A stretch of 64,000 bases of DNA, taken from contig JBASCT010000025.1 of the NCBI GenBank assembly GCA_049651785.1, forward strand, positions 5,563-69,562, written 5' to 3'. Positions 1 through 64,000 of the stretch are shown piece by piece. Positions within the stretch are counted from its first letter, which is position 1, and each line of letters begins with the position of its first letter. The notes beneath the pieces are model-generated. The model did no database searches. It saw only the letters and a list, made by a program, of their open reading frames with translations, and was not told the origin of the DNA. Source of the stretch: Minisyncoccia bacterium (GTDB lineage Bacteria > Patescibacteriota > Minisyncoccia > Phycocordibacterales > Zambryskibacteraceae). The translations under genes were made by a program, and so were the position numbers.

Positions 1-152
1 CCATCGGCGTTAAGACTTCCCACCTCTCCCTTGAGGACATGGCCTACCTTCTGAAGCGCTGTTCGCAGAGTTCCAACTTTTCCAAGACCTTTTTCGGCAG
101 TCTGAAAGTAAAAAATGGTTCGACCCGCTCACCACAAGATGAAAAAAGGTAA
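1..152 (+). CDS. 3' end of an upstream gene, unknown function, partial at the window edge; it overlaps the def start
   Basis: Open frame from position 3 to TAA at 150-152 with no homolog recognised. Contextual guess only: priA often precedes def-fmt. Confidence 0.25.
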   Translation, partial: IGVKTSHLSLEDMAYLLKRCSQSSNFSKTFFGSLKVKNGSTRSPQDEKR

Positions 153-1413
153 AATTCTCGATAAAGACGCACCCGTTTTAAGAAAGGTTGCGAAAGAAGT
201 TTCTCCTAAAGAAATCGGATTAAAGAAAACCCGAGAGATAATCGAGCGGATGAAAGACGCGCTCTACGGCGAGGAGGACGGAGTCGCCATTGCGGCGCCG
301 CAGCTTGGTGAGAGTTTGCGGATCTTTATGGTCCGGGGCGATGTCCTCTTTTTCGCCAAGGGCAAGAAGCCGCCGCCGGGCGAGAAGGTAGCGGATCTGG
401 TCTTTATAAACCCCGAGATTCTTAACTCCTCCAAGAAGAAGAAAAAAGTTGAAGAGGGCTGTCTCTCCATCCGCTGGCTTTACGGCAAAGTTTCCCGAAG
501 CGAGAAAATAACCATCGGCGCCTATAACAATAAGGGAGTCTGGGTAGAGCGGGGCGCCTCGGGACTTCTCGCCCAGATTTTCCAGCATGAGATAGACCAC
601 CTTGACGGCACCCTTTTCACAGACAAGGCCGAAGGTTTGAGAAACATCCCTCCCGCGAAGGAAGTGAAGTTCGCCTACTTCGGCTCATCGGAATTTTCAA
701 AATATGTCCTTGAAGAGCTTGAGGCTTTGCACTTCTCCCCCGCCTTAAATATTTCTTCGAGCAAGGAGCCCTTGCCGATTGAGGCGTTAAAGAAATTGGA
801 GGCGGACGTCTTCGTCGTCGCCTCCTTCGGGAAAATTCTGCCGAAAGAAATTCTCGAACTGCCAAAGCACGGGGTCATCAATGTCCACCCCTCTCTTCTG
901 CCGAAGCTCCGTGGCGCCTCACCGATCCAGGGCAGTATCCTTGGCGGCGCCGAGCCCGGGGTGACGATTATTAAAATGGACGAGCGAGTTGATCACGGTC
1001 CTATCCTTGCCCAGACCAAGGTCGAGATAGAGCCCTGGCCCGACCACTACGCCGCCGTCGAAGAGAAGCTCGGCCGTGCGGGCGGTCACGTCTTAGGACT
1101 CGTCCTGCCGAAGTGGCTCTCGGGAGAAATAGAGCCGAGAATCCAGAATGACGATAAAGCCACCTTCACAAAACTTATCAAAAAAGAGGACGGCCTTATC
1201 AGACCCGATGAGCCCGCGGAAGAAAGTCTCAGGAAAGTTTTTGCCTACAGCACTTGGCCCGGCGCCTACCTCATTTATAAAAACAAATTCGGCAAAGAAA
1301 TCAGAGTAATCGTGAAAGACGCCGAGATCAAAGAGGGGAAATTCGTGCCACTAAGAGTCGTGCCTGCCGGCAAGCGCGAGATGCTCTGGGTGGAGTTCTT
1401 GCGGGGCAACTAG
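115..1413 (+). CDS. def-fmt: Peptide deformylase fused in frame to methionyl-tRNA formyltransferase (Def-Fmt bifunctional protein)
   Basis: N-terminal ~185 aa carries Def motifs (GVAIAAPQLG, EGCLS, HEIDHLDG). The C-terminal part carries the Fmt N-domain (FGSSEF, VVASFGKILP, NVHPSLLPKLRGASPIQ). The 432 codons are uninterrupted. Confidence 0.8.
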   Translation: MVRPAHHKMKKGKILDKDAPVLRKVAKEVSPKEIGLKKTREIIERMKDALYGEEDGVAIAAPQLGESLRIFMVRGDVLFFAKGKKPPPGEKVADLVFINPEILNSSKKKKKVEEGCLSIRWLYGKVSRSEKITIGAYNNKGVWVERGASGLLAQIFQHEIDHLDGTLFTDKAEGLRNIPPAKEVKFAYFGSSEFSKYVLEELEALHFSPALNISSSKEPLPIEALKKLEADVFVVASFGKILPKEILELPKHGVINVHPSLLPKLRGASPIQGSILGGAEPGVTIIKMDERVDHGPILAQTKVEIEPWPDHYAAVEEKLGRAGGHVLGLVLPKWLSGEIEPRIQNDDKATFTKLIKKEDGLIRPDEPAEESLRKVFAYSTWPGAYLIYKNKFGKEIRVIVKDAEIKEGKFVPLRVVPAGKREMLWVEFLRGN

Positions 1414-1550
1414 TAGCCCGTGTTGGAGAGCGTTACCGTAATCTCTGCCTCAAACTTGACGAGCCAGAGGAGAATTATCGCCGAGAGCATACCACCGGCA
1501 AGAACAGCGAAAGAGACCCAGGGAGCACTCTTTTGTCTTAAATAATTCAT
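1410..1550 (-). CDS. Small hydrophobic protein of 46 aa, translationally coupled to hpf through an ATGA overlap
   Basis: ATG overlaps the hpf stop. One predicted TM helix (WVSFAVLAGGMLSAIILLWLV). No homolog recognised. Confidence 0.3.
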   Translation of the reverse strand: MNYLRQKSAPWVSFAVLAGGMLSAIILLWLVKFEAEITVTLSNTGY

Positions 1551-1969
1551 TCTTTCTTTTTATTAAATTTCAGACGCTCCATACCCCAAGAAAAGCCCTT
1601 GGCGGTACCGTCGGAGAGTCCTTTCATCATATTTTTCATCATCTCGGCGCCCTTCCGCGCAAGCGTCTGCCGCTTACCCTTCAATTGTAACATGTTCTGC
1701 CTAACCTCATCCTTGACCGCATCAATCGAAGCGTATAAATCACCGGTTTCCGTGACGGCATAGACATCAAGACCCGAACCGACCAGGTGCACTTCGGCAC
1801 GGAAGACATCGCCGGATTTGTGATGCTTGGTCGACTTCCCCACCTCAACCATGGCTGTCACATCAGCATTTTTATCAAGGAACTTTTCAAGAGAGGAAAT
1901 CTTTTTATCTACGTAAGCAACGATAGCCGGGGTAAGTTCTATCCCCGTGGCCTTGGTATTTATTTTCAT
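1547..1969 (-). CDS. hpf: Ribosome hibernation promoting factor (HPF/RaiA/YfiA family)
   Basis: MKINTKATGIELTPAI start, typical HPF N-domain, 140 aa. Confidence 0.85.
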   Translation of the reverse strand: MKINTKATGIELTPAIVAYVDKKISSLEKFLDKNADVTAMVEVGKSTKHHKSGDVFRAEVHLVGSGLDVYAVTETGDLYASIDAVKDEVRQNMLQLKGKRQTLARKGAEMMKNMMKGLSDGTAKGFSWGMERLKFNKKKE

Positions 1970-1987
1970 ACCTTAATTATAACAAAG

Positions 1988-2866
1988 CTAGTCAAAGATT
2001 TTGACGAGAAACTTGTTTATCTCCCGCTGGTCCCAGTCGTAGAAATATTTTCCCTCCTCCCTAAGTCTCGTGGCGAGGTCCACGCCAACGAAGCGCCAGT
2101 GCCACGGCTCGTATCGATAATAGCCGTTGTTCGCCGGATACGAGAGGATGAAGCCATATTTGTGCGCGTTGTCTTCGAGCCATTTTAGGGCTTCGCTCGA
2201 GCCGAATTTGGTAAACGAGGCGCCGAGTTCCTTCGTGGTGAAATCAATTGAAGTACCAAGCTGGTGCTCGGAGTAACCCTGATCCGCCGAAAATTGGTTC
2301 GCCGTGCCTTCGCCGTAGGTCACGCGGTACTCGGCCTTGAGCGAAGCTTGGGTATCAAAGGAGCGAAAAGCCGAGACGACCAAAAGGTTTACTCCGTCCT
2401 CAAGCGCTTCGAGGATGAGCTCTTTCAGAAATGGTGCGACCTTATCGTGAATCAAAAGATTGCCGCCGCTCTGATTGAAAGAGAGGTTGTCGTCAATTTC
2501 GGTCAAAGCATCTGGAACATAGTGCTCGTTGAGAAAATAAACCTTGGAATATTTCTGCAAAAGTTCTTTGTCGGTCTTGGCAAGTTTGTCGAGAACCCCA
2601 ACGGTGGAAGAGAGCCCTTCAATCTGCCCGCCGAAGGAGTCGATAATCGCCTGCTGTCCCGTGGAGCGTTCCTCGAGATTCGAATAATTGTTTTTTAAAA
2701 CCCCCAGTTCGTGCTCAAGAACAATATTCTCCTCTGAAAGAAGACGATAGTCTTTGGCTAAAGCCCTGTATTGATAAGCCGCGTAACCCGCGAGCGGTAG
2801 CGCGATAATTATGGCGGCAAGGAGGGCAACCTGCGAGTCGAATTTGAAGTCCTTAAAATCTTTCAC
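1988..2866 (-). CDS. D-alanyl-D-alanine carboxypeptidase, VanY/M15 family, membrane-anchored
   Basis: N-terminal TM segment. M15 motifs SAFRSFDTQ, SEHQLGTSIDF, EPWHWRFVG. Confidence 0.8.
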   Translation of the reverse strand: MKDFKDFKFDSQVALLAAIIIALPLAGYAAYQYRALAKDYRLLSEENIVLEHELGVLKNNYSNLEERSTGQQAIIDSFGGQIEGLSSTVGVLDKLAKTDKELLQKYSKVYFLNEHYVPDALTEIDDNLSFNQSGGNLLIHDKVAPFLKELILEALEDGVNLLVVSAFRSFDTQASLKAEYRVTYGEGTANQFSADQGYSEHQLGTSIDFTTKELGASFTKFGSSEALKWLEDNAHKYGFILSYPANNGYYRYEPWHWRFVGVDLATRLREEGKYFYDWDQREINKFLVKIFD

Positions 2867-2873
2867 TCGGCTA

Positions 2874-3305
2874 TTATAGCAGTTCTAAAAGCCAAAAACT
2901 AAAAATGGTGCCCATAACAATCAGGGTTATAAGATGGTTCGAGGTACGAATGAACCATAACTTCCAAGGCTTTTTGCCAGTGAGAAAGTCACTTATGTTA
3001 AAAGGGATGGTGGCAATCCATCCCAAGAATCCACCTAGAATTCCGGCCACCACTCCTAGAGTTTCAAAACTGAGTATAAAAAATACCATGTAGAAATAAA
3101 AGATGGACGCAACGGTGAGTGAGGCGAGAAATTGAATTGCGTAGGCTTCTCCTATTGTCGTTTCTCTCTTTATCACATTCCTTGGATGGTGCCCCAGGAG
3201 AGCCGTCAATGTTTCCTTAAATAAAACCTCGCACCAGAAAAATCTAACCGCAACACCCGCAAGGGCCGCAACAAGCACTGGCAGAAAAGGTATGTCGAGG
3301 TCCAT
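2874..3305 (-). CDS. Small integral membrane protein, DUF1761-like; paralog of the next gene
   Basis: Four TM helices and an AYAIQFLASL motif. Tandem duplicate of the 3310..3732 gene. Confidence 0.5.
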   Translation of the reverse strand: MDLDIPFLPVLVAALAGVAVRFFWCEVLFKETLTALLGHHPRNVIKRETTIGEAYAIQFLASLTVASIFYFYMVFFILSFETLGVVAGILGGFLGWIATIPFNISDFLTGKKPWKLWFIRTSNHLITLIVMGTIFSFWLLELL

Positions 3306-3309
3306 GTTT

Positions 3310-3732
3310 TTATTTCCAAAGACTCAAGATGATTCCCATCACTATAAGAGATACAAGGTAGTGTGAGGCGTTGATATACCAGAGTTTCCAAGGTTTGTTC
3401 TCCCATAAAACCACGCCGAGACTAACGGGGGCGACAAAGCCGAGCCACATCCAAAAACCAGACGATGCGCCAGAAGTCCAGCCGGAAGAGTTCATATAGG
3501 ATGTTGCGAAGACCAAAACGTGCGAGAGGACGTATGCCATGACAAGAGAAGCGACAAATTGTATTGCGTAGGCTTTATTCGCAGCCATCTTCATTCCAGA
3601 CATAACCTCTGGAGCGTAGCCCATCATCGCCATCCACGGTTTTTTAAACAAAAGACCGTACCAGAGAAACCCCACCGCCATACTAGAGACGGCCGCCACA
3701 AGCACCGCCCAGTAATTTATGCCGATGTCCAT
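3310..3732 (-). CDS. Small integral membrane protein, DUF1761-like
   Basis: MDIGINYWAVLVAAVSSMAVGFLWYGLLFKKPW matches the DUF1761 pattern as I recall it. Confidence 0.5.
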   Translation of the reverse strand: MDIGINYWAVLVAAVSSMAVGFLWYGLLFKKPWMAMMGYAPEVMSGMKMAANKAYAIQFVASLVMAYVLSHVLVFATSYMNSSGWTSGASSGFWMWLGFVAPVSLGVVLWENKPWKLWYINASHYLVSLIVMGIILSLWK

Positions 3733-3778
3733 ATTGTTTGATTAATGTCTAAATTCCCATTATTATTCTAGCACCCAT

Positions 3779-3855
3779 TCCGCGATACCCGCCCGAACGT
3801 ACCGTTCGGTACGGGCGGGGCTCAGTCCCGAAGGGAAGCCTTCGGCTTTGGTAGA
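3779..3855 (+). repeat. Pseudo-copy of the tRNA-Asn 5' half, interrupted by a 32-nt GC-rich palindrome and a second hairpin
   Basis: TCCGCGATA, then the palindrome at 3788-3819, then GCTCAGT, then the CCGAAGG-GAAG-CCTTCGG hairpin, then TTGGTAGA. The non-inserted bases equal tRNA-Asn positions 1-24. Confidence 0.7.
3788..3819. repeat. GC-rich palindromic element, family copy 1
   Basis: CCCGCCCGAACGTACCGTTCGGTACGGGCGGG, 32 nt, near-perfect hairpin. Confidence 0.8.
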
Positions 3856-3882
3856 AAAAGTGTTATCGCGGAATTGAATAAT

Positions 3883-3955
3883 TCCGCGATAGCTCAGTTG
3901 GTAGAGCGCCTCCCTGTTAAGGAGGATGTCCCAGGTTCGAGCCCTGGTCGCGGAG
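3883..3955 (+). tRNA. tRNA-Asn(GUU)
   Basis: Cloverleaf with acceptor TCCGCGA/TCGCGGA, anticodon loop CTGTTAA, T-loop TTCGAGC. CCA is not encoded. Confidence 0.9.
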
Positions 3956-4026
3956 CAAGGTTATTTGCCTACGCCTAGGGCATTGTGCTAGTGTCTTGGC
4001 GGGTTAATTCTTTAGAAAGGAGACGC

Positions 4027-4347
4027 ATGCCATTTCGTGACGGGAAAAAGATTCGTGGTAGCCACACCACGCTTATCGATCTCGCCGCTCGAGTGACAGA
4101 CATCGCAAGGCGCATGGAGAGCGTCACCGGTATATCCCCCGGCTGGATCAAGAGCGGCAAGAACGCGTACGGCGGAGGTGGCCAAAGGGTGAAGTTCGGC
4201 GACTTCAAGGGCGGTCTGGTCCTCGTCGTGCGTCAGTCGCACACGATCCAAGAGCTGCGCGTCTTCAGTACAAATATAGCAAAGACTCGTCTCGCCCTCG
4301 CGCGAGCTCTACGAGACGAAGGTATACCGATTGCCTTCAGACATTAA
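4027..4347 (+). CDS. Hypothetical protein, 106 aa
   Basis: ATG with AAGGAG 4 nt upstream. No homolog recognised. Sits in the somewhat higher-GC islet downstream of tRNA-Asn. Confidence 0.5.
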   Translation: MPFRDGKKIRGSHTTLIDLAARVTDIARRMESVTGISPGWIKSGKNAYGGGGQRVKFGDFKGGLVLVVRQSHTIQELRVFSTNIAKTRLALARALRDEGIPIAFRH

Positions 4348-4348
4348 C

Positions 4349-4389
4349 CGGCGTTGTTAGTCTAAATCCTAACAACGCCGATTTATTTT
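4349..4389 (+). terminator. Rho-independent terminator
   Basis: 12-bp perfect stem CGGCGTTGTTAG / CTAACAACGCCG, 8-nt loop, then ATTTATTTT. Confidence 0.6.
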
Positions 4390-4446
4390 GGCAGTATAGT
4401 TTCATCCTTGTCTTAGAGCTTCGGAGACACTATACTTTTTTAATTA

Positions 4447-5199
4447 ATGAAGCCACTTTCGGACAAAGAGCACCAGAAGGCCTATAGCGACGCCATAGCG
4501 GAAGCGCGCCTGAAAGGTTCCGACACCTTCCAAGGCTGGTTCGACAAAACCGGAAGTGCCGCCGAAGCTCGTGTGCGCGGACACTGGGATTTCGCCTTCC
4601 ACATTCTTAAAAAAAGCGTTTATAAGCACCTGAGTGCTCCGCACGAGAAGACGGCGCTAGAAATCGGCTACGGTGGAGGAAGAATCTTGGGTGCCGCAAG
4701 TAGTTTCTTCAAGCACGTAGTCGGAGTCGATATACATGGAGAGCAGGATGCCGTCAAAGAATTTTTATCGGCACAGGGGAAAAAGAATTTCACCCTCCTT
4801 CGCACCAAGGGGGACACGCTGGAGGTCGGAAGCGAGAGTATCGACTTCGTCTACTCATTCATCGTTCTTCAGCACCTGCCAAGATTTGAGACGCTTGAAA
4901 ATTATGTGAAGGAGGTAGCGCGAGTTTTGAAGAAAGATTGCCTAGCCCAGCTCTATTTCGGGAGACTCCCCGGGCACAACCCGAGTCAGTGGTTTCAATA
5001 TCTCTTCAAAGGATATTGCGAAATCACTGACGCGAAAGTTAATTACCGCAGTCTCGCCGTCACTCCTTGGAGAATGAAAATGCTCTGTAGGAAATACGGC
5101 CTCTCTGTCCTCGAGTCGGGCCCGTCTTATAAGCAGATGCCTGACGGCTATCCCCTTCGCCGCGGCGGTCAGCACTATGTGACGGTTATCAAAACTTGA
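4447..5199 (+). CDS. Class I SAM-dependent methyltransferase, substrate unknown
   Basis: Motif I LEIGYGGGR, VVGVD, post-I acidic residue. No SD before the ATG. Confidence 0.65.
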   Translation: MKPLSDKEHQKAYSDAIAEARLKGSDTFQGWFDKTGSAAEARVRGHWDFAFHILKKSVYKHLSAPHEKTALEIGYGGGRILGAASSFFKHVVGVDIHGEQDAVKEFLSAQGKKNFTLLRTKGDTLEVGSESIDFVYSFIVLQHLPRFETLENYVKEVARVLKKDCLAQLYFGRLPGHNPSQWFQYLFKGYCEITDAKVNYRSLAVTPWRMKMLCRKYGLSVLESGPSYKQMPDGYPLRRGGQHYVTVIKT

Positions 5200-5254
5200 C
5201 GAATCAAATCAGGTGATTAGAGTAAGAGAAAGGTTTGCTCCACAAGGAGAAGTT

Positions 5255-5473
5255 ATGTACATAGGACTCGAGAGAGACTCAAGGGTGAAGGGGGTCGTGA
5301 CTCACGGCGTTCTCAACGGTCGCCCTCTCTGCAAGTTCACCGACCGACTCACTTCCGACTGGGAGATGGGGCACAAGCCCGTACCCTATTTCCGCACTGA
5401 GAACATCAACTGCGTCATCTGCAAGAGAATGGCGAAGGAAATTGATCCACTTGACCTCCATGAGTACCCATAG
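5255..5473 (+). CDS. Hypothetical small protein, 72 aa, Cys-containing
   Basis: ATG with AAGGAG 5 nt upstream. No homolog recognised. Confidence 0.45.
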   Translation: MYIGLERDSRVKGVVTHGVLNGRPLCKFTDRLTSDWEMGHKPVPYFRTENINCVICKRMAKEIDPLDLHEYP

Positions 5474-5481
5474 TGCTCAAA

Positions 5482-5510
5482 GCCGCCCTGTCTCTGGGGC
5501 GGTTTATTTT
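5482..5510 (+). terminator. Rho-independent terminator
   Basis: GCCGCCC...GGGGCGG hairpin followed by TTTATTTT. Confidence 0.5.
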
Positions 5511-5513
5511 AAG

Positions 5514-5541
5514 TTGACAAATAGTTTATATATGATATAAT
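5514..5541 (+). promoter_or_regulatory. Sigma70-type promoter, TTGACA-16-TATAAT
   Basis: Consensus -35 at 5514-5519 and -10 at 5536-5541, upstream of the 5596 gene. Confidence 0.5.
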
Positions 5542-5595
5542 ACAGGGGGTTTTTGGTGCGACATTTGTCGCCCTGTTCTTCAAAAGGAGACTTCG

Positions 5596-6021
5596 ATGAA
5601 CTCAACTCTGCTCCGCGAGGGGCTGCTCAACGCCAAGATTGTCCCCGAGGCTCGCTTCAACGAGTTCGAGGAAGCCGACCGCATCCGTGAAGGACTGCTC
5701 GACCGAGCCTGGTACGACGACCGCCTGCAGAAAGCTGGCCGGCGAGCGTCTCTCGAGACGCTCGTCTCGGCGAAGACCTCGAAGGACTTCGCCAAGGCGG
5801 CTCGTTTCGCCCTCACCCACTGGCCCGACATGATCGCTGAGGTCATTGAGGTGGCGCACGCCTTCAAGCATGAGCGCGGCGGCAAGCAACTCATCTGGCA
5901 GGTTTACCAGGTGAGGGATCACTTGCCGAGCCTCGGTGAGAAGACTCGCGAGAATTTTCTCGCCTGTGCCTTCGGCAGGAACGGTGCGGGCTTCCTCACG
6001 GTGAGGAAACAGAGCCGTTAG
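5596..6021 (+). CDS. Hypothetical protein, 141 aa
   Basis: ATG with AAGGAG 6 nt upstream. No homolog recognised. The overlapping antisense ORF is rejected. Confidence 0.5.
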   Translation: MNSTLLREGLLNAKIVPEARFNEFEEADRIREGLLDRAWYDDRLQKAGRRASLETLVSAKTSKDFAKAARFALTHWPDMIAEVIEVAHAFKHERGGKQLIWQVYQVRDHLPSLGEKTRENFLACAFGRNGAGFLTVRKQSR

Positions 6022-6039
6022 GTCCACACGACCAAACAA

Positions 6040-6070
6040 GTCCCCGGGATATCTCGGGGACTTTTATTAT
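6040..6070. terminator. Bidirectional Rho-independent terminator between convergent genes
   Basis: GTCCCCG-loop-CGGGGAC hairpin with T-runs on both sides (TTTTATTAT on plus). Confidence 0.5.
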
Positions 6071-6071
6071 C

Positions 6072-6623
6072 TTATAGATTCTCGCCGAGAGTGGCGGTGA
6101 TGAGAACGATCGTGATACTACCGGCGATAAGCGCGAGAACGATACGTTTGTAGCGGACCTTGGCAAGGGCAAGGGCAATCATTAAGATATCGTTCGGCAG
6201 AGGCGAGAGACCAACGTAGGCGAAGACGAAAATGCCGAGAAGCCAGTCTGGCACCTTTTCTATGAACCAGAGCATTTTCTGCCGAAACGGACTCTCGCGT
6301 CCAATCAAAATATTTGTGCCGTGGTGCGCGAGGAAGAAAAAGATGCTATCCGAGATAAAGATACCCAAGCCTCCGAGGAGACCGAGAAGTACGGGGTCTG
6401 CTCCTCCGCTCGCAAAAGTAGCCACGGCGGCGAAGAAAGAGGCGCCGGTAATGGTCGAGAGACCGCCGATAGCGGCGAGGAGGAAGGCGACAAGGTAGGT
6501 GTTGTGCACGCCAACTTTTTCAACGAGAATCTCTGTCGGGATAAAAACAAGCGCAATTGCCCAGACTGCAATAAACAATACCGCGGCGGCAAGGATGTGG
6601 TGTTTCTTAATATTGGCTAACAC
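6072..6623 (-). CDS. Polytopic membrane protein, DedA/TVP38-like
   Basis: Six hydrophobic helices and a glycine-rich central segment. Family assignment is tentative. Confidence 0.45.
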   Translation of the reverse strand: MLANIKKHHILAAAVLFIAVWAIALVFIPTEILVEKVGVHNTYLVAFLLAAIGGLSTITGASFFAAVATFASGGADPVLLGLLGGLGIFISDSIFFFLAHHGTNILIGRESPFRQKMLWFIEKVPDWLLGIFVFAYVGLSPLPNDILMIALALAKVRYKRIVLALIAGSITIVLITATLGENL

Positions 6624-6681
6624 GAATTCATTCTCGCATAGAATTATGAAACAGAAAAATACGGCTTCTTTTTGTTAAGAT

Positions 6682-6990
6682 ATGGGAGTGAAGAAAAATC
6701 TGTTCAAAATGAAGTCGGAAGTGCTCCTCTACCCCGGTATGGCGGGCTGGCACTTCATCTACCTGCCGAAAAAGGAGGCGCAAGTTATTAGAAAAAGTTT
6801 TGCCTCGGTCCACCGCGGCTGGGGCTCACTCCCCGTCCTTGTTACTCTCGGCAAAACGAGCTGGCGGACCTCCATCTTTTTCGATAAACGTTCCGACACC
6901 TACATCCTGCCCCTCAAGACGCAAGTGCGAAAAAAGGAAGGTGTCATGGCTAAAGATAAAGTAAATTTCTCGCTGGAGATAAAACCGTAA
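6682..6990 (+). CDS. DUF1905 domain protein
   Basis: GKTSWRTSIFFDKRSDTYILPLKTQVRKKEGV matches the DUF1905 (YdeI-associated) pattern as I recall it. Confidence 0.55.
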   Translation: MGVKKNLFKMKSEVLLYPGMAGWHFIYLPKKEAQVIRKSFASVHRGWGSLPVLVTLGKTSWRTSIFFDKRSDTYILPLKTQVRKKEGVMAKDKVNFSLEIKP

Positions 6991-7069
6991 AAAATTTTGC
7001 TTATTTTTCCTTTAAGGAGTAGTATCTTCGACGGACTTTGGGCTCTTTTCAAGTATAAAAGGAGTGAAC

Positions 7070-7768
7070 ATGGCGAAAACTACTGCGACTGCTTCGCGTA
7101 GGAAAGCCAACCAAGGAGGAAGGGACTACGCGGCGCCGAGAAAAATGGAGCTCGCTTATCAAACCGACGCTCTGATGCAACATGGCGTCTTTCCCAAGGA
7201 GTTTGTCATCTACTACCCCACGCCGCCACACCCCGAGGTTGGTGGAGAGATTGAGGGTAGTGTTGACGAAGGCACCACCCGAACCTTTATAAATGCCATG
7301 ACCCTCCTCGAGAGCTATGGAAAAGAGGGGAGACGTGGATCAACCATCAGAATTATCATGAATTGCCTCGGTGGAGACGAGTACCAAGGGATGGCGGTCT
7401 ACGACACCATCCGGCAGTCGAAATTCGATGTCACAATCGAGGGTCGGGGCGCTGTCATGAGCATGGGAGCTTTCATCATGCAGTCGGCAGATCGTCGCCT
7501 ACTCTCGGCTAATGCCAGAGTCATGGTTCATTCTGGCACTTGGGGCGCAGGGGAACATCACTACGAGAATTACATACGGTTCGCCAAGGAAGCGGAAAAG
7601 CTCAAGGACATATATCTCGAGGTTCTGTGGAAAAAAATTAAAGAGAGAAAACCTAAGTTTACTCGAGAAAAAATGGAGGAACTCTTGAGATTCGACAAAT
7701 TTATGTCAGCGAGAGAGGCGGTAAGTTACGGCCTCGCAGACTATGTCATCAGACCCACTCAGAAATGA
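7070..7768 (+). CDS. ClpP-like serine peptidase (S14 family fold), orphan
   Basis: NCLGGDEYQGMAVYDTI, catalytic Ser in VMSMGAF, His in MVHSG. AAAAGGAG 5 nt upstream of the ATG. No clpX nearby. Confidence 0.6.
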   Translation: MAKTTATASRRKANQGGRDYAAPRKMELAYQTDALMQHGVFPKEFVIYYPTPPHPEVGGEIEGSVDEGTTRTFINAMTLLESYGKEGRRGSTIRIIMNCLGGDEYQGMAVYDTIRQSKFDVTIEGRGAVMSMGAFIMQSADRRLLSANARVMVHSGTWGAGEHHYENYIRFAKEAEKLKDIYLEVLWKKIKERKPKFTREKMEELLRFDKFMSAREAVSYGLADYVIRPTQK

Positions 7769-7784
7769 GTGGGTTTTCTTTTAT
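7754..7784 (+). terminator. Rho-independent terminator; the stop codon lies inside the hairpin
   Basis: CCCACTCA-GAAA-TGAGTGGG followed by TTTTCTTTTAT. A second hairpin at 7792-7814 probably serves the convergent minus-strand gene. Confidence 0.5.
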
Positions 7785-7819
7785 AAAAGAAGGCGCCACC
7801 AAGACAGGTGGCGCGAAAC

Positions 7820-8320
7820 TTAGTGCCATTCAAGGGGCGAAATCTTTGTCGCCTGAAGCTCTTCGGCAAGGAGTTCTGAATTCTTCATTCCGCGAAGAGT
7901 CTTCACCAAGTCGGCGAAGCGCTCGGCGGCGCTTCTTGACGCCTTGGCGTAGCTCGTTCTCCTGCGGGCCTGCCAGTAACCGGCGTGGGCTCTGTAAGCA
8001 CCCACTCCCATTTCGAAAAAGTAGCCGATTCGAACGTTCCTCCGACGGGAAAGCTCCGGGAAAAATCCTGCAATGAGGAGACACCTCCCCGCGACCCTGA
8101 TAAGAGCTTCAGAATCATAGAGGGCGTAGGTCTCGAGGAATTCTCTCGCCACCACCGCGCAAAGCTCGGTATCCTTGAGATAACTCCGCAGAGTCATCGT
8201 CAAGTGTTCCTCGAGCATCGGGCCGAGGGAAATCCCCGCGCGCCTCTCCCCCTCGAGAACCGCGCGGTGCCAGAGTCCTGTTGTATCGTTCTCGGCAAGC
8301 ATCAGTTCTTGAAGAGGCAT
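7820..8320 (-). CDS. Hypothetical protein, 166 aa
   Basis: AAAGGAG upstream. No homolog recognised. Confidence 0.5.
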   Translation of the reverse strand: MPLQELMLAENDTTGLWHRAVLEGERRAGISLGPMLEEHLTMTLRSYLKDTELCAVVAREFLETYALYDSEALIRVAGRCLLIAGFFPELSRRRNVRIGYFFEMGVGAYRAHAGYWQARRRTSYAKASRSAAERFADLVKTLRGMKNSELLAEELQATKISPLEWH

Positions 8321-8447
8321 GGCGCTCTCCTTTTATTGCCTCAAGTAGCCGTCCTTCCTCATTCTGGGGGACTTGCTATCTCAAGTCAACGGAAAGCTTT
8401 TCTTCGAAGGCGGGTTATAAAATATCCTTATTTTTAATGCCAAAACC

Positions 8448-8474
8448 TTGACAGAGTAAGTATTTTATTATAAT
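8448..8474 (+). promoter_or_regulatory. Sigma70-type promoter, TTGACA-15-TATAAT
   Basis: -35 at 8448-8453 and -10 at 8469-8474. The spacer is short at 15 nt. Confidence 0.4.
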
Positions 8475-8506
8475 GTGCACGCGGAAAAGTTACACAGGAG
8501 TAACCA

Positions 8507-9265
8507 ATGTTCATTAAGGAAATACTGCATAACTCTTTGGGAAAGCTCGATTCGGGAAGACTGCTCAACATTGATATGTTCCTCTCTTCTAGTGAGAGAA
8601 GTCATCTCAATAATCTAATTATTGAGAGGGAGCTGGAGCAGTTTGACTTTTTCGGCCCGCCCACGAAGCTCCTAAAGAGTCGGCTTGAAAGGCACCTTGC
8701 AGGACTTGGTGATAACAGTCCCGATACCGTCTCTTCTGTGGCCGGTATCGTTCTCCGTCTTTCTCAGGAAATGCGCTATGGCTTTGGCGGAGAATCCGTT
8801 TGGACCATGGTGCGAGTGCTTCTTCCCACAGACGAGTTTGTTGTCCCGCGTTGGCACCCTGATGGCAAGTACTTTGCTTCAGAAAAAAAGTGCTACAAAC
8901 TTGCAACTACGCTAAAGGGAGCAAGCACGCTTTTCGGCGAGACCAAGAATCCTTTGGAAGTTCAGAAGCTCCTTAGGGAAGAGGTCGCCAATTACCAAGA
9001 AAACTTGAACAATCCCGGCAGGTTCGATGAAGAAGACCTACGAATAAGAAAAGAGCTTTCAAAAATTGTTGAGCCGATGGAAATTGGCGGCCCGGAACAC
9101 GCGGTAATCTACCTCGTTGGAGATGACAATGCCGTGCTTCACTCAGAGCCAGATATCACGGAGCCAAGACTCTTGGTCACGGTACTAACGGGATCAAGAA
9201 AGCAAATCTCCGAGTGGCAGAAGCGACAAAAAAACTTTGAAACCACTTCGTATGTCAAAATGTGA
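8507..9265 (+). CDS. Hypothetical protein, 252 aa
   Basis: No homolog recognised. Confidence 0.5.
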   Translation: MFIKEILHNSLGKLDSGRLLNIDMFLSSSERSHLNNLIIERELEQFDFFGPPTKLLKSRLERHLAGLGDNSPDTVSSVAGIVLRLSQEMRYGFGGESVWTMVRVLLPTDEFVVPRWHPDGKYFASEKKCYKLATTLKGASTLFGETKNPLEVQKLLREEVANYQENLNNPGRFDEEDLRIRKELSKIVEPMEIGGPEHAVIYLVGDDNAVLHSEPDITEPRLLVTVLTGSRKQISEWQKRQKNFETTSYVKM

Positions 9266-9281
9266 AGTGGTTTTTCTTTTT
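9243..9281 (+). terminator. Rho-independent terminator
   Basis: CCACTTC...GAAGTGG hairpin followed by TTTTTCTTTTT. Confidence 0.5.
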
Positions 9282-9348
9282 AAACATTGACGGCAGGCAC
9301 TGTTTGGAGCATAAATAAACAGGGTCTGTTCTACAAAAAGGAGGCGAC

Positions 9349-9657
9349 ATGTTCAGTTACTCAACTGGGCTAGTGATTTCATTCGGAATTCTCGCATACG
9401 GTGTCGCCGTATATCTGTTATCAGCGGTGACGTATATCATCCTTACGAACACCGCCGAAGCAAACATTGCCTATATCGAAAACGATGAAACTATCTTCGG
9501 CTGGGAAGATATCCAGAATGCCAAGGCACACATCAAAGCCCTGAGACACAAACTCAGAGCAATTCAGCTCTCTCTCGTCATCCAGGCGCGCAACAAAGGT
9601 GTTCCTCCGCTTGTCGCGGGGATTCTTCTCATCGTGTGGTTTTCCTCAAAGACCTGA
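9349..9657 (+). CDS. Small membrane protein, 102 aa
   Basis: AAAGGAGG upstream. Two TM helices. No homolog recognised. Confidence 0.5.
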   Translation: MFSYSTGLVISFGILAYGVAVYLLSAVTYIILTNTAEANIAYIENDETIFGWEDIQNAKAHIKALRHKLRAIQLSLVIQARNKGVPPLVAGILLIVWFSSKT

Positions 9658-9681
9658 AGCTCAGCTTCAGGTCTTTTTTAT
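9651..9681. terminator. Bidirectional Rho-independent terminator
   Basis: GACCTGAAGC-TCAG-CTTCAGGTC followed by TTTTTTATT. Sits between convergent genes. Confidence 0.55.
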
Positions 9682-10181
9682 TAGCGAGTTACGCAGATTG
9701 GCGCGGGGTTTGGAACAGCTGTCTCGTTGGCGGCAAGTGGTGCGGCCACGCTTATTCTGCCCGGGGCACTTGTACCAGCGCAGTCTACATCAATACGAAC
9801 GTCATAAAGAATATCTACACCGCTGACCCAGGTTGGATCGGTTGGCAGAGCTGAAATGTAAGTTGGAACTAAGCACTCCAAATTTAACCCAGAACCGCCG
9901 GTATCGCTATCAATATCGTCAGTTACTAGCGTTGGACAAGTATACGGAGTTCCGCCGATAGTAAAAGTTCCAGCAAAAACCCCCTTGTTGTCTGCCATAC
10001 GCTGACCTATGGCGTTGAGAATGGCATTAACGTCGGAAGTGCGCTGAGTGTTGCGAGCTTGGGCGAATTGTTTGGCAGGATTAATAGCGATAATCACGAT
10101 AGCAGCAAGAACGGCGATGATACCGATAACGACCAAAATTTCGATGAGAGTGAAGCCGCCCTGCTTGTTAACCTTTTTCAT
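9681..10181 (-). CDS. Type IV pilin (prepilin with class III signal), candidate major pilin of locus 1
   Basis: MKKVNKQG|FTLIEILVVIGIIAVLAAIV with conserved E5. Confidence 0.8.
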   Translation of the reverse strand: MKKVNKQGGFTLIEILVVIGIIAVLAAIVIIAINPAKQFAQARNTQRTSDVNAILNAIGQRMADNKGVFAGTFTIGGTPYTCPTLVTDDIDSDTGGSGLNLECLVPTYISALPTDPTWVSGVDILYDVRIDVDCAGTSAPGRISVAAPLAANETAVPNPAPICVTR

Positions 10182-10207
10182 AATTTTTAGTTTTTATTAA
10201 CTCCCCG

Positions 10208-10236
10208 ATACTACAACAATAGCCTGTTTTATACAA
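10208..10236 (-). promoter_or_regulatory. Candidate promoter for the pilin gene, TTGTAT-17-TAGTAT on the minus strand
   Basis: Read on the reverse complement. Lies in the 64-nt gap between pilin and vWA genes. Confidence 0.35.
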
Positions 10237-10245
10237 GGACGATTA

Positions 10246-12219
10246 TCACGGAACCTCCTTCCAAGAACCGATGAAAATATTGGGTGGAGGCGGGGGTGGC
10301 GGCGGAGGCGGAGGGGGTGCGGCGGCGCTCGGCGGCGGCGCGGCGGCGGGGCAGGCAATCTTGCCTATGGTGTCGAAGACATTGGCCATAATAGAGGCGC
10401 TTGGCGAGATGAAGAAGTGATCGCTGTCGTTATTTTCGTTGTCATACCCGCTGGGACTATCTGGATAGTTGTCGACAGAACCCGGTTGGTGCCCAAGGTG
10501 CGGCGAAGGCAGGGGCGCGGTGCTCGTCCCAGTCGCCAGAGCAGCGAGAAGCTCATGACCATCGAAGCCGTTGGGGTTTGTGCCGTAAAAAATCGTAAAG
10601 ATTTCTACCCCGCTCAATTTAGCCGTGTCGGCGGCATCTAGCGCCGCTTCTCTTGCTCCGCTATTCGGACTGCCGTTGTTTGGCGGCTCACTCGGAGTGC
10701 CGTCAGAGACCAAAAGAAGAACCTTGCCCTTGCCGGGGATGTGGCGTGGGCCATTGAGTTCGGCCGCGCCGACACTTATCGCGTCGGCCAGATGGGTGTA
10801 GCGATACGCGCCTGTCTGAGTTGTGGCTAAGTCAATCGCCCTATATAGATCGCCGTCATTGGCGATATCATCATCACCGTAGTCGCTCGTGAGCCAGCCC
10901 GCGGGAGAAGTGTATGAGACCGTCAAATAGATATGGGTTATTCTCGCGGTCCCGCCGGAATTTGTTTTTATAACACCGAATCTGGTTGTCCAATTGTTTA
11001 CCTCGTCGAGAGTCCAGGGTAGACCAGTGAAAGGATTGATGACCATGGTTCTCGTGTATGTAATGTAATTAGGGGTTAAGTTTCTGGTTATTGGATCATC
11101 CTGAAAATTGCCAATACCGTTCTCGGCTCTAATACGAAGAGAAGCTTGGCCATCAGTTTCTTTAGCAACAACTCGCACCGCCACCGATTGAATGGTTGAG
11201 CCGACCGGTAGATTCGCGTCCGGGAAGGAGAAGGTTATGGCACTATTTTGCGTCGTGCCGGAGATAAAACTCATATCGCCATTATTTGTTGCCACAGCAG
11301 TAACTTTTGAACCTGTGTTTGCTGGCCATGGACCGTCGTTAGCAACGCTCGAAGGAATAATATTGGGTGAAGTTGTGGCTGAGAAAACAATTTCTGCTTC
11401 CGCCGTGCCGCCATCCACCTCGTCGCCGAAGCGTCCGACACCCACCTGGGGCGGATTGGCGAGTAAATCATAGAGATTAAGAATGCCCTTAGCGGCGACT
11501 CTCTCATTGGTAAGATCGGTTGCCGACATACTCCCCGTCCTGTCGAGCATCATGACGACATCGGCGCAGTCGGGCGGCGGCTGGACCGTCACGGAAGCGG
11601 AGCAGACACTCGTGCCGCCAAGTCCTTCAACCTCGCCGTTATAGGTCGTGCTAACAGTCGGTGAGATAAGTTGTTGCCCACTCGTATTTGGCGAGGGTGC
11701 GATTGTGGAGCCGTCGCTCGTGTTGGTGATGGCGAATGACTGGGCGTTTGTGGAAGTGGCCCAAGAGAGCCAGACCGACTGGCCGGCGTTCGTAACGCTT
11801 GGCGTAATGGAGATTGAGCAGGCGGGCGGCGGCGGCAGGGGCGGCAAGGTCGGGTCCTGAATCACCGCGCTCGTCAGTACGCTCGAGAAGGAGCCGTTAA
11901 CTTCCGCCCAAGTTCTGATGATTCTATTGAGATTGGCGTCGGGCGCCGAAACGCTTTCTATGTAGCAGGCATCGGAGCCGATATCAACTCTCTGGTTCGT
12001 CGGGTTGTAGTGATAATTATCACGAAGATAAAGCAGGGCGACGTTGACACAGGCCTCGGCAAGCGACAGGGCCTGGCGTTTGAACTCATTCTGGAGCGCG
12101 TTGGAGCGGGCGTGGAAACTCGAGGCGCCGGCCGTTACGGTAATCATCAAAATAACTGCCGAGATAACCAAAACGGACATAAGTGCCACGAAACCTCGGC
12201 TGTGTTTATGAGTAATCAT
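10246..12219 (-). CDS. Pilus-associated large protein with a vWA domain and a Pro/Ala-rich C-terminal tail (PilY1/tip-adhesin-like)
   Basis: DCADVVMMLDRTGSM vWA MIDAS motif. Pilin-like hydrophobic N-terminus without E5. C-terminus PPPSAAAPPPPPPPPPPPP. Confidence 0.6.
   Translation of the reverse strand: MITHKHSRGFVALMSVLVISAVILMITVTAGASSFHARSNALQNEFKRQALSLAEACVNVALLYLRDNYHYNPTNQRVDIGSDACYIESVSAPDANLNRIIRTWAEVNGSFSSVLTSAVIQDPTLPPLPPPPACSISITPSVTNAGQSVWLSWATSTNAQSFAITNTSDGSTIAPSPNTSGQQLISPTVSTTYNGEVEGLGGTSVCSASVTVQPPPDCADVVMMLDRTGSMSATDLTNERVAAKGILNLYDLLANPPQVGVGRFGDEVDGGTAEAEIVFSATTSPNIIPSSVANDGPWPANTGSKVTAVATNNGDMSFISGTTQNSAITFSFPDANLPVGSTIQSVAVRVVAKETDGQASLRIRAENGIGNFQDDPITRNLTPNYITYTRTMVINPFTGLPWTLDEVNNWTTRFGVIKTNSGGTARITHIYLTVSYTSPAGWLTSDYGDDDIANDGDLYRAIDLATTQTGAYRYTHLADAISVGAAELNGPRHIPGKGKVLLLVSDGTPSEPPNNGSPNSGAREAALDAADTAKLSGVEIFTIFYGTNPNGFDGHELLAALATGTSTAPLPSPHLGHQPGSVDNYPDSPSGYDNENNDSDHFFISPSASIMANVFDTIGKIACPAAAPPPSAAAPPPPPPPPPPPPNIFIGSWKEVP
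10262..10340. repeat. GGC/GCC-rich low-complexity tract encoding a poly-Pro/Ala tail
   Basis: ggtggaggcgggggtggcggcggaggcggagggggtgcggcggcgctcggcggcggcgcggcggcgggg. Confidence 0.7.
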
Positions 12220-12704
12220 TTCCTTAAATATTTGATGGTGGAAAAGTTTTGAGAAAAAGGCAAGCCGTCACGCGTTCTTGTACTCAAGGTAAAACTTGCC
12301 TCGAGACTCTCGGGATTAATGCCGTCTCCCGTGGCCTCGGTATGGACGAAAGTCAGATTCTCCACGGAGACATTGGTGTTGTTGAGGGCTTGCGGAGGGT
12401 TGAAGTCACGAGCCAGGCGCATCTCGCCGAGAAGCAGGTCTATAACAAAGACATTGCCGTCAAAGCTTATGACAGAAAGCGTGCTCGAAGCGCCCGTAGC
12501 CCCCATGATGTCGCGAGTGTTCGAGAGAATCCAGTCAATTTTCCCCACAAGGAATGTTCCCTCCTCGAGCATCATCGCCTTCGCCTGATTGCGGCTCGAA
12601 GTTTGGCTTATGCTGTAGACGGCGGTAAGAATGCCAGACATAATAACGGCGAAAAGGGCGAGGTAAATCAAAGTTTCTATCAATGTAAAACCTCTTTTTG
12701 TCAT
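12216..12704 (-). CDS. Pseudopilin (minor pilin, prepilin-type N-terminus)
   Basis: Start MTKRG|FTLIETLIYLALFAV. Its ATG overlaps the TGA of the upstream gene (ATGA). The six-frame ORF is longer, but the internal Met fits the leader. Confidence 0.7.
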   Translation of the reverse strand: MTKRGFTLIETLIYLALFAVIMSGILTAVYSISQTSSRNQAKAMMLEEGTFLVGKIDWILSNTRDIMGATGASSTLSVISFDGNVFVIDLLLGEMRLARDFNPPQALNNTNVSVENLTFVHTEATGDGINPESLEASFTLSTRTRDGLPFSQNFSTIKYLRK

Positions 12705-14236
12705 GAGCCGGTGATAACCGTAATGTAACCGTTGCCCGAGGCGTCTGTCGAGCCGACGTAGAGATAATTCCCCTCGCAATCAAGGGTCCGCCCGACACTC
12801 GCGCCCGGTAGGGAAACGGATGAGTATTGCGTGACGCTGGAGAGATTATCGGTGCGCAAAATTTCCAAACTGTCGTTCGTCAGAAGAAAGGAAAGGTAGT
12901 CACGCACCAGAACATCGTTTATGCTCTCGTCGGTGCCGTAGCTTCCCAGCGCGGCGCCAAGGGGTCCGGTCGGGTCAGAAATATTTAAGACGTGAAATTC
13001 ATGATTTGAAGAAAAAACGGTTTCCGTTCTGCCGAGATACAGGAGGTCGCCGACGAGGGCTAAACTTTTGCCGTTGCCGGAATTGTCTCCGGCGTGGAAG
13101 CCGCTCACTCTTGCGGGACTTCTTGGATCAACCACGTTGAGAATGGTCAATTGTTCTTGCGGAGAGTTTGAGCTGTCGGTTGGATGCGCGAGATAGGCGT
13201 AGCCGCCACGGACAAAGAGAGCGTTGACGGGCTGGAGCGAGCTCACGCCGGAAGCGGGCCAAGAGCCGACCCAGAAGGGCGAGAGCGGTGTATGAACATC
13301 TATCACATGGAACTCCGGGCCGCTCGAGGTTCTTGAGAGTCCGAGGTAGACGTAGCCGTCTTTATAAAAAATACTTTTGCCGACGGCGTTGCCGGAGCCG
13401 CCGAAAGCATTAACTCTCCCTTCGGTTGAGGTTGCAAGTTTCAAACTGACAATTGCCGGATTCCAACCGCTCGTAGGAGAGCTCACGTCGATAATTTGAA
13501 GCTGGGAACAGCTTGGTCCGACGGAACAGCTATTAAAATTGGCGTCATGCGCATTGGCAACATAGGCATAGCTACCGGCAACTTTCACGGCATTCAATCC
13601 GCTTCTTGTACTGCCGGCGTTATCGGTGCCCGCCACGTAAACGGGTCGAACCGACTGATTTGTTATGTCAAAGACAAAAAATGTTTTGTCGGTATTCCCC
13701 ACTGTCGGACCAGCGGTAACGTAGAGTTTGCCCCTATGCGCGTCAAGGTCGGTGACAGGATATGTACCTGTCTCGCTTGAAGACAAAAGGTCGCTTGAAT
13801 TCAGAGCGTAGGTCTCTATTTCGGGCACTGTCCAATCACCCGAGAGAGAAGAGTTGCAGGTCGAGCCGCCAGCCGAGCTCCCGAAGTCGGTAACAAGAGT
13901 TTTAAGCTCGACACCCTGTTCAAGTCCTCGCTCGTTGGTCCAGGTCACATCAACTGTAACCTCTTTTGTCGAGAAGTCGGGGCGAAGATTAACCGAAACG
14001 GCATCGGTATAAAAACCGTCGGTGGAAGTCGTGGCGTTTACAAGACTGAAATCCTTGCGGGCAAGGGCCTGCTGTCTTTCTACCAGAGCCTGCGCCCTCT
14101 TGAGCGCCTCGGCGGTAGCCTCACTCCCCGCCAAAGAAATTTGGTTTCCGAAAGAGACAAGGACCACGGCCGAGAGAACAATAACCATGATGGCCATCGC
14201 GATAATCACCTCAAGTGTTGTAAAGCCGCTGCGCAT
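12701..14236 (-). CDS. Large pseudopilin with a beta-propeller-like repeat domain (512 aa)
   Basis: MRSG|FTTLEVIIAMAIMVIV. Repeated YxYV/LG blades. Confidence 0.65.
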   Translation of the reverse strand: MRSGFTTLEVIIAMAIMVIVLSAVVLVSFGNQISLAGSEATAEALKRAQALVERQQALARKDFSLVNATTSTDGFYTDAVSVNLRPDFSTKEVTVDVTWTNERGLEQGVELKTLVTDFGSSAGGSTCNSSLSGDWTVPEIETYALNSSDLLSSSETGTYPVTDLDAHRGKLYVTAGPTVGNTDKTFFVFDITNQSVRPVYVAGTDNAGSTRSGLNAVKVAGSYAYVANAHDANFNSCSVGPSCSQLQIIDVSSPTSGWNPAIVSLKLATSTEGRVNAFGGSGNAVGKSIFYKDGYVYLGLSRTSSGPEFHVIDVHTPLSPFWVGSWPASGVSSLQPVNALFVRGGYAYLAHPTDSSNSPQEQLTILNVVDPRSPARVSGFHAGDNSGNGKSLALVGDLLYLGRTETVFSSNHEFHVLNISDPTGPLGAALGSYGTDESINDVLVRDYLSFLLTNDSLEILRTDNLSSVTQYSSVSLPGASVGRTLDCEGNYLYVGSTDASGNGYITVITGS

Positions 14237-14237
14237 A

Positions 14238-14717
14238 TTATTTGGTCCAGAAAATCTGCCCCTCGACGCCAACGGTCGTGGTTGAAACGGAGCCCAAGGC
14301 GGCAATTACGATGTCGCCGGGCAAGAGGACGGTACCCGAGAGCGGTTGAAAAATAACTTCAGAGGGTCCCGTGAAAATCGCGCCACCCGTTATCTCAACT
14401 ACTTCGTTGTATTCGTCGGCGGGATCGAAAGAATTACCTTGGAAAATAATGAATTGCTCTGGCTCGATTCTGACGCCGTGCGGCAAGCCCGTAGTGCAGG
14501 TTGGGCCGAAACAAGTGTTAGATATGGCCAGCGCCCGTGCCCTCTGAAGAGCGCTTATTAAAAGATCCCTGTCCGAGCGGAAAATCTGTTTTTTGAAACT
14601 ATCGACCCCCATGACCATGGAAAATCCGCCGACAATCGCTACAAGACCGAGAACAACAAGAACCTCGATTAGAGTCATACCTCGGTCCTGTCTCCGGTTT
14701 TTTTTAACGCGCGACAT
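14238..14717 (-). CDS. Pseudopilin (GspH/FimT-like)
   Basis: RG|MTLIEVLVVLGLVAIV. Confidence 0.7.
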   Translation of the reverse strand: MSRVKKNRRQDRGMTLIEVLVVLGLVAIVGGFSMVMGVDSFKKQIFRSDRDLLISALQRARALAISNTCFGPTCTTGLPHGVRIEPEQFIIFQGNSFDPADEYNEVVEITGGAIFTGPSEVIFQPLSGTVLLPGDIVIAALGSVSTTTVGVEGQIFWTK

Positions 14718-14728
14718 TAGGATGGTGA

Positions 14729-15841
14729 TTATCTCTGAAGCCCTTGGGTGATGCTATAAATCGGCGTGATGATGGAGACCGCGACAAAGCCGACCATAAG
14801 ACCCATCACGACCATAAGCACCGGCTCAATCATGTTCGAGAGATTTTTGGTCGAATCCTCCACCTCGCTCTCGTACATGTCGGAGAGGTAGTTGAGAGTT
14901 TCGGAAAGGTTGCCGCTTCTCTCGCCAACCGAGATAATCTGCGAGAGGACATCGGGGAAAAGCTTTCTGTAATTTTTCATATGAGACGAGATTTTTTCAC
15001 CCCTGTTTGCCACCTCGGCTAATTTCTCAAGTTCTCGGCGATAGACAAGATTGGTCGTAGACCTTGAAGTAATCGGTAGGGCCTCGGAGAGCGTCATGCC
15101 GCCGTTTAAGAGGAGCGAGAGGGTGCGGCTGATATTGGCGAGATTGTAGTTCTGAATCATGGGGCCGATAAGCGGAGTCCTCATGGAAAGCCTGTCGAAA
15201 AAAAAGTGAAAATGTCTGTTTTTTTTGATAACGAGGCGAAAGATTATGGCCAGCACAATAAGGCCGAGAAGGAGCCAGAGTCCGTAGGCGCCCAGGAAGT
15301 TACTTAGAGCGATAAGAATTTTCGTCGTTATCGGGAGCTCGACACTAAGAGAGAGGAAAATCGGCATTATCTTCGGAAAGATAAAAACAATTAAGAGGCT
15401 CGTGATGCCGATGGTGGCAAAAGTGATAAATATGGGATAAACCATGGCCCCGACAACCTTTCTTCTCAAGAGCTGACGTTTCTTGAGTTCCTCGGCAAGG
15501 TAGGAGAGGTTGTCGCTTAAGGCACCCGTCTCTTCACCAACCGAGATAATGCTTATGGCGAAGTCGCCGAAAGCGTTCTTGAATCTTTTTAAGCTGTCGG
15601 AGAGCGAGCGGCCGCTTGTGACGTCGGCAATAATTTGTTCAAGAACCCTTCGGTAACTTCTTGAAACCGTTTGCTCTTTAATCATATTGAGCGCTTCCAC
15701 CAAGGAGACGCCGGCATTGATTAGAAACGAGAGACGTTTGGCGAAGAAAGCCTGTTCGGCGATAGAAAGTTTGCCGAATCTAAAATTTCTAAAAAAATTC
15801 TCAAAAAGCCGGGCCCTTTTCTCTGGCTGTGCGGGAGGCAT
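14729..15841 (-). CDS. pilC: Type IV pilus platform protein PilC (GspF family)
   Basis: Two T2SSF repeats (ISVGEETGALSDNL, ISVGERSGNLSETL). Confidence 0.85.
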   Translation of the reverse strand: MPPAQPEKRARLFENFFRNFRFGKLSIAEQAFFAKRLSFLINAGVSLVEALNMIKEQTVSRSYRRVLEQIIADVTSGRSLSDSLKRFKNAFGDFAISIISVGEETGALSDNLSYLAEELKKRQLLRRKVVGAMVYPIFITFATIGITSLLIVFIFPKIMPIFLSLSVELPITTKILIALSNFLGAYGLWLLLGLIVLAIIFRLVIKKNRHFHFFFDRLSMRTPLIGPMIQNYNLANISRTLSLLLNGGMTLSEALPITSRSTTNLVYRRELEKLAEVANRGEKISSHMKNYRKLFPDVLSQIISVGERSGNLSETLNYLSDMYESEVEDSTKNLSNMIEPVLMVVMGLMVGFVAVSIITPIYSITQGLQR

Positions 15842-15842
15842 C

Positions 15843-17060
15843 TTACTCGTGGATTACGCGGAGCACTTCTTCGAGCGTCGTCTCTCCTTTCTGGGCGTGC
15901 TGGAGACCGTCTTCAAGCATTGTGGTCATGCCGTTCTTGACGGCAATTTTTTTAAGTTCGGAAGCGGAAGCTTTGCGCAGGATAGCTTCTCTGATTTCGT
16001 CATCGGCGACAAGAACTTCGTTTATACAAATCCTTCCGGTGTAACCGCTCTCGTTGCACTTCTTGCAACCCCGACCGCGGTAAAGAACACTTCCGGCCTC
16101 GAGAAGATTCAGAAGTTCGGCGTTTTTGAGTCCTTCCCTCATCGCCAGAGTTATAGCGACTTCTTCTTTGCAGTGTTCACAAATTTTTCTCACCAGTCTT
16201 TGGCCGATAATAATATTCACGGTCGAGGCAACGAGATATGACTCTATACCCATATCAAGGAGCCTCGGCAGAGTGGTGGCGGCATCATTGGTGTGAAGGG
16301 TGGAGAGAAGAAGGTGCCCCGTGAGCGCCGTGTTGACGGCAATGTTGGCCGTCTCGGAATCGCGGATTTCCCCCACCATAATTATGTTCGGATCTTGGCG
16401 AAGAATGGAGCGGAGACCGTTGGCGAAAGTGAGGCCCGTTCTCGGATTAACTTGAATCTGCTCCACATCGGGCACGGCGTATTCTATCGGGTCTTCAATG
16501 GTAATAATGGAGACCTCAGGCGAATTGAGCATTTTAACAATGGTATAGAGAGTCGTAGTCTTGCCTGAGCCCGTTGGGCCGGTTGAGAGAATCATGCCGT
16601 TAGGCTTTCTCATAGCGGCAAGAATCTTTTTCCTGTCTGCCTCGGAGAAGCCGAGACTTTTTAGATCAAAATTTTCCGATTTGTCGGCAAGGAGACGAAG
16701 CACCGCATTCTCACCATGATAAGTCGGCACGATTGAAACGCGGATGTCTACGTGATTGTCGCCTGGCAGCCCCTGCCTGAGGCGGCCATCCTGGGTCGCG
16801 TTATGTTCGTCGGTGCGTAGGCGCGAGAGAATTTTTATGCGTGAAATTACTTCGGGGTGAATAGCCTTCGGAAAAGTGTAGACGTCCTGAAGAACTCCGT
16901 CGACGCGAAATCTGACGCGAACCTTGTCCGCCAGAGGATCAATGTGGATATCCGAGGCGCGAACTTCGTGCGCTCTTTCTATAAGGCAATCAAGAAGGCT
17001 GATAATCGAGAGATTTGTACCCCTCGAAAGCTCCTTTTCTACTTTGTTGGCGCTGTGCAT
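15843..17060 (-). CDS. GspE/PilB-family secretion ATPase, short form lacking the N1 domain
   Basis: Walker A GPTGSGKTT, Asp box, His box and C-terminal tetracysteine CEHC...CKKC. Confidence 0.8.
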   Translation of the reverse strand: MHSANKVEKELSRGTNLSIISLLDCLIERAHEVRASDIHIDPLADKVRVRFRVDGVLQDVYTFPKAIHPEVISRIKILSRLRTDEHNATQDGRLRQGLPGDNHVDIRVSIVPTYHGENAVLRLLADKSENFDLKSLGFSEADRKKILAAMRKPNGMILSTGPTGSGKTTTLYTIVKMLNSPEVSIITIEDPIEYAVPDVEQIQVNPRTGLTFANGLRSILRQDPNIIMVGEIRDSETANIAVNTALTGHLLLSTLHTNDAATTLPRLLDMGIESYLVASTVNIIIGQRLVRKICEHCKEEVAITLAMREGLKNAELLNLLEAGSVLYRGRGCKKCNESGYTGRICINEVLVADDEIREAILRKASASELKKIAVKNGMTTMLEDGLQHAQKGETTLEEVLRVIHE

Positions 17061-17206
17061 GTGGGGTCGCTTTTACAGATGAGAACTATACTACAAATAG
17101 CGAGAATAACAAGGTTTCCGGGCTCAATTGTCCTGAATAAAAGAAAAGCCGTCAGCACGAGGAGCTGGGCGGCTTTTCACCTTGAAAACTTGAAGAACGC
17201 CTCTTA

Positions 17207-17737
17207 CTATCTCACGTTCTTGACTTCAGCCTGAAGTCGCTTGAGTTGTTCGAGAAGGACTTGAATCTGCCTCTCAAGATCAGCAATTCGAGAAGAAGTC
17301 TGGGACTCGTCTCTGATGTGGAGCGCCGTAATCGTGCCGGCCGACTCGTTGATCTGGCCTTTACCGGAAAGAACGTCCCCCGCCTTCATGTCGGCGAGAC
17401 TCGAGACACCTACAAGCTGGGTGCTCGAACTGGTAACAAGAGTAAGCGGCAGGCCGTAGATAGTCACCGCAACGTTGGCACCGGAAAGCGAGACAAATTT
17501 TGCCCCGCCGAACTGAACCGCGCCCGAGGGGTTTATAGAAAACCCGACTTTAGAAACTTCGGAGGAGCTGCGATTTTCCGACTTATACTTAACTTCATAC
17601 TCCGTTTTAACCTTGACGGGTTCCGTATCGCTAGGGCTGTTTTCGGCAAAAGCTAGTCTTGCCGAGAAGAGAATGGCTAGAGCCAGGCTGATAACAAGCA
17701 ACAAAGAAACATCTTTTTTGAGCGTAAATGTATTCAT
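17207..17737 (-). CDS. Secreted protein with Sec signal peptide, unknown function
   Basis: Signal peptide ...ARLAFA|EN and a C-terminal coiled coil. Confidence 0.5.
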   Translation of the reverse strand: MNTFTLKKDVSLLLVISLALAILFSARLAFAENSPSDTEPVKVKTEYEVKYKSENRSSSEVSKVGFSINPSGAVQFGGAKFVSLSGANVAVTIYGLPLTLVTSSSTQLVGVSSLADMKAGDVLSGKGQINESAGTITALHIRDESQTSSRIADLERQIQVLLEQLKRLQAEVKNVR

Positions 17738-17877
17738 TTTTCCTAATTATTACTAACTCTTTTATTTTAGCACATAGTTATACCCTTCTTGCCCACAGGA
17801 TATTCACTTACTTTTCAAGATATCCCGCTTGACATAAGTGAAAAGCTCTCGGCAGCGCTTGTGTTAGAATTGGATAA

Positions 17878-18435
17878 ATGAAGAAAAAAGTAACATTCAC
17901 TCTGATTGTCCTGCTCGTTCTCGGTCTTATCGGTTACCTGTTTTTGCGCGATAAAGATTCCAATGTAAGTGTCGGGGAACCGGTCGTCGACGAGGGGGGT
18001 GTCCCCAGGCAAGATCCTTCCAATGCTACGTTTACGATAGACGGTGAGGCGATAAAATTGACAGACGGGAAAAATGAAACGAGCGTCGCGCCCGGGAGTT
18101 CTTTTGTGGAAGAGACTTCTATTTTGGAAAACCGGGCTTACGGCGACATAAATGCCGACGGTAAAGAAGACACGGTACTCTTCCTTGTAAGATACGGTGC
18201 CGGTTCGGGCACCTTCGTCTATCTGGCGGCCTTTGTCTCTGGTCCTGTAACCTATCGCGGTTCTAATGCGATATTTCTCGGCGATAGAATCTCGCCAGAA
18301 TCCATCGCGATAAGCGGAGAAATCATTACGGCCGAATATCTTGATAGAAAGCCTGATGAGCCCATGGCGTCGGAACCGACTATCCCTGTCACAAAGCAGT
18401 TCATATACAGAAACGGCGAACTGCGGGAAAGGTAA
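17878..18435 (+). CDS. Membrane-anchored hypothetical protein
   Basis: N-terminal TM. No SD. TGnTAGAAT extended -10 lies 7 nt before the ATG, so it may be leaderless. Confidence 0.5.
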   Translation: MKKKVTFTLIVLLVLGLIGYLFLRDKDSNVSVGEPVVDEGGVPRQDPSNATFTIDGEAIKLTDGKNETSVAPGSSFVEETSILENRAYGDINADGKEDTVLFLVRYGAGSGTFVYLAAFVSGPVTYRGSNAIFLGDRISPESIAISGEIITAEYLDRKPDEPMASEPTIPVTKQFIYRNGELRER

Positions 18436-18508
18436 TAACTTCTCTCTGGTTTTTGGTTAAGTTTTGTGTTTTAATATCCCCTTCCCGCCCCGTCGGCGGG
18501 GTTTAATT

Positions 18509-20308
18509 ATGGAGATAAGAAATATCGCTATTATCGCTCACGTCGACCACGGCAAAACTACTTTGACGGACGCCTTGATGAGACAGACCGGCGTTGCGGA
18601 CGAAAACGTTTCCATGGACTCAAACGCACTCGAGCTCGAGCGCGGTATTACCATTTATTCCAAAAATACCTCGGTCTTTTTCAAAAATACCAAAATTAAT
18701 ATTGTGGACACGCCCGGGCACTCCGACTTCGGCTCCGAGGTTGAGCGCGTCTTACGCTCTATAGACACGGTACTCCTCGTCGTCGATGCCCAAGAAGGCC
18801 CGATGCCTCAGACACGTTTCGTTCTGAAAAAATCCTTGGAGCTTGGACTCAAGCCCATCGTGGTAATAAATAAGATAGATAAGCCTGCCGCCAGACCCGA
18901 AGCTGTGCATGAGGAGGTTCTCGAGCTTTTTATAGAACTTGGCGCCAATAATGAACAAGTTGACTTCCCGACCGTTTACGCTATCGGCCGGCAGGGCCTT
19001 GCTAAGAAAAAACTGGCTGACGAGTCGAAGGATTTGACTCCCCTTTTGGAAACCGTCCTCGAGCACGTGCCACCCGCTTCTAAAGACGGGGTGGAACAAA
19101 ATCCGGAAAGTCTTTCGGCCCAGCCCTTTAACCTCGCTTACGACAATTTCCTCGGTCGTCTGGCTATCGCGCGAATTTACGACGGTCTGGTAAAAGTCGG
19201 GCAGAAAGTTTTCGTAAAAAAACCTGACGGAAAAACTCTCGAGAGCAAAATTACGAAACTTTATACCTTCGAGGGACTGACAAGAAAAGAGGTCGGGGAA
19301 GCTGTTACGGGCGATATTGCTATGATCGCCGGCCTGTCCGATATTTATATCGGTGACACGATTACGGGAAGCGCGGACACCCTCGCCATGCCGGCCATCC
19401 TCGTCGACGAGCCGACGATTTCGCTAAACTTTCTCGTGAACGACTCCCCCTTCGCCGGGCGCTCGGGCAAATTTGTAACAGGCAGGCAGATTCGCGAGCG
19501 CCTCGAGCGCGAGCTCGAAGTCAACGTGGGGCTTCGGGTAAATTTCGAGGCGGGAGAGGTTATGAGAGTCTCCGGCCGCGGCGAGCTCCACATCGCGATT
19601 CTTCTCGAGAACATGCGCCGAGAAGGCTTCGAACTCCAGGTCTCACAACCCAAAGTTCTTGAGAAAACGGAAAACGAAAAGAGACTGGAGCCGTATGAAG
19701 AAGTGGTGATCGATGTGCCGAGTGACATGGCAAGTGCCATCATCTCTCGGCTCTCGGAGCGCCGAGGCATCATGCTTGATATGAAAGCCCACGAAAACCA
19801 GAACCGAATTATTTTCGAAATTCCGACCAGGGGTCTCCTCGGCTACCGAAACCAGTTTGTCGTCGATACTAAGGGACTCGGCATTCTCTCCTCAAGGTTC
19901 ACGGGCTTCAAGCCCTATGCCGGCGAGATGAAACATGAAAAAAGCGGCGCCATGATCTCCATGGAGAACGGTAAGGCTCTCGCCTTTGCCCTGGACAACC
20001 TCCAGGACAGAGGGGTGCTCTACATCGGGCCGAGCAACGAGGTTTACGAAGGCCAGGTTATCGGCAACACTTCCAAAGGAGAAGACCTCTATGTAAATCC
20101 GACCAAAGGAAAACAGTTGACCAACATGCGCGCCTCCGGTTCCGATGAAGGAATATTTCTTACTCCCGCTTATAAGCTCGATATTGAGCGTGCTATGGAG
20201 ATCATGAACGATGACGAATATATAGAAATCACGCCTGAAGCCGTACGCTTGAGAAAAATTTACTTAACCAAAGAAGCCCGTACCAAAGCGATGCGGAAAG
20301 CGGTATAA
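18509..20308 (+). CDS. typA: Translational GTPase TypA/BipA
   Basis: [20 protein letters not shown]-like domains. Start placed at [17 protein letters not shown]. The longer six-frame ORF reads through an upstream GC hairpin. Confidence 0.9.
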
Positions 20309-20315
20309 TAGCGCC

Positions 20316-21083
20316 ATGAGCGGACTCGATACTTCATCCTACAAGGGAGTGAGAGACTTTTACCCCGAGGATATGAAGGTTCAAAATTATATCTTCGACA
20401 CTTGGCGCAAGGTCGCCGAGAAATTCGGCTACGCGGAGTATGGCGCCTCAATCTTAGAGCCGACCGAGCTCTATACGGAAAAATCGGGGGCTGAAATCAT
20501 TAATGAACAGACCTTTACCTTCACGGACCGCGGCGACCGCTCGGTAACGCTTCGCCCAGAGATGACCCCAACCTTGGCCCGAATGGTCGCCGCGCGCCGC
20601 CGTAACCTCAAATTTCCTCTAAGATGGTACTCAATACCGAACCTTTTTAGATACGAGCGCCCCCAGCGCGGCAGAAAGCGAGAGCACTGGCAACTGAATT
20701 GCGACCTCTTGGACGTCGAGGGCTTTGAGGGAGACAAAGAAGTGATTAAACTTGCCTGTGCGGTACTCAAAGAGTTCGGCGCTAAGGATTCCGATTTTGA
20801 AGTAAGGGTAAATAATGCCGACATTGAAAAATTCCTCGATATCGGGCCGAATTTTGTCCATGACCCGACGCTTTCGCGAGGCCAAACGTATTATACGGGA
20901 ACGGTTTTCGAAATCTTTGATACCAATAAAGAAAATTCTAGAGCCGTCGCCGGAGGCGGCAGGTACGATAACCTGCTCGAGCTCTTCGATGTCGCCCCCG
21001 TGCCGGCCGCCGGTTTCGGCATGGGCGATATTACTCTGCGCGACTTTCTTGAGACGCATGGGCTAGCCTTATGCGCAAAATAG
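20316..21083 (+). CDS. hisS: Histidyl-tRNA synthetase-like class II core with no anticodon-binding domain (255 aa)
   Basis: HisRS motifs GVRDFYPEDM, LRPEMTPTLAR, RYERPQRGRKREHWQ, GGGRYDNL, PAAGFGMG. The ORF ends 12 nt after motif 3 and overlaps the next gene. Confidence 0.7.
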   Translation: MSGLDTSSYKGVRDFYPEDMKVQNYIFDTWRKVAEKFGYAEYGASILEPTELYTEKSGAEIINEQTFTFTDRGDRSVTLRPEMTPTLARMVAARRRNLKFPLRWYSIPNLFRYERPQRGRKREHWQLNCDLLDVEGFEGDKEVIKLACAVLKEFGAKDSDFEVRVNNADIEKFLDIGPNFVHDPTLSRGQTYYTGTVFEIFDTNKENSRAVAGGGRYDNLLELFDVAPVPAAGFGMGDITLRDFLETHGLALCAK

Positions 21084-21646
21084 TTTTTGACATAGAGACG
21101 AAAAACTTTTTCTCGGATGTCGGCGGTAACGATCCGGCCCTTTTGGATCTCGCCCTCGTGGCCATTTACGACTCCGAAACAGACTCCTACCACTCGTTTC
21201 TCGAAAACGAGCTCGCGCGACTCTGGCCTTTCTTGGAACGAGCCGATATGCTTGTCGGCTTTAACTCCGACCACTTCGACATCCCCGTCTTGAACAAGTA
21301 CTACTCCGGCGACCTTTCCAAGATAAAAAGCCTCGATATCCTCAAGGAGATAAAAAACTCCTACGGACGCAGGATGCGCCTTGACCAGCTCGCCGAAGGA
21401 ACGCTTGGCAAGAATAAGTCCGGCGGGGGCGCTGACGCCATAAACTGGTGGCGCGCCGGAGATATTGAACGCGTGCGCGCCTACTGCATAGACGACGTAA
21501 AAATAACTCGAGAAATCTACGAGTATGCTCTGAAAAATAGTAAGCTCATTTTCAAAGAAGGTGGAGCTCTGAACGAAATCAAACTCGACGTCTCAGAGTG
21601 GGAGAAATCGAACGGGCATAAACTCACCTTTTCCCTCCCATTTTAA
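21071..21646 (+). CDS. DEDD-type 3'-5' exonuclease (PolB-exonuclease-like, COG3298-like)
   Basis: FDIET, LVGFNSDHFDIPVL, YCIDDV motifs. Confidence 0.6.
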   Translation: MRKIVFDIETKNFFSDVGGNDPALLDLALVAIYDSETDSYHSFLENELARLWPFLERADMLVGFNSDHFDIPVLNKYYSGDLSKIKSLDILKEIKNSYGRRMRLDQLAEGTLGKNKSGGGADAINWWRAGDIERVRAYCIDDVKITREIYEYALKNSKLIFKEGGALNEIKLDVSEWEKSNGHKLTFSLPF

Positions 21647-21687
21647 CTCTAGTATAATTATCCGCATAAACATTTAACAAAAAATCA

Positions 21688-22404
21688 ATGGATCCGAACC
21701 AATATCCGAACGAGAATCCGATGAATAAAAATGTGGTGCCGTTCGCGATTGTTGTCGCTGGTGCCTTAATCGCCTTGGCGGTCTACTTTGGCAGCAGTGA
21801 TTCGACCCTTCGCTCGATAACCGAGACCTCAGAGAAACCCGCGGCGGCGAAAGCCGAGGTCGCTCCCGTAACCGCCAAGGACCACATCCTCGGTAATATA
21901 AACGCAGAGGTAATCGTTATCGAATATTCCGATACCGAGTGCCCGTTCTGCAAAGTTTTCCAGACGACGATGCGTCAGGTTGTCGACGGGTATCAGGGGA
22001 AAGTGGCTTGGGTTTATCGACACTTCCCGATTGCTCAACTTCACCCCAAGGCGGCTAAGGAAGCCGAGGCGACGGAATGCGCCGCGGAGCTCGGCGGTAA
22101 CCAGGTCTTCTGGAGATATATTGACAGACTTTTTGAAATCACGCCTTCGAACGACGGTCTCGATCCGGCGGAATTACCCAAGATCGCAGCCGCAGTAGGC
22201 CTAAACCAGACCACATTCAACGAATGCCTCTCGAGTGGTAGATATACACAGTTCGTGACTCAAAGCGTTGAAGCCGCTGTGAAAGCTGGCGCGCGCGGTA
22301 CTCCCTACTCGATAATACTAGCAAAGGACGGCAGACAAGTTGTGGTAAATGGCGCCGAACCTCTGGCCACGGTCAAGGCCAAGATCGATTCTCTCCTTAA
22401 GTAA
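21688..22404 (+). CDS. Membrane-anchored thiol:disulfide oxidoreductase, DsbA/BdbD-like
   Basis: Thioredoxin fold with CPFC active site and an N-terminal TM. Confidence 0.75.
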   Translation: MDPNQYPNENPMNKNVVPFAIVVAGALIALAVYFGSSDSTLRSITETSEKPAAAKAEVAPVTAKDHILGNINAEVIVIEYSDTECPFCKVFQTTMRQVVDGYQGKVAWVYRHFPIAQLHPKAAKEAEATECAAELGGNQVFWRYIDRLFEITPSNDGLDPAELPKIAAAVGLNQTTFNECLSSGRYTQFVTQSVEAAVKAGARGTPYSIILAKDGRQVVVNGAEPLATVKAKIDSLLK

Positions 22405-22405
22405 T

Positions 22406-23914
22406 TTAAGAAACTTTCTCTTTCAGGTATCTGAAAATCGCGTACATAGCGTAGGTGTCGAGGTTGCAATACTCACGAAGATCCGCCATTATTTTTTCCT
22501 TATCTTTGGCGTTCTTACCCTTAAGAACAGTCTCCATCCAAACCCTCTGGGCTTGTCCGCCACCTGATATATTCAAATTCTTATAGCTAAAACTTGGCAG
22601 AAGCGCCGGCAAGACCGACTTGATGGATGCTCTGCCGAAGAAATCTTTATCCACAAACCAGCCCTTGGAGAAGGGCACCATAAGATCAACCATCCTGTCG
22701 TTAAGATTGTCCAGAAACTTTTTGTACTCAGGACACCTCTCGCCCATCTCTTTGTTGCGTCCTTTTTCGAACGGCATGTACCAGGAAATGACAGAGCCCG
22801 AGCCGGAAAAATCTTCTTGAAGACGCTTCAGGAGATGCGGAACAGGGTCGGTATTTTCGGTGTGGAGATATTCTTTAAGTGTCGGTTCTTCGTTTGGTTC
22901 CTCGAGAATGTGGAGTGAATATTGAAAAGGAATCTGCTGGTACGGGCGGTAGCCGTCAAAGGCGGGAATGACCCCCGCCATAGTTTCGTAGTCCAAGAAA
23001 TAAAGCGGATACTTGAGATCGCCGAGAAAGACCCTTACTTCCTCGGTATTGATATGTTGCTCCCCTGATTTCATCGCCTCGACCTGGCGCAACTGCTTTT
23101 CGGTGAGCGGTCCGTCGAGCGGGATGTCGTTTAAAAGTTCAATCCCGTTGTCCTCGAGCCAAGCGATAGTTTTTGAATCGGGAGTGGCGAGCTTATAAAT
23201 ACTATAGTCTGGAAACTTGCCCCTTATAAGCTGGATAATTTTGAGCCATTCCTCAAAAGTTTCCCCGCCCTGGCTAAGATGGCGCGGAGAAATGTCGGGC
23301 ATAGTTTTCAATTCGAGGACCTTAAAGGCGCGCTTGATGTTTTCTCTCGTCTCCGCTATCGCCTCGCGGACTTTCACCGTGACATCGGTTTTTACCGTAA
23401 TAGCTTTGGGGTCAATTTCACCCTTGCGGACATATTTATTATTGACATGGAGGACGGCTAGGTTCCTTACTTTGAAGCCGGAATCTTCCAAAACTATAGT
23501 TTGGAACGCGAGGTCCACGAGGTGCTCGGGCTTAACGCTCGTCGAAGATTTAATTTCCGAGAGGTCAAAAGTATTTTTCCCAGCGTTCTCCAAAACGTCG
23601 AAAATTGCCGTGATATTATTGACTTCTATCCGGCCCTGAAGAATCACTTTAGTCCCCTTTTCGATCTCTTTAAGAGTTAGTTCCGGCAGGGCGTAATACT
23701 TGGTGCCGCTGAATTCGTTACCCTCCTTTTTGTAGCCGAGGCGTACGGCCTTTGGGAAAAGTTTCTCGGCATAGCTTTCAAACAAGGTGCCCTCATCGAA
23801 CAGGGCTTGCAAATCTTCGTCAGGCAGGGGCAGTTTGTTCTTGTCGTATTTTTTAAGCCAGAGCCAAGCGGGGTGTTTGAGAAAGAGGAGAAATTCTGAC
23901 TTGGAGATGGTCAT
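22406..23914 (-). CDS. DUF2779-like protein with a C-terminal RNase-H-like exonuclease domain
   Basis: YFLDYET...YQQIPFQYSLH...YCNLDTYAMYAIF. Family name recalled from memory and not verified. Confidence 0.4.
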   Translation of the reverse strand: MTISKSEFLLFLKHPAWLWLKKYDKNKLPLPDEDLQALFDEGTLFESYAEKLFPKAVRLGYKKEGNEFSGTKYYALPELTLKEIEKGTKVILQGRIEVNNITAIFDVLENAGKNTFDLSEIKSSTSVKPEHLVDLAFQTIVLEDSGFKVRNLAVLHVNNKYVRKGEIDPKAITVKTDVTVKVREAIAETRENIKRAFKVLELKTMPDISPRHLSQGGETFEEWLKIIQLIRGKFPDYSIYKLATPDSKTIAWLEDNGIELLNDIPLDGPLTEKQLRQVEAMKSGEQHINTEEVRVFLGDLKYPLYFLDYETMAGVIPAFDGYRPYQQIPFQYSLHILEEPNEEPTLKEYLHTENTDPVPHLLKRLQEDFSGSGSVISWYMPFEKGRNKEMGERCPEYKKFLDNLNDRMVDLMVPFSKGWFVDKDFFGRASIKSVLPALLPSFSYKNLNISGGGQAQRVWMETVLKGKNAKDKEKIMADLREYCNLDTYAMYAIFRYLKEKVS

Positions 23915-23919
23915 TTTAA

Positions 23920-25140
23920 CTAATAGCCGCGGAGTCTGTTTATCTTTTCGTGTTGGCGGATTTTTTCGTGCGCCTTGGCCTCAATCTGCCTGATACGTTC
24001 GCGGGTAACGCCGAAAACTTTCCCCACTTCTTCGAGCGTATGCGTGTAGCCATCGGTGAGACCGTGACGCATTTCAAGAATCTTTCTCTCTTTTGGAGGC
24101 AAGTCTCCGAGAATTTCTTTTACCTGATCGGAGACAATTCGGCGGGAGGAATCTTGGTCGGGCGAGAGCACCTTGTCGTCGGCGAGGAAGTCGCCCAATT
24201 TCGATTTGCCGTCGTCGCCGTCGTCGCCTACCGGGCTCTCAAGCGAGACCGTCGACTGGTCGATTTTTTCAATATGGTAAATTTTTTCCACATCCATATT
24301 CATCTCAAGGGCGATTTCTTCCTGAAGCGGTTCGCGGCCCAGGTCCTGCGTCAGGCGTCTCACCACTTGCTTGTACTTGGCAATAGTCTCAACCATGTGC
24401 ACGGGCACGCGAATGGTGCGGGATTGGTCGGCAAGGGCACGGGTAATGGCTTGCCTAATCCACCAAGTGGCGTAGGTCGAGAACTTGAAGCCCTTGGTCC
24501 AATCGAACTTTTCCACCGCCTTATGAAGCCCCAAATTGCCTTCCTGGATGAGGTCGAGAAGCGTTAGATCGGGACTGCGGTTAGCATACTTTTTGGCGAT
24601 AGAGACCACGAGGCGGAGGTTTGCCTTCATCAGAAGATTTTTGGCGTCCATGTCGCCGGCTTCAATTCTTTTTGCCAACTCTTTTTCCATCGAACCTGCG
24701 ATAAGCGGGTATTGGCCGATTTCGCGCAAATACATCTGGATAGAGTCGTAAGAAGAGTCGCCGCGCGAATAGACGTATTGCTTCCCTGTTTTTTCTTCCG
24801 GCATCTCTAAGAGTCCCCCGCCCTCCAGAACATCAATGCCGAGGGTGGAGAATTTCTCGTAGAGCTCGTCGAGCAGGGCGATGTCCGTTTCGATGTTCGG
24901 GAATTCTTTGAGAATCTCGTCATAAGTGACGAAACCGCGTTCTTTGCCGCGAGTGACAAGATGCTCGATTTTTAAGGCCTCGCTGATTCTCTGCTTTATC
25001 GGTTTTTTTGATTCTGCCTTCGAAAGTTGTACTTTAGAGACTTTTTTTGCCCCCTTGTGACCGTGCTTGATAGCTTTTTTCAATCGCTTTTTGGCGACTT
25101 TTTTGGTCTTATATTTAGTTTTTCGGGTGGGTTTTTTCAC
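23920..25140 (-). CDS. rpoD: RNA polymerase primary sigma factor RpoD with a Lys-rich N-terminus
   Basis: Region 2 [39 protein letters not shown]. Regions 3 and 4 present. Confidence 0.9.
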
Positions 25141-26737
25141 AAAGTATTTATATCTTACAACACTTTTTTCTTCTCCTCGAGGAGGTACATTTCGGCGTGG
25201 ACCCTCTGAATGTCTGATGCGAAACCTTTCGCCAGCTCTTCGTCTCTCGCGGCTTCGGCCCGCGAAAGCTCGAGAGAGAGCCGCGCGAGCTCGTCTCTCA
25301 AATCGAGCTCCTTAAGATTGTTCTCAAGTTCAAATTCTTCCTTGCGAAGTGTCTCCACTTCCGGATTTCTCTCGGGGAGCTCTTTGAGCCACTCTCGCAC
25401 TTCCGTCAAGCGCTCTTCAATTTGTCCCCTTCTTGGAACGTGTTTGGCGCTCTTCTCTTTCTCCGGAATCGGCACTGATTCTTCACGGAGAGCGGGGGGT
25501 TCCGGTGCCCGAGCTTTTTTAAGGTCGGCCCAGATTATTTCCTCTTTCATCCCGGTCCGCTTGGCAAGCATCGAGACAAAGTGCGACTGCTCCATAGCGC
25601 TCCCGACAAGCTTAATCATCGGCAAAATTTTCTTCTCAATGAGCTTGCCGAGCTTCCTCGAATCTTTCTCCCTCTTTTCCAACTTGCCGAAGAAAAATTC
25701 CACCGCCGGTAAAGAATTCTTCAGCGCCTCTTTCCAGACTTTTTGGTCTTTAAGAATTGTATCGGCGGGGTCCGAACCTTCCGGCAAATCCGCCACCTTG
25801 ACCTCAAGCCCCATTGAGAGTGCCTGCTCCGAGGCTCTCTCCGCCGCCTTCTCACCCGCCAGGTCGCCGTCGAAAGCAAGAATGATACGGTTTGAGAGTC
25901 TCTTGAGACGCTCAAGGTGCTCGCGGGTAAAAGCGGTACCAGAGGCGGCAACAGCGTTATCCACTCCCGCTTGGTGAGAGAGGAGAAGGTCTAGCTGCCC
26001 TTCAACGAGGATGGAATAGTCTTTTTTCCTGATACTGCCCTTGGCACGGTCGAGACCGTAGAGCGATTCGGTTTTCGAGAAAACAGGCGTGGTCGGACTG
26101 TTTAAGTACTTCGGCGCGTTCTCCTTGTCGAGGGCTCTGCCGGAAAACGCGATAACCCTGCCGTTCACGTCAAAGAGCGGAAAGGTAACCCTGTGCCTGA
26201 AAACATCGTAAGGACCCTGAGAAGCATTTTCTTCATTGACCTTCGCAAGACCCGCTTTTATAAGTGTGTCCTTGTCGTAGCCGAGACTCTGCAGGTAGTT
26301 ATAGAGTGAGCGCCATTCATTCGGAGCATATCCGAGGCGCCAGCTTCCGAGTGTTTCTTGCGAGAGCCCTCTGGAGACAAGGTAGTCCAGAGCGAGCTTT
26401 GCGTCGGAGAGATTTTTTTCAAAGAACTTGGTTGCTTCTTCAAGAGCATTGAAGATTTTATCCTTCTCGGCCTTTGATTTATCCGAAGCGCGGTATTCGA
26501 CCTCCACACCGGCTCGTTCCGCGAGAACCTTCAGGGCACCCTTGAAATCGAGCCCGTCCATCTGTTCCACGAAGGTGAAGATGTCACCCTTGGCGCCGCA
26601 ACCGAAGCAGTAGAAGCTCTGGCGTTCGGGGGAGACAAAAAACGACGGCGTCTTCTCCTTATGGAACGGACAATTTGCTTTAAAGCTCCGGCCAGCTTTC
26701 TGGAGCTTGAGGTAGCCGGAGATGAGCTCGGCTATAT

Positions 26738-30380
<3,643 letters not shown>

Positions 30381-30388
<8 letters not shown>

Positions 30389-33300
30389 TGTTTTGGGAGT
30401 TATCTGGCTTCCCGCCCGAACGACCGAAATCATTCGGTCGGGCGGGCTTCTTCAAATCGACATCAAGGGAAAGGCCGCGCAAGTTGTTCAAAAGGACGTT
30501 GAAAGAAGCCGGCAGGTGCGGATCGGGAATTTTTTCACCCTTAACTATGGCGTCGAAGGCGGCCGAGCGGCCGATGATGTCGTCAGATTTAATCGTGAGC
30601 ATTTCGCGGAGGGTGTGGCTTACGCCGTGACCCAAAAGCGCCCAGACTTCCATCTCGCCGAAGCGCTGACCGCCGTTCTGCGCCTTGCCGCCCAAGGGCT
30701 GCTGGGTGATGAGAGAATACGGTCCGATAGAGCGCATGTGGATTTTGTCCTCGACCATGTGGTGAAGTTTGAGGACATACATGTAACCGACGGCAATATC
30801 TTGTTCGAACTCTTCTCCGGTGCGACCGTCAAAGAGTTTCACCTTGCCGTTTTTCTTAAAGCCGGCCTTGGTGAGCTCCTCCTGTATTTCTTCTTCCGAG
30901 GCGCCGGCGAAGGGCGGCACGATGGCCTGATAGTTGAGCGTGTGGGCGGCGAGACCCAAATGCATTTCAAGAATTTGCCCGAGATTCATACGTGAAGGCA
31001 CGCCGAGAGGTGTCAGGATAATATCGATCGGCGTGCCGTCCGCCATGTAAGGCATTTCCTCAACCGGCAGAATTTTTGAAATGACTCCTTTGTTGCCGTG
31101 GCGTCCCGCGAGCTTGTCGCCTACGGAAACATTGCGGAGCTGGGCCACCTGAATATGAATTTGTTTCAAAATGCCCGACTCAAGTTTGTCCCCCTTCTCA
31201 CGGCTGAAGATTTGAACCGAGATAACGCGGCCGCGCTTACCCCCTTCCATGCGCTTTGAAGTATCTTTGACATCGCGCGCTTTCTCGCCGAAAAGCGAGC
31301 GAAGCAGGCGCTCCTCTGGGGTAAGTTGCGACTCGCCCTTCGGCGTAATCTTGCCGACAAGAATATCGCCGGGGCGCACCTCGGCGCCGACGCGGATAAT
31401 GCCGTCCTCGGCCAGATTTTTAAGCTTTGACTCTCCGACATTCGGGATGTCACAGGTAGTCATCTCCGGGCCGAGTTTCGTATCGCGGACATTGACCGTG
31501 AATTCTTCGACGTGAATCGAAGTAAATTTGCTCTTCTCGACCAGGCGCTCGGAAATGATGATGGCGTCTTCGTAATTGGCACCCGACCAGGACATGAAGG
31601 CGACAAGAGCATTTTGTCCCACGGCCATCTGTCCGCCGGCGGAAGATGAGGTGTCGGCGAGGACCTTGCCCTTCTTAACCTTTTGTCCGACTTCAACCGA
31701 GGGTCTCTGGTGGAAGGTCGTGAAGCCGTTCGTCATTGAAAAATTGACCAAAGGAAACTTGTGCGTATTGCCCTTGTTATCCTTGACCTGAATCATCTTG
31801 CCGTCGACATACGAGACTGCGCCGTCAACGGTCGAGACGACCATACGTCCGGTGTCGCGAATAGCCGCCTCCTCGATACCTGTGGCGACAAGCGGCACTT
31901 CGGGCACGATGCAGGGTGTTGCCTGTTTCTGCATGTTCGAACCCATGAGCGCGCGGTTGGCGTCGTCGTGGTTGAGGAAGGGAATCATCGAGGTGGCGAC
32001 GGAAAAAGCCTGATTTGTAGCCACATCCATAAACTGTACCTCTCCCTTAGGGATGAGCTGGGGTCTACCACCAAGGCGAACCTCGACCATGTCGGAGACA
32101 ATCTTGTCCTCCTCCATCACCGTGGCGGCATGGGAGATACTCGAATTTTCTTCCTCCAAGGCGTTCAGGAATTTTATTTCGCCCGTAATTTTTCCGTCCT
32201 TAACTACAGCGTAAGGGGTCTCTATCATGCCGAAGTCGTTGATTCTCGCGTAGCAAGAAAGGCGCAAAATAAGACCGATGTTCGGACCTTCGGGGGTCTG
32301 AATCGGACAGAGTCTGCCGTAGTGCGAAGGATGAACGTCGCGGACTTCGTACCCGGCGCGCGCGCGGTTGAGACCGCCGGGACCGAGAGCCGAGACGGTG
32401 CGCAGATGCTCAAGCTCGGCGAGCGTATTTTCCTGCTGGGCAAATTGGGACAATTGGTTCGTGGTGAAAAATTCTTTGATTCTTGCCTGCAGGGGTTTGG
32501 GCGAGATAAAGTGGACCGGCAGCGTAACGTCGGTGTCGATTGTCGACATTCTGTTCTGGATATTGCGCTTAATCTGCGCCATACCTACGCGGATTTTCTG
32601 TTGGAAAAGCTCACCCACGAGGCGCACCCTCCTTGAGCCGAGGTGGTCTATGTCGTCGGGTTGGGCATCGGGCACTGCGTTCAGGCGCGCCATGTGCGAG
32701 ATAATCGTGACGAAATCGGCAAGCGAGAGCGTGCGGCGATCAATCTCCTTGGCGGAATCCTTGCCGCCGAAACGATTGTTGAATCGGAAGCGTCCGACGC
32801 GGGAGAGATCGTAGCGGTCTTTGCTGAAAATGGAGAGCACGAATTCACGGGCATTGTCGGCCGCGGCGAGATCTCCATCGCGAAGTCGCTTGTGTATCTC
32901 GATTGCTGCCTCGTCGACGGTCGTCGTGTGGTCCTTGGCCAGAGTTTTTTCTAGGTGGCGCTTGGTTTCGGGAACGTTTTCGAACAGAGCAAGAATCTTT
33001 TCATTCGAGATGACGTGGTTTGTGTTGCCCGCCATAAGGAACCGCAAGAGCGTTGTAACCGGGAATTTTCTTTTTCGGTCGATTCTGACGTAGAGAGTGC
33101 CGTCGAGATCGGTCTCAAGCTCGATCCAAGCGCCGCGACCGGGGATGATTTTGGCGCCAAAAGTCTTTTTGCCCCTGAGTTCCTGAGTGGTGAAAGAAAT
33201 ACCGGTTGAGCGGGCAAGCTGAGGAACAATCACCCGCTCAATGCCGGAGATGATGAAGGTGCCGTGGGAAGTCATGAGAGGAAAGTCGGCCATGAAGATT

Positions 33301-33644
33301 TCCTGCTCTTTCTCCGTGCCGGTAATCATATTCTTGAGACGCACCTTCACCTTGAGCGGTGCCTCGTAGGAAAGCTTCTTTTCCTTGGCGGTATATTCGT
33401 CTATTTTCGCCTCGGCGAGTTCGAAGCCGATAAAATCGAGTTTAAATTTCTTTTCGGAAAAATCTTTGATAGACGAAAACTCCTCAAAGACTTCTTTGAG
33501 ACCTTTTTCGATAAGCCATTTGAAAGACTCTATTTGAGAAACGACAAGATTCGGTATCTCGGTTAAGGGCTCCCTGAAGCGCCCGAAATATTTCTTCTCT
33601 CGTTCGATTGAGCTCGTGTGTTTGGGTGAGGTAGCCGGATTCAT
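30381..33644 (-). CDS. rpoB: RNA polymerase beta subunit
   Basis: Full-length RpoB motifs. Confidence 0.95.
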
Positions 33645-33759
33645 AGAAACAAAAAAACGAATGGCGCGGTTTCCACCGTGCCTGTCTTTACCTAAGCTGA
33701 ACCTTCTCGTATCAAAACCCTTCGTTGCGGCCGTAACTCAATCGAGTCGAAGTCCGAAC

Positions 33760-33788
33760 ATCTTATACATAACCTGTTTTTCTGTCAA
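33760..33788 (-). promoter_or_regulatory. Candidate promoter TTGACA-17-TAAGAT upstream of rpoB, about a 115-nt 5' UTR
   Basis: Read on the reverse strand, directly after the trmD stop. Confidence 0.35.
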
Positions 33789-33791
33789 GGG

Positions 33792-34430
33792 CTAACGTCT
33801 AGACCCTTTCCACTTCTCTATCCGAGCATGATCACCGGAGAGCAGAACCTTGGGGGCACGGTAGGTTTTACCCTTATATTTAAAGACTTCCGGCCTTGTA
33901 TAAACGTCCTTTGAAGCCACTCGGCGCTCCTCCAGAGAGTCGGGATTGCCGAGCACTCCGGGTAAGCGCCTCGAGATTAGGTCTATAAGAATCATCGCCC
34001 CAAGCTCACCGCCGGTGAGAACATATGGTCCGACAGAAATTTCTTCGGTTTTGAAAACTTTTCTCACCCGCGCATCGATACCTTCGTAGCGACCGCAAAT
34101 AATGATGACGTCCTTCGTCTTCTTGGTAAGTGTTTCGGCGTAGCTGTTCGTTGCCTGTTTCCCCGATGGAGAAAGGAAAATTATTTTCGGCTTCTTCGCG
34201 CGCCTAAGGGCGGCCTCGACGGCGCGGATAACGGGCAGAGCTTCTATCACCATGCCCGGTCCCCCGGCGTAAGGCGGACGATCAATGCGTCGCCACTTAT
34301 CCTCGGCATAGTCACGCGGGTTATAGAAGAGAACGCGGATTTTTTTGTCTTCTCTGGCGCGCTTTAAAATCGACTCCCCTAGATACGAGTCAAAGGCCTT
34401 GGGAAAAAGGGTGACAATATGAAAATTCAT
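33792..34430 (-). CDS. trmD: tRNA (guanine37-N1)-methyltransferase TrmD
   Basis: MNFHIVTLFP...PPYAGGPGMV. Confidence 0.9.
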   Translation of the reverse strand: MNFHIVTLFPKAFDSYLGESILKRAREDKKIRVLFYNPRDYAEDKWRRIDRPPYAGGPGMVIEALPVIRAVEAALRRAKKPKIIFLSPSGKQATNSYAETLTKKTKDVIIICGRYEGIDARVRKVFKTEEISVGPYVLTGGELGAMILIDLISRRLPGVLGNPDSLEERRVASKDVYTRPEVFKYKGKTYRAPKVLLSGDHARIEKWKGSRR

Positions 34431-34439
34431 TTACTGGGA

Positions 34440-34766
34440 CTACAAATCGAGGTCTTCCATCGCCTGCTCCAAAGTTTTTGAATTCGGCACGGCCGGCTCT
34501 CTCCTGGGAGGCATTGAGCTGTTGGCGGGCTCGTTAATTTTAAGATTAATACGAGAATTATTCTTCATCCCGACCACGCGGAGAAGAATTCTTATTGCCT
34601 TGGCCGTGTTGCCCGAACGACCTATCACCTTGCCCATGTCGTCGGGGTGCACGTCGAGCACCATTAAGACACCCATCTCGTCAACGGTTCTCTTTATCTT
34701 CACATCCTCGGGATGGTTTACCAGTCCCTTTACTATGTATTCAAGGAATCCAACGTCATCTATCAT
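34440..34766 (-). CDS. KH-domain RNA-binding protein (YlqC/UPF0109-like)
   Basis: GKVIGRSGNTAKAIR KH motif. Confidence 0.7.
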   Translation of the reverse strand: MIDDVGFLEYIVKGLVNHPEDVKIKRTVDEMGVLMVLDVHPDDMGKVIGRSGNTAKAIRILLRVVGMKNNSRINLKINEPANSSMPPRREPAVPNSKTLEQAMEDLDL

Positions 34767-34787
34767 CGGTCGCTTGGGTTAGGTTAA

Positions 34788-35171
34788 TCAGACAGCCGCC
34801 TTCTCTTCCGTCTTCTCAATTGTATCACTCGCGGGGGAAACTTCCTCTATTTTGGCTTCTTTGGACGCCTCACCGGCTCTCGGCGCCTCGGTCTTCGGCT
34901 TCTTCGAGACGCTTGAAACATTGATTTTCTTGCCTCTGATAACGCCGTGCTTGACGAGGAGGTTGTTGACCGTCGGCGTGAAGGTTACACCGCGTGAGAG
35001 CCAGTACTGGATGCGGTCGGCGTAGAGGAGGTCGCGACTTTTCCTCGGGTCATAGGAGCCGAGAATCTCTTTGACTCTGCCGCTCTTGGTGCTGTTTTTG
35101 GCATCGGTCAAAACGAGCCTGAAAGACGGCTCGTGCACTCTGCCCACCCTCTGCAATCTGATTTTTAGCAT
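34788..35171 (-). CDS. rpsP: 30S ribosomal protein S16 with a C-terminal extension
   Basis: MLKIRLQRVGRVHEPSFRLV. Confidence 0.9.
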   Translation of the reverse strand: MLKIRLQRVGRVHEPSFRLVLTDAKNSTKSGRVKEILGSYDPRKSRDLLYADRIQYWLSRGVTFTPTVNNLLVKHGVIRGKKINVSSVSKKPKTEAPRAGEASKEAKIEEVSPASDTIEKTEEKAAV

Positions 35172-35208
35172 TCCGAAAGAGTAACAAAAAAAGGAGTTCT
35201 AGTCAAAG

Positions 35209-36105
35209 TTAGAGCGCTTTCTCGGCTTCGATGAATTCATCGAGGCCGCCCTGGAGCACTTTCTCGACATCCCGAATTTCCACATCGGTGCGATGGTCCT
35301 TTACCATCTTGTAAGGGTGAAGAACATAGGAGCGAATTTGGTTCCCCCATTCTATCTGAGTGGTCTTCGAGATATACATGCCTTTTTCTTTCGCCTTGCG
35401 TTCATCCTCTAACTTTCTGTAGAGCTTAGCTTCCAAGAGACGCAGGGCTTTCTCTCTGTTCTGGGCCTGCGAGCGCTCGGACTCGACATGCGCCGAAAGA
35501 TTAGTCGGAAGGTGGACGAGGCGCACCGCCGTCTCGCGTTTATTGACATTCTGGCCGCCCGGGCCGCTTGAGCGCGAGTACTCGGTCTTTAGCTCCTCCG
35601 GCGGGATTTTAACCTCTTCCTGTTTTTCAAATTTCGGAATTACTTCCACCATGGAAAAAGAGGTGTGGCGAAGTGCTTTGGCATTAAAGGGCGAGATGCG
35701 CACCAAGCGGTGAACCCCGGATTCGTTTTTAAGCGTGCCATAGACACCTGCCTGCGCAGGCGGGCTTTTGCCGCTAATTTCCAAAGTGATATTGCGGTAC
35801 CCGCCGTGGTCATTTTCGTTTTTATGGATAACAGAGTAGCGCCACTTATTTTTTTCGAAGAATTTCATATACATCTCAAGGAGAATGCGGGAGAAATCCT
35901 CGGCGTCGTCGCCGCCCGCGCCGGAAAATATTGTCATAACGGCGTCGCCCGGGTCGAATTTCCCTAAGCCCGCTAGCTCTCCCTTGAGCGACTCGTACTC
36001 GCGAAGAGTCGCCTGGGCACGAGTTTTGTCCGCCCAAAATTCTGCAGAAGACATCTCTGTCTCAAGCTCTTCAATCTTTTTCTCTAAGTCTTTTTTATTA
36101 GACAT
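35209..36105 (-). CDS. prfB: Peptide chain release factor 2, uninterrupted with no programmed frameshift
   Basis: SPF and GGQ motifs present. Confidence 0.85.
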   Translation of the reverse strand: MSNKKDLEKKIEELETEMSSAEFWADKTRAQATLREYESLKGELAGLGKFDPGDAVMTIFSGAGGDDAEDFSRILLEMYMKFFEKNKWRYSVIHKNENDHGGYRNITLEISGKSPPAQAGVYGTLKNESGVHRLVRISPFNAKALRHTSFSMVEVIPKFEKQEEVKIPPEELKTEYSRSSGPGGQNVNKRETAVRLVHLPTNLSAHVESERSQAQNREKALRLLEAKLYRKLEDERKAKEKGMYISKTTQIEWGNQIRSYVLHPYKMVKDHRTDVEIRDVEKVLQGGLDEFIEAEKAL

Positions 36106-36106
36106 G

Positions 36107-36179
36107 AGCCGGAGGCGAGAGTCGAACTCGCGACTTACCCCTTACGAAGGGGTTACTCTACCAACTGAGTTACTCCGGC
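36107..36179 (-). tRNA. tRNA-Thr(CGU)
   Basis: GCCGGAG acceptor, anticodon loop TTCGTAA, T-loop TTCGACT. Confidence 0.85.
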
Positions 36180-36182
36180 TTA

Positions 36183-36279
36183 GTGCTCCCCGCCCGTACC
36201 GAACGTCCGCCCGGACGAATACCCATTCGGACGGGTATTCGGTACGTTCGGGCGGGTACCAACTGAGCTAAGGTGGCGC
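36183..36279 (-). repeat. Pseudo-copy of a tRNA 5' half with a 68-nt composite GC-rich palindrome inserted between D-arm positions 21 and 22
   Basis: On the minus strand: GCGCCACCTTAGCTCAGTTGGTA, then the insert at 36189-36256, then GAGCACTAA, then directly tRNA-Thr(CGU). The D-arm is identical to that of the tRNA-Thr(GGU) gene. Confidence 0.65.
36189..36256. repeat. GC-rich palindromic element, composite copy
   Basis: CCCGCCCGAACGTACCG...CGGTACGGGCGGG with an inner TCCGCCCGGACGAATACCC/GGGTATTCG hairpin. Confidence 0.75.
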
Positions 36280-36335
36280 AAGTTAAGATAAGCTCAAGTG
36301 AACTTTAGCAAAAATGAGGGCTTAAGAAAAGATTG

Positions 36336-36656
36336 TCAGGCGAGGCGCTCTTTGAAAAAAGAGAACGTGAAAACGGTTGCGTTCTTGACGAAAAGAAGGG
36401 CGGTGATGAGGGCGAGGATAAAAATGCTTTTAACCAAAATATCAGTGTGCGAGAAGGCCATGACAAGATAGCTGTAAAAGTCTCCCGAGGCGAGCATGTT
36501 GGCCACGACGCTCGGCACGGAGACGAAGAAAAGAAGAATGACCGCAAAAATAAGAAAGAGCACCACCTCGGCGATAAGGGGACTTCTGAACTTGCGCGTA
36601 AGATACGCGAGGTAGACGCCGAACATTATTCTACTTTTCATATTTATTAGTTTCAT
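36336..36656 (-). CDS. Small membrane protein, candidate anti-sigma factor (inference from context)
   Basis: Three TM helices. ATGA overlap with the ECF sigma gene upstream. Confidence 0.4.
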   Translation of the reverse strand: MKLINMKSRIMFGVYLAYLTRKFRSPLIAEVVLFLIFAVILLFFVSVPSVVANMLASGDFYSYLVMAFSHTDILVKSIFILALITALLFVKNATVFTFSFFKERLA

Positions 36657-37204
36657 GCCATCTGGAGCGCCACCACTCTAAACTGTTTCTTCGCCCTATG
36701 AAGCCCGGAGCGAACGGCCGAGAGGGACAGCCTCTCTATTTCCGCGATTTCTTCATAACTTTTCTCCTCGAAGAAGTATAGAGAAAGAAGGCGCGCCAAG
36801 TTCTCCGGCAGGCGCGAGAGGACCGACTGAACAAACGAGAGCTGTTCCCTGTCGCGTATTACTTCCGAGCCGATAAGATCCAGTTCGGCGAAGTCTATGG
36901 CCTTAACACGGCTCGCCTCTCGGGTCTTCTTGGAAGAGTGCGTGTAGCAGGTGTTGACGAGAATCCTGTACGCCCAGGAACGGAAGCTTGCCCCCTTTCG
37001 TTCGGAGAACTTGTGGGAATACTTGTAGATCTTGATAAAAGTCTCCTGGACCGCGTCCTCGGCGGCGTCACGAGAATGAAGAATGCTCTCGCCCTTCCTT
37101 AAGAAAGCTTCCTGGTGCCTTTCAACAAGAATGCCGAACATCCAAGGTGCTTCTTGCGATTTTTGGAGTACATTCGCGTCTGAAAGTTCTGGATCTCTTA
37201 CCAT
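36653..37204 (-). CDS. ECF-type RNA polymerase sigma factor (sigma-70 family group 4)
   Basis: Region 2 AVQETFIKIYKYSHKF and region 4 YEEIAEIERLSLSAVRSGLHRAKK. Confidence 0.8.
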   Translation of the reverse strand: MVRDPELSDANVLQKSQEAPWMFGILVERHQEAFLRKGESILHSRDAAEDAVQETFIKIYKYSHKFSERKGASFRSWAYRILVNTCYTHSSKKTREASRVKAIDFAELDLIGSEVIRDREQLSFVQSVLSRLPENLARLLSLYFFEEKSYEEIAEIERLSLSAVRSGLHRAKKQFRVVALQMA

Positions 37205-37310
37205 AGATAAGGGAACGGAGCGCGCTTAGGTGACGCTCCAGGTTACTTTTAAAAATGTTCCCTTCATCCATTATAACTCTTTTGGAACCAAAAAAGTTGC
37301 ACGACTTCGG

Positions 37311-37566
37311 AGCCAAGATCGGGGATCGAACCCGAGACCTCATCCTTCGCTTACACCTCTTTTTCTTTTTATAAGAGGGCTAGACTGTATCTTCCACTCA
37401 CCGGCTAAGGTGAGTAGCTCTTGTCAGTCGTTCGGGCGCTTAGCGCCACGGTCTGAACCTGTTAGGGCCTTTAACCGTTATTCGAGATTCACTCAAAAAT
37501 TACTTTCTAAGTGGGCAGGATTAGCGATCCACCATGGATGTGCTCTACCAACTGAGCTATCTTGGC
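37311..37566 (-). tRNA. tRNA-Thr(GGU) split by a 183-nt intervening sequence between nucleotides 36 and 37
   Basis: Exon 1 is GCCAAGATAGCTCAGTTGGTAGAGCACATCCATGGT. Exon 2 is AAGGATGAGGTCTCGGGTTCGATCCCCGATCTTGGCT. Joined, they give a canonical Thr(GGU) cloverleaf. Confidence 0.7.
37348..37530 (-). other. Intervening sequence, candidate group I-type self-splicing intron
   Basis: The 5' exon ends in U and the intron ends in G. R-like GGTTCAGACC and S-like AAGATACAGTCTAG elements are present. Contains GCGCCCGAACGACTG, which is shared with the palindromic repeat family. Confidence 0.5.
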
Positions 37567-37590
37567 GCTTATTGGTACCACAAAATAATA

Positions 37591-38184
37591 TTACAATGAG
37601 GGAAAGTTTTCAATCAGACTATCAAACATTTTTTTAAGTTTAGTGTTATTAAAATAAACAGTTAAAACGCCATATTGATTTTTATTCCTATAACTTCCTG
37701 TCCCGCGAGACGGTGTAATTATAATCTTCTGAAATTGTGATTTTCTTACGCCAAGCTTATTCATCCAAAATCTCTGAGCTGCCACAGGAGAAATGTCAGA
37801 AAATATTTGGAGTCCAAATTTTAACTTATCTTTATCTATTCCATATATTTTATTTAAAAACGTCATATAGGCCATTATGAGTCTCGGATCAACATTGCCT
37901 AATCTTATTGAGTTTTTGTTTCTTTTGTTCCCTTCTCCCCAGAATAAGCCTATACCTAGCCCAAAAAGTTGCCATTCATCCTTAGTTTTTGGTGGTTTGA
38001 AAATAAAGGGATCGCCTTTTGGATTATATCTAAGGTATGTGGCGTCTGATATAGATCTTTTGGGGATTTTGTATTTAGAAATCCAATAATTTATTTTGTT
38101 TTGAGAAACTCCTGTTTTCCTAGCTATTTCTGCAACAGACAACTGTTTTTTTAAATACCATCTCCTTAGCTTACTTTCATTCAT
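37591..38184 (-). CDS. Putative freestanding homing endonuclease (LAGLIDADG-like GLFWGEGN motif) with an N-terminal HTH
   Basis: About 33% GC against about 50% for the genome. HTH LSVAEIARKTGVSQ. Immediately upstream of the intron-containing tRNA. Confidence 0.4.
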   Translation of the reverse strand: MNESKLRRWYLKKQLSVAEIARKTGVSQNKINYWISKYKIPKRSISDATYLRYNPKGDPFIFKPPKTKDEWQLFGLGIGLFWGEGNKRNKNSIRLGNVDPRLIMAYMTFLNKIYGIDKDKLKFGLQIFSDISPVAAQRFWMNKLGVRKSQFQKIIITPSRGTGSYRNKNQYGVLTVYFNNTKLKKMFDSLIENFPSL

Positions 38185-38229
38185 TAGTAGAATTATACCA
38201 TATAAGTATATTACTCTACCGATAGAGTT

Positions 38230-38649
38230 CTAAGCCCTTTTGGCAAAATAATTTTTGAGCGTCTCCGTAATCCTATGGCCCCCGGGTGGCAGGTCGCGCA
38301 GATCTTTTTCACCAACCCAGCGGAAAGAGTTGTGCTCGCTACTTAAAACTACCTCCCCCGACTTGTATCGGGCGAGGTAAACTATCATAAAAATCTTTTT
38401 GTCGGCATTTCGGTGCTCCTTGGCGAAGCTCGATATCCAGGAAGCTACCGGCCCACCCGCCTCAATTTCAAGACCCGTTTCCTCTCTCACCTCTCTCTTG
38501 AGGGCCTCTATATGGTCGGTCTCCCCCGCCTGCACCTTGCCACCGGGTAAGTCGAGGAGCCCTCCGCCCGAGCGCGTTAAAACCAGCACCTTGCCGTCTC
38601 TTTCTATGAGTGCCTTCTGTCCGACAAAAAATACTTCGTCGTTGTTCAT
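38230..38649 (-). CDS. NUDIX hydrolase
   Basis: Nudix box GGKVQAGETDHIEALKREVREETGL. Confidence 0.8.
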   Translation of the reverse strand: MNNDEVFFVGQKALIERDGKVLVLTRSGGGLLDLPGGKVQAGETDHIEALKREVREETGLEIEAGGPVASWISSFAKEHRNADKKIFMIVYLARYKSGEVVLSSEHNSFRWVGEKDLRDLPPGGHRITETLKNYFAKRA

Positions 38650-38654
38650 TCGAG

Positions 38655-38728
38655 CGCGGCCAACCGGACTTGAACCGGCAACCTCTCCCGTGACAGGGGA
38701 GTGCTCTAACCAGTTGAGCTATGACCGC
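38655..38728 (-). tRNA. tRNA-Asp(GUC)
   Basis: GCGGTCA acceptor, anticodon loop CTGTCAC, T-loop TTCAAGT. Confidence 0.85.
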
Positions 38729-38958
38729 AATTTTAATTTTAGATATCTTCTTCCAGCGGCGCTTTTTAAATACAATTCTCGCTTGCGCGCCACCTCAAAG
38801 GTATCATGTTTTTCGGTATAAACAAGACGAATACCGGACATTTTAGAAGTGGTCAGAGTCTTGCCTCCCCCATGCTCATTAAGACGCCTTGCAAGATTGT
38901 TGGTAAGTCCTTTATATAACTTACCTTTATTGTCCCGTAATACGTAAACGACGTACAT
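38719..38958 (-). CDS. GIY-YIG nuclease family small protein (YhbQ/YazA-like), 79 aa
   Basis: YVVYVLRDNKGKLYKGLTNNLARRLNEH. The 3' end overlaps tRNA-Asp by 10 nt. Confidence 0.7.
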   Translation of the reverse strand: MYVVYVLRDNKGKLYKGLTNNLARRLNEHGGGKTLTTSKMSGIRLVYTEKHDTFEVARKRELYLKSAAGRRYLKLKLRS

Positions 38959-38970
38959 AAATAAGTGCTC

Positions 38971-38998
38971 CCCGCCCGACTGAAGTCGTTCGGGCAGG
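38971..38998. repeat. GC-rich palindromic element copy, CCTGCCCGAACGACTTCAGTCGGGCGGG
   Basis: 28 nt. Shares GCCCGAACGACT with the tRNA intron and with the pilin-leader copy. Confidence 0.75.
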
Positions 38999-39011
38999 TA
39001 ACCAGTTGAGC

Positions 39012-39043
39012 CCCGCCCGTACCGAACGGTACGTTCGGGCGGG
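39012..39043. repeat. GC-rich palindromic element copy, identical to the tRNA-Asn copy
   Basis: CCCGCCCGAACGTACCGTTCGGTACGGGCGGG. Confidence 0.8.
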
Positions 39044-39095
39044 TATGACCGCAGTGCACTACAAAGTACCAGATTTTTTGGGCTTTATCAATTTG

Positions 39096-39166
39096 TGCCG
39101 GCAAATGGAATCGGACCATTGTTTGAGGCTTATGAGTCCTCCGTTCTACCATTGAACTATGCCGGC
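39096..39166 (-). tRNA. tRNA with CAU anticodon, elongator Met or Ile2 (lysidine), with an atypical T-loop
   Basis: GCCGGCA acceptor, loop CTCATAA, G1-C72 paired, T-loop TCCGATT (C55 in place of U), 31-39 A/G mismatch. Confidence 0.55.
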
Positions 39167-39178
39167 AAGTGACCATAA

Positions 39179-39207
39179 ACTATATTATGAAATCTTGATT
39201 TTCTCAA
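39179..39207 (-). promoter_or_regulatory. Promoter TTGAGA-17-TATAGT for the minus-strand CAU tRNA
   Basis: Back-to-back with the plus-strand promoter. The -35 boxes are 1 nt apart. Confidence 0.4.
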
Positions 39208-39223
39208 GAAATGCGAGTACAAT
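39195..39223 (+). promoter_or_regulatory. Promoter TTGATT-17-TACAAT for the plus-strand initiator-like tRNA
   Basis: tRNA 5' end lies 9 nt after the -10. Confidence 0.45.
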
Positions 39224-39231
39224 CTGCGAAC

Positions 39232-39305
39232 AGCGGGTTGGAGGAGTAGTACCTCGACAGGCTCATAACCTGTAGGCATCCGTGCAAATCGGATACCCGC
39301 AACCA
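39232..39305 (+). tRNA. Initiator-like tRNA-fMet(CAU)
   Basis: A1/A72 mismatch, A11:U24, U8, loop CTCATAA, CCA encoded, unusual T-loop TGCAAAT. Confidence 0.5.
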
Positions 39306-39325
39306 TTCGACAAGCTCATGGCGAG

Positions 39326-39997
39326 CTAGATTGCTCCGAATTCTCTGAAAACTTCTTCGAAAAGCGCGATGACGCGCTTGGTTTCGCGCTCGGTAATCTG
39401 GAAGTCGCTGCCGGAGTGCACCAGAGTATTCCTTACCTTATGCGCTTCCCAGGCGGCGTCAATCGAAGAAAACTGGTTTTTATCGACCGATTTCAAGATC
39501 TCCCCCACCGAGTCGCCCCGGTAGCCGAGAGTCTCAAGCAGCTCCTCAAGCATCACGTCGGCTTCTATCACGGCCATACGGCGGTCTGAAGGATTTTCCG
39601 AATTGGCAAGAGCCAAAATCTTTTCCCACTTGGTATTTTTCTCGGCCGAAAGGTCGCCCCCGGTAACCGCGACGGCTCCGGGAGGTGGTCCGGGGTTAAA
39701 GATTGCAAGCTCCGCGAGACTCAAGGCGCGGAGCTTCCAAGCGTTGCTGATAGTGCCGACAAAAAGTCCCGCGCAAAAAAAGATTGCAATCATTTTCCAC
39801 TTCGGCCAGATGTTATTGAGAAAATAATCCGCGATTCTGCCGAAAATAGAGCCTTCGAGGGAGAGGTTCCCGAAATTATTAATAAAAGCCGTAACCAGGG
39901 CCCCGAGAAGAGCCAAGCCAAAGAGAAGGAAAACTATTTCTTCAAAAGCTTTTTTGTCGAGCTCGGTACCGGTAATTTCTTTCTTTTTCTCGGCCAT
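39326..39997 (-). CDS. Membrane protein with a C-terminal soluble domain, unknown function (possible HEPN-like Rx4H motif)
   Basis: Two TM helices. C-terminal HKVRNTLVH. Confidence 0.45.
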   Translation of the reverse strand: MAEKKKEITGTELDKKAFEEIVFLLFGLALLGALVTAFINNFGNLSLEGSIFGRIADYFLNNIWPKWKMIAIFFCAGLFVGTISNAWKLRALSLAELAIFNPGPPPGAVAVTGGDLSAEKNTKWEKILALANSENPSDRRMAVIEADVMLEELLETLGYRGDSVGEILKSVDKNQFSSIDAAWEAHKVRNTLVHSGSDFQITERETKRVIALFEEVFREFGAI

Positions 39998-40006
39998 ACT
40001 TATATT

Positions 40007-41419
40007 TTATTCTCCCAAAAATTCTTTGCCAGCAAGGAACAAGTCGTCTTCCCTGCCGAGCGCGGCGGTAAGTTCTATCCCTAGAGGCAGGACGCCGGCA
40101 AGGCCTGAGGGCAGAGAAATTGAAGGCAGTCCCGCGATATTGGCCGGTACGGTAAAGATATCGGCGAGGTACATCGAGAGCGGGTCTTTTGTCTTCTCTC
40201 CCAGTTTGAAGGCGGGCGTGGGTGTCGTTGGAGTGAGTATCAAATCGACTTTCTCGAAAGCTTCGGCGAGCTCCTCACTGATTAATTTCTTCATCTCGAG
40301 AGCGCTCCCGTAATATTCGTCATAGTAGCCCGAGGAAAGGACATAAGTGCCGAGGATTATGCGCCGCTTCGGCTCGGGGCCGAAACCGGCGCCCCGAGTT
40401 TCGAAGTAATCTTCTATGACATCTTTGCCCGCTTTGTGAAATCCGTATTTAACGCCGTCGAAACGCGCCAGGTTCGAAGAAGCTTCGGCGGGCATGATGA
40501 TGTAGTAGACGGCCAAAGAGTATTTGAGATGCGGGAGCTTAAGGTCTTTAATCTTATAGCCGAGAGCGCGGAATTTTTCCACGGCTTCCTCGAAGTTTTT
40601 TTTAACACTCTCGTCTATGCCGTCGATTTCGATAAATTCGCGCGGGATGCCGATGGTTTTAGAAAATTTCCTTTTTCTTGGAAAGCTCTCGTCGGAGACG
40701 GTCGTGCTGTCCAAGGGGTCCCGACCGGCGATTACTTTATAGACGAGTTCGGCGTCGGCGACACTTCTCGTGAAGGGCCCTATCTGGTCGAGAGACGAGG
40801 CGAGGGCGATGAGCCCCGAGCGGGAAACTCTGCCGTATGAGGGTTTCAGCCCGACGACACCAGAGAAGGCGGCGGGCTGCCTTATTGAGCCGCCCGTATC
40901 CGAGCCGAGGGCGACGGGCACGAAGCCCGCCGCCACGGCGACAGCCGAGCCGCCGGAAGAGCCGCCCGGTACGCGAGTCGGGTCGTGAGGATTTTTGGTC
41001 GGACCATAGACAGAGTTCTCGGTGGAGCTGCCCATGGCGAATTCGTCCATGTTCGTGCGTCCAACGATGACGGCCCCGGCATCTTTGAGCCTCTTTACGA
41101 CCGTCGCGTCGTAGGGCGAGATGAAACCCTCAAGAATTTTTGAGGCGGCGGTGGCGCGCTTGCCCGAGACAAGGATGTTGTCCTTGAGCGCGATTGGCAC
41201 GCCGAGAAGTGGTGAATCTTTCCCTTTTTTCAAGTTTTTGTCCGCCTCGCGAGCGGCATCCGGCGCCTCGTCAAAGACTTCCAAGAAAGCGTCGGTTTTG
41301 CCCGCGTCATTTTTCTTGATGAGCTCAATGAGATTCTTCGTGATATCAAGGCTCGAAAATTTTTTGTCGGCGAAAGCTTTTTTTATTTCACCTATGGAAA
41401 GTTTTGAGAAATCGGCCAT
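40007..41419 (-). CDS. gatA: Glutamyl/aspartyl-tRNA amidotransferase subunit A
   Basis: Amidase signature GGSSGGSAVAVAAG. Confidence 0.9.
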   Translation of the reverse strand: MADFSKLSIGEIKKAFADKKFSSLDITKNLIELIKKNDAGKTDAFLEVFDEAPDAAREADKNLKKGKDSPLLGVPIALKDNILVSGKRATAASKILEGFISPYDATVVKRLKDAGAVIVGRTNMDEFAMGSSTENSVYGPTKNPHDPTRVPGGSSGGSAVAVAAGFVPVALGSDTGGSIRQPAAFSGVVGLKPSYGRVSRSGLIALASSLDQIGPFTRSVADAELVYKVIAGRDPLDSTTVSDESFPRKRKFSKTIGIPREFIEIDGIDESVKKNFEEAVEKFRALGYKIKDLKLPHLKYSLAVYYIIMPAEASSNLARFDGVKYGFHKAGKDVIEDYFETRGAGFGPEPKRRIILGTYVLSSGYYDEYYGSALEMKKLISEELAEAFEKVDLILTPTTPTPAFKLGEKTKDPLSMYLADIFTVPANIAGLPSISLPSGLAGVLPLGIELTAALGREDDLFLAGKEFLGE

Positions 41420-41712
41420 TAAAGAATTTTTTTAACCTTAATGTAATTTTTCTCGCGTGAAGGCGCTTGTCCCAGAAGAGCTTCGGTAAAAATACCTTTT
41501 TCGTGCGGCGGGCCGTCAGAGCGCAGGACATTTCTCGGCAGGAACTCGTCGGCGCTCCTTTTTTCTCGCTTGGCGGATTTCTTGACGGCGCCCTTAACCT
41601 CGCTTACATAGGCAAGAATCTTGTCGAACTCGTTGGAAAGCTTTTCGGCATCACCATCTCCCAGCCTGATGCGGCTCAGGTTGGCGAGTTTAATAATCTT
41701 CTCCTTATCCAT
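41419..41712 (-). CDS. gatC: Glutamyl/aspartyl-tRNA amidotransferase subunit C
   Basis: MDKEKIIKLANLSRIRL... GatC pattern, immediately upstream of gatA. Confidence 0.8.
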   Translation of the reverse strand: MDKEKIIKLANLSRIRLGDGDAEKLSNEFDKILAYVSEVKGAVKKSAKREKRSADEFLPRNVLRSDGPPHEKGIFTEALLGQAPSREKNYIKVKKIL

Positions 41713-41718
41713 ACTCTG

Positions 41719-43731
<2,013 letters not shown>

Positions 43732-43750
43732 TTATAGTGAGCCTGTCGAA

Positions 43751-44305
43751 CTAGTATGTGGCTCTAACGGCGCGCTCAACCCTCCTCGGGTTTGAGACAC
43801 TGCAGGTGTTATAGCCTTTTGATTCGATTTTTGTTCTTAGAGTACGTGGAGCCGAAATGGTGTACCACTTGGCGATACTTACCGTTACGCAGTAAGAATC
43901 CGTCGGGGTGAAATCGAAAGTTATCGTGGTTGTGCCGAAGCCCGTCCCGCCATTTACGACGGGAGCAACATTAATAACTTTGCCGTTGCAGTTTATGGGG
44001 TTCGTCGGAGTCGAGGTCGAAAAGGCGCTAAGGCCGCTCGGGTTTCTAACATCCCAGTAGAGAGCGCACTCCATCCCCGAGTCGGCGGCGTAGAAGGCGT
44101 GTTGCGAGGCTTCGCCGGCATTCGCGATAACCAAGTGTCTCACGGCGAGATTTATCACACCGGCCGCCACGAGACTGATTGTCCCGACAATAATAACTGC
44201 GACAAAAATTGTAAAACCTGCGGTTTTGCTTTTGCTTCGCTCAGTCTCTGTGGAAGATTTCTTCCACATTCTTTCGCTGCCAAAAGTGAAGCCTCGGTTT
44301 TTCAT
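43751..44305 (-). CDS. Pilus-associated hypothetical protein with a non-canonical pilin-like N-terminus
   Basis: KTAGFTIFVAVIIVGTISLVAAGV, lacking E5. Confidence 0.45.
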   Translation of the reverse strand: MKNRGFTFGSERMWKKSSTETERSKSKTAGFTIFVAVIIVGTISLVAAGVINLAVRHLVIANAGEASQHAFYAADSGMECALYWDVRNPSGLSAFSTSTPTNPINCNGKVINVAPVVNGGTGFGTTTITFDFTPTDSYCVTVSIAKWYTISAPRTLRTKIESKGYNTCSVSNPRRVERAVRATY

Positions 44306-44871
44306 GGCCAGTTTAAAATATTTTCCCGCGCCTGGAACTCTTGGTTTGTAGAGCCGTGCATCCAGTTAATGGTGACCAGAACGGAAATTTCTTTGGCATC
44401 AACTTGAGTGATAATAATTTCGCGTCGAAATTTCGTCTCGCTCCAAGCCCCGTTGTGTCCATAGAAAAGATTGGTGGCGTCCTGACGAAGCAAGGGGCAA
44501 GACTCGATGGCGCTGCAACGCGTCGGCACAGTCGAGTTTATCGGGTCAACAATGCAGGCATTACCGAACCAGCAGGGGTCATTAATGTTTGAGGCAATGC
44601 CCGTAAGCCAGTTCCTGTTATTGAGCGCGTTCTCGTCGCGCATGTTTCGGATAAATTCGAACCCCTCTTGAGCAAGGTAAAATGCGGTTATCTGGTCGCG
44701 TGAAAAAGTGTAGGACGAAATCGCGGTCCTAACAGCGCTTGAAACTCCTGTAATGGCCGTGATGAGAATCACGATAGCGACTAGGCTTTCGACGAGAGAG
44801 AATCCCCGCCCGAACGACTTTCGTCGTTCTGTCGGGCGGGCGTTTTGCTTTGTGTGTGTTTCTTTTGTCAT
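44302..44871 (-). CDS. Pseudopilin (PilV/GspI-like) with an unusually long 29-aa leader containing a palindromic-element insertion
   Basis: ...RRKSFGRG|FSLVESLVAIVILIT. Start placed at the internal Met (MTKETH), ATGA-coupled to the upstream gene. Confidence 0.6.
   Translation of the reverse strand: MTKETHTKQNARPTERRKSFGRGFSLVESLVAIVILITAITGVSSAVRTAISSYTFSRDQITAFYLAQEGFEFIRNMRDENALNNRNWLTGIASNINDPCWFGNACIVDPINSTVPTRCSAIESCPLLRQDATNLFYGHNGAWSETKFRREIIITQVDAKEISVLVTINWMHGSTNQEFQARENILNWP
44805..44840. repeat. GC-rich palindromic element copy, 36 nt, in frame within the prepilin leader coding region
   Basis: CCCGCCCGAACGACTTTCGTCGTTCTGTCGGGCGGG. It encodes ARPTERRKSFGR. Confidence 0.75.
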
Positions 44872-44872
44872 A

Positions 44873-45427
44873 TTATCTGTCCACGGCGCGCTGGGAGACA
44901 AGGGTCTGGATGGCAAACCTCGTTGTCCCCTTGGCACCCGTTGCGCCCACCCTACCCCTCACGATAATAACCGTCTTCGGCTGAAAGGCGTCGGCTGCAA
45001 TGGCGCCCAGCGTATAGAAAGTGAGGCTCTCAATCGCTATTTCCGCCCCTGTCACGGCAATCCAAGAGGCCGAGGCGCCGTCCTGTTTTTCAACCACGGT
45101 GCCATTGAGGCGATAAGCTATTTGGTCTCCGCTACTTGAAAGGAAGGTAAAGAACGAGTTGCCGGTAGGACAATTCTGGGGCACGGTCAAGGTACCAGTT
45201 GAGCCGCAATGATAGACTCTGCCGAAACGGATTTCACGCGACATGCTCTCGAGAGCGATATTGAGATTGGAGAGGGCCGCTTTCGTGTTCTTGGCCTTGG
45301 TGTTGGAGTTAAAGGTGCTGAAGATGGCGCCCATGGCGATAGTCATAACCGTGATGAAGACCGTTATCGCCACGATGAGCTCAATTATCGTGAAGCCCTT
45401 ATTGAGTTTTTTATTTCTCACTCCCAT
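44873..45427 (-). CDS. Pseudopilin (GspG/PilE-like)
   Basis: NKG|FTIIELIVAITVFITV. Confidence 0.7.
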   Translation of the reverse strand: MGVRNKKLNKGFTIIELIVAITVFITVMTIAMGAIFSTFNSNTKAKNTKAALSNLNIALESMSREIRFGRVYHCGSTGTLTVPQNCPTGNSFFTFLSSSGDQIAYRLNGTVVEKQDGASASWIAVTGAEIAIESLTFYTLGAIAADAFQPKTVIIVRGRVGATGAKGTTRFAIQTLVSQRAVDR

Positions 45428-46072
45428 TTACTTTGTCGAAATTTGACCCGTGGTGTAGACGGTGACCCCACTCGTCGCGGTCGTATTGGGGCTCCTGAAA
45501 ATAATTCTTGCCCCTACCATATTCGGATTGGTGACTTGACCCCCGCTTGAGTTGAAAAAGATGAGCTGGGCCTCGGTATTCGGGCGATTGAAGGTAATGT
45601 CGACTCTTCTCGGGGAGTTGGGCGGACCGCACTCGCTTGTGGCGGGAGCGATAATCATGCAAACCGCTTCGATATAAACTCCGCGTAAAATGTTTATCCG
45701 TTCGAGACACTCGTTGGCACCTCCTATGACACACGTCCAGTCACCATTGTAGAAATCATTATTATTGCGATCCGCAAAGTATAGATAGGCTGTAGGAGAA
45801 CCATCATCATCGTCATTAATCAGGCTGAAGGTAAGACCATAGGAAGCGGAGAATTCACCCGAGCCCGTGGAGAATTCTCTGACCCCAGAGCCGTACGCCT
45901 GAGCTTGAGCAATCCTGAGGCTCGTGTCTTCGGCAAGATTGTTGAGCACAAGTCTGTCGTTATACTTCGACTGATTCAAAAGAAGAACGGTGAGAATCAC
46001 GGTCGTGATAGTAATGGTCACCATCAGTTCCGTAAAGGTGAATCCTTTATTTTTCTCAGATAGGAAGGACAT
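45428..46072 (-). CDS. Pseudopilin (GspH/FimT-like)
   Basis: NKG|FTFTELMVTITITTV. Confidence 0.7.
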   Translation of the reverse strand: MSFLSEKNKGFTFTELMVTITITTVILTVLLLNQSKYNDRLVLNNLAEDTSLRIAQAQAYGSGVREFSTGSGEFSASYGLTFSLINDDDDGSPTAYLYFADRNNNDFYNGDWTCVIGGANECLERINILRGVYIEAVCMIIAPATSECGPPNSPRRVDITFNRPNTEAQLIFFNSSGGQVTNPNMVGARIIFRSPNTTATSGVTVYTTGQISTK

Positions 46073-46859
46073 GGTTGAAGTTGAGGTGGAAGAAGAGTGC
46101 GAGCCAGGCGCCTAAGACTATCGCGGGGCCGAAGGGCACTTCAGACTTCATTGTAAGGCCTTTATCGCTCTTTATAAAGCCTGCCTGCGCAGGCAGGCCG
46201 AGTTTTACAACAAAAAAGAGAATGAGCGCCGCCAGAGCGCCAAGCCAGAAGGCAAAGATTATGGCCGAGAAACCTTTTGCCGCGCCGAGAAGTAGACCCA
46301 CGGAGAGTCCGAGTTTCGCGTCGCCGAAACCCATCGCCCGACCGCGCGAAAAGAGCCAGATGGAGCCGAAAAAGACGAAAATGATCGGTCCCGCGAGAAG
46401 GTCCAAGAAGTAAGGCGTAGGAAGTGAGAAGTAAGAATACATACGATACCCAAGAGCGAGTAAAATGCAGGTATAGACGAGCGTGTCGGGAATGATTTTA
46501 TGGCGTATATCATAAATAGTAATGACAATGTAGAGAGAAAAAACCGCAACCAGAACAAGATAATTCAGAAATGACAAAAGATTTAACGGATCAATAATGT
46601 AGAAAAGGGAGGCAAAGATAAGTCCTGTCCAAATTTCAATTATCGGATACTGCCAGGAAATCGGTGCCTGACAGCCGGAACACTTTCTTTTTAAGAGAAA
46701 AAAGCTCAAAACCGGGATAAGTTCGTGCCAAGAAAGTGTCTTGGCGCAATTTGGACAGGCCGAGCGACCGCCAAAGTTTTTTGAATCCCAACGAAGCCCG
46801 ATGACATTCAAGAAACTCCCGACAATGGTACCCAAAACAAAAAGGATGACTAAGGTCAT
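46056..46859 (-). CDS. pilD: Prepilin peptidase PilD (A24 family)
   Basis: N-terminal CPNC...CSGC zinc motif, eight TM helices, GFGDAKL. Confidence 0.85.
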   Translation of the reverse strand: MTLVILFVLGTIVGSFLNVIGLRWDSKNFGGRSACPNCAKTLSWHELIPVLSFFLLKRKCSGCQAPISWQYPIIEIWTGLIFASLFYIIDPLNLLSFLNYLVLVAVFSLYIVITIYDIRHKIIPDTLVYTCILLALGYRMYSYFSLPTPYFLDLLAGPIIFVFFGSIWLFSRGRAMGFGDAKLGLSVGLLLGAAKGFSAIIFAFWLGALAALILFFVVKLGLPAQAGFIKSDKGLTMKSEVPFGPAIVLGAWLALFFHLNFNHVLPI

Positions 46860-46908
46860 CCTTTAAGTATAACAAACCTGTCTGCGCAGGCGGGCGGCGG
46901 GTGATTGA

Positions 46909-47346
46909 TTACGGACAAACCACTTCTCCGATACCAAGATTCGCCGGAATCTCTCTTGAGGCGCCGGAGCTGTCAACGCACCAAGCGGTGGTAGTGGAAA
47001 TGAGAAGCGCGGAAACGGCATAGGCAGACGTGTCGGTGCGGCAGGAAAGAGTGGCGCCTGTCGGATAATTTGTCGACAGCGTGGCCTGATACATACCGGA
47101 TGCCGCGTCCTCAAAGAAGTCATCAACAACGTCATCACAGAGATCAGTTGCGACGGTGCCGTAGTTGCCGTTCGTGTCGAAGTAAACCTCGGCGGCACTT
47201 TTCAGACCCGCGAGTTGCGCCTTAACTTTTGCGTCATTGCCTTTGGCGCGAGCGGTATTGAGAGAGGCCAAGACAACCGATGAGAGAATACCGATGATGG
47301 CGATGACCACCAGGAGTTCGATTAGGGTAAATCCTTTGTTTTTCAT
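46909..47346 (-). CDS. Type IV pilin paralog A
   Basis: MKNKG|FTLIELLVVIAIIGILSSVVLASLNTARAKGNDAKVKAQL. Confidence 0.8.
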   Translation of the reverse strand: MKNKGFTLIELLVVIAIIGILSSVVLASLNTARAKGNDAKVKAQLAGLKSAAEVYFDTNGNYGTVATDLCDDVVDDFFEDAASGMYQATLSTNYPTGATLSCRTDTSAYAVSALLISTTTAWCVDSSGASREIPANLGIGEVVCP

Positions 47347-47372
47347 TTTATTGTTAGCTTTTGGCTATTGTA

Positions 47373-47855
47373 CTAGGGTCCGCACACAGCGTCTCCAGCC
47401 ACGATCGTAACACCTCCATATCCCTTAGAGGCCCCCGTGCTATCGATACACCAACTATTCGTACCGCCTAGTCCGGGGAGAGTAACGCTCACGGCATAGG
47501 CATTGGCCGCTCCGCCACCAACCGCTGTTGCGACACAGGTTGGATTGGCGCCCACGGGAAACGCTGCGCCCGGGTTCGGTGGCAGCGGGACAAAGTACGA
47601 AGACATGCCTGAAGGTGCATTAATGAACATGGGCATGCCACAACCTGTGCCAGAAGAGGGTCCGTAGTTACTGTAGCTGTCATAGTAAATCTCCGCCGCC
47701 CTTCTCACACCCGAGAGCAGAGCCTTAACTTTAGCGTCATTGCTCTTGCCGCGAGCGCTGCTCAAGTAAGCCAAGATAACAGTTGAGAGAAGGCCAACGA
47801 TTGCAATAGCCACCAGAAGCTCTATGAGGGTAAACCCCCTCACTCCCTTCGTCAT
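47373..47855 (-). CDS. Type IV pilin paralog B
   Basis: VRG|FTLIELLVAIAIVGLLSTVILAYLSSARGKSNDAKVKALL. Confidence 0.8.
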   Translation of the reverse strand: MTKGVRGFTLIELLVAIAIVGLLSTVILAYLSSARGKSNDAKVKALLSGVRRAAEIYYDSYSNYGPSSGTGCGMPMFINAPSGMSSYFVPLPPNPGAAFPVGANPTCVATAVGGGAANAYAVSVTLPGLGGTNSWCIDSTGASKGYGGVTIVAGDAVCGP

Positions 47856-47883
47856 GCGTGAGATTTTGGCCCTAATTAAGATT

Positions 47884-48327
47884 CTACGGGCAGACGTTTA
47901 CCGAAGCTCCAATAGCGTTATTAATTTGTTTAGAAGCACCCATGCTGTCAACACACCAATATGCCGCAACCCCACCGTTGTTGAGAGTCGCTTTTACGGC
48001 ATAGGCCGTACCGCTTGAACCGCAAACAATTGTGGTTCCTGCAGGCCAATAGGTCCCTGGTGCTCCAAGGAAATAAGAGCCCATTCCAGATCCGGCATCA
48101 GTGAACATGTTGTTACATACTGCCGTTGCGGCGCCGTAGTTGTTATTGGTGTCATAGTAGACCTCGGCGGCGGCACGAACTCCGGAGAGCTGGGCCTTAA
48201 CCTTGGCGTCATTGCCCTTACCGCGGGCGGTATTGAGGGAGGCCAAGACAACCGATGAGAGAATGCCGATGATGGCGATAACCACCAGGAGTTCAATCAA
48301 CGTAAAACCTTTTGTTCTAGTACTCAT
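47884..48327 (-). CDS. Type IV pilin paralog C
   Basis: TKG|FTLIELLVVIAIIGILSSVVLASLNTARGKGNDAKVKAQL. The first 60 codons are about 85% nt-identical to paralog A. Confidence 0.8.
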   Translation of the reverse strand: MSTRTKGFTLIELLVVIAIIGILSSVVLASLNTARGKGNDAKVKAQLSGVRAAAEVYYDTNNNYGAATAVCNNMFTDAGSGMGSYFLGAPGTYWPAGTTIVCGSSGTAYAVKATLNNGGVAAYWCVDSMGASKQINNAIGASVNVCP

Positions 48328-48403
48328 AATTTAATGATTTTCCTAATTTTTGGCTTATTTTATAAATCACCTTTAGAGTGAATACAGACATTATACTCTA
48401 CAT

Positions 48404-49606
48404 TTAGGCGGCATTCGCAATATCGTATATGGGGATAAGTACGGAGGCCAAAAGAATACCGACGCCAAGGCCTAAAATCACTATCATAACGGGCTCTATC
48501 AAGCTCACCAGAGTATCGACCGCGTTTATAACCTCCCGCTGGTAAAAGTGCGCCATGGTGCCTAAAATTGAGCCTAATTCTCCCGACTCCTCACCTACCC
48601 GTATCATCTGGATGAGCATACCTGGTATTTCCTCATACTGCGATAGGGACTGGGAGAAGGAGCTGCCCCCTCGGACGGCGATGACGCTTTCCTCAAGGAT
48701 TTTCCTGTAAACTTCGTTGCCAACGACCGTTGAGGTCACCTCTATGGCATTCGCCATGGGAATACCCGAGAGAATCATGGTGCTCATGTTGTCCGCGATA
48801 AGCGAGAGATAGAGCTTTTTATAGAGATCACCGATATAGGGAACCTTGAGCTTAAAGCGGGCCAGGGCCGACTTGCCGTCAGGCGTCTTCGCGTAGCGCA
48901 CCAAGAGAAAGGCGCCGATAATAACGGCCGCGAGAAGAAGGAACCCGTAATTGACGAAAAAGTCGGAGACGGCAAAGACTATTTTTGTGTAGAGAGGTAT
49001 GGCCTGGCCGGACTCGATAATAATAAGGCTGATTTTTGGAATAATCGTTGTAAACATAAGAACCATCACGGCGATAAAGACCGTAATGACGAAAGCGGGA
49101 TAAATCAGGGCATTGCGCGCCTTAGAGACTACTTCGTAGTTGCGGTCGAGGTAGTCGGCGAGGTGGTTGAAGGTGTCGTTCAATTTACCAGTCTCCTCTC
49201 CGGAGCGCACCATGTTCACGTAAAAGTCGGAGAAAACTTTCGGATGCTTAGCGAGAGCCTTCGAGATAGAACTCCCGCCCTGAAGATCGTCGGCGATTTG
49301 AGTCAGACTTCTCCTTAAAACAACATTCTCCATCTCACTTGAGAGGAGGGTGAAGATTTTGAGGGCCGAGACTTGCGCTTCGAAAAGAGTTGCCATCTGG
49401 CGCGAGAGGATGACGACATCCTTGTTCGAGACGCCCGAGCCGAAGTGGAGATTATTAAACCAGGGCTCCTTCTCCGCCGACTCGATGTCGACAATCATGA
49501 GTCCGCGCTTCTGCAAGGAGCTCACGGCCACGTCGAGCGAGACCGCCTCTATCTGGCCGCTCGTTTCTTTGCCGGAGTTTTCAAGGGCTTTGTATTTAAA
49601 AAGCAT
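48404..49606 (-). CDS. pilC: Type IV pilus platform protein PilC (second copy)
   Basis: GspF-family repeats. Confidence 0.85.
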   Translation of the reverse strand: MLFKYKALENSGKETSGQIEAVSLDVAVSSLQKRGLMIVDIESAEKEPWFNNLHFGSGVSNKDVVILSRQMATLFEAQVSALKIFTLLSSEMENVVLRRSLTQIADDLQGGSSISKALAKHPKVFSDFYVNMVRSGEETGKLNDTFNHLADYLDRNYEVVSKARNALIYPAFVITVFIAVMVLMFTTIIPKISLIIIESGQAIPLYTKIVFAVSDFFVNYGFLLLAAVIIGAFLLVRYAKTPDGKSALARFKLKVPYIGDLYKKLYLSLIADNMSTMILSGIPMANAIEVTSTVVGNEVYRKILEESVIAVRGGSSFSQSLSQYEEIPGMLIQMIRVGEESGELGSILGTMAHFYQREVINAVDTLVSLIEPVMIVILGLGVGILLASVLIPIYDIANAA

Positions 49607-49635
49607 CTGGATTATTTATAGTGAGCATGATCGAA

Positions 49636-50703
49636 CTAGATCATCCGCTCCAAAGTTTTCCTGTTGGTCGCGAACTGCATCGCATTCTCGACCGTCACCT
49701 CGCCGGTTCGGACGAGCTCCGCGAGCGAGCGGTTGAGGTTTATCATCCCCTCTTCCGAGCTTGTCTCAATGACCGAGTTGAGTTCGTGCGTTCTCTTTTC
49801 GCGGATAAGGTTGGCGACGGCGTTGTTGTTTATCAAGAGCTCAAAAGCGGGAATAAGTCCGCCCGAGATTCTCGGCAAGAGGCGCTGGGAGAAAATGCCG
49901 AGAAGGGAACCCGCGAGCTGGAGCCTGATTTGCGTCTGCTGGTCGGCCGGGAACGAGTCGATGATACGGTCGACGGTCTGCCCCGCGGCGTTGGTGTGAA
50001 GGGTGGATAAAACGAGGTGCCCCGTTTCGGCCGCGGTCACCGCGGTCGAAATGGTTTCTAAGTCGCGCATCTCCCCGATCATCAAGATGTCGGCGTCTTG
50101 TCGGAAAACGCCGTTGAGCGCTGTGCGGAAGTCGGGGGTGTCTAGTTTGACCTCGCGCTGGTTGATAATGGATTTCTTCGGCTCGAAAATATATTCAATC
50201 GGGTCTTCAATCGTGACGATATGCTCGAGACGCTCCATGTTTATCGTCTCAATCATGGTGGCGAGTGTTGTAGATTTGCCGACACCAACCGGGCCGACGA
50301 CGAGGAAGAAGCCCTGCTGGCGCTTGGCGAAGCTCTCGAGAATCGGCGGCAGACGCAATTCCTCGAAGGTCTTGATGCGCGAAGGGATGAGGCGCATAGC
50401 GATACTGATTTTGCCGAGCGAGAGATAGGCGTTGCAGCGGAAACGCTTGTTCCCCGTGTGAGTGTAGGCGAAGTTCGTCTCCTTATTCTTCCCAAACTCT
50501 TCTTTATTCATCTCCGTGAAAAGAATGTGGAGGAATCCTTCCATCTCTTCGCGCTTCAAGGGGGCGAGTTTCGCGAGGGGCAGGAGAAAGTTCGAGACTC
50601 TAATCGTCGGGAGTTTGCCCTCCGAGAGGTGGAGGTCGGAAGCGTCTTCCTTGACGACAATGTCCACCAGTTCGCTTAAAAGTTTTTCGTGGGTGCCTGT
50701 CAT
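49636..50703 (-). CDS. pilT: Twitching-motility retraction ATPase PilT
   Basis: 355 aa, GPVGVGKSTT Walker A, PilT size, no tetracysteine. Confidence 0.85.
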   Translation of the reverse strand: MTGTHEKLLSELVDIVVKEDASDLHLSEGKLPTIRVSNFLLPLAKLAPLKREEMEGFLHILFTEMNKEEFGKNKETNFAYTHTGNKRFRCNAYLSLGKISIAMRLIPSRIKTFEELRLPPILESFAKRQQGFFLVVGPVGVGKSTTLATMIETINMERLEHIVTIEDPIEYIFEPKKSIINQREVKLDTPDFRTALNGVFRQDADILMIGEMRDLETISTAVTAAETGHLVLSTLHTNAAGQTVDRIIDSFPADQQTQIRLQLAGSLLGIFSQRLLPRISGGLIPAFELLINNNAVANLIREKRTHELNSVIETSSEEGMINLNRSLAELVRTGEVTVENAMQFATNRKTLERMI

Positions 50704-50709
50704 TGGGTT

Positions 50710-51090
50710 TTAAATTTTGGCAATCTTTTTTATCTCTTCGACCACCTCGCTCGGGACACTGGTCGCCTTGACGATGTAGCCCTGAATGTCGAATTTTTTG
50801 GCCCGATCTATCATCTCGCGGTTGTTTTCGTTCGTGAGCATGACGACGATGGCGTCGGAGCAAAGCTTTTCCTTGCGAATCGTGCCGAGAAGCTCCACCC
50901 CGTCCATCCCCGGCATAATGATGTCGAGGACGAGGACGTTCGGCTTCGAGCCCCCGCGAAGCTTGTTGAGGGCATCTTGCGGGCCAACAGCCACTTCGAC
51001 CGTGGCACCATCACCCTCGAACTTTTTCTTATACATGTCGAGGAGAAACTTGTCGTCGTCAACTATGAAGACGGTGTAATTTTTGCTCAT
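50710..51090 (-). CDS. Single-domain response regulator (CheY/PilH-like receiver)
   Basis: FIVDDD, phospho-acceptor D in VLVLDIIMP, K in VMLT. Confidence 0.75.
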   Translation of the reverse strand: MSKNYTVFIVDDDKFLLDMYKKKFEGDGATVEVAVGPQDALNKLRGGSKPNVLVLDIIMPGMDGVELLGTIRKEKLCSDAIVVMLTNENNREMIDRAKKFDIQGYIVKATSVPSEVVEEIKKIAKI

Positions 51091-51097
51091 ATGTTTA

Positions 51098-52687
51098 TTA
51101 TAGCGTATTTACTTCCTCAAATGGGATAATGCGCTGGGTCGCCTTGAGGATGGCGTCCTCTTTCATCGAGAGCATACCTTTGATGCGCACCACTTTGTAA
51201 AGCTCAATCTCGGATGGGTCTTTCAAGATTACCGACTCAATATCTTTGTCCATCTCGAAGACTTCCATAACAGCGACCCGGCCCGAGGTGCCGTTGAGGC
51301 AGTCGGGCGTCGGCATAATCTCGTAGACTTCGTTACCGAGTTTCAATTGGCGCTTGAATTCGACGGGCAGGTCGTTGAACTGTTTGTCTATCATCAGGCG
51401 GAGCGAGCCCTCAACCGGCTTGGGCTTCCCGCCACCCGGGCAGAGCTTTCTCACCAGTCTTTGCGCCATGGTGAGAACAAGGGTCGGCGCGATTAGGTAC
51501 GGGTCGACACCCATGTCGATGAGGCGCGGGATGGCGCCGACGGCGTTGTTGGTGTGGAGGGTTGAAAAGACCAAGTGGCCGGTGAGCGCGGCTTGGATCG
51601 CGAGCTGCGCCGTCTCCTTGTCTCTGATCTCGCCGACCATGATAACGTCGGGGTCTTGGCGCAGGGTCGTCCTTAATCCTGTGGCGAAGGTGTAGTCGAT
51701 CTCGGGGTGAATTTGCGATTGCGAGACGCCGTCTATAGAGTACTCGACCGGGTCTTCGAGCGAGAGGACGTTCTGGTGGTCCTTGTCGACTTCGTTGAGC
51801 ATCGCGTAGAGGGTCGTTGACTTACCGGAACCCGTCGGGCCCGTGATGAGGATAAGGCCGTAGGGGCGTTTTAAGGCCTTTCGGATAAGAGCGATGTTGG
51901 TCGGCGTGAGCTCGAGGTCGTCGAGAGTTTTCACTCCCTGCGACTGGTCGAGGATACGCATCACGACCTTCTCGCCGTAATAGGTCGGGAAGGTCGAGAC
52001 ACGGAAGTCCACTTTTCTCGATTCAATCGTCGCCGAGAAGCGGCCGTCTTGAGGTTTGCGCTTTTCGTCGAGGCGCATGTTGGAGACGATTTTTATACGG
52101 GCGACGACGGCCGAGTGGACTTTAAGCGGCAGGAGGAGCGAGGTGTTGAGCTCACCGTCGACACGGAAGCGCACGCGGACATTGTCGCGCGTCGGCTCGA
52201 TGTGGACGTCGGAAGCCTTGCCTTCGGAGGCATAGTTGAGGATATTGGCGACAATTTTCGTCACGGGCGCGTCTTCGACAATCTTGGTATCTATGGGCTC
52301 GTCGGCTTTTTCTTTTTCCAGCGTGACGTCTTTGGCCACTTTGGTCGAGAGTTCCGATTCGAGTTCCGAGAGCGCTTTGGTGACCTCACCCGAGAGTCCT
52401 TTGTAACGGTCGAGAGTCGCCGCGAAGTCTTCTTGGCTTATGAGATAGAGCTTGTAGGGCATGCCGACGCGCGAGGAGATGAAGTTTAAGGCGTCGCGGG
52501 TCTCAAGGTCCGTGGGATCGAGCGCGCCGACTTCGAGCACGCCGTCTTTTATCCCTATCGGCACTATCCTGTAGTGCTCAGCCGATTCTTGCGAGATATA
52601 TTCGAGCGTTTTGTCGGAGACCTTGAAGTCCTTGAGATTCTTGGTCGGAATCGCGGGCGCCGACTTTTTGCTTCCTTGTTGAGCCAT
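51098..52687 (-). CDS. pilB: Type IV pilus assembly ATPase PilB, full length with N-terminal GSPII_E_N domain
   Basis: [10 protein letters not shown], Asp and His boxes. Confidence 0.85.
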
Positions 52688-52691
52688 CGTT

Positions 52692-52988
52692 TTAGTCTCT
52701 CCCGATATTAGCGAAGGGGTTCACTCTGCCGACGGGCAGATCCGGTATCGCGATACTGAAATCAATGAGACCCAGGTAGCCAGGCGAGGCGAAAAGAGAC
52801 TGGTCGAAGTTTACCTTCTCGAGATCGTTCTTGAGGTTGATGATATCGGTGCCGATATTGGCGGCGACACTTTCGTCTGGGATAAGCGTGTCGTCGGGAC
52901 GAAAGAGAATCTTATAGAGCACCATGACGAGAATGAAGATGATTATCACCGCGAGAATGCCTTTGTTTGCCGAAAGTTTTTCTTTCAT
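52692..52988 (-). CDS. Small bitopic membrane protein in the pilMNO operon (PilP-like position)
   Basis: MKEKLSANKGILAVIIIFILVMVLY. Start taken at the internal Met of the longer six-frame ORF. Confidence 0.45.
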   Translation of the reverse strand: MKEKLSANKGILAVIIIFILVMVLYKILFRPDDTLIPDESVAANIGTDIINLKNDLEKVNFDQSLFASPGYLGLIDFSIAIPDLPVGRVNPFANIGRD

Positions 52989-52989
52989 A

Positions 52990-53541
52990 TTATTTGAGCC
53001 AATAGATATCGGCTGTAATTTTAAATTCGTAGAGGGTTGCATCCGTGTTGGCGGTGAAAGTAATTTCCCTGATATCCATAAGACGCAGGCCCTGCTCGAT
53101 GTCGTTGAGAATGTTGCGGAAATTCTCATAACTTGAGACGAAGACGAAGGTCACCGAGCTCTTGCCGTACGGGGGCTGGTTTTCGGGTAGGACGATGAGC
53201 GAGGGGTCGATGTACTCTTGGGGCGAAGTTACGAGAACGCTTTTTAAGGAGACGCCATAGCGCGAGGTAATGCCGTCGAGGTCGAGGGCCAATTGCGTTG
53301 TGTCGACGTTGTCGGGCAGAGCTTTGTTGAGACGCTCAATCTCGGCGCGCGGGATAGAAGCGTAGTTTGACTGGAGGGCATCGCGGAGGTCGAATATTTG
53401 CGTGGCGTTGTCGAGAACATTTTTATATTCCGCCGCCTCGGCGCGCAGGTCTTTCACTTCTTGGTACTGGACGCTCGTGAAGGTGTAGTAAAGACCGGTA
53501 GAGAGGAGGATAAATATTATCGCTGTGTTGTTAGACATCAT
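52990..53541 (-). CDS. pilO: Type IV pilus assembly protein PilO
   Basis: TM, coiled coil and ferredoxin-like architecture. Operon position. Confidence 0.65.
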   Translation of the reverse strand: MMSNNTAIIFILLSTGLYYTFTSVQYQEVKDLRAEAAEYKNVLDNATQIFDLRDALQSNYASIPRAEIERLNKALPDNVDTTQLALDLDGITSRYGVSLKSVLVTSPQEYIDPSLIVLPENQPPYGKSSVTFVFVSSYENFRNILNDIEQGLRLMDIREITFTANTDATLYEFKITADIYWLK

Positions 53542-54194
53542 ATGGTATCAAGACCGGGCACGGGCTCAGGCACCGAAGGCAGAGTCGGCAGGACGGCGCC
53601 CGACTCGACAAGTTTCGCGTAGGAAATGAGGCCGGGATCAAGAATGCCGCGGAAGGAGAAGGTGACGTCGCCCCGTTCGTTGAGAAGCAGGTTCGAGAAA
53701 GCGGGGTTCCTGAAGTATTTGCTCTGGTCGAAGATGTTTGCCTGGAGGGCAAGGGCGCCGTAGCCGCGCGACTCGCCGCGGAGATTGACCTCTACCCCCT
53801 CGGCGCTCGTTCGGTACATAAGTTCGCTGAAGCGGACGAGTCTTGGCGACGACGTTTCCAAGAATTCGAAGAAGGGCGAGAGGACGACGTGCTTCGAGAT
53901 AAGCTCACGAATCGTGACGATGCGGTTGTGGAGATAGGTGAGCTCCTTTATTTCTTCCGCGTTCAGGGCCGCGCGCACCTCCTCGAGGTCGGCCTGCATG
54001 GCTTCGATATTGCTCTTTAGATAGTACTTGTAGCCGAAGACGCCCCCGGCGGCGAGAACCGAGACGACGAAGAGAATGAGTCCAAAGAGGCCCAAGATAC
54101 TTCTCTCTCCGGGACGTCGAGCGAGATTCGGTCCTGTGGTGGTGGCGGCTAAGGGGCCTTTAGGAATGAAAGATGATTGGAATTTCGGTTCCAT
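53538..54194 (-). CDS. pilN: Type IV pilus assembly protein PilN
   Basis: Single TM after about 35 residues, coiled coil. Overlaps the pilO start. Confidence 0.65.
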   Translation of the reverse strand: MEPKFQSSFIPKGPLAATTTGPNLARRPGERSILGLFGLILFVVSVLAAGGVFGYKYYLKSNIEAMQADLEEVRAALNAEEIKELTYLHNRIVTIRELISKHVVLSPFFEFLETSSPRLVRFSELMYRTSAEGVEVNLRGESRGYGALALQANIFDQSKYFRNPAFSNLLLNERGDVTFSFRGILDPGLISYAKLVESGAVLPTLPSVPEPVPGLDTI

Positions 54195-54249
54195 TTCTCT
54201 AAATTATACAACAAAAAGGAGCTTCTTTGAGGCGGGGCGGTGTTTATAA

Positions 54250-55368
54250 CTACTTCTCTTCGGCGAGACGGCGGAGAGCGAGTCCGATAGCGACGGCGAA
54301 CTCGGGCCCAGTCTCCTTCAGCACATTTTCGAGGAATGCGGGTGTCGCGACTTTGCTGAAGGGGTTGGCGGAGACCACTTCGGTTTTGAAATTGGCCTTC
54401 GCCGCCGCCGAGAGACCCTTGAGGGCCGAGCCGCCGCCGACCATGACGATTTTGGAAATAGTTTTATTGTACTTTTTCTCGAAAGTCAGGAGCACCGTGT
54501 TCGCCTCGGCGAAGATGAAGTCGAGAGTAAGAGAGATAACCTCGGCGACAGTCTTGTCCTCGCCCGACATCCCGAGCTGGCGCTTCAGAATCTCGGCTTT
54601 CTCGGGCGGGATACCGAGTGACTTCGAGAGCGCCGTGGTGATGTCCTGCGAGCCGCGGTTTATCGTGTGGGACGCTCTGACAATCCCCCGCTCGACGACA
54701 TAGAGCTTCGTCGTCGAGGAGCCGATGTCCATGAGCATGACGGGGCGGAGGGTGTCGTCGAGGACGGCGCGCATGGTGCTGAAGATTTCTATTTCAAAGA
54801 AGCTCGCGTCGAGTCCGCTCTTCTCGACAATCTCTTTGTAGCGCGCGATAGTCTCGTTGTGGATCGCGACTATAAGGACATCAGTCCGCGCGGGCCCCGT
54901 CGGCGGCTTCACCTCGGCGTTGTCATCCTCGGGGCGCGTCTCACTTTTGGGGATGACGGACCAGTCGAGCATTACTTCCGAGACGGGCACGGGAATATAT
55001 TTCCTCGCCTCAAGCGGCACCATGACGGAGAGCTGCTTGTCGCTCACCTCTGGCATCTCGATGACGGCCATGAGGGAGGAGGCGAAAGGTATCGAGAGCC
55101 CGCACTTCTTCGTGGTGATGTTGACCTCCTTCTCGCGCATGAGGTCAATGAGGGCCTGGGCAATTTTGTCGGGCGGAAGAACGGCGGAGGCGCCGACGGG
55201 GAGTCCGGCGTAGGGACCGAGGGCGAGTTCGCCGTAAGTCTCGAGGACGGCCTGGCTGTTTTTCTTCTTAATTTGGACGATTTTTATGGCGGAGGAGCCG
55301 ATATCAATCCCCAGAGCCGAGGGAGAGTCGTCGAGCTTCATGTTGAGAAATTTCGAAAAGAGTTCCAT
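54250..55368 (-). CDS. pilM: Type IV pilus assembly protein PilM (actin-like ATPase fold)
   Basis: GIDIGSSAIKIVQI, DIGSSTTKLYVV. Confidence 0.8.
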   Translation of the reverse strand: MELFSKFLNMKLDDSPSALGIDIGSSAIKIVQIKKKNSQAVLETYGELALGPYAGLPVGASAVLPPDKIAQALIDLMREKEVNITTKKCGLSIPFASSLMAVIEMPEVSDKQLSVMVPLEARKYIPVPVSEVMLDWSVIPKSETRPEDDNAEVKPPTGPARTDVLIVAIHNETIARYKEIVEKSGLDASFFEIEIFSTMRAVLDDTLRPVMLMDIGSSTTKLYVVERGIVRASHTINRGSQDITTALSKSLGIPPEKAEILKRQLGMSGEDKTVAEVISLTLDFIFAEANTVLLTFEKKYNKTISKIVMVGGGSALKGLSAAAKANFKTEVVSANPFSKVATPAFLENVLKETGPEFAVAIGLALRRLAEEK

Positions 55369-55395
55369 CCATTCTATAATATCACAGCCCCTTAT

Positions 55396-56055
55396 ATGGA
55401 ACTCTTTTCAAACATCCGTGAGACCGTCACCGACTTCCTCTTCCCGAAGTCGAAGCGCGTTTTGGAATTGGAAGCCCTCTCCGCGCCAGAACTTTTGAAG
55501 ACCTTGCCCGGAGCCGATAAGCCAGAGCGAGGAAACGTTTGGGCAATCTTTAGCTACGAGAACACGCTGGTAAAAGAGCTCGTCTGGGAGCTCAAGTATT
55601 CGGGCAACAAAGTCATTGCCGCGAAACTTGGCGAGATCCTTTTCGACTTTTTGAAAAATAAATTGGCGGAGGAGAAAATTTTTGACACATATCCCCGCCC
55701 GCTTGTCGTGCCCATCCCGATCCCGGGCAAGCGCCTCTTCGAGCGGGGCTGGAATCAGGCGGAGCTTCTGGTCGCCGAATTAAAAAAGCGCGACCCGGAG
55801 CACGTCTTCAAGTATCTCTCGGGACAGCTCGTGAAGGCGCGTTATACGGAGAGTCAGACCAAAACTTCGACACGCGCGGAGCGGGCGAAAAATCTCAAGG
55901 ACAGCATGAGAATTTTAAACCCAGCCTCGGTCGCGGGGTCATGTGTCGCGGTAATTGATGATGTGACCACGACGGGCTCAACTTTCGCCGAGGCGGAGCG
56001 CGCGCTCAAAGCGGCGGGGGCGAAAAAAGTTCTCGGTATTGCTATTGCCCATTAG
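55396..56055 (+). CDS. comFC: ComF/ComFC-family phosphoribosyltransferase-like competence protein
   Basis: PRTase motif VAVIDDVTTTGSTF. Divergent from pilM. The six-frame ORF 54667..56055 is over-extended. Confidence 0.7.
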   Translation: MELFSNIRETVTDFLFPKSKRVLELEALSAPELLKTLPGADKPERGNVWAIFSYENTLVKELVWELKYSGNKVIAAKLGEILFDFLKNKLAEEKIFDTYPRPLVVPIPIPGKRLFERGWNQAELLVAELKKRDPEHVFKYLSGQLVKARYTESQTKTSTRAERAKNLKDSMRILNPASVAGSCVAVIDDVTTTGSTFAEAERALKAAGAKKVLGIAIAH

Positions 56056-56086
56056 GCCCTAGAGACCTTCGTTTTGGTCTGTCATT

Positions 56087-56488
56087 TTATCTTGTTCTTA
56101 AAAGTGTGTTCACCATTATCACCCCCGCGACGTTGAAGTCCTCCCACTCGGGCGCGGGCTTCTCGGAGACGAGGCGCATCCTGCCCGTGACGGCGATAGT
56201 GTCTTCCACCTTAAGGTCGGTATTGGCATCCTGAATTCTCGAGATATCGAGAGCGTAGAAGAGGCCGTCGCGGGACTTAACGCCCAGAGTGCAGGCGGCG
56301 TCTTCGTTCGGCTCCTTGAGAGGCAGACAGCTGAAAGAGCCCGTGATAGTGACCATGTCGTCTATCTCGTCGTTCACCACCTTATCCCAGCCCTTGAAGA
56401 GGATGGCGCCGAGAACGAGGAGCGCGAAAAGGACCACGAGCCAGACGGCATTTTTCCTAACAGGTCCCTTGTTTTCGTAGTCGTCCAT
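56087..56488 (-). CDS. Membrane-anchored hypothetical protein
   Basis: N-terminal TM. No homolog recognised. Confidence 0.45.
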   Translation of the reverse strand: MDDYENKGPVRKNAVWLVVLFALLVLGAILFKGWDKVVNDEIDDMVTITGSFSCLPLKEPNEDAACTLGVKSRDGLFYALDISRIQDANTDLKVEDTIAVTGRMRLVSEKPAPEWEDFNVAGVIMVNTLLRTR

Positions 56489-56610
56489 ATTTAGCGAGCG
56501 CTCCCTTCCCTCATATTTCCCTTATTATACCCCTTCTAGACGCCCGAGCAAGCTGGGACTTACAGATTGAGCATGGGATCTATAGTATCGAGCTCGTGTT
56601 TCTGGCTCGT

Positions 56611-57483
56611 TCATATTCCTATTTTCCAAACTCCCTTCTCGAGAAAAGCTTCAATGGTCTGCCTAGTTGCTTTATTGATAAGATTTGAGTGGGATGTCTT
56701 TTGAGATTTTGCATAATCAACTAAAGTCACAATTTTCTTCCCTTCCAAGTACGCCAAACGTTTGTGATAACTATTGGTCAGAGCTTTCGCGACTATCTCT
56801 TCCATTATTTCTGTTTTACCCTTTTCATCAAATTCCTTAAAAGCATCGTAGTACTTCGCTCGGTCGATGAATTTAATATTGATTGGCACAAAACCTTCTC
56901 TGATTAAAAGATAGTTATTGAGCACACGACCAATGCGTCCGTTACCGTCTATAAATGGGTGGGTGTATTCAAACGCGAGGTGCAGTTTTGCAATCCTCTT
57001 CACAACACTCTTATGATTACTTGCGTTATATTCCGCAAGCATTGTCTCTAGTCGCCCTACAACTTCTCGCGCATGAGGCGCAATGTGGCTACCGACACGT
57101 ACTCGCTCATCCCCCTCACGAAATCGTCCTGCGATATCGTCACGGATATTTGAGATGAGCATTTTATGAAGCGAAAGCATGACGTCGAGTGTCAATTCTT
57201 GTTCTTTCGCTCGTTTATCAATATATGAAACAACTTTTGCAAGGTTTTTTGCTTCAAAAATTTCTCGTTGGTTGATAAACCGATCGAGGTCAATCTGAAG
57301 TAATATCTTTTCCGTTTCTTCTAGTGTGAGCGTGCTGTTTTCGATTGCGTTTGAGTTGTACACCTGCTCTGGTATCTCTGCCTCGTTGACAAGCTTAATA
57401 ACCGCCTCTTTTCCCATAGAAGCTTTGTAGTAACGCTCACGAAGAGTATTGATTTTGCTAAATACTGCCGGTGTCTTTGCCAT
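56611..57483 (-). CDS. Fic/Doc family protein
   Basis: Fic motif HPFIDGNGRIGR. Confidence 0.85.
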   Translation of the reverse strand: MAKTPAVFSKINTLRERYYKASMGKEAVIKLVNEAEIPEQVYNSNAIENSTLTLEETEKILLQIDLDRFINQREIFEAKNLAKVVSYIDKRAKEQELTLDVMLSLHKMLISNIRDDIAGRFREGDERVRVGSHIAPHAREVVGRLETMLAEYNASNHKSVVKRIAKLHLAFEYTHPFIDGNGRIGRVLNNYLLIREGFVPINIKFIDRAKYYDAFKEFDEKGKTEIMEEIVAKALTNSYHKRLAYLEGKKIVTLVDYAKSQKTSHSNLINKATRQTIEAFLEKGVWKIGI

Positions 57484-57491
57484 ATATCATA

Positions 57492-57519
57492 AGTATAGCT
57501 ATTTTCACGCTTTTGTCAA
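57492..57519 (-). promoter_or_regulatory. Promoter TTGACA-16-TATACT for fic. The -10 lies about 8 nt before the ATG, so the mRNA is probably leaderless
   Basis: Read on the reverse strand. Overlaps a 14-bp direct-repeat copy. Confidence 0.4.
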
Positions 57520-57565
57520 CATAATCGTGAAAATCACTGAAAAATCTCGCTTTTTCACGCTTTTG
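57502..57565. repeat. Two 14-bp direct repeats TTTTCACGCTTTTG (57502-57515 and 57552-57565) plus an inverted half-site CGTGAAAA (57526-57533)
   Basis: Exact copies 50 bp apart in the fic upstream region. Operator-like. Confidence 0.6.
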
Positions 57566-57825
57566 ACTATAATTCCCCCTTAGGCATTCTTCAGCGCCTC
57601 AATATCGATCTTCTTCATACTAAGCAGTTTCTCCCACGCCTTTGGTTTGAGTATGAGCTTTTCAATATTTTCCGGATTAATTTGCCACGAGAGACCGTAC
57701 TTATCCTTGCACCAGCCACACTTTTCCCTTAAACCATAAGTTCGGTGTTATTTTTTGCATAAGGATATTTTACTACTTTTAAAGCCGAGAGACCTTTCTT
57801 ATATAGAGAAAAGGTTGAATTTGTG

Positions 57826-58233
57826 TTAGTTTTTATCTCTAAGAAGTTTTTTTCCAAGATTTACTAGCTTATTTGTAAGTCCTGTGCCTTCCAAAATTTG
57901 TTTTTTTAATGCATTAATGTCTGTTGGGTTCAAACTTCCAGTTATAGGAAAGTTTTCCCATTTTTCTACGTGTTTATCGGAGTTGTGCAGATGGGCTGCA
58001 AGTCCTTCAAAATCACGACTTGTTAGTATCACATAGGCAAGTACGGGCGCATTAATGTCATCGGTGTGAAGCTTTTTTTCGTATTTTTTAGTAAGGTTTC
58101 TAACAATATTTGTTGCATCTTCATTAAGAATCTTTGCAACATGATATTCATCATTTTCTACGTCTGAAAACAACCAAACATACGGGTTTCCTTTAAACAA
58201 GAATACTTGTCCGAAGGTTATAAGCGGACCCAT
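57826..58233 (-). CDS. Hypothetical 135-aa protein, candidate toxin partner of the Panacea-domain gene
   Basis: Starts 3 nt after the Panacea gene stop. About 33% GC. No homolog recognised. Confidence 0.45.
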   Translation of the reverse strand: MGPLITFGQVFLFKGNPYVWLFSDVENDEYHVAKILNEDATNIVRNLTKKYEKKLHTDDINAPVLAYVILTSRDFEGLAAHLHNSDKHVEKWENFPITGSLNPTDINALKKQILEGTGLTNKLVNLGKKLLRDKN

Positions 58234-58236
58234 ATC

Positions 58237-58779
58237 TTACACAGCTATTTTTAACGCGGCTTCAATGTCTTCCTTTTCAACAAAGCTGTCCTTGTCATCA
58301 GCACCAAGTTCGTATGGTATAAACTCACCAAGTTTTGTTTTTAGCCACGCCGATTCATTGTGAGACGCTTCTTCGATTTGCTTTCCAGTACTATCTCTAA
58401 AAATCTCACAAACCTCTTCCATTACTTTGAGTTCGCTTTTAGTAAAGTATTCTGCATCTTTTGGAGTGAATTTTCTCTTGACTAGTATTTTTTTCATTTT
58501 GCTATCCTCTCTTTCAACCACTGAAATCGTGTCACCCAAAACTGAGTTATCAATATCAGTTTCCACAGAATTAACCAAATTCATGATTGCAGAAGGAACT
58601 GGCCCGTGCTCCAAATTCACGTAGTTATCACTTGTTATGGGTGTTAAATATTTTTTTACGTGCCGAAAATCCGCAAAGTAAAAGAGCTTCATGAGCTTTG
58701 TTTTCCCCATCAAATTTGGGTCTGTGTAAGTAGCGAAGTAAAGAATCATCTTTTTTACCTTCGCTTGTGATATTTTCAT
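58237..58779 (-). CDS. Panacea (DUF4065, SocA-like) domain protein, candidate antitoxin
   Basis: KLMKLFYFADF...LEHGPV motif typical of DUF4065 as I recall it. Confidence 0.55.
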   Translation of the reverse strand: MKISQAKVKKMILYFATYTDPNLMGKTKLMKLFYFADFRHVKKYLTPITSDNYVNLEHGPVPSAIMNLVNSVETDIDNSVLGDTISVVEREDSKMKKILVKRKFTPKDAEYFTKSELKVMEEVCEIFRDSTGKQIEEASHNESAWLKTKLGEFIPYELGADDKDSFVEKEDIEAALKIAV

Positions 58780-58973
58780 CTATAAATTGCCTTGCGCTCG
58801 ATGCGCTTATTATAACATTAACGAGTCAAAGTGGGTTGTCCACAATACAGATTTTTGTTGAAAAGTCAAGCCATCTACGAATGGATTTTGCCGCCAAGGA
58901 TCATAAGTGGACAAAACGCACAAATAGTAAGTAGCCGCCGAACTTTTCCTGCTAGCATTTCAGGGGATTTATA

Positions 58974-61313
58974 TTAGAACTTCAGCTCTTCCCAATCACT
59001 CCAATCGTTTCGCTCGCACCTGCCCCAATCGTACTTATCTTTCTGATTTATTTTCCACCTTCCATTTTTCTCTATCGCAATACCGCCAAAAAGTTTTTTG
59101 CCTTTCTTATTTTGCTCTTTGATATATTCCTGCAATTTTTCGGCTTTTGCTTTTGTGTATGTCGTTCCGTCGCGATCTCCGGCAGCCTTCGTTTCAAACA
59201 TTCCAATCTGTCCGTTGGCAAATTGCACGAGATAATCGGGGTAAAAAGTATGTATCACGCCTTCGGGATATTCATACTTTATACCAAAATAATCTTTCTT
59301 GTTTTCGCCGTTCTTCCACCACCAAACTATTTTCCCCGGATTCTCGTTCAAAAACTTTTCAAACTGCCTCTCTGGGTCTAGCCGGGTCGCGCTCAAATAA
59401 CATGGTTCATAAACATACTTTTTACCCTCCGCGATCTCATCCGCGTATTTGTTGAAAAAACTTTCCGGCGCAACATCAAATTCATACCATTGTTCGCTTT
59501 CCTCAACTCGTTTTTTTATCTCTTTTTCGCGAATTGTTTTATATGCTTCAATCGCGTCAGTCAAAATCGCCTCAAACTGCTTTCTGTTTCCATTGTGCAG
59601 GAAAATCATCTGCACGAGAATTGCTTCCTCCGGCCATTCTTTTGCGCCGAGATACTTCCTAAACCACGAATAAATCGCTGTCTTTACTTTCGGCACTGAT
59701 CGCTTAATGTTTTTGAATGAGCCAAGATTGTTTTTGATAGTTTGCTCAAACAATGCCTGTAAGTCGTTGCCTGCGATTGTAAGGCGGGCAAAATCTGCGG
59801 AGCTGATCTTTCCCTCAATTTCATCAAAACTTTTTCCCTCAATTTTAGCGTTAGCGATTATATCTTGCTGATATTTTGTGATATCAAGCACCATGCCCGC
59901 GCGCTCCATTTTTTCCGTATTTTGCGCAAACAAAGTGTGGTCTCCTTTCAAATCAAAATGTATGCAAGCCGTTCTCTCAAACACTGGAGTAAAACTTGAT
60001 GTAATGTCGCCGTAATCAGCGCGCGCCTTATAGTACGACACAAGTTTAATCGGCTTATACGCCGCCACACGGCCACTCTTGAGGTGTTTGATGATGTTAG
60101 GGTTATATTCTTCCTTTTTAACGATAATGCTTTGGACATTGGTATAGATATAGCCGACATTCAAAGGTTCGTTCGCATAGTGTTTCTGTTCGGGCATGCG
60201 CAAAATACGTCCGACGGTTTGGATTTCAAATGTCTCGCTGTGCGATTCGCGGAATTTCACCAAAATATGCGCGCGCGGACAATCCCAGCCGGTATCAATC
60301 GCTTGCTTGAAAATAAGAAACTCAATCTCATTGTCTAAATCTCTGACCCATTCATTTTTTGGGCCCAAGGCGGCCGACTTGTCGTCCGCCAGCCAAATCG
60401 CGAGCTTGCCATTTTTTTTGGTTATACCTTTGCGCGCCAAAAATTCCTTTACGGCTTTTATTTTGTCCTCTCCTGCTTCTGCTGTCGGTATTTGCACCAG
60501 CGCGAGCGGATTGACAATTGATTTCTCGGCTTCAAAAAGTTTCTTCAACTCCTTTCGTTTCTGATAAGCGGCTTCCAAAACCACTTCCTGCGAGTCGTTT
60601 TCGTCATCACTAATCTTGTCAATCCTATCGTTGATAACTAATTCTTTCTTTATCATGCCCTCGTCAATTACCTCTTTCGGCTCAATGAAAATAAATCCCG
60701 CCATACCGCGCGCCAAATCGCGCGGATCGGGTTGAATTTTTGGCGTCGCGCTCATTTCCAAAATAACATCGGCATTTATTTCCTCTCGTAATTCGTTAGT
60801 GCGTTCTGCTGTTGCTCCGATATGGCTTTCGTCAATAATCAAAATAACTTTTCGCTGTTCTCTCGTTTTCGCCATTACATCGCGAAAGTTTATTTTCTCG
60901 CCGTCCTTCATCAAAACATTTTTCCATTCGCCAGTTTCGCGGTCTTTACTTCGCAATTTTTCCCAATTTGCCACCACAACCTCGTTTCTGACAATTCGCT
61001 CCCGCCCGCCTGTAAATTCTTCCTCAACAAGCGAAACTCGCGGCGCGCCGCCAAAAAGTTCTTCCAAACTCCGCTTGCTTTGTAAATGCAAATCTCCCTT
61101 GCCGATACTTACCCACACAAAACATAAATCCTCATCAATCAGTTCTTTGATAATTTCTTCAATAAACTTGGCGGTCATTATCGTTTTACCACTTCCGGTA
61201 GGAGCTTGAAAAACGCAAACTTTTTTATTCCCTTCTTTTTTAAGCAAGGTTTTGACTGCGGCGATAAGTTCGCCAACCGCTGTTTCCTGATATTGTTTTA
61301 AGTTAATATTCAT
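58974..61313 (-). CDS. res: Type III restriction enzyme Res subunit (SF2 helicase/endonuclease)
   Basis: Walker A QAPTGSGKT, motif II IIDESH, helicase C region. Confidence 0.8.
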   Translation of the reverse strand: MNINLKQYQETAVGELIAAVKTLLKKEGNKKVCVFQAPTGSGKTIMTAKFIEEIIKELIDEDLCFVWVSIGKGDLHLQSKRSLEELFGGAPRVSLVEEEFTGGRERIVRNEVVVANWEKLRSKDRETGEWKNVLMKDGEKINFRDVMAKTREQRKVILIIDESHIGATAERTNELREEINADVILEMSATPKIQPDPRDLARGMAGFIFIEPKEVIDEGMIKKELVINDRIDKISDDENDSQEVVLEAAYQKRKELKKLFEAEKSIVNPLALVQIPTAEAGEDKIKAVKEFLARKGITKKNGKLAIWLADDKSAALGPKNEWVRDLDNEIEFLIFKQAIDTGWDCPRAHILVKFRESHSETFEIQTVGRILRMPEQKHYANEPLNVGYIYTNVQSIIVKKEEYNPNIIKHLKSGRVAAYKPIKLVSYYKARADYGDITSSFTPVFERTACIHFDLKGDHTLFAQNTEKMERAGMVLDITKYQQDIIANAKIEGKSFDEIEGKISSADFARLTIAGNDLQALFEQTIKNNLGSFKNIKRSVPKVKTAIYSWFRKYLGAKEWPEEAILVQMIFLHNGNRKQFEAILTDAIEAYKTIREKEIKKRVEESEQWYEFDVAPESFFNKYADEIAEGKKYVYEPCYLSATRLDPERQFEKFLNENPGKIVWWWKNGENKKDYFGIKYEYPEGVIHTFYPDYLVQFANGQIGMFETKAAGDRDGTTYTKAKAEKLQEYIKEQNKKGKKLFGGIAIEKNGRWKINQKDKYDWGRCERNDWSDWEELKF

Positions 61314-64000: not shown

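Follow-up and report, generated by a model that had tools for sequence, protein, structure and literature searches.

In the 64-kb stretch of DNA analysed here (henceforth the window), four genes or gene pieces follow one another on the minus strand: a tRNA-Met gene, a broken copy of the 5' part of tRNA-Asp, a small open reading frame (ORF) of the GIY-YIG type and an intact tRNA-Asp gene. In the order in which they would be read, the features of this locus are:

39207..39179, minus strand: promoter-like site upstream of tRNA-Met, from a consensus scan only
39166..39095, minus strand: tRNA-Met(CAT), called by ARAGORN, upstream of the tRNA-Asp remnant
39044..39052, minus strand: positions 1-9 of the tRNA-Asp remnant, GCGGTCATA, identical to the start of the gene
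39012..39043, minus strand: hairpin 1, 32 nt, CCCGCCCGAACGTACCGTTCGGTACGGGCGGG, between A9 and G10 of the remnant
38999..39011, minus strand: positions 10-22 of the remnant, GCTCAACTGGTTA
38971..38998, minus strand: hairpin 2, 28 nt, CCTGCCCGAACGACTTCAGTCGGGCGGG, at the junction of the D-loop with the 3' strand of the D-stem
38964..38970, minus strand: positions 23-29 of the remnant, GAGCACT
38719..38958, minus strand: stand-alone GIY-YIG gene of 79 aa (UPF0213/Slx1-like), PF01541
38654..38728, minus strand: intact tRNA-Asp(GTC), called by ARAGORN, Rfam score 67.7 bits

Re-reading of the sequence revealed that 39052..38964 on the minus strand reproduces positions 1-29 of tRNA-Asp(GTC) with zero mismatches, split by the two hairpins, and that the repeat partner of this remnant is the first 29 nt of the intact tRNA-Asp gene. 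The minus-strand order is GCGGTCATA, CCCGCCCGAACGTACCGTTCGGTACGGGCGGG, GCTCAACTGGTTA, CCTGCCCGAACGACTTCAGTCGGGCGGG, GAGCACT, TATTT and the ATG of the GIY-YIG ORF, the duplication thus ending 5 nt 5' of this start codon. The remnant starts 324 nt and ends 236 nt upstream of the start of the tRNA-Asp gene, and the 234-264 bp that separate the two repeats hold the GIY-YIG ORF as their sole content. The initial annotation of this DNA had described a duplicated 5' half of 27 nt, about 230 nt upstream of the gene and interrupted after positions 9 and 21 by palindromes of 32 and 28 nt. The duplication itself stands as an exact split match, as do the break after position 9 and the sizes of both palindromes; the copy is 28 nt long rather than 27 (29-30 nt with the T on each side), and the second break falls after position 22 rather than 21.

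A search with the gapped remnant pattern gave a single match (38965-39052, minus strand) and none in 100 shuffles, and the unsplit 28-mer has its sole occurrence at the start of the tRNA-Asp gene (38701-38728, minus strand). An independent Logan contig (L001, run SRR28011868), found through the neighbouring NUDIX protein, confirms the window sequence and ends inside the 32-nt hairpin. Since L001 carries the same sequence, the locus is not an assembly artefact of the window, and the split match, the shuffle result and the independent contig together indicate that the feature is real and not a chance match. A consensus scan found no terminator between tRNA-Met and tRNA-Asp. With the promoter-like site 5' of tRNA-Met and no terminator after it, the tRNA-Met, the remnant, the ORF and tRNA-Asp are probably co-transcribed as one transcript. 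Rfam searches at the gathering threshold and at E<=1 returned tRNAs only, with no intron, riboswitch or leader family (introns were checked over 36000-39400).

The product of the ORF matches Pfam PF01541 over residues 1-70 (E=7.5e-13; 49 bits, cut-off 22.6), and its TAG stop codon coincides with U8-A9-G10 of the intact tRNA-Asp, in agreement with the initial annotation, which had placed a GIY-YIG gene between copy and gene with its 3' end inside the tRNA. Residues Y5, Y15-K16-G17, R24, R25, H29, E49, R58 and E61 are invariant across 30 homologues, with the same pattern across loci; we take the invariant Tyr, Arg, His and Glu residues to have the catalytic roles generally ascribed to them in the GIY-YIG family. 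The AlphaFold model (pLDDT 92.6) contains a three-stranded sheet with flanking helices, as in solved members of the family, and the closest folds in the PDB are 1zg2 and 1ywl, both UPF0213 structural-genomics proteins, followed by Slx1 (6seh_C; TM 0.66, rmsd 2.5 A) and UvrC (1yd5). The sequence also matches that of 1ywl (E=1e-4). Slx1 is a structure-specific nuclease that acts on branched DNA. We conclude that the 79-aa protein belongs to the UPF0213/Slx1-like branch of the GIY-YIG superfamily and is a putative nuclease, with tRNA genes as its proposed target. A separate DNA-binding domain is absent, all 79 residues being catalytic domain (relatives mostly have 70-120 aa). The protein is not built like I-TevI or SegB, and site-specific homing of the I-TevI or SegB kind is therefore not expected from the protein alone.

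By its dN/dS of 0.07-0.15 among relatives, the ORF is a selected gene under purifying selection. An exact look-up of its product returned no record and NCBIfam holds no model for it. More than 100 close homologues share 60-76% identity with it, and the source names displayed for them (Minisyncoccia, Paceibacterota, Parcubacteria, Taylorbacteria, Pacebacteria or plain 'bacterium') point to Patescibacteria. A full scan of the family yielded 2,426 clusters at 50% identity, mostly of 70-120 aa.

The tRNA-Asp gene is not alone in being preceded by such a piece. Hairpin-split 5' remnants also lie upstream of three further tRNA genes of the window, those for Asn, Ser and Thr(CGT), and two more hairpins of the same family reside within reading frames:

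3779..3855, plus strand: tRNA-Asn remnant without an ORF, 27 nt upstream of tRNA-Asn (3883-3956)
30411..30446, plus strand: 36-nt member of the hairpin family, read in frame as part of the C-terminal tail encoded by the rpoB frame
36183..36277, minus strand: Thr remnant composed of GCCACCTTAGCTCAGTTGGTA, a 68-nt nested hairpin and GAGCAC, 3 nt upstream of tRNA-Thr(CGT) at 36179..36106
44805..44840, plus strand: 36-nt member of the hairpin family, read in frame within the leader at the N-terminus of a prepilin-like frame
63297..63347, minus strand: tRNA-Ser(GCT) remnant composed of GGAGA, a 37-nt hairpin and CGTGGCTGA, 41 nt upstream of the gene at 63255..63168

The Asn remnant consists of positions 1-9 (TCCGCGATA), the identical 32-mer, positions 10-16 (GCTCAGT), a second hairpin and TGGTAGA; the exact 32-mer of the Asp remnant thus recurs here at the same tRNA position. 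The Thr remnant represents the 5' part of another Thr allele, with an acceptor stem unlike that of the adjoining tRNA-Thr(CGT). Five of the seven members of the hairpin family in the window fall within ~310 nt of tRNA remnants, the other two being those in the rpoB and prepilin-like frames. Neither the three further remnants nor the wide dispersal of the palindrome family had been noted in the initial annotation. No further GIY-YIG copy is present in the window, and an interrupted tRNA-Thr(GGT) is also found near.

A scan of species-representative genomes with the ORF returned 31 loci. In about 23 of these, the 3' end of the ORF abuts or overlaps the start of a tRNA gene on the same strand, and the tRNAs adjoined cover at least nine amino-acid specificities (Thr, Val, Ile, Ala, Asp, His, Asn, Ser and Glu) along with one tRNA of suppressor type (UUA). 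All 23 Patescibacteria loci of this orientation have the layout seen in the window, in which a remnant of the tRNA's own 5' part, broken by one or more hairpins, is followed by the ORF and the tRNA. The 5' copies in these 23 loci end at tRNA positions 27-41, 2-32 nt before the start of the ORF, and their hairpins are GC-rich, measure 20-68 nt and follow positions 8-13 or 20-22. In 16 of 22 loci the ORF has its stop codon within the tRNA, and in 11 of these the codon is U8-A9-G10. A mirror layout, in which the tRNA is followed by the ORF and then by a copy of the 3' part of the tRNA, was found in Niabella, in a Cyclobacteriaceae MAG and in one Patescibacteria locus (L027, tRNA-Leu). The 3' remnants of the Bacteroidota are broken in the T-loop (55/56) by CCTGCCCGAC...CAGGCGGG, a member of the same hairpin family as in the window.

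The remnants differ in their state of preservation. Many are 100% identical to the tRNA at loci whose ORFs have reached saturation in synonymous divergence, and others are decayed or truncated (L002, L004, L007, L015 and L032). The fit between ORF clades and tRNA type is partial: Thr(UGU), Ser, Asn and Arg(CCG) cluster, and Asp, Val, Ile and Ala are mixed. Remnants without an ORF are common, both in the window (Asn, Thr and Ser) and in metagenome contigs, and could form without any nuclease.

Several loci carry signs of mobility. Contig L152, whose kinship to the window is only moderate, presents an empty site, where a 40-nt spacer separates tRNA-Met from an intact tRNA-Asp and neither remnant nor ORF is present. 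The D-arm of tRNA-Asp is the same in L152 and the window, and the window equivalent of the L152 spacer is 42 nt long and is followed by the remnant. L005 is occupied, with a remnant that extends to position 41 and carries one reversed hairpin. Hence, among contigs that are only moderately related, the tRNA-Met/tRNA-Asp site is polymorphic for presence or absence, empty in L152 and occupied in the window and L005. The comparison with related genomes for which the initial annotation had called thus reveals a variable duplication, with hairpins that vary in number and orientation.

Replacement of the resident tRNA is apparent in L009 and L004, where an old tRNA-Thr(UGU) is split at ~34/35 around the ORF and a complete new tRNA. 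The order at these two loci is old positions 1-34 with a hairpin, the ORF, the new tRNA and old positions 35-76 with further hairpins. In both, the acceptor stem of the new tRNA differs from the displaced halves, and in L004 the old halves pair perfectly with one another (GCCAGCG/CGCTGGC) and not with the new tRNA. Similarly, the related contig L152 has a working tRNA-Thr(CGT) whose 5' part is the same as the Thr remnant of the window, and this gene is itself preceded by an older remnant. Sequence flanking the ORF within the target gene has therefore been transferred along with it in L004 and L009, and the window Thr(CGT) locus, compared with L152, likewise has a new acceptor stem beside the displaced piece. 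Two further loci (L045 and L101) read ORF, remnant, ORF, tRNA, and the identical ends of their ORFs suggest tandem amplification through the repeats or re-insertion. We conclude that a small cassette, composed of the ORF and either the 5' part of a tRNA or an entire one, occupies what was once a tRNA gene, is variably present and leaves the displaced half or halves behind as direct repeats. The suggestion in the initial annotation of a recombination or mobile-element scar is borne out by the recurrence of the layout at many tRNA genes, by the empty site in L152 and by the displaced tRNAs that are split around an ORF and a new tRNA.

What distinguishes these direct repeats is the hairpins that break them. 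Both inserts in the Asp remnant fold with an outer GC stem of 8-9 bp, to which the 32-mer adds a 4-nt inner stem. The family architecture comprises the outer stem CC[CT]GCCC/GGGCGGG, a 4-nt bulge (often GAAC) and a variable inner stem-loop, the two sides of which vary in step across the family. In the JGI metagenome collection, at least 120 contigs contain the exact 32-mer. Among the matches listed, 20 of 130 copies have a tRNA within 100 nt (mean 5.6 and maximum 12 at random), 33 of 130 have one within 400 nt (mean 13.5 and maximum 24 at random) and 14 of 130 have a GIY-YIG ORF within 150 nt. About a quarter of these listed copies occupy D-arm contexts (TA/GAGC, TA/GCTC or GCTC/AG, in either orientation), and the remaining ones are found in varied places, short tandem-repeat arrays included. 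About 70% of the listed copies are not close to tRNAs, which indicates that the hairpins also move independently. Their orientation relative to the tRNA strand is mixed and offers no strand clue, and the absence of the 32-mer from viral contigs gives no sign of a phage origin.

No target-site duplication was found at the hairpins: among the matches listed, 80 of 113 contexts lack a flanking repeat, and the 14 contexts with a repeat of at least 5 nt are all in tandem-repeat arrays. Indeed, the tRNA sequence is continuous across both inserts of the Asp remnant. The flanks of the 113 distinct 32-mer contexts among the matches listed share no constant tag, and Rfam gave no match to an RNA family at the hairpin sites of ten metagenome loci. 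The hairpins always break the displaced halves, their insertions can be nested, and their number, place and orientation vary between loci. The type of hairpin changes with the ORF clade: CCTGCCTGCCGGCAGGCAGG is that of the Asn clade and of L027, other GC hairpins occur in the Ser and Glu clades, and the hairpins of the Bacteroidota Arg clade are of the window's type. That hairpin and ORF occur together in more than one phylum speaks for a link between the hairpins and the nuclease system, and against their being mere local junk. Two simple roles for them were considered and set aside. That hairpins first disable intact tRNA genes is unsupported, since removal of the 32-mer restores a complete tRNA in none of 135 copies among the matches listed, hairpins being seen only in already truncated pieces. 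That the hairpin marks the insertion junction of the cassette is ruled out by L009, where the whole downstream tRNA is new, including the 3' acceptor strand.

The reading that we favour, and hold to be reasonably probable, is that 39052..38964 (minus strand) is the displaced 5' part of the resident tRNA-Asp, left over when a nuclease cassette was copied into the gene, and that the cassette is a free-standing, SegB-like element that replaces tRNA genes and is linked to miniature palindromes. A cassette of ~264 bp, in which a minimal stand-alone GIY-YIG gene is joined to a new 5' part of the tRNA (or, in some relatives, is accompanied by a whole new tRNA), would have been copied into tRNA-Asp at the start of the anticodon stem. 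The tRNA-Asp would thereby have been rebuilt downstream, with the old 5' part stranded upstream behind the original promoter. The nuclease would break tRNA genes, and repair would copy the nuclease gene together with a working tRNA, as with SegB of the T-even phage clusters. Expression of the ORF is probably kept low, since the RNase P cut at the 5' end of the tRNA would remove its stop codon. The hairpins would be dispersed miniature palindromes that accompany the nuclease family and enter stem/loop borders of displaced tRNA pieces without target duplication.

Several roles may be proposed for the hairpins. They might be left or produced by a structure-specific nuclease at stem/loop junctions, or be selfish elements that favour folded, transcribed and dispensable DNA. 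Alternatively, they might serve to cut a direct repeat of 30-40 nt into pieces of at most 22 nt, which would slow recombinational loss of the cassette. The identity of remnant and tRNA despite the build-up of hairpins could reflect recent events, co-conversion or gene conversion between the repeats. As the rebuilt tRNA-Asp equals the remnant over 29 nt, it has no visible protection against the nuclease. A switch of tRNA type by the element leaves the matching duplication to be explained. We count both points against the cassette reading.

Could the hairpins themselves be the mobile entity? A GIY-YIG protein that mainly mobilises hairpins in the manner of RAYT and REP elements, by nicking stem/loop junctions of folded DNA, would find in tRNA genes tolerated, highly transcribed and structure-forming sites, and the duplications would be by-products of repair. 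The nearness of the predicted fold to Slx1, the position of the hairpins at stem/loop borders (9/10, 13/14, 21/22, ~36/37, 52/53 and 55/56), their nesting, the lack of target-site duplication and the company that one hairpin family keeps with the ORF in two phyla, shifting in type with the ORF clade, are all in keeping with such a pair. However, most 32-mer copies among the matches listed lie far from any GIY-YIG gene within their contigs, and the scheme does not by itself explain the fusion of the ORF to the tRNA start or the replacement of whole alleles; we regard it as unlikely. Passive recombination in naturally competent, reduced genomes is a second alternative. Imported or slipped DNA would overwrite tRNA genes through the conserved D-arm and T-arm blocks and leave half-genes behind, the GIY-YIG gene being an ordinary co-transcribed small gene and the hairpins unrelated selfish palindromes that survive in dead DNA. 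ORF-less remnants immediately 5' of functional tRNAs, as found both in the window and among metagenome contigs, would be expected from this, as would hairpins in coding tails and tandem repeats and the failure of 32-mer removal to restore any complete tRNA, which confines the hairpins to dead pieces. A remnant at every 5'-side ORF locus, a fixed fusion point of ORF and tRNA, tandem ORF-remnant units and a hairpin that accompanies the ORF in another phylum would not, and we consider this explanation quite unlikely.

The initial annotation had also entertained a deliberately structured leader, in which the tRNA-like 5' piece and its hairpins are kept to control translation of the nuclease or maturation of the tRNA. 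The many remnants that remain fully identical to the tRNA beside ORFs saturated in synonymous divergence would fit this, and the folding of leader plus tRNA that it had proposed gave a second point in its favour: in an equilibrium fold, the 5' strand of the remnant captures the 3' acceptor strand of the tRNA with P=0.97, where the real acceptor stem forms with P=0.92 if the remnant is left out. The remnant thus competes for the acceptor strand, but in silico deletion of the hairpins changes nothing in this equilibrium fold. Moreover, remnants are decayed or truncated in the five loci listed above, the hairpins vary in number, place and orientation, and no Rfam family matches, such that the leader finds no support overall and is improbable. 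A related notion, that the hairpins insulate the leader from the tRNA, is likewise unsupported, the equilibrium fold (a weak test, since it ignores co-transcriptional folding) being the same with and without them. Finally, the upstream half might be the true 5' exon of a degenerate intron or split tRNA that is joined to a 3' half. Group I introns are frequent in the anticodon loops of Patescibacteria tRNA-Asn and tRNA-Asp (PMC13011429), and the interrupted tRNA-Thr(GGT) is near in the window. Yet the downstream tRNA-Asp is complete, which already contradicts exons being joined, 60 nt of hairpins break the upstream half, no intron model or ribozyme core matches at E<=1 over 36000-39400 and a conserved protein gene fills the interval. 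The initial annotation was therefore right to dismiss a group I intron, and we give this last reading almost no credence.

The nuclease-cassette reading has its closest precedent in SegB of phage T4, a free-standing GIY-YIG homing endonuclease that resides in the phage tRNA gene cluster and spreads with neighbouring tRNA genes; its recognition site includes the conserved T-loop motif of tRNA genes (PMC2330249). The end of segB overlaps the next tRNA (tRNA-Arg), tRNA maturation cuts off the stop codon, and self-protection is thought to rest on low expression (PMC2330249). In both systems, then, a GIY-YIG gene lies among tRNA genes with its stop codon inside the next tRNA. By contrast, SegB has a C-terminal DNA-binding part, where the window protein is a bare 79-aa catalytic domain of UPF0213/Slx1 type, and the window element is chromosomal, occurs in Patescibacteria and Bacteroidota and leaves duplicated tRNA halves that are always broken by hairpins. 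Partial tRNA copies are also known from the ends of integrated islands and prophages, where they are att sites of integrases, with examples ranging from viral or island inserts of ~9-23 kb to a genomic island of up to ~121 kb (PMC9897764). Those islands are kilobases long and carry tyrosine integrases, whereas the insert in the window is ~264 bp long and has the 5' part duplicated. No tyrosine or serine integrase is present inside the element, the 234-264 bp between the repeats having room taken up by the GIY-YIG ORF only.

In the atp6 gene of Allomyces (fungal mitochondria), a free-standing GIY-YIG ORF reportedly brings a replacement piece of the target gene while the old piece persists. There too a GIY-YIG ORF moves with part of its target gene and the displaced resident part remains adjacent, but the target is protein-coding and organellar, and we know of no hairpin family that marks remnants of the Allomyces type. 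Miniature palindromes are familiar from REP elements with their RAYT transposases and from the Rickettsia palindromic elements. The hairpins described here resemble them in being GC-rich imperfect palindromes of 20-40 nt with many copies, nested or clustered, in some cases in frame within genes and associated with one small nuclease-type gene. They differ in lacking a constant GTAG/CGTC tag (113 contexts among the matches listed), in lying beside a GIY-YIG gene rather than an HUH Y1 transposase and in strongly preferring displaced tRNA pieces, and they do not show the target-site duplication expected of MITEs. In the literature, as far as the partial journal coverage extends, we found no description of an architecture in which a minimal GIY-YIG gene is accompanied by hairpins and a duplicated half of a tRNA, as in these Patescibacteria. 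The hairpin-broken remnant layout, recurrent as it is among tRNA genes of ultra-small bacteria, is thus apparently undescribed.

A bolder and tentative proposal, which may well prove wrong, is that the Slx1-like GIY-YIG protein and its co-travelling hairpins constitute an unrecognised mobile system. Such a system would cut tRNA-gene DNA that is folded into a cloverleaf or cruciform, at the stem/loop junctions, overwrite resident tRNA genes with a linked copy in the manner of a gene drive and seed hairpins in the displaced halves, and its activity would extend over the Patescibacteria and into the Bacteroidota. If the nuclease indeed recognises DNA structure over sequence, it would be a compact, tool-like enzyme.

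The chief interest of the finding lies in the generality and regularity of the remnant-ORF-tRNA pattern. To our knowledge, stand-alone GIY-YIG proteins of the UPF0213 type have no established function, and the locus offers a context and a testable substrate for this large family with its 2,426 clusters. The identical 32-nt palindrome in so many metagenome contigs points to a miniature element that is either very active or strongly constrained. The half-genes and hairpins mislead tRNA finders and interrupt assemblies, and tRNA-based phylogeny, gene counts and annotation are affected as a result. For the Patescibacteria, with their reduced genomes, the pattern would mean that tRNA genes are repeatedly overwritten by small selfish cassettes.

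Three tRNA 5' remnants that are split by GC-rich hairpins, each immediately 5' of a functional tRNA gene, lack an accompanying ORF:

3779-3855, plus strand, tRNA-Asn 5' remnant
36183-36277, minus strand, tRNA-Thr 5' remnant
63297-63347, minus strand, tRNA-Ser 5' remnant

After the Asn remnant comes TATCGCGGAA, which is complementary to the first 10 nt of that remnant, and after the Ser remnant comes the complement of GTGGCTGA. Two hairpins of the same miniature palindrome family, both in frame with a coding sequence, and one further palindrome lie elsewhere in the window:

30411-30446, 36-nt family hairpin (12 codons) within the rpoB reading frame, in its C-terminal tail
44805-44840, 36-nt family hairpin (12 codons) within a prepilin-like frame, in its leader
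46179-46198, perfect 20-nt palindrome GCCTGCCTGCGCAGGCAGGC, similar to the hairpin type CCTGCCTGCCGGCAGGCAGG of remnants beside the Asn-/Leu-linked GIY-YIG clade

In metagenome contigs, the exact 32-nt hairpin of the tRNA-Asp remnant occurs in several contexts. Four contigs (L062, L109, L119, and L143) carry it in 2-5 copies each within a larger repeat, in which it is preceded by CCGGATGCTT and followed by CGTCGAGTAACGCTTACT, and in further contigs it is embedded in arrays of 5-9-nt tandem repeats. In L038, L077, L108, L138, L123, and L144, its surroundings are kept between samples (AGGATGCGGCTA before the hairpin, TACAAATCGCTCAATTT after it), and Rfam assigned no family to this conserved context.

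At 39232-39305 on the plus strand, ARAGORN called a tRNA-Met(CAT) that is divergently oriented and whose D-arm is unusual; it scored 51.7 bits in a sensitive Rfam run and was absent from the whole-window Rfam run at the gathering threshold. At the end of the window, the last 8 kb (56001-64000) show a negative GC skew and a G+C content of 0.39-0.44, down from about 0.50-0.55, and may be of foreign origin or under different selection.

The minus strand also carries an interrupted tRNA gene, undetected by ARAGORN and by Rfam, and an ORF upstream of it:

37309-37566, minus strand, interrupted tRNA-Thr(GGT)
37566..37531, minus strand, its exon 1
37530..37348, minus strand, its 183-nt intervening sequence, after position 36 and directly before exon 2
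37591-38184, minus strand, 197-aa ORF with an N-terminal helix-turn-helix

Put together, the exons form a canonical 75-nt tRNA resembling that of the related contig L152. The intervening sequence gave no match to an intron model. Group I introns of tRNA genes are on record in Patescibacteria (PMC13011429), and the insert is probably an intron of this type. Only 25 nt separate the end of the 197-aa ORF from the interrupted gene. Pfam returned helix-turn-helix matches only, all weak, and by eye we judged a GLFWGEG stretch to be LAGLIDADG-like; the ORF may represent another endonuclease gene lodged at a tRNA 5' end.

Follow-up and report, generated by a model that had tools for sequence, protein, structure and literature searches.

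Results

Two CAU tRNA genes on opposite strands

The window, meaning the whole 64-kb stretch of contig JBASCT010000025.1 that was analyzed, comes from a member of the class Minisyncoccia (phylum Minisyncoccota), which corresponds to Parcubacteria within the Patescibacteria/CPR. ARAGORN found six tRNA genes in the window, including two with a CAU anticodon, at 39095-39166 on the minus strand and 39232-39305 on the plus strand. The initial annotation, made from the sequence alone, had placed two such genes back to back, and both were recovered in that arrangement (Table 1). Seventeen extra calls from the intron mode of ARAGORN lay in coding regions and were discarded, the exception being a tRNA-Thr(GGU) that had already been counted as the fifth of the other tRNAs.

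Both CAU genes qualify as tRNAs by RF00005 (a score of at least 29 bits, the Rfam gathering score, together with a cloverleaf): the minus gene scored 65.7 bits and the plus gene 51.7 bits, and the MFE fold of each is a cloverleaf. A covariance-model check had been proposed with the initial annotation, and these high scores speak against tRNA-like pseudogenes. The speed filters removed the plus gene when Rfam was run on the entire window with default settings. The cloverleaf parse agrees with the earlier observation of unusual T-loops: U55 is missing in both genes, with G55 in the plus gene and C55 in the minus gene, and the remaining tRNAs of the window (tRNA-Asn, tRNA-Thr(CGU), tRNA-Asp, tRNA-Ser, and the split tRNA-Thr(GGU)) all have the canonical UUC.

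Table 1. Positions of the CAU tRNA genes, their predicted promoters, and other features of the window discussed in the text
Feature	Position	Strand	Details
Def-Fmt ORF, 432 aa	115..1413	+	Peptide deformylase PF01327 (8.5e-39), then formyltransferase N-domain PF00551 (1.7e-29); Pfam
Primary sigma-70 homologue	23920-25140		
tRNA-Thr(GGU)	37311-37566	-	Split by a 183-nt insert; T-loop UUC; 37309-37566 in the ARAGORN intron-mode call
Probable elongator tRNA-Met gene	39096..39166	-	ARAGORN, Rfam, parse, orthologues at the same syntenic position; position 1 = 39166, discriminator A73 = 39096
T-loop UCCGAUU of the minus gene	39115-39109	-	C55 = complement of 39114
Elongator promoter, sigma-70-like	39179..39207	-	-35 TTGAGA 39207-39202, 17-nt spacer, -10 TATAGT 39184-39179
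Palindromic core TCTTGAttttcTCAAGA	39193..39209	.	Made up of the two crossed -35 hexamers, each within the opposite promoter's spacer
Initiator promoter, sigma-70-like	39195..39223	+	-35 TTGATT 39195-39200, 17-nt spacer, -10 TACAAT 39218-39223
Initiator tRNA-fMet gene	39232..39305	+	ARAGORN, Rfam, MFE cloverleaf, parse, syntenic relatives; positions 1-73 = 39232-39302, encoded CCA = 39303-39305
A18 and G19 of the plus gene	39248, 39249	+	
T-loop UGCAAAU of the plus gene	39283-39289	+	G55 at 39284

The plus gene as an initiator tRNA-fMet

The plus gene parses as AGCGGGU UG GAGG AGUAGUA CCUC G ACAGG CUCAUAA CCUGU AGGC AUCCG UGCAAAU CGGAU ACCCGCA A CCA. Its acceptor stem (AGCGGGU/ACCCGCA) has an A1xA72 mismatch followed by G2:C71 and C3:G70, its D-stem (GAGG/CCUC) contains A11:U24 and G12:C23 and closes a 7-nt D-loop (AGUAGUA), and its anticodon stem (ACAGG/CCUGU) contains A29:U41, G30:C40, and G31:C39. 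The variable loop has 4 nt and the discriminator is A73. Both initiator hallmarks claimed earlier, A1 opposite A72 and A11:U24, can be seen in this parse, as can the encoded CCA. On the criterion of a CAU anticodon without a Watson-Crick 1:72 pair, the plus gene is an initiator, and it also has both A11:U24 and G12:C23, which are complete discriminators of fMet genes according to the parts of Silva et al. (PMC1635315) cited here.

The gene had further been said to lack the three G:C pairs at 29-31:39-41, and only two of the three are present, with A29:U41 at the first position. The stem fits the relaxed consensus R29-G30-G31/Y39-C40-Y41 and the au/GC/GC variant. This AGG/CCU stem is an already described variant: in the cited parts of two papers, alpha-proteobacteria, chloroplasts, and some mycoplasmas naturally have AGG..CCT as a variant at 29-31/39-41 (PMC1635315), and au/GC/GC occurs naturally, with the middle pair G30:C40 as the essential one (Shetty et al., PMC5389676). 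The same parts state that this "first-AU" stem supports initiation and that rhizobia have co-adapted ribosomes, and they report no non-canonical elbow for such initiators (PMC5389676, PMC1635315); the plus gene shares their anticodon-stem variant and belongs to Patescibacteria.

Bacterial tRNA-fMet of the E. coli metZ/metY type has in common with the plus gene the CAU anticodon, an unpaired 1:72, G2:C71, C3:G70, A11:U24, G12:C23, G30:C40, G31:C39, and A73, and T-loop positions 56-60 (CAAAU) are identical in canonical tRNA-fMet and the plus gene. The plus gene differs in having A1 rather than C1, A29:U41 rather than G29:C41, and a 4-nt variable loop, and above all in the elbow, where the 7-nt D-loop carries A18 rather than G18 and the T-loop carries G55 rather than U/Psi55. 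The elbow is thus not canonical at 18 and 55, with G19, U54, and C56 retained.

With respect to formylase recognition, the sequence contains G2:C71 and C3:G70, and a formylase ORF lies in the window. This Def-Fmt ORF (Table 1) probably encodes the formylation and deformylation enzymes with which the initiator would work. By established identity rules, the initiator would be charged by MetRS via CAU and A73 and formylated by the window-encoded Fmt domain, the latter being predicted because of A1xA72, G2:C71, C3:G70, and A11:U24. Selection in the P site would then proceed via G30:C40 and G31:C39, with A29:U41 as the natural "first-AU" variant. Pfam searches of the 40-odd ORFs of the 64-kb window found no TruB, TilS, or MetRS.

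The initiator in syntenic relatives

Twelve syntenic loci were fetched, without tRNA criteria, via homologues of the uncharacterized 223-aa ORF that adjoins the plus gene; these homologues occur in Patescibacteria, including Zambryskibacteria. The order in the 12 loci is ligA, gatC, gatA, ORF223, initiator, second CAU tRNA, and tRNA-Asp. Every one of the 12 initiators has G55, an A-G D-loop, and A1xA72, and the T-loop is UGCAAAU or UGCAAGU in 10. The initiator is near-identical in nine loci, with the same acceptor, D-arm, ACAGG/CCUGU anticodon stem, and 4-nt variable loop, and more diverged in L129/130 and L131. In four loci its orientation is reversed, which places the tRNA pair in tandem; a scan of metagenomes for window-type initiators gave 34 pairs, 24 divergent and 10 tandem. 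When 19 Patescibacterial initiators were aligned, 10 of 20 pairs showed double compensatory changes and none was broken. Position 1:72 was unpaired in all 19, and pair 29:41 was A:U in 14, U:A in four, and G:C in one.

Most of the wider sample was collected by patterns. In one genome per species, a scan looked for genes resembling initiators but with a base other than U at 55, and counts refer to the matches listed. The pattern used on the genome collection required a 5-nt variable loop and could not match the 4-nt type of the window, so relatives were sought via the neighboring ORF and a second pattern applied to metagenomes. Many matches to the genome pattern were left out, either as chance matches or as initiator 3′ halves joined to unrelated sequence, which are probably integration-site remnants. 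The 12 syntenic loci are the unbiased sample; most of the wider sample was collected by patterns requiring G55 or non-U55, and it therefore speaks to coupling and breadth rather than to universality in Patescibacteria.

Genes of the A18/G55 initiator-like type are also common on viral contigs, and the plus gene could be an accessory, mobile-element or phage-derived initiator-like tRNA, with a working canonical initiator elsewhere. At least 101 initiator-like CAU tRNAs with A18/G55 were present among the first 120 viral-contig matches, the type is sporadic in Proteobacteria, Myxococcota, and tRNA arrays among the matches listed, and a mobile-looking GIY-YIG ORF and intron-like insert adjoin the pair in the window. 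However, the gene lies between housekeeping genes at the same place in 12/12 syntenic loci, though with the inversion in four, and most of the divergent loci, though not every one, have kept its promoter hexamers. The A18/G55 type also occurs in MAGs labeled Saccharibacteria, Parcubacteria, Berkelbacteria, Falkowbacteria, Sungiibacteriota, and others, as well as in one complete 562-kb genome, and no canonical initiator was seen in any syntenic or labeled-MAG locus among the matches listed. Long tRNA arrays and phage tRNA clusters (PMC8421152) are accessory and often mobile, whereas the window genes are single-copy and have a conserved chromosomal context. When cultured or deposited phages were searched by BLAST with the plus gene and with a viral tRNA of the G55 type, the named-phage tRNA-Met matches were all canonical GG/UUC (Aeromonas phages 65 and avDM6, Caulobacter phage RB23, Mycobacterium phage PegLeg, and Virus Rctr197k), and the only G55-type match was one unannotated metagenomic phage record. 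We regard a mobile origin as quite improbable and read the plus gene as the housekeeping initiator.

The minus gene as a probable elongator tRNA-Met

The minus gene parses as GCCGGCA UA GUUC AAUGGUA GAAC G GAGGA CUCAUAA GCCUC AAAC AAUGG UCCGAUU CCAUU UGCCGGC A. Its acceptor stem is fully paired, its D-loop AAUGGUA contains G18 and G19, its anticodon stem has an A31.G39 mismatch, its variable loop has 4 nt, and CCA is not encoded. The features of an elongator tRNA-Met are all present (G1:C72, U11:A24 rather than A11:U24, C3:G70, A73, and CAU), and those of tRNA-Ile2 (G3 or A3, or C4:G69 with C5:G68) are absent, the minus gene having C3, G4:C69, and G5:C68. In the parts of Silva et al. cited here, G3 or A3 is diagnostic of tRNA-Ile(CAU), C4:G69 and C5:G68 are frequent in it, and TilS determinants differ between lineages (PMC1635315), so these features are not decisive by themselves.

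Orthologues of the minus gene occupy the same syntenic position and also adjoin the initiator in metagenome loci. Among 42 non-initiator CAU tRNAs adjoining window-type initiators, C3:G70 is present in all 42 and the A31 mismatch in 39. Two Saccharibacteria loci (L077 and L087) were informative in having three CAU tRNAs within 8 kb, namely an initiator, a G3 tRNA, and a third tRNA whose signature, GGA-CUCAUAA-GCC with A31 opposite G39, is common to the minus gene of the window.

These data bear on whether the minus gene is instead a tRNA-Ile2, in which C34 would be converted to lysidine to read AUA, with the elongator tRNA-Met encoded elsewhere. The CAU anticodon and A73 are compatible with both classes, some Ile2 tRNAs also have C3:G70, and the TilS determinants are, as noted, lineage-dependent; moreover, none of the clade's loci showed a third CAU tRNA, so the clade itself does not yield a three-way partition. 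Set against this, the minus gene carries G:C at 4:69 and 5:68, not the C:G pairs frequent in Ile2, and it shares its anticodon-arm signature with the Saccharibacteria class that must be Met, the G3 tRNA of L077 and L087 being Ile-diagnostic by the cited parts of Silva et al. It is also closer, modestly, to Met-class references (identity 0.59-0.68) than to Ile2-class references (0.55-0.62) from Saccharibacteria and Firmicutes. We consider an Ile2 identity unlikely, and the minus gene, judged by these sequence features, is very probably an elongator tRNA-Met.

The C55 of this gene is common to its orthologues in L125, L127/128, L131, and seven metagenome loci, some of which have compensatory changes in the T-stem and acceptor stem, and U55 is found in close orthologues in L129/130 and elsewhere. 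Relatives carry the UCCGAUU loop in tRNA-Thr(GGU) and tRNA-Thr(CGU) too, and a Tagabacteria MAG has it in its second CAU tRNA. As C55 is found in both Met and Thr tRNAs, it is a recurrent, tolerated variant that is not specific to CAU tRNAs. Across the clade, the elongator tRNA-Met has three elbow states, G18/U55, G18/C55, and A18/G55. The elongator of the window would retain G18-G19 with a simple U55C change tolerated by the T-loop fold; among non-tRNA T-loops, certain contexts allow C at position 2 (bioRxiv 10.1101/2022.12.26.521914). As encoded, neither CAU tRNA can carry pseudouridine 55.

Interdigitated promoters between the two genes

In the 65-bp spacer between the genes, base 39201 is the sole nucleotide between two -35 hexamers that face in opposite directions (Table 1). 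The initial annotation had described divergent overlapping promoters with -35 boxes 1 nt apart, and this is upheld by a consensus scan together with conservation in relatives. The predicted promoters have 9/12 and 10/12 consensus matches and 17-nt spacers (criterion, 16-18 nt). Taken alone, the scan was not above chance (two sites against 1.0 ± 0.9 in shuffles), and the support therefore comes from relatives, in which hexamers and geometry are both preserved. The initiator -10 ends 8 nt before tRNA nucleotide 1 (8-10 nt in the compact spacers), a short distance that predicts an initiator 5′ leader of only ~1-3 nt, and the elongator -10 ends 12 nt before nucleotide 1, for a predicted leader of ~6 nt.

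Most other syntenic relatives with divergent genes have these hexamers, the two -35 boxes are spaced identically in L122/L123, L125, L131, and L133, and TTGAGA-17-TATAGT is kept in most relatives, tandem ones included. Of 28 distinct divergent spacers, 12 match the window geometry exactly and two others deviate by 1 nt. The palindromic core is retained as well: L122-L124 have TCTTGAGAAAATCAAGA, and L125 and L131 have versions with one to three bases changed. We rejected the palindrome as a regulator site, as it is fully explained by the two opposed -35 hexamers. A primary sigma-70 homologue is encoded in the window. Since each -35 lies within the opposite promoter's spacer, simultaneous occupation of the two promoters by two polymerases is probably impossible, and from this overlap we infer that the promoters would compete for polymerase.

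Conservation of this kind also bears on whether one or both CAU genes are decaying pseudogenes and their non-U55 bases simply damage. U55 is almost invariant among cellular tRNAs, the plus gene scores below the others and was lost by the default Rfam filters, and the minus gene carries the A31.G39 mismatch. Both Rfam scores are nevertheless far above the cut-off, compensatory changes maintain the stems, a matched A18 accompanies G55, the A31 mismatch is itself conserved (39/42 genes), and the promoters are conserved. The pseudogene reading is strongly disfavored, with hardly any probability left to it. Because both are kept with compensatory stem changes in syntenic relatives, the CAU pair are, on sequence grounds, good, functional tRNA genes and not pseudogenes. 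Both are ordinary in kind, and their elbow variants are typical of the lineage.

Coupling of positions 18 and 55

The identities of positions 18 and 55 covary. The D-loop of the initiator, AG(U/C)AGUA, has A18 instead of G18 and always accompanies the T-loop UGCAAAU. Since G19:C56 is kept, AGUAGUA is numbered A14 G15 U16 A18 G19 U20 A21, and the 18:55 combination changes from G:U to A:G. Among ~1,300 tRNAs, which are all well-formed tRNAs in the fetched loci and form an ascertained, phylogenetically non-independent sample, a UGC T-loop is accompanied by an AG D-loop in 272/287 cases and a UUC T-loop by GG in 872/896. The respective counts for UGC/AG, UUC/GG, and UCC/GG were 69/75, 203/205, and 43/43 in the genome and syntenic set; 83/87, 236/245, and 14/14 in the metagenome set; and 120/125, 433/446, and 4/4 in the viral set. 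A UUC T-loop with an AG D-loop was found in zero cases in these three sets. Likewise, among the matches listed from the genome scan, every UGC loop goes with a D-loop that has AG instead of GG, and UCC and UAC loops keep GG.

The switch is not confined to initiators. Elongator orthologues alternate between GTCGGCG..AGTCGGTTA..TTCGATT and GTCGGCG..AGTTAGTTA..TGCAATT, which as RNA is AGUCGGUUA/UUCGAUU versus AGUUAGUUA/UGCAAUU. It is also seen among the tRNAs of single arrays in Verrucomicrobia, Myxococcota, and Nostoc, and on phage contigs, with the same AG/UGC coupling as in the plus gene. The 18/55 switch thus recurs in independent settings.

[quoted passage not shown] For the tRNA elbow, UUCRA with an intercalated G18 is regarded as the rule. 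The plus gene matches UGNRA with U54-G55-C56-A57-A58, and a D-loop A precedes G19. In the FMN and cobalamin riboswitches and other large RNAs, UGNRA T-loops with an adenosine from a partner loop correspond to this loop plus A18 (bioRxiv 10.1101/2022.12.26.521914). Unlike the riboswitch loops, the motif of the plus gene sits in a tRNA elbow and retains G19:C56. The UGC/AG coupling and the match to UGNRA T-loops lead us to read the initiator elbow as a riboswitch-type T-loop contact, in which A18 would intercalate into the U54-G55-C56-A57-A58 loop and bond to G55. We infer this A18-G55 contact, geometry included, from covariation and from analogy with other T-loops.

Discussion

According to standard teaching, U55 (pseudouridine 55) and G18 are nearly invariant in tRNAs, and Patescibacteria are a radiation that holds a large share of bacterial diversity. 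Our reading of the locus, to which we assign a probability of about 0.82, is that the plus gene is the housekeeping initiator tRNA-fMet and the minus gene most probably the elongator tRNA-Met, that the two are expressed from interdigitated promoters, and that they carry A18/G55 and C55 elbows, respectively.

Other natural tRNAs depart from the canonical elbow or T-loop in different ways. The staphylococcal non-proteinogenic tRNA-Gly (PMC4574755) is also a bacterial tRNA without the canonical D-loop/T-loop pairs; it lacks G18/G19 and U55/C56, so that both elbow pairs are lost, and serves cell-wall synthesis, whereas the plus gene keeps G19:C56, has 18 and 55 swapped in a coupled way, and has a predicted role in translation. 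The A54 of the eukaryotic initiator (PMC7912444) is likewise an initiator-specific departure from the universal T-loop sequence, in another domain of life and at the 54:58 pair rather than at 18:55. A T-loop modification review treats U55 as universal, with the A54 of the eukaryotic initiator as the only special case, and G55 is absent from that review and from the tRNA-array paper (PMC8421152). In open-access full text, we found no paper combining A18 and G55 in a tRNA D-loop context and nothing on initiator tRNA in CPR bacteria. The A18/G55 elbow therefore appears undescribed in the open-access literature searched.

A stronger reading would make the A18/G55 elbow an old, undescribed alternative tRNA architecture with a function of its own, marking initiators, chromosomal in Patescibacteria and accessory in many phages, as distinct from elongators. 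We hold this to be unlikely. If it were true, such initiators might, for example, escape recognition by Psi55 synthase or T-loop methylases, resist tRNA nucleases directed at the elbow or T-loop, or be more readily selected by ribosomes to which only two G:C pairs are visible.

On our preferred reading, of a housekeeping initiator beside a probable elongator, the interest of the locus is mainly for specialists in tRNA and translation. Default filtered searches can drop genes of this type, as happened to the plus gene. A18/G55 initiators are present in every syntenic relative, in many Patescibacteria-labeled MAGs, and among at least a hundred phage-encoded initiator-like tRNAs, and the type predicts initiators without Psi55. 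The replacement elbow would be a T-loop solution known from riboswitches, which makes it a concrete, testable swap of a tertiary pair in tRNA. Finally, the conserved promoter pair offers a compact natural example in which the initiator and elongator tRNA-Met genes may have coupled, or else mutually exclusive, expression.

Distribution of the A18/G55 elbow

At least 101 of the first 120 viral matches (IMG/VR contigs) are initiator-like CAU tRNAs with A18/G55. Many of these also have A11:U24 and an unpaired 1:72 position, often U facing U, and many are carried by contigs of 100–390 kb with large tRNA clusters. In the cultured phages matched by BLAST, the tRNA-Met genes that were inspected were canonical. 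G55 together with a CAG-type D-loop was also seen in tRNA gene arrays of Verrucomicrobia (L002, L052, and L072), Myxococcota (L027 and L070), and Nostoc (L033), where most or several of the array tRNAs, of many isotypes, have this combination and the U55 members retain GG.

A further G55 class, GGCGCGGTAGTAGCGTAGGACAATACGAGAGGCTCATAACCTCTAAACGCAGGTGCAAATCCTGCCCGCGCAACCA, is abundant in soil metagenomes, accounting for ~35 of the metagenome loci L134–L253 (for example, L136, L138, and L165). It has G1 facing A72, U11:A24, and UAGG within the D-loop, and was mostly undetected by ARAGORN. Finally, several loci, including L099, L101, L112, and L121, have unrelated upstream sequence fused to initiator tRNA 3′ halves with C55 or A55; these are probably leftovers of integration into tRNA-fMet genes.

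Apparent inserted elements and neighboring genes

Coordinates of the features discussed here and below are collected in the table.

Features of the window and of syntenic relatives' loci
Feature	Sequence	Position	Strand	Remark
Peptide deformylase + methionyl-tRNA formyltransferase N-domain	window	115-1413	+	single 432-aa ORF
Histidyl-tRNA synthetase match	window	20316-21646	+	255-aa ORF, then RNase H-like or exonuclease ORF
tRNA-Thr(GGU), interrupted	window	37311-37566	-	183-nt insert at 37530-37348
197-aa ORF	window	37591-38184	-	weak HTH matches only; directly upstream of interrupted tRNA-Thr
Region between tRNA-Met and tRNA-Asp	window	38719-39045	-	GIY-YIG ORF + palindromic hairpins
GIY-YIG ORF	window	38719-38958	-	79 aa
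GC-rich palindromic hairpins	window	about 38965-39045		between tRNA-Met and tRNA-Asp
Initiator and tRNA-Asp, G54/G58 T-loops	L131	4712-4785 and 4949-5021
tRNA-Asp, G54/G58 T-loop	L133	4889-4961

The tRNA-Met/tRNA-Asp gap is just ~25–50 nt in relatives. The GIY-YIG ORF and hairpins that occupy it in the window, with the end of the ORF overlapping tRNA-Asp by 10 nt, look like a mobile insertion.

The tRNA-Thr(GGU) gene is interrupted directly after anticodon position 36, with U as the last base of the 5′ exon and G as the last base of the insert; relatives have the gene at the same place without the insert. The stretch GGAAGAUACAGUCUAG agrees with the conserved group I intron core, but the overall match to Rfam Intron_gpI was weak (15.1 bits, E 0.14). 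The adjacent 197-aa ORF may be a free-standing homing endonuclease, because a 205-aa ORF at a comparable place in relatives L127 and L128 has a weak LAGLIDADG_3 match.

Elsewhere in the window, the 432-aa ORF has two readings: the two domains are fused as Def-Fmt, or a stop or frameshift was missed. In the 255-aa ORF, the histidyl-tRNA synthetase match extends over no more than the profile's first half; the gene may be split or truncated.

Further changes in the T-loop and anticodon stem

The T-loop is GGCGGUA in the L131 initiator and GUCAGCA in the tRNA-Asp genes of both L131 and L133. All three genes carry G54 and G58 where U54 and A58 are usual, which is a second coupled change within the T-loop. 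In the clade's elongator tRNA-Met, A31 faces A, G, or C39 in 39 of 42 genes (loci L134–L253 and L122–L133), with the window counterpart in the 39130/39138 region; this mismatch is conserved and makes the anticodon loop wider.

Follow-up and report, generated by a model that had tools for sequence, protein, structure and literature searches.

The window, by which we mean the whole 64-kb stretch of DNA (64,000 nucleotides) that was analysed, contains seven copies of a hairpin family, each 28–68 nt long, with the consensus CCCGCCCG-AACG-[variable stem-loop]-CGGGCGGG. Every copy can be folded into an outer stem of 8 bp with a 4-nt bulge and a further stem-loop inside it, with energies of −8 to −23 kcal/mol as DNA. 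All window copies, and 132 copies found in other genomes, have the termini CCCGCCCG...CGGGCGGG, and a GTAG or CGTC tag is absent from all of these. A search for the core CCCGCCCGAACG with at most one mismatch gave 8 matches in the window, where 0.56 would be expected; in 100 shuffles, 8 matches were never attained. The GC content of the window, taken in 2-kb windows, ranges from 0.39 to 0.56. Rfam gave no match at the hairpins.

The six copies listed in the first-pass annotation were all present at the coordinates it gave, and a seventh, at the 3′ end of rpoB, had not been listed there. The copies are related and represent one family of short hairpin-forming insertions, which is also abundant in other genomes. 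A weaker copy that had been suggested at 18483–18500 has neither the family termini nor the bulge, and resembles an ordinary terminator (a stem, then TTTAATT). The family itself does not consist of intrinsic terminators: there is no T run 3′ of any of the seven window copies, and only this unrelated hairpin fits. The sequence GCCCGAACGACT, which had been noted inside a tRNA-Thr gene, does occur at 37426–37437, within a 183-nt insertion in tRNA-Thr(GGU).

Of the seven window copies, five are located within tRNA 5′ fragments, each adjoining an intact tRNA gene. The tRNA-Asn 5′ pseudo-fragment (3779–3855, forward strand) reads TCCGCGATA[hairpin]GCTCAGT[second small hairpin, 3827–3846]TTTGGTAGA, and is located upstream of the intact tRNA-Asn(GUU) gene (3883–3956, forward). 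Its 32-nt hairpin, CCCGCCCGAACGTACCGTTCGGTACGGGCGGG (3788–3819, forward), sits between tRNA positions 9 and 10. The tRNA-Asp 5′ fragment (38965–39052, reverse strand) comprises positions 1–28, abuts its native upstream flank and holds two hairpins, one of 28 nt (38971–38998, reverse) in the D-loop (TTA/GAGC, with the slash marking the junction) and one of 32 nt (39012–39043, reverse) between positions 9 and 10; the intact tRNA-Asp(GUC) gene is at 38654–38728 (reverse). In the tRNA-Ser 5′ pseudo-fragment (63286–63347, reverse), a 37-nt hairpin (63306–63342, reverse) follows position 5, giving GGAGA[hairpin]CGTGGCTGA and then an inverted copy, ACTCAGCCAC, with the intact tRNA-Ser(GCU) gene at 63168–63255 (reverse). 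The fifth copy, 68 nt long (36189–36256, reverse), has a further palindromic sequence nested in the loop of the outer hairpin, and occupies the D-loop (TA/GAGC) of a remnant of the resident tRNA-Thr(CGU) gene. This remnant (36183–36277, reverse) consists of the first 27 nt, GCCACCTTAGCTCAGTTGGTA[hairpin]GAGCAC, and keeps the native upstream flank, while a complete tRNA-Thr(CGU) gene of different sequence (36106–36179, reverse) stands in place of the rest of the resident gene. The position of these five seemingly intergenic copies inside duplicated tRNA 5′ fragments had gone unnoticed in the first-pass annotation.

The other two copies are in protein-coding genes. A 36-nt hairpin (44805–44840, forward) interrupts, without a frame shift, the leader region of a gene for a prepilin-type pseudopilin (44302–44871, reverse). 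The leader reads MTKETHTKQ[NARPTERRKSFGR]G/F in the window, compared to MTKETHTKQKG/F in relatives, and the site reads AAAAAG[36 nt]GATTC, compared to the empty AAAAAG/GATTC in the homologue P0003. The insert adds ARPTERRKSFGR ahead of the G/FSLVE cleavage motif, and the copy is a precise in-frame insertion with no target duplication. The first-pass annotation had described this copy correctly as 36 nt, a multiple of three, within a prepilin leader; it had also proposed checking whether relatives lack the insert, and P0003 has none of the 12 residues. The leader length of 29 aa given there was too high, since the leader has 23 aa (11 aa in the relative). The second copy in a protein gene, likewise 36 nt (30411–30446, forward), preserves the reading frame of rpoB (30381–33644, reverse) and is placed in its C-terminal tail, where it encodes PARPNDFGRSGG immediately past the last Pfam domain; none of 120 homologous RpoB tails contains it. 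At this site, the syntenic relative L216 has the empty sequence GAAGAAG/AAACAGG, versus GAAGAAG[36 nt]AAGCCAG in the window. No target duplication was seen at the two protein-gene sites with a readable junction.

The same pattern extends to other genomes. Of the hairpins inside long open frames (no stop codon over 300 codons or more), all 12 are a multiple of three in length, versus 47 of 122 in non-coding DNA, and a Pfam scan of six of these host proteins identified SecA, PolA, Pif1, Mfd, PurA and Dus. The hairpins would also spread on their own, by precise insertion and with no target duplication where the junction can be read, and copies in protein genes would survive only if they keep the frame by a length divisible by three and add 10–12 residues that do no harm. 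The sites tolerated in the window would be a prepilin leader, which is removed by prepilin peptidase, and the non-conserved RpoB tail. In-frame palindromic insertion in protein-coding genes is a feature of the Rickettsia palindromic elements (RPEs), and these hairpins share it. RPEs are confined to Rickettsia and are ≈100–150 bp long, as against 28–68 nt for the window hairpins, and we know of no enzyme partner for them and no tie to tRNA-gene fragments. The GC clusters of yeast and fungal mitochondria are likewise short GC-rich palindromes that spread in a lower-GC genome, including its coding sequence. They are organellar and of other sequence classes, and to our knowledge have no defined nuclease partner or comparable association with tRNA fragments.

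The first-pass annotation had compared the hairpins to REP or MITE elements mobilised by Y1/RAYT transposases. The likeness to REP/BIME elements and their RAYTs (Y1, HUH; Proteobacteria) is considerable: both sets are short GC-rich imperfect palindromes dispersed in the genome, both go with the gene of a small nuclease of one domain, on either side of which the repeats can be present, neither makes a target duplication, and mobilisation in trans is presumed for both. REP palindromes are 20–40 nt long and occur in many copies, and the seven window copies, all of which fold, agree with this. A reading as REP-like or IS200/IS605-derived miniature elements, moved as single-stranded hairpins by a Y1 enzyme (RAYT/TnpA) encoded elsewhere, draws on the imperfect palindromes with a conserved 4-nt bulge beside the stem, on the lack of a visible target duplication and on the size of the inspected part of the genome (≈70 kb). 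REPs are, however, described as extragenic and marked by a GTAG or CGTC tag (PMC3733652). The hairpins have no such tag, and two of the seven window copies and 12 copies from other genomes lie inside ORFs. Furthermore, at the same tRNA positions they occur in both orientations (23 sense, 16 antisense), which is not predicted by strand-specific insertion 3′ of a fixed tetranucleotide, as in IS200/IS605-derived elements (PATEs). In the flanks, the bias is no more than weak (T at −2 and A at +2, ≈50% each), and there is no strong target motif. As the first-pass annotation had stated, no Y1/RAYT is encoded in the window: Pfam scans of ≈50 ORFs found no Y1 or other transposase domain, the nearest being a weak HTH_Tnp_1 match below the cut-off in the ORF at 37591–38184, and none recurs near 125 hairpin loci. 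We therefore consider a Y1-driven origin very improbable.

Two further ideas about the insertion sites were examined and discarded. The hairpins do not behave as tRNA introns: excising them restored no tRNA, and ARAGORN found 61 tRNAs both before and after excision in 126 sequences. Nor is there a sign of insertion into the loops of folded single-stranded DNA, since at 117 non-tRNA sites for which the empty junction was reconstructed, the junctions were no more unpaired than their surroundings (0.533 vs. 0.533).

The relative L216 (20.4 kb) is syntenic with the window and contains no hairpin and no GIY-YIG ORF of the kind described below. Its tRNA-Asp gene is uninterrupted and lies behind the same upstream flank as in the window, and its resident tRNA-Thr(CGU) gene is intact and uninterrupted. 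This comparison shows that one tRNA-Thr(CGU) gene of the window was replaced. The metagenome locus L138 has the tRNA-Thr arrangement of the window with the GIY-YIG ORF still present. In all, hairpins are precisely present or absent between related genomes at four loci, which supports the earlier view that they behave as mobile DNA. The combination of presence or absence of the locus with co-conversion of flanking markers, a feature of homing cassettes, is seen at tRNA-Asp and at tRNA-Thr(CGU).

These comparisons also bear on the reading that the hairpins are not mobile DNA at all, but serve the module or the host as functional signals in RNA or DNA, such as a terminator or insulator, a stabiliser of the mRNA 5′ end, or a site of processing downstream of the old tRNA promoter and ahead of the nuclease ORF. 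In modules, the hairpin falls in what is presumed to be the 5′ untranslated region of the transcript for the GIY-YIG protein. This would suit such a role, as would the T runs that follow a few copies in other genomes. The absence of a T tract after the window copies, the use of both orientations, the copies in frame within housekeeping ORFs, and the precise presence or absence between close relatives at sites with no regulatory logic all argue the other way, and make a signal function most improbable.

Between the tRNA-Asp fragment and the intact tRNA-Asp gene lies an ORF for a stand-alone GIY-YIG nuclease of 79 aa (38719–38958, reverse; PF01541, E = 6.9e-13). It starts 12 nt from the hairpin at 38971–38998, and it terminates inside the downstream tRNA-Asp, whose TAG at positions 8–10 serves as the stop codon. 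The Pfam match covers residues 1–70, and the protein consists of the catalytic domain only and has no separate DNA-binding domain. Residues Y5, Y15, G17, R25, H29 and E61 are invariant among 11 homologues. The nearest solved structures are those of the UPF0213 proteins 1zg2 and 1ywl (E ≈ 1e-16), followed by SLX1, a structure-specific endonuclease. No match was found among known defence systems or in NCBIfam. There is one such gene in the window to seven hairpins.

When the ORFs less than 300 nt from hairpins were compared at 125 loci of other genomes, the only recurrent family was a small GIY-YIG protein, found at 8 loci. In the reverse test, we took 80 metagenome loci picked solely by similarity to the GIY-YIG protein. 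A tRNA gene abuts the homologue in 70 of these, 59 of them with the tRNA at most 60 nt downstream on the same strand and 11 more with it just upstream. A hairpin with no more than one terminal mismatch adjoins the gene in 50 of the 80 loci, and many of the others have diverged hairpins. The sequence at most 200 nt from a GIY-YIG gene, 30 kb in total, contains 53 exact hairpins, versus 5 in the other 245 kb, an 86-fold enrichment. The nuclease and the hairpin are thus associated in both directions of search. In four loci (L170, L204, L172 and L152), the nuclease gene has the same hairpin on both sides or the whole unit is tandemly repeated. The hairpins occur in Patescibacteria, Bacteroidota, Bdellovibrionales and Scalindua, sometimes as an identical 32-mer: the hairpins at 3788–3819 and 39012–39043 are the same sequence, which is found 30 times in 27 loci of other genomes. 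Such identity across several phyla fits constraint by a conserved protein partner.

Based on these data, the hairpins are probably the short palindromic component of a selfish module, together with a stand-alone GIY-YIG nuclease that lodges at tRNA genes. A role of the nuclease in mobilising the hairpin is inferred from a link that is purely associative, and GIY-YIG enzymes are not known to act as transposases, which counts against it. The association might also arise if the hairpins were independent mobile palindromes, moved by another enzyme with a preference for sequences like the tRNA D-arm, that pile up next to GIY-YIG genes only because these genes create the sole non-essential D-arm-like copies. 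Solo copies a long way from every GIY-YIG gene speak for this reading; they are seen in rpoB, the pseudopilin gene, secA and polA. At most hairpin loci no GIY-YIG gene is present within 8 kb; in the genome scan, ≈88% of hairpins have none within their own 8-kb piece. Two hairpins in some tRNA fragments, and hairpins nested in the loops of others, also suggest continuing independent insertion. However, hairpin-free tRNA fragments upstream of GIY-YIG genes are rare, ≈90% of the assessable ones having a hairpin when counted by eye, which would not be expected from slow secondary insertion. Moreover, the hairpins sit where the rearranged segments join, the ORFs near them at the 125 loci include no other recurrent enzyme family, and the more distant GIY-YIG homologues tend to go with diverged hairpin types. 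We regard independent palindromes that merely gather beside the nuclease genes as unlikely.

According to the selfish-module interpretation, the protein would be a stand-alone GIY-YIG nuclease of ≈75–80 aa from the structure-specific UPF0213/SLX1-like branch. Its arrival at a tRNA gene would leave a duplicated or displaced piece of tRNA next to an intact copy, which may be resident or imported. The leftover piece would hold at least one hairpin, mostly at the D-loop (..GGTA/GAGC..) and more rarely between positions 9 and 10, in the D-stem, or in the anticodon loop or T loop. The window would accordingly have one complete module, at tRNA-Asp, and three decayed ones from which the nuclease ORF has been lost, at tRNA-Thr(CGU), tRNA-Asn and tRNA-Ser. 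The extruded or single-stranded hairpin may serve as the cis-acting substrate of the mini-nuclease, with break and repair then placing copies of the hairpin, and of the gene next to it, at new sites. Since most hairpins have no GIY-YIG gene in their 8-kb piece, any mobilisation would have to act in trans. The intact tRNA beside the module has the same D-arm sequence as the interrupted fragment, so that immunity through destruction of the nuclease site by the hairpin fails to explain the architecture.

The hairpins would stand to the nuclease as REPs do to RAYTs, but with a different class of enzyme. REPs have a Y1 partner and lineage-specific sequences, whereas the window hairpins have a GIY-YIG partner and a sequence common across phyla; they also differ in their CCCGCCCG/CGGGCGGG termini with the AACG bulge, and in being sited in tRNA-gene fragments and ORFs. 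On the enzyme side, a counterpart is SegB of phage T4, a free-standing GIY-YIG homing endonuclease in a tRNA gene cluster, which recognises a conserved motif of tRNA genes, the T-psi-C stem-loop, and drives the inheritance of itself and of neighbouring tRNA genes with loss of the recipient markers (PMC2330249). That loss parallels the tRNA-Thr replacement in the window, and the 79-aa protein shares with SegB-like cassettes the GIY-YIG core residues and a location by a conserved host gene, here a tRNA. SegB is a larger protein that includes a DNA-binding part. The nucleases of the window type, in contrast, have only the catalytic domain, belong to the Slx1-like branch and lack a separate DNA-binding domain. 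SegB is also a phage gene for which no hairpin repeats or duplications of tRNA fragments have been reported, while the window nuclease is chromosomal. Phage carriage found little support: against 2.9 million viral contigs, the GIY-YIG profile gave only one weak relative, and the hairpin pattern matched six viral stretches.

By sequence, the nearest relatives are the prokaryotic stand-alone Slx1-like GIY-YIG proteins (UPF0213; PDB 1ywl, 1zg2), which have a minimal GIY-YIG domain and no auxiliary domain (PMC1564403). The 2006 survey of the superfamily predicted these to be repair enzymes, inherited mostly vertically, and placed the selfish GIY-YIG enzymes in another (UvrC+) lineage (PMC1564403). 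Unlike this prediction, the Slx1-like members described here behave as mobile genes lodged at tRNA genes, with a hairpin as partner. In the open-access papers searched, including for the core sequence, we found no description of the hairpins or of the arrangement of nuclease, tRNA and hairpin. We tentatively suggest, as a possibility short of a firm proposal, that they represent an undescribed class of mobile element, present in several phyla, in which a minimal SLX1-like GIY-YIG nuclease and a conserved GC hairpin that acts as its DNA handle together invade and replace tRNA genes, while the hairpin also spreads alone and adds peptides of 10–12 residues to essential proteins such as RpoB, SecA and PolA.

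If this is true, "repair-type" prokaryotic Slx1-like proteins would be selfish, and a GIY-YIG counterpart of the REP–RAYT partnership would exist. The occurrence of partial next to intact tRNA genes, in streamlined Patescibacteria and Bacteroidota, would be accounted for, and there would be a route for the exchange of tRNA genes between distant bacteria. Essential proteins would repeatedly acquire short insertions from the hairpins, and such insertions can cause errors in gene calling, alignment and phylogeny. Should a defined hairpin be what the 79-aa nuclease recognises, this would be an unusually small structure-guided DNA-cutting system. A role would follow for a large family of tiny, uncharacterised GIY-YIG proteins, which comprises 2,426 cluster representatives at 50% identity.

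Seven copies of the hairpin were identified in the window, at 3788-3819 (32 nt), 30411-30446 (36 nt), 36189-36256 (68 nt), 38971-38998 (28 nt), 39012-39043 (32 nt), 44805-44840 (36 nt) and 63306-63342 (37 nt). The source is a Minisyncoccia (Patescibacteria/CPR) metagenome-assembled genome, and the contig is 82.7 kb long. When at most one mismatch was allowed, the core CCCGCCCGAACG had eight matches in the 64-kb window, compared to 0.56 expected, and none of 100 shuffles equaled this number. A site-by-site reading showed that all seven hairpins have the same 8-bp outer stem (CCCGCCCG/CGGGCGGG), adjoined by an unpaired tetranucleotide, usually AACG, followed by a variable inner stem-loop; because of the bulge, each hairpin has a polarity. 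In the 68-nt copy, further palindromic sequence is nested within the loop of the outer hairpin. Folding of the hairpins as DNA gave -8 to -23 kcal/mol. The first-pass annotation had grouped six of the copies into one family, which the common stem and bulge bear out, and had not listed the copy at 30411-30446. A supposed weaker copy at 18483-18500 lacks the family features and was dropped: lying between two genes, it consists of a stem with TTTAATT after it, and would appear to be more like an ordinary terminator. A perfect 20-nt palindrome (GCCTGCCTGCGCAGGCAGGC, 46179-46198), similar to the CCTGCC..GGCAGG hairpin type of other genomes, lies within an ORF (46056-46859, minus strand) identified by synteny as the prepilin peptidase gene.

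Five of the seven hairpins each interrupt a partial 5' copy of a tRNA gene that adjoins an intact tRNA gene. The tRNA-Asn fragment (TCCGCGATA, hairpin, GCTCAGT..TTGGTAGA) lies ≈30 nt upstream of tRNA-Asn, the tRNA-Ser fragment (GGAGA, hairpin, CGTGGCTGA) upstream of tRNA-Ser, and the tRNA-Thr(CGU) fragment (GCCACCTTAGCTCAGTTGGTA, hairpin, GAGCAC) immediately upstream of tRNA-Thr(CGU). The tRNA-Asp fragment contains two hairpins (GCGGTCATA, hairpin, GCTCAACTGGTTA, hairpin, GAGCAC) and is followed by a 79-aa ORF and the intact tRNA-Asp, the TAG stop codon of the ORF being located within the 5' end of tRNA-Asp. We considered the possibility that the interrupted pieces were intron-bearing tRNA genes. 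However, in silico removal of the hairpins from 126 sequences yielded no additional tRNAs (61 before and 61 after), and the pieces are therefore fragments. The D-loop of the tRNA-Asn fragment is also interrupted at 3827-3846, by a small hairpin of another type (CCGAAGGGAAGCCTTCGG). After the fragment comes TCGCGGAA, which is the 3' acceptor strand; the arrangement resembles what an internal deletion in an entire upstream tRNA copy would leave. At 63240-63295, a 10-bp inverted repeat is formed by the initial 16 nt of tRNA-Ser together with an upstream inverted copy, as fold-back repair after breakage in the 5' region of the tRNA would be expected to produce.

The locus L216 (GCA_964446535.1), a syntenic relative whose NUDIX neighbor is 81% identical to that of the window, spans the pilus genes through rpoC, a stretch in which no hairpins occur. 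Its tRNA-Asp is uninterrupted and has the same upstream flank as that abutting the hairpin-bearing fragment in the window, so that the window differs by the two hairpins plus a unit of spacer, GIY-YIG ORF and 28-nt repeat of the tRNA 5' end. The tRNA-Thr(CGU) of L216 starts with GCCACCTTAGCTCAGTTGGTAGAGCAC. Of this gene, just these 27 nt are retained in the window, interrupted at TA|GAGC by the 68-nt hairpin; "taa" comes next, and then a complete tRNA-Thr(CGU) that differs in sequence. In the metagenome locus L138, the same Thr fragment and the same incoming tRNA occur with a GIY-YIG ORF between them. Modules and hairpins thus differ in presence or absence among close relatives, and a resident tRNA gene has been replaced. 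From the resident gene in L216 and the arrangement in L138, the window Thr locus is a module that took the place of the resident tRNA gene, its nuclease ORF having been lost afterwards. Similar decay of a module seems likely at the Asn and Ser loci, which fall outside the L216 coverage.

The 79-aa ORF corresponds to a GIY-YIG catalytic domain (PF01541, E = 6.9e-13). When ORFs within 300 nt of hairpins were examined in the listed loci of other genomes, the small GIY-YIG protein, present at eight loci, was the only ORF family common to more than three of the listed loci. Two architectures were found: a tRNA 5' fragment with hairpin, the GIY-YIG gene and an intact tRNA, and its mirror image, with an intact tRNA, the GIY-YIG gene and a 3' fragment with the hairpin in the T or anticodon loop. 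In the reverse test, 80 metagenome loci were picked by similarity to the GIY-YIG protein alone. A tRNA gene was located ≤60 nt downstream on the same strand in 59 of the 80, and just upstream in 11 more. A hairpin with at most one terminal mismatch adjoined the nuclease gene in 50 of the 80 loci, and most of the remainder had diverged hairpins at the same place. Exact hairpins were 86-fold denser within 200 nt of the gene (53 in 30 kb) than elsewhere on the same contigs (5 in 245 kb). Insertion was in the D-loop at ≈25 of 41 points, the others being at positions 8-9|10, within the D-stem or in the anticodon loop, and both orientations were found (23 and 16). Some loci had the same hairpin on both sides of the nuclease gene, or the whole unit in tandem.

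These data show a physical association, across phyla, between the hairpins and the mini GIY-YIG gene at tRNA genes. A less likely reading has the hairpins moved by something else and accumulating in the sole dispensable tRNA-like sequence. In its favor, most hairpins lie a long way from any GIY-YIG gene; against it stand the near-complete hairpin occupancy of tRNA fragments and the junction position of the hairpins. The first-pass annotation had favored REP/MITE-like elements moved by Y1/RAYT transposases. No such enzyme was present among the window ORFs examined, as it had stated. A REP/RAYT or IS200/IS605 model failed the tests of tag, location and orientation, its enzyme was not found in the ORFs examined in the window or near hairpins of other genomes, and we consider this origin highly improbable. 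At L170, L204, L172, L152 and L160, either the fragment-hairpin-nuclease unit occurs in tandem copies or the intact tRNA is followed downstream by a second tRNA copy bearing a hairpin, as expected if a circular or duplicated intermediate had undergone recombination at the segment with the hairpin.

A profile of 11 homologues matched the UPF0213 structures 1zg2 and 1ywl (E ≈ 1e-16), followed by the structure-specific endonuclease SLX1 (E ≈ 1e-6). The family comprises 2426 cluster representatives (E ≤ 0.001) and is almost missing from viral contigs; the nuclease had no matches in NCBIfam or PADLOC. A 2006 superfamily survey (PMC1564403) described such proteins as minimal, stand-alone, Slx1-like prokaryotic GIY-YIG proteins, predicted a repair role and mainly vertical descent, and placed selfish GIY-YIG enzymes in another lineage; a link to tRNA genes or hairpins was unmentioned. 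Many database entries (among P0296-P0445) are annotated with 25-40 extra N-terminal residues, probably because gene callers run the ORF through the hairpin and tRNA fragment, which contain no stop codon; the L094 ORF MKSKKCGRSSTGYPPVPNVGTFGRG...MYVVYV is an example.

The nuclease lacks a DNA-binding domain, and its closest relatives among characterized enzymes are structure-specific, so that what it recognizes is most plausibly the hairpin in extruded or single-stranded form. Either the hairpin alone, or a larger piece that includes the neighboring gene and tRNA segment, would then be copied into new sites through break and repair, with the conserved tRNA sequence supplying homology for the module. 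Such homing via tRNA sequence would resemble that of phage T4 SegB (PMC2330249), a homing endonuclease of the GIY-YIG type whose gene is located among clustered tRNA genes; SegB recognizes a conserved tRNA motif and carries neighboring tRNA genes with it. Short mobile palindromes (REPs, Rickettsia RPEs, mitochondrial GC clusters) and GIY-YIG genes among tRNA genes (SegB) were already known. No description of the combination of a cross-phylum hairpin with a minimal Slx1-like nuclease was found in the literature searched; this partnership, with a putative enzymatic link, the mark of tRNA-gene invasion and replacement, and in-frame insertion in essential genes would appear to be new.

Scanning one genome per species with the pattern CCCGCCCGAACGWMN{1,31}WCGGGCGGG matched at least 119 stretches, confirming that the family occurs in other genomes. 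By record titles, the Patescibacteria among the matches listed were Kaiser-, Nomura-, Uhr-, Lipton-, Yanofsky-, Harrison-, Kerfeld- and Saccharibacteria and Peregrinibacteria. Bacteroidota were also among the matches listed, some of them isolates and complete chromosomes, as were Ignavibacteriales, Chlorobiaceae, Bdellovibrionales, Scalindua and one gammaproteobacterium; the few actinomycete matches look like chance occurrences in high-GC DNA. The exact 32-mer of the window was found in at least 30 copies at no fewer than 27 loci, many again in a tRNA D-arm context.

The other two window hairpins are in frame within protein genes. The product of the pseudopilin gene (44302-44871, minus strand) starts MTKETHTKQNARPTERRKSFGRG|FSLVESLVAIV. 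The leader is therefore 23 aa, rather than the 29 aa first proposed, while the in-frame position of the 36-nt copy within it stands. Among 120 pseudopilin homologues, P0002 (88% identical) has the same insert; the expected leader without insert was found in P0003 (79% identical; MTKETHTKQKG|FSLVE). At the DNA level, the empty allele AAAAAG|GATTC compares to AAAAAG[36 nt]GATTC, with no target duplication. In P0062, an orthologue at a greater distance (54% identical), the corresponding position is occupied by an independent nested hairpin, 63 nt long, that belongs to this family; other orthologues have palindromic inserts there that are unrelated to the family. Prepilin peptidase removes the leader during type IV pilin processing, making it a permissive site, and small repeats appear to have settled in prepilin leaders repeatedly. 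Other inserts at this position are found in P0027/28/34/47/63, P0060/75/95, P0109/114, L218 (1501-1600) and L219 (558-620). One is ≈66 nt long, flanked by AAAGG(A/G)TT, another is a 21-nt hairpin (CGCCTGCCGGACGGACAGGCA, peptide RLPDGQA), and a third codes for the repetitive peptide NFQFSIFNFQ.

The RpoB copy (30411-30446) adds PARPNDFGRSGG immediately past the last Pfam domain, an insert found in none of the 120 closest RpoB tails; the site reads GAAGAAG|AAACAGG in L216 and GAAGAAG[36 nt]AAGCCAG in the window. Among the listed matches, all 12 canonical hairpins within stop-free frames of at least 300 codons had lengths divisible by three, compared to 47 of 122 non-coding hairpins, in which 32-nt and 29-nt forms predominate. 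A Pfam scan identified six in-frame host proteins: SecA, PolA, Pif1 helicase, Mfd, PurA and Dus. Solo hairpins thus insert precisely, without target duplication at readable junctions, and those within genes persist solely in frame. A purely regulatory role would leave the in-frame copies in housekeeping genes unexplained, and we give it marginally less credence even than the transposase model. The RpoB homologue P0168, from another Patescibacteria genome, has the tail RLPDRQAG, akin to the RLPDGQA hairpin product, suggesting that another hairpin family behaves likewise.

Other insertions were observed at tRNA genes in the window. The tRNA-Thr(GGU) gene (37309-37566, minus strand), uninterrupted in L216, has a 183-nt insertion (37348-37530) immediately past the anticodon. 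This insertion has a weak group I intron match (15 bits, E = 0.14, under the Rfam threshold) with a GAAGAUAcAGUCUAG core, and holds the 14-mer GCCCGAACGACTGA, the left arm of a common hairpin subtype. A 197-aa ORF (37591-38184, minus strand), in which helix-turn-helix domains (HTH_Tnp_1, MerR) were matched only weakly and below the Pfam cut-offs, separates this tRNA from the NUDIX gene; the two are 25 nt apart in L216, so the ORF is another insertion adjoining a tRNA gene. The last 19 nt of tRNA-Ser (63167-63185) are repeated 131 nt downstream (63017-63035), with a GC-rich spacer between the repeats. Past this repeat, the region at ≈56000-63000 has low GC (0.39-0.44), encodes Fic, SocA/Panacea, a ResIII helicase and an N6/N4 DNA methylase, and looks like an island integrated at the 3' end of tRNA-Ser.

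Follow-up and report, generated by a model that had tools for sequence, protein, structure and literature searches.

The antitoxins of MazEF, Kis-Kid (PemIK) and CcdAB consist of an AbrB/RHH-type DNA binder and a disordered tail that wraps around the toxin. MazF-type endoribonucleases carry a catalytic Arg in the β1-β2 loop and a Thr/Ser after the central strand. The type III toxins ToxN, AbiQ and CptN are neutralised by a tandem-repeat RNA encoded upstream of them. DarG contains an enzymatic macrodomain, and the toxin that it accompanies is a DNA ADP-ribosyltransferase. In SocAB, SocB inhibits replication, and SocA serves it as a proteolytic adaptor. The genomes of Patescibacteria are tiny, and few toxin-antitoxin (TA) or defence systems are recognised in this group.

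Antitoxins with the Panacea domain (PanA) and their toxins (PanT) were surveyed by Kurata et al. 2022 (PMC8832971), who defined 88 PanT clusters, requiring two genes no more than 100 nt apart and an architecture present in at least two species. Experimental validation covered the pairs of P. moraviensis (cluster T6) and B. ruminantium; their toxins have no CDD match, are EndoA/PemK/MazF-like by HHpred and inhibit translation (PMC8832971). In clusters T5, T6 and T8, a PanA lacking an N-terminal domain is encoded a few nt ahead of the toxin, and the T5 and T8 toxins have an HHpred probability of >99% for PemK/MazF (PMC8832971). Fic/Doc-like proteins are among the commonest PanT domains, partner swapping is known for Panacea, and for several predicted PanTs no toxicity was seen in E. 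coli (Kurata et al. 2022, PMC8832971). Patescibacteria are almost absent from this RefSeq-based survey, in which Saccharibacteria appear with an HTH-PanA and cluster T14. Where Panacea stands alone, it neutralises the toxin directly, and a sensor role for the domain is possible as well (Ernits et al. 2023). No literature linking Panacea to Patescibacteria was found among the papers searchable.

In the present study, we analysed a 64,000-nt stretch of contig JBASCT010000025.1 (the window) from a Minisyncoccia (Patescibacteria/CPR) MAG. It contains a pair of genes whose products are both recorded as hypothetical proteins. We read this pair, with a probability of about 0.7, as a type II PanA-PanT-like module with a cryptic putative toxin of the MazF/CcdB fold.

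The gene pair and its low-GC islet

The first gene, panA (58237..58779, minus strand), encodes a standalone Panacea-domain protein of 180 aa, the putative antitoxin, and the second, the panT-like partner gene (57826..58233, minus strand), encodes a putative toxin of 135 aa. The sequence at the junction reads GTG TAA gat ATG, in which the spacer gat (58234..58236, minus strand) leaves exactly 3 nt between the panA stop and the partner start. No Shine-Dalgarno sequence for the partner is evident at this junction, and the partner is therefore likely to be translationally coupled to panA across the 3-nt gap. Most other loci have the two genes spaced by -17 to +17 nt. A candidate promoter region for the pair was placed at 58809..58869 on the minus strand. 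A consensus scan, in which the number of sites was not above the shuffle expectation, gave TTGACT-16-TATTGT at 58869..58842, and a candidate extended -10, TGTTATAAT, was read by eye at 58817..58809, 29 nt 5' of the panA ATG. Comparison with the closest relative upstream of panA found no operator or promoter conservation, save about 14 nt at the RBS and start.

The pair has a GC content of 36.1% (partner, 34.8%; PanA, 37.0%), as compared with 51.4% for the rest of the window. It lies in an islet (56560..63036; 39.9% GC versus 51.4%) that also holds a Fic gene, a VOC remnant and a Type III restriction-modification (RM) system. The Fic gene (56611..57483, minus strand), assigned by domain matches, is downstream of the pair, and the Type III Res (58974..61313, minus strand) and Mod (61303..63000, minus strand) genes are upstream. 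The first-pass annotation had described the two ORFs as a tightly coupled pair, 3 nt apart, between Fic and a Type III RM system in a low-GC islet of ~33% GC. Both ORFs, the gap and the flanking genes are as it described, and the islet is indeed low in GC; the figure itself was slightly low, the minimum in any 500-nt window being 33.8%. An 11-nt stretch (61303-61313) is shared by the mod and res genes, and Res, at 779 aa, is shorter than the PADLOC REase_III profiles that it matches (809-973 positions), giving a partial-length match.

The high-coordinate edge of the islet is marked by an att-like, perfect 23-nt direct repeat (63014-63036 and 63164-63186; 0 expected by chance) that copies the 3' end of tRNA-Ser(gct) (63168..63255, minus strand). 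Just two copies were found, both near the tRNA, with no third copy at the far islet end at 56.5 kb, and no integrase was seen within the islet. Positions 63088-63108 contain another tRNA-like fragment, in inverted orientation. The partner gene is followed at a distance of 90 nt, ahead of Fic, by a remnant of the VOC / 3-demethylubiquinone-9 3-methyltransferase family (57580-57735, minus strand; PF06983, 30.3 bits). It covers only the C-terminal last 16 positions of the PF06983 profile ('...CKDKYGLSWQINPE...') and has stop codons upstream, which indicates erosion of the islet.

The Fic protein matches the PADLOC PDC-S04 and SoFic models, and it looks self-inhibited, because both the HPFIDGNGRIGR active-site motif and the SNAIEN inhibitory-helix motif are present. 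The gene has its own near-consensus promoter, TTGACA-16-TATACT, at 57519..57492. This promoter overlaps one copy of a 14-nt direct repeat (57502-57515 and 57552-57565) and lies just downstream of the other, and the repeat could be an operator. Fic/Doc-like proteins being frequent among PanTs, and this gene following the pair on the same strand at a distance of about 340 nt, it was considered whether Fic is the real toxin partner of PanA and the 135-aa ORF an accessory. This is highly improbable: Fic has a promoter and an inhibitory motif of its own, a pseudogene remnant separates it from the pair, it is not a recurrent neighbour at 50 other loci, and in the closest relative the corresponding ORF has no homology to Fic. 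Fic was thus rejected both as a third gene of the module and as the true toxin. A type III RNA antitoxin of the ToxIN/CptIN/AbiQ kind was also rejected, because neither a tandem array (in 56400-59100) nor any Rfam element other than tRNA was found; the locus differs from ToxN, AbiQ and CptN in having a conserved protein partner instead of a repeat RNA.

PanA is a standalone Panacea-domain protein

A search with PF13274, the check that the first-pass annotation had proposed for its Panacea assignment, bore that assignment out. PanA matched SocA_Panacea with an E value of 1.9e-21 and 77.5 bits over profile positions 1-112 of 113, well above the Pfam gathering cutoff of 25.7, and it thus belongs to the Panacea/DUF4065 family by the curated threshold. 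The AF2 model (pLDDT 95, pTM 0.92) is a single compact domain comprising residues 1-180, that lacks a disordered tail and any HTH, PAD1 or zinc-binding domain at the N-terminus. Relatives with 42-80% identity were found in about 60 other genomes, mostly CPR, and the family is large, with 270 matches at 50-80% identity, again mostly CPR; relatives carry the JGI label 'uncharacterized phage-associated protein'. A PDB sequence-profile search with the PanA alignment found nothing.

Among the known antitoxins, PanA shares the Panacea domain with SocA of the type VI system SocAB from Caulobacter, the founding member from which the Pfam family takes its name. However, the score against the NCBIfam SocA equivalog NF047745 was 14.4 bits, against a cutoff of 190, so that PanA is not a member of it, and the partner is unrelated to SocB. 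DarTG of M. tuberculosis (PDB chain 7yk3_D, annotated DarG) gave no sequence-level match. In contrast to the antitoxins of MazEF, Kis-Kid (PemIK) and CcdAB, the antitoxin here is a globular Panacea domain.

Sequence relatives of the partner

The partner had been described as having no recognisable family, and nothing above noise was obtained with it in Pfam, NCBIfam or PADLOC. When 42 members of the family described below were compared with Pfam, only single-member matches at chance level appeared, with no family shared among them, and none matched PemK (PF02452) or CcdB at E <= 1. A word-indexed single-sequence search returned one relative, with 54% identity, whose neighbour on a 4.7-kb contig is a Panacea gene of 80% identity. 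This result is misleading, because the word-indexed search misses the family. About 50 of the ORFs downstream of related panA genes were homologous to the window partner by BLASTP or phmmer, at 22-34% identity, and a family HMM recovered the remaining homologues. Exhaustive HMMER searching of 1.84 billion representatives gave a family of 367 cluster representatives, 321 of them at E <= 1e-10. The best 150 of the 367 are all stand-alone proteins of 110-149 aa, and members that are named by their sources are called 'hypothetical protein'. The full-length match of the window partner to the family HMM scores 84 bits. From these sequence comparisons, the partner is not an orphan but belongs to an unannotated, Patescibacteria-centred family.

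The PDB profile search with the partner alignment was empty. An hhalign comparison of the 167-sequence family with MazF/Kid and CcdB reference sequences gave a probability of <1%. By sequence profile, then, the partner is a member of neither MazF/PemK (PF02452) nor CcdB.

Conservation of the pair across genomes

A scan with the PanA-family alignment, taking one genome per species, returned 69 loci, and at nearly all of them a tightly coupled ORF of 125-140 aa lies downstream of panA. Fifty-nine loci of the PanA subfamily, almost all from Patescibacteria and spread over many CPR lineages, had sufficient downstream sequence to be evaluated, and an intact partner lies directly downstream of panA in 53 of these, the window included. 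The coupling postulated by the first-pass annotation is therefore that of a real pair, far beyond chance. Five look-ups from the partner side led to nine places, and at every one of them the next gene upstream is a PF13274 gene, with an overlap of up to 13 nt or a gap of up to 3 nt. By the locus definitions of Kurata et al. 2022, the pair qualifies in its spacing (3 nt), its conservation in at least two species, the absence of an operon of more than three genes and its reciprocal association.

The identities of PanA and the partner are correlated between loci (r = 0.59 over pairwise identities at 41 loci; 0 of 2000 Mantel permutations reached this value). The partner diverges about twice as fast as PanA, with a mean identity of 29% versus 55%. 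The flanks vary: the 93 ORFs neighbouring the cassette at 50 loci include tRNA synthetases, ribosomal proteins, IS transposases and restriction enzymes, and no Pfam family occurs more than twice. The more distant PanAs at L064-L069 (27-35% identity) are followed by unrelated genes, which corresponds to the partner swapping described for Panacea by Kurata et al. 2022. Viral contigs and the records of phages and plasmids essentially lack the cassette; tblastn with the partner gave no match in plasmid and phage records, and a scan of viral contigs with PanA gave one distant relative only. Nine loci (L008, L014, L017, L029, L040, L049, L053, L056 and L062) are titled 'uncultured Gammaproteobacteria', 'Pseudomonadales' or 'Bacteroidales', possibly because contigs were mislabelled or mis-binned, or because the cassette does occur outside Patescibacteria.

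Predicted fold and conserved residues of the partner

The structure prediction of the 135-aa protein, suggested as a check by the first-pass annotation, was run with AF2 on 21 family sequences and gave a model with a pLDDT of 80.8 and a pTM of 0.76. An N-terminal meander of three strands leads into a long helix, which is followed by three short strands and two helices at the C-terminus, and the partner is predicted to have the SH3-like barrel fold of the MazF/Kid/CcdB/ToxN structural superfamily. In a Foldseek search against the PDB, MazF chains ranked at the top, at a level that was not significant (best E 0.38, TM about 0.5). Because of this and of the lack of similarity by hhalign, the MazF/CcdB assignment, which rests on a predicted model, applies at the level of the fold only. 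The partner would differ from MazF, Kid and CcdB in its sequence, in having a tight β1-β2 hairpin without a conserved Arg, and in the addition of the long helix (residues 38-54) and the two C-terminal helices. In the model, the β1-β2 loop with the catalytic Arg of MazF has no counterpart.

Conserved positions in the family are Phe 7 (97%), Gly 8 (99%), Asp 9 (80%), Leu 70 (100%), Thr 72 (95%), Arg 78 (78%), His 81 (71%) and Asp 105 (99%); the window copy has Ser at position 72 and Leu at 78. In the model, Thr 72 follows strand 4, and Arg 78 is nearby in sequence. As a lead, two MazF segments, 'GD[IV]W' and 'CVPCTT', resemble parts of the partner family, namely its start, 'FGD[IV]F', and its strand 'YCFVxLTT'. 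Judged from the model and by analogy, the chance that the toxin is specifically an RNase may fall a little short of even. It is unlikely that the pair is a genuine PanA-PanT whose toxin is a CcdB-like gyrase poison or acts on some other target, with the barrel serving as a scaffold. The active site, with D9, T72, K76, R78, H81 and D105 and no β1-β2 catalytic loop, would be a rearranged one, and this in turn would argue for a different activity or target. The family may thus be a branch of the MazF/CcdB fold that is centred on CPR, orphan by sequence and novel in its activity or target, always guarded by standalone Panacea, although we regard this as unlikely; if true, it would represent a dominant, so far uncatalogued TA or defence module of ultra-small episymbiotic bacteria.

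Apart from D105, the family has no invariant set of catalytic-looking residues. This would fit a conserved non-toxic complex of Panacea and a small barrel protein, serving as a sensor-adaptor or in a phage-related function, as would the 'phage-associated' label of the PanA relatives and the precedent of predicted PanTs that were non-toxic in E. coli (Kurata et al. 2022). We consider such a complex quite unlikely. The reading of the pair as a candidate toxin-antitoxin system, put forward by the first-pass annotation, gains support from the domain identity of PanA, the conserved tight pairing, the co-divergence, the variable context, decay that affects the partner first and the fold-level match, and the pair is probably a TA-type cassette.

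Relationship to described PanA-PanT modules

The window pair shares several features with the MazF/PemK-like PanTs of Kurata et al., namely a standalone PanA without an N-terminal domain, the antitoxin gene first, a gap of a few nt, a small 'hypothetical' toxin with no CDD/Pfam match and a MazF-like structure (here predicted), and a chromosomal, mobile cassette. Since this architecture is common to T5, T6 and T8, the kind of system is already known. The window family appears, however, to be set apart from these clusters: it gave no profile-level PemK/MazF signal in the comparisons above, against an HHpred probability of >99% for PemK in T5 and T8, and so appears much more divergent. It is also centred on Patescibacteria, unlike the systems in that survey. 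Panacea with cryptic MazF-like toxins having been validated experimentally, no new principle is involved; the pair is a well-supported candidate for a CPR-wide, so far unannotated family within a known type of PanA-PanT system.

In the mechanism that we propose, one promoter, located upstream of panA, would drive transcription of both genes, and coupling across the 3-nt gap would bring about translation of the partner. The partner would be a highly diverged member of the MazF/Kid/CcdB/ToxN structural superfamily. As the fold and the validated PanTs of the same fold suggest, free partner would arrest growth through RNA cleavage and a block of translation, and PanA, like the published standalone PanAs, would bind it directly and hold it inactive. 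The cassette would move horizontally as a unit of its own. Since it lies in a small defence-type islet beside tRNA-Ser, with Type III RM and Fic, it plausibly serves in phage defence or island stabilisation. About 370 clusters of 'hypothetical' proteins of 110-150 aa are tied in this way to a predicted toxin fold and a dedicated Panacea antitoxin, so that a recurrent accessory cassette of Patescibacteria can now be annotated. If the model is right, a very divergent lineage is added to the MazF/CcdB superfamily, with concrete candidate residues named.

Decay of the partner and state of the window copy

At six of the 59 evaluable loci (about 10%), a disrupted partner lies beside an intact PanA. 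Single nonsense codons are present at L015, L026 and L042, an internal deletion at L025 and frameshifts at L051, from a cultured Parasediminibacterium. At L053, the partner gene breaks off after about 21 codons, at a tRNA-like junction (L053:869-960). The translation of this junction, 'ARRDSNPRSYR', resembles a tRNA gene read as protein, which suggests that an insertion or recombination event at a tRNA took place within the toxin gene.

These disrupted loci bear on whether the window copy is itself decaying or attenuated, that is, a TA-type cassette whose toxin activity was lost by missense changes and which persists as a remnant in an eroding islet. At positions 9, 72, 76, 78, 81 and 105, the window copy reads Q-S-E-L-H-D, as compared with D-T-K-R-H-D, the commonest pattern in the family, and its nearest relative, P0002, retains K76 and R78. 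The VOC remnant with stop codons close downstream and the lack of a visible integrase point in the same direction. However, both ORFs are intact, the 3-nt coupling is retained, and the partner still matches the family HMM along its whole length (84 bits). In addition, 16 of the 167 partner-family members (about 10%) likewise have no basic residue at both 76 and 78, so that these positions may not be essential. We regard a decaying or attenuated copy as unlikely.

The frameshifted partner of Parasediminibacterium sp. JCM 36343 (NZ_JBKHKJ010000018.1; L051:3001-3950) lies beside an intact PanA (46% identity). This cultured Bacteroidota isolate is an example of toxin-first decay and a tractable carrier of the cassette.
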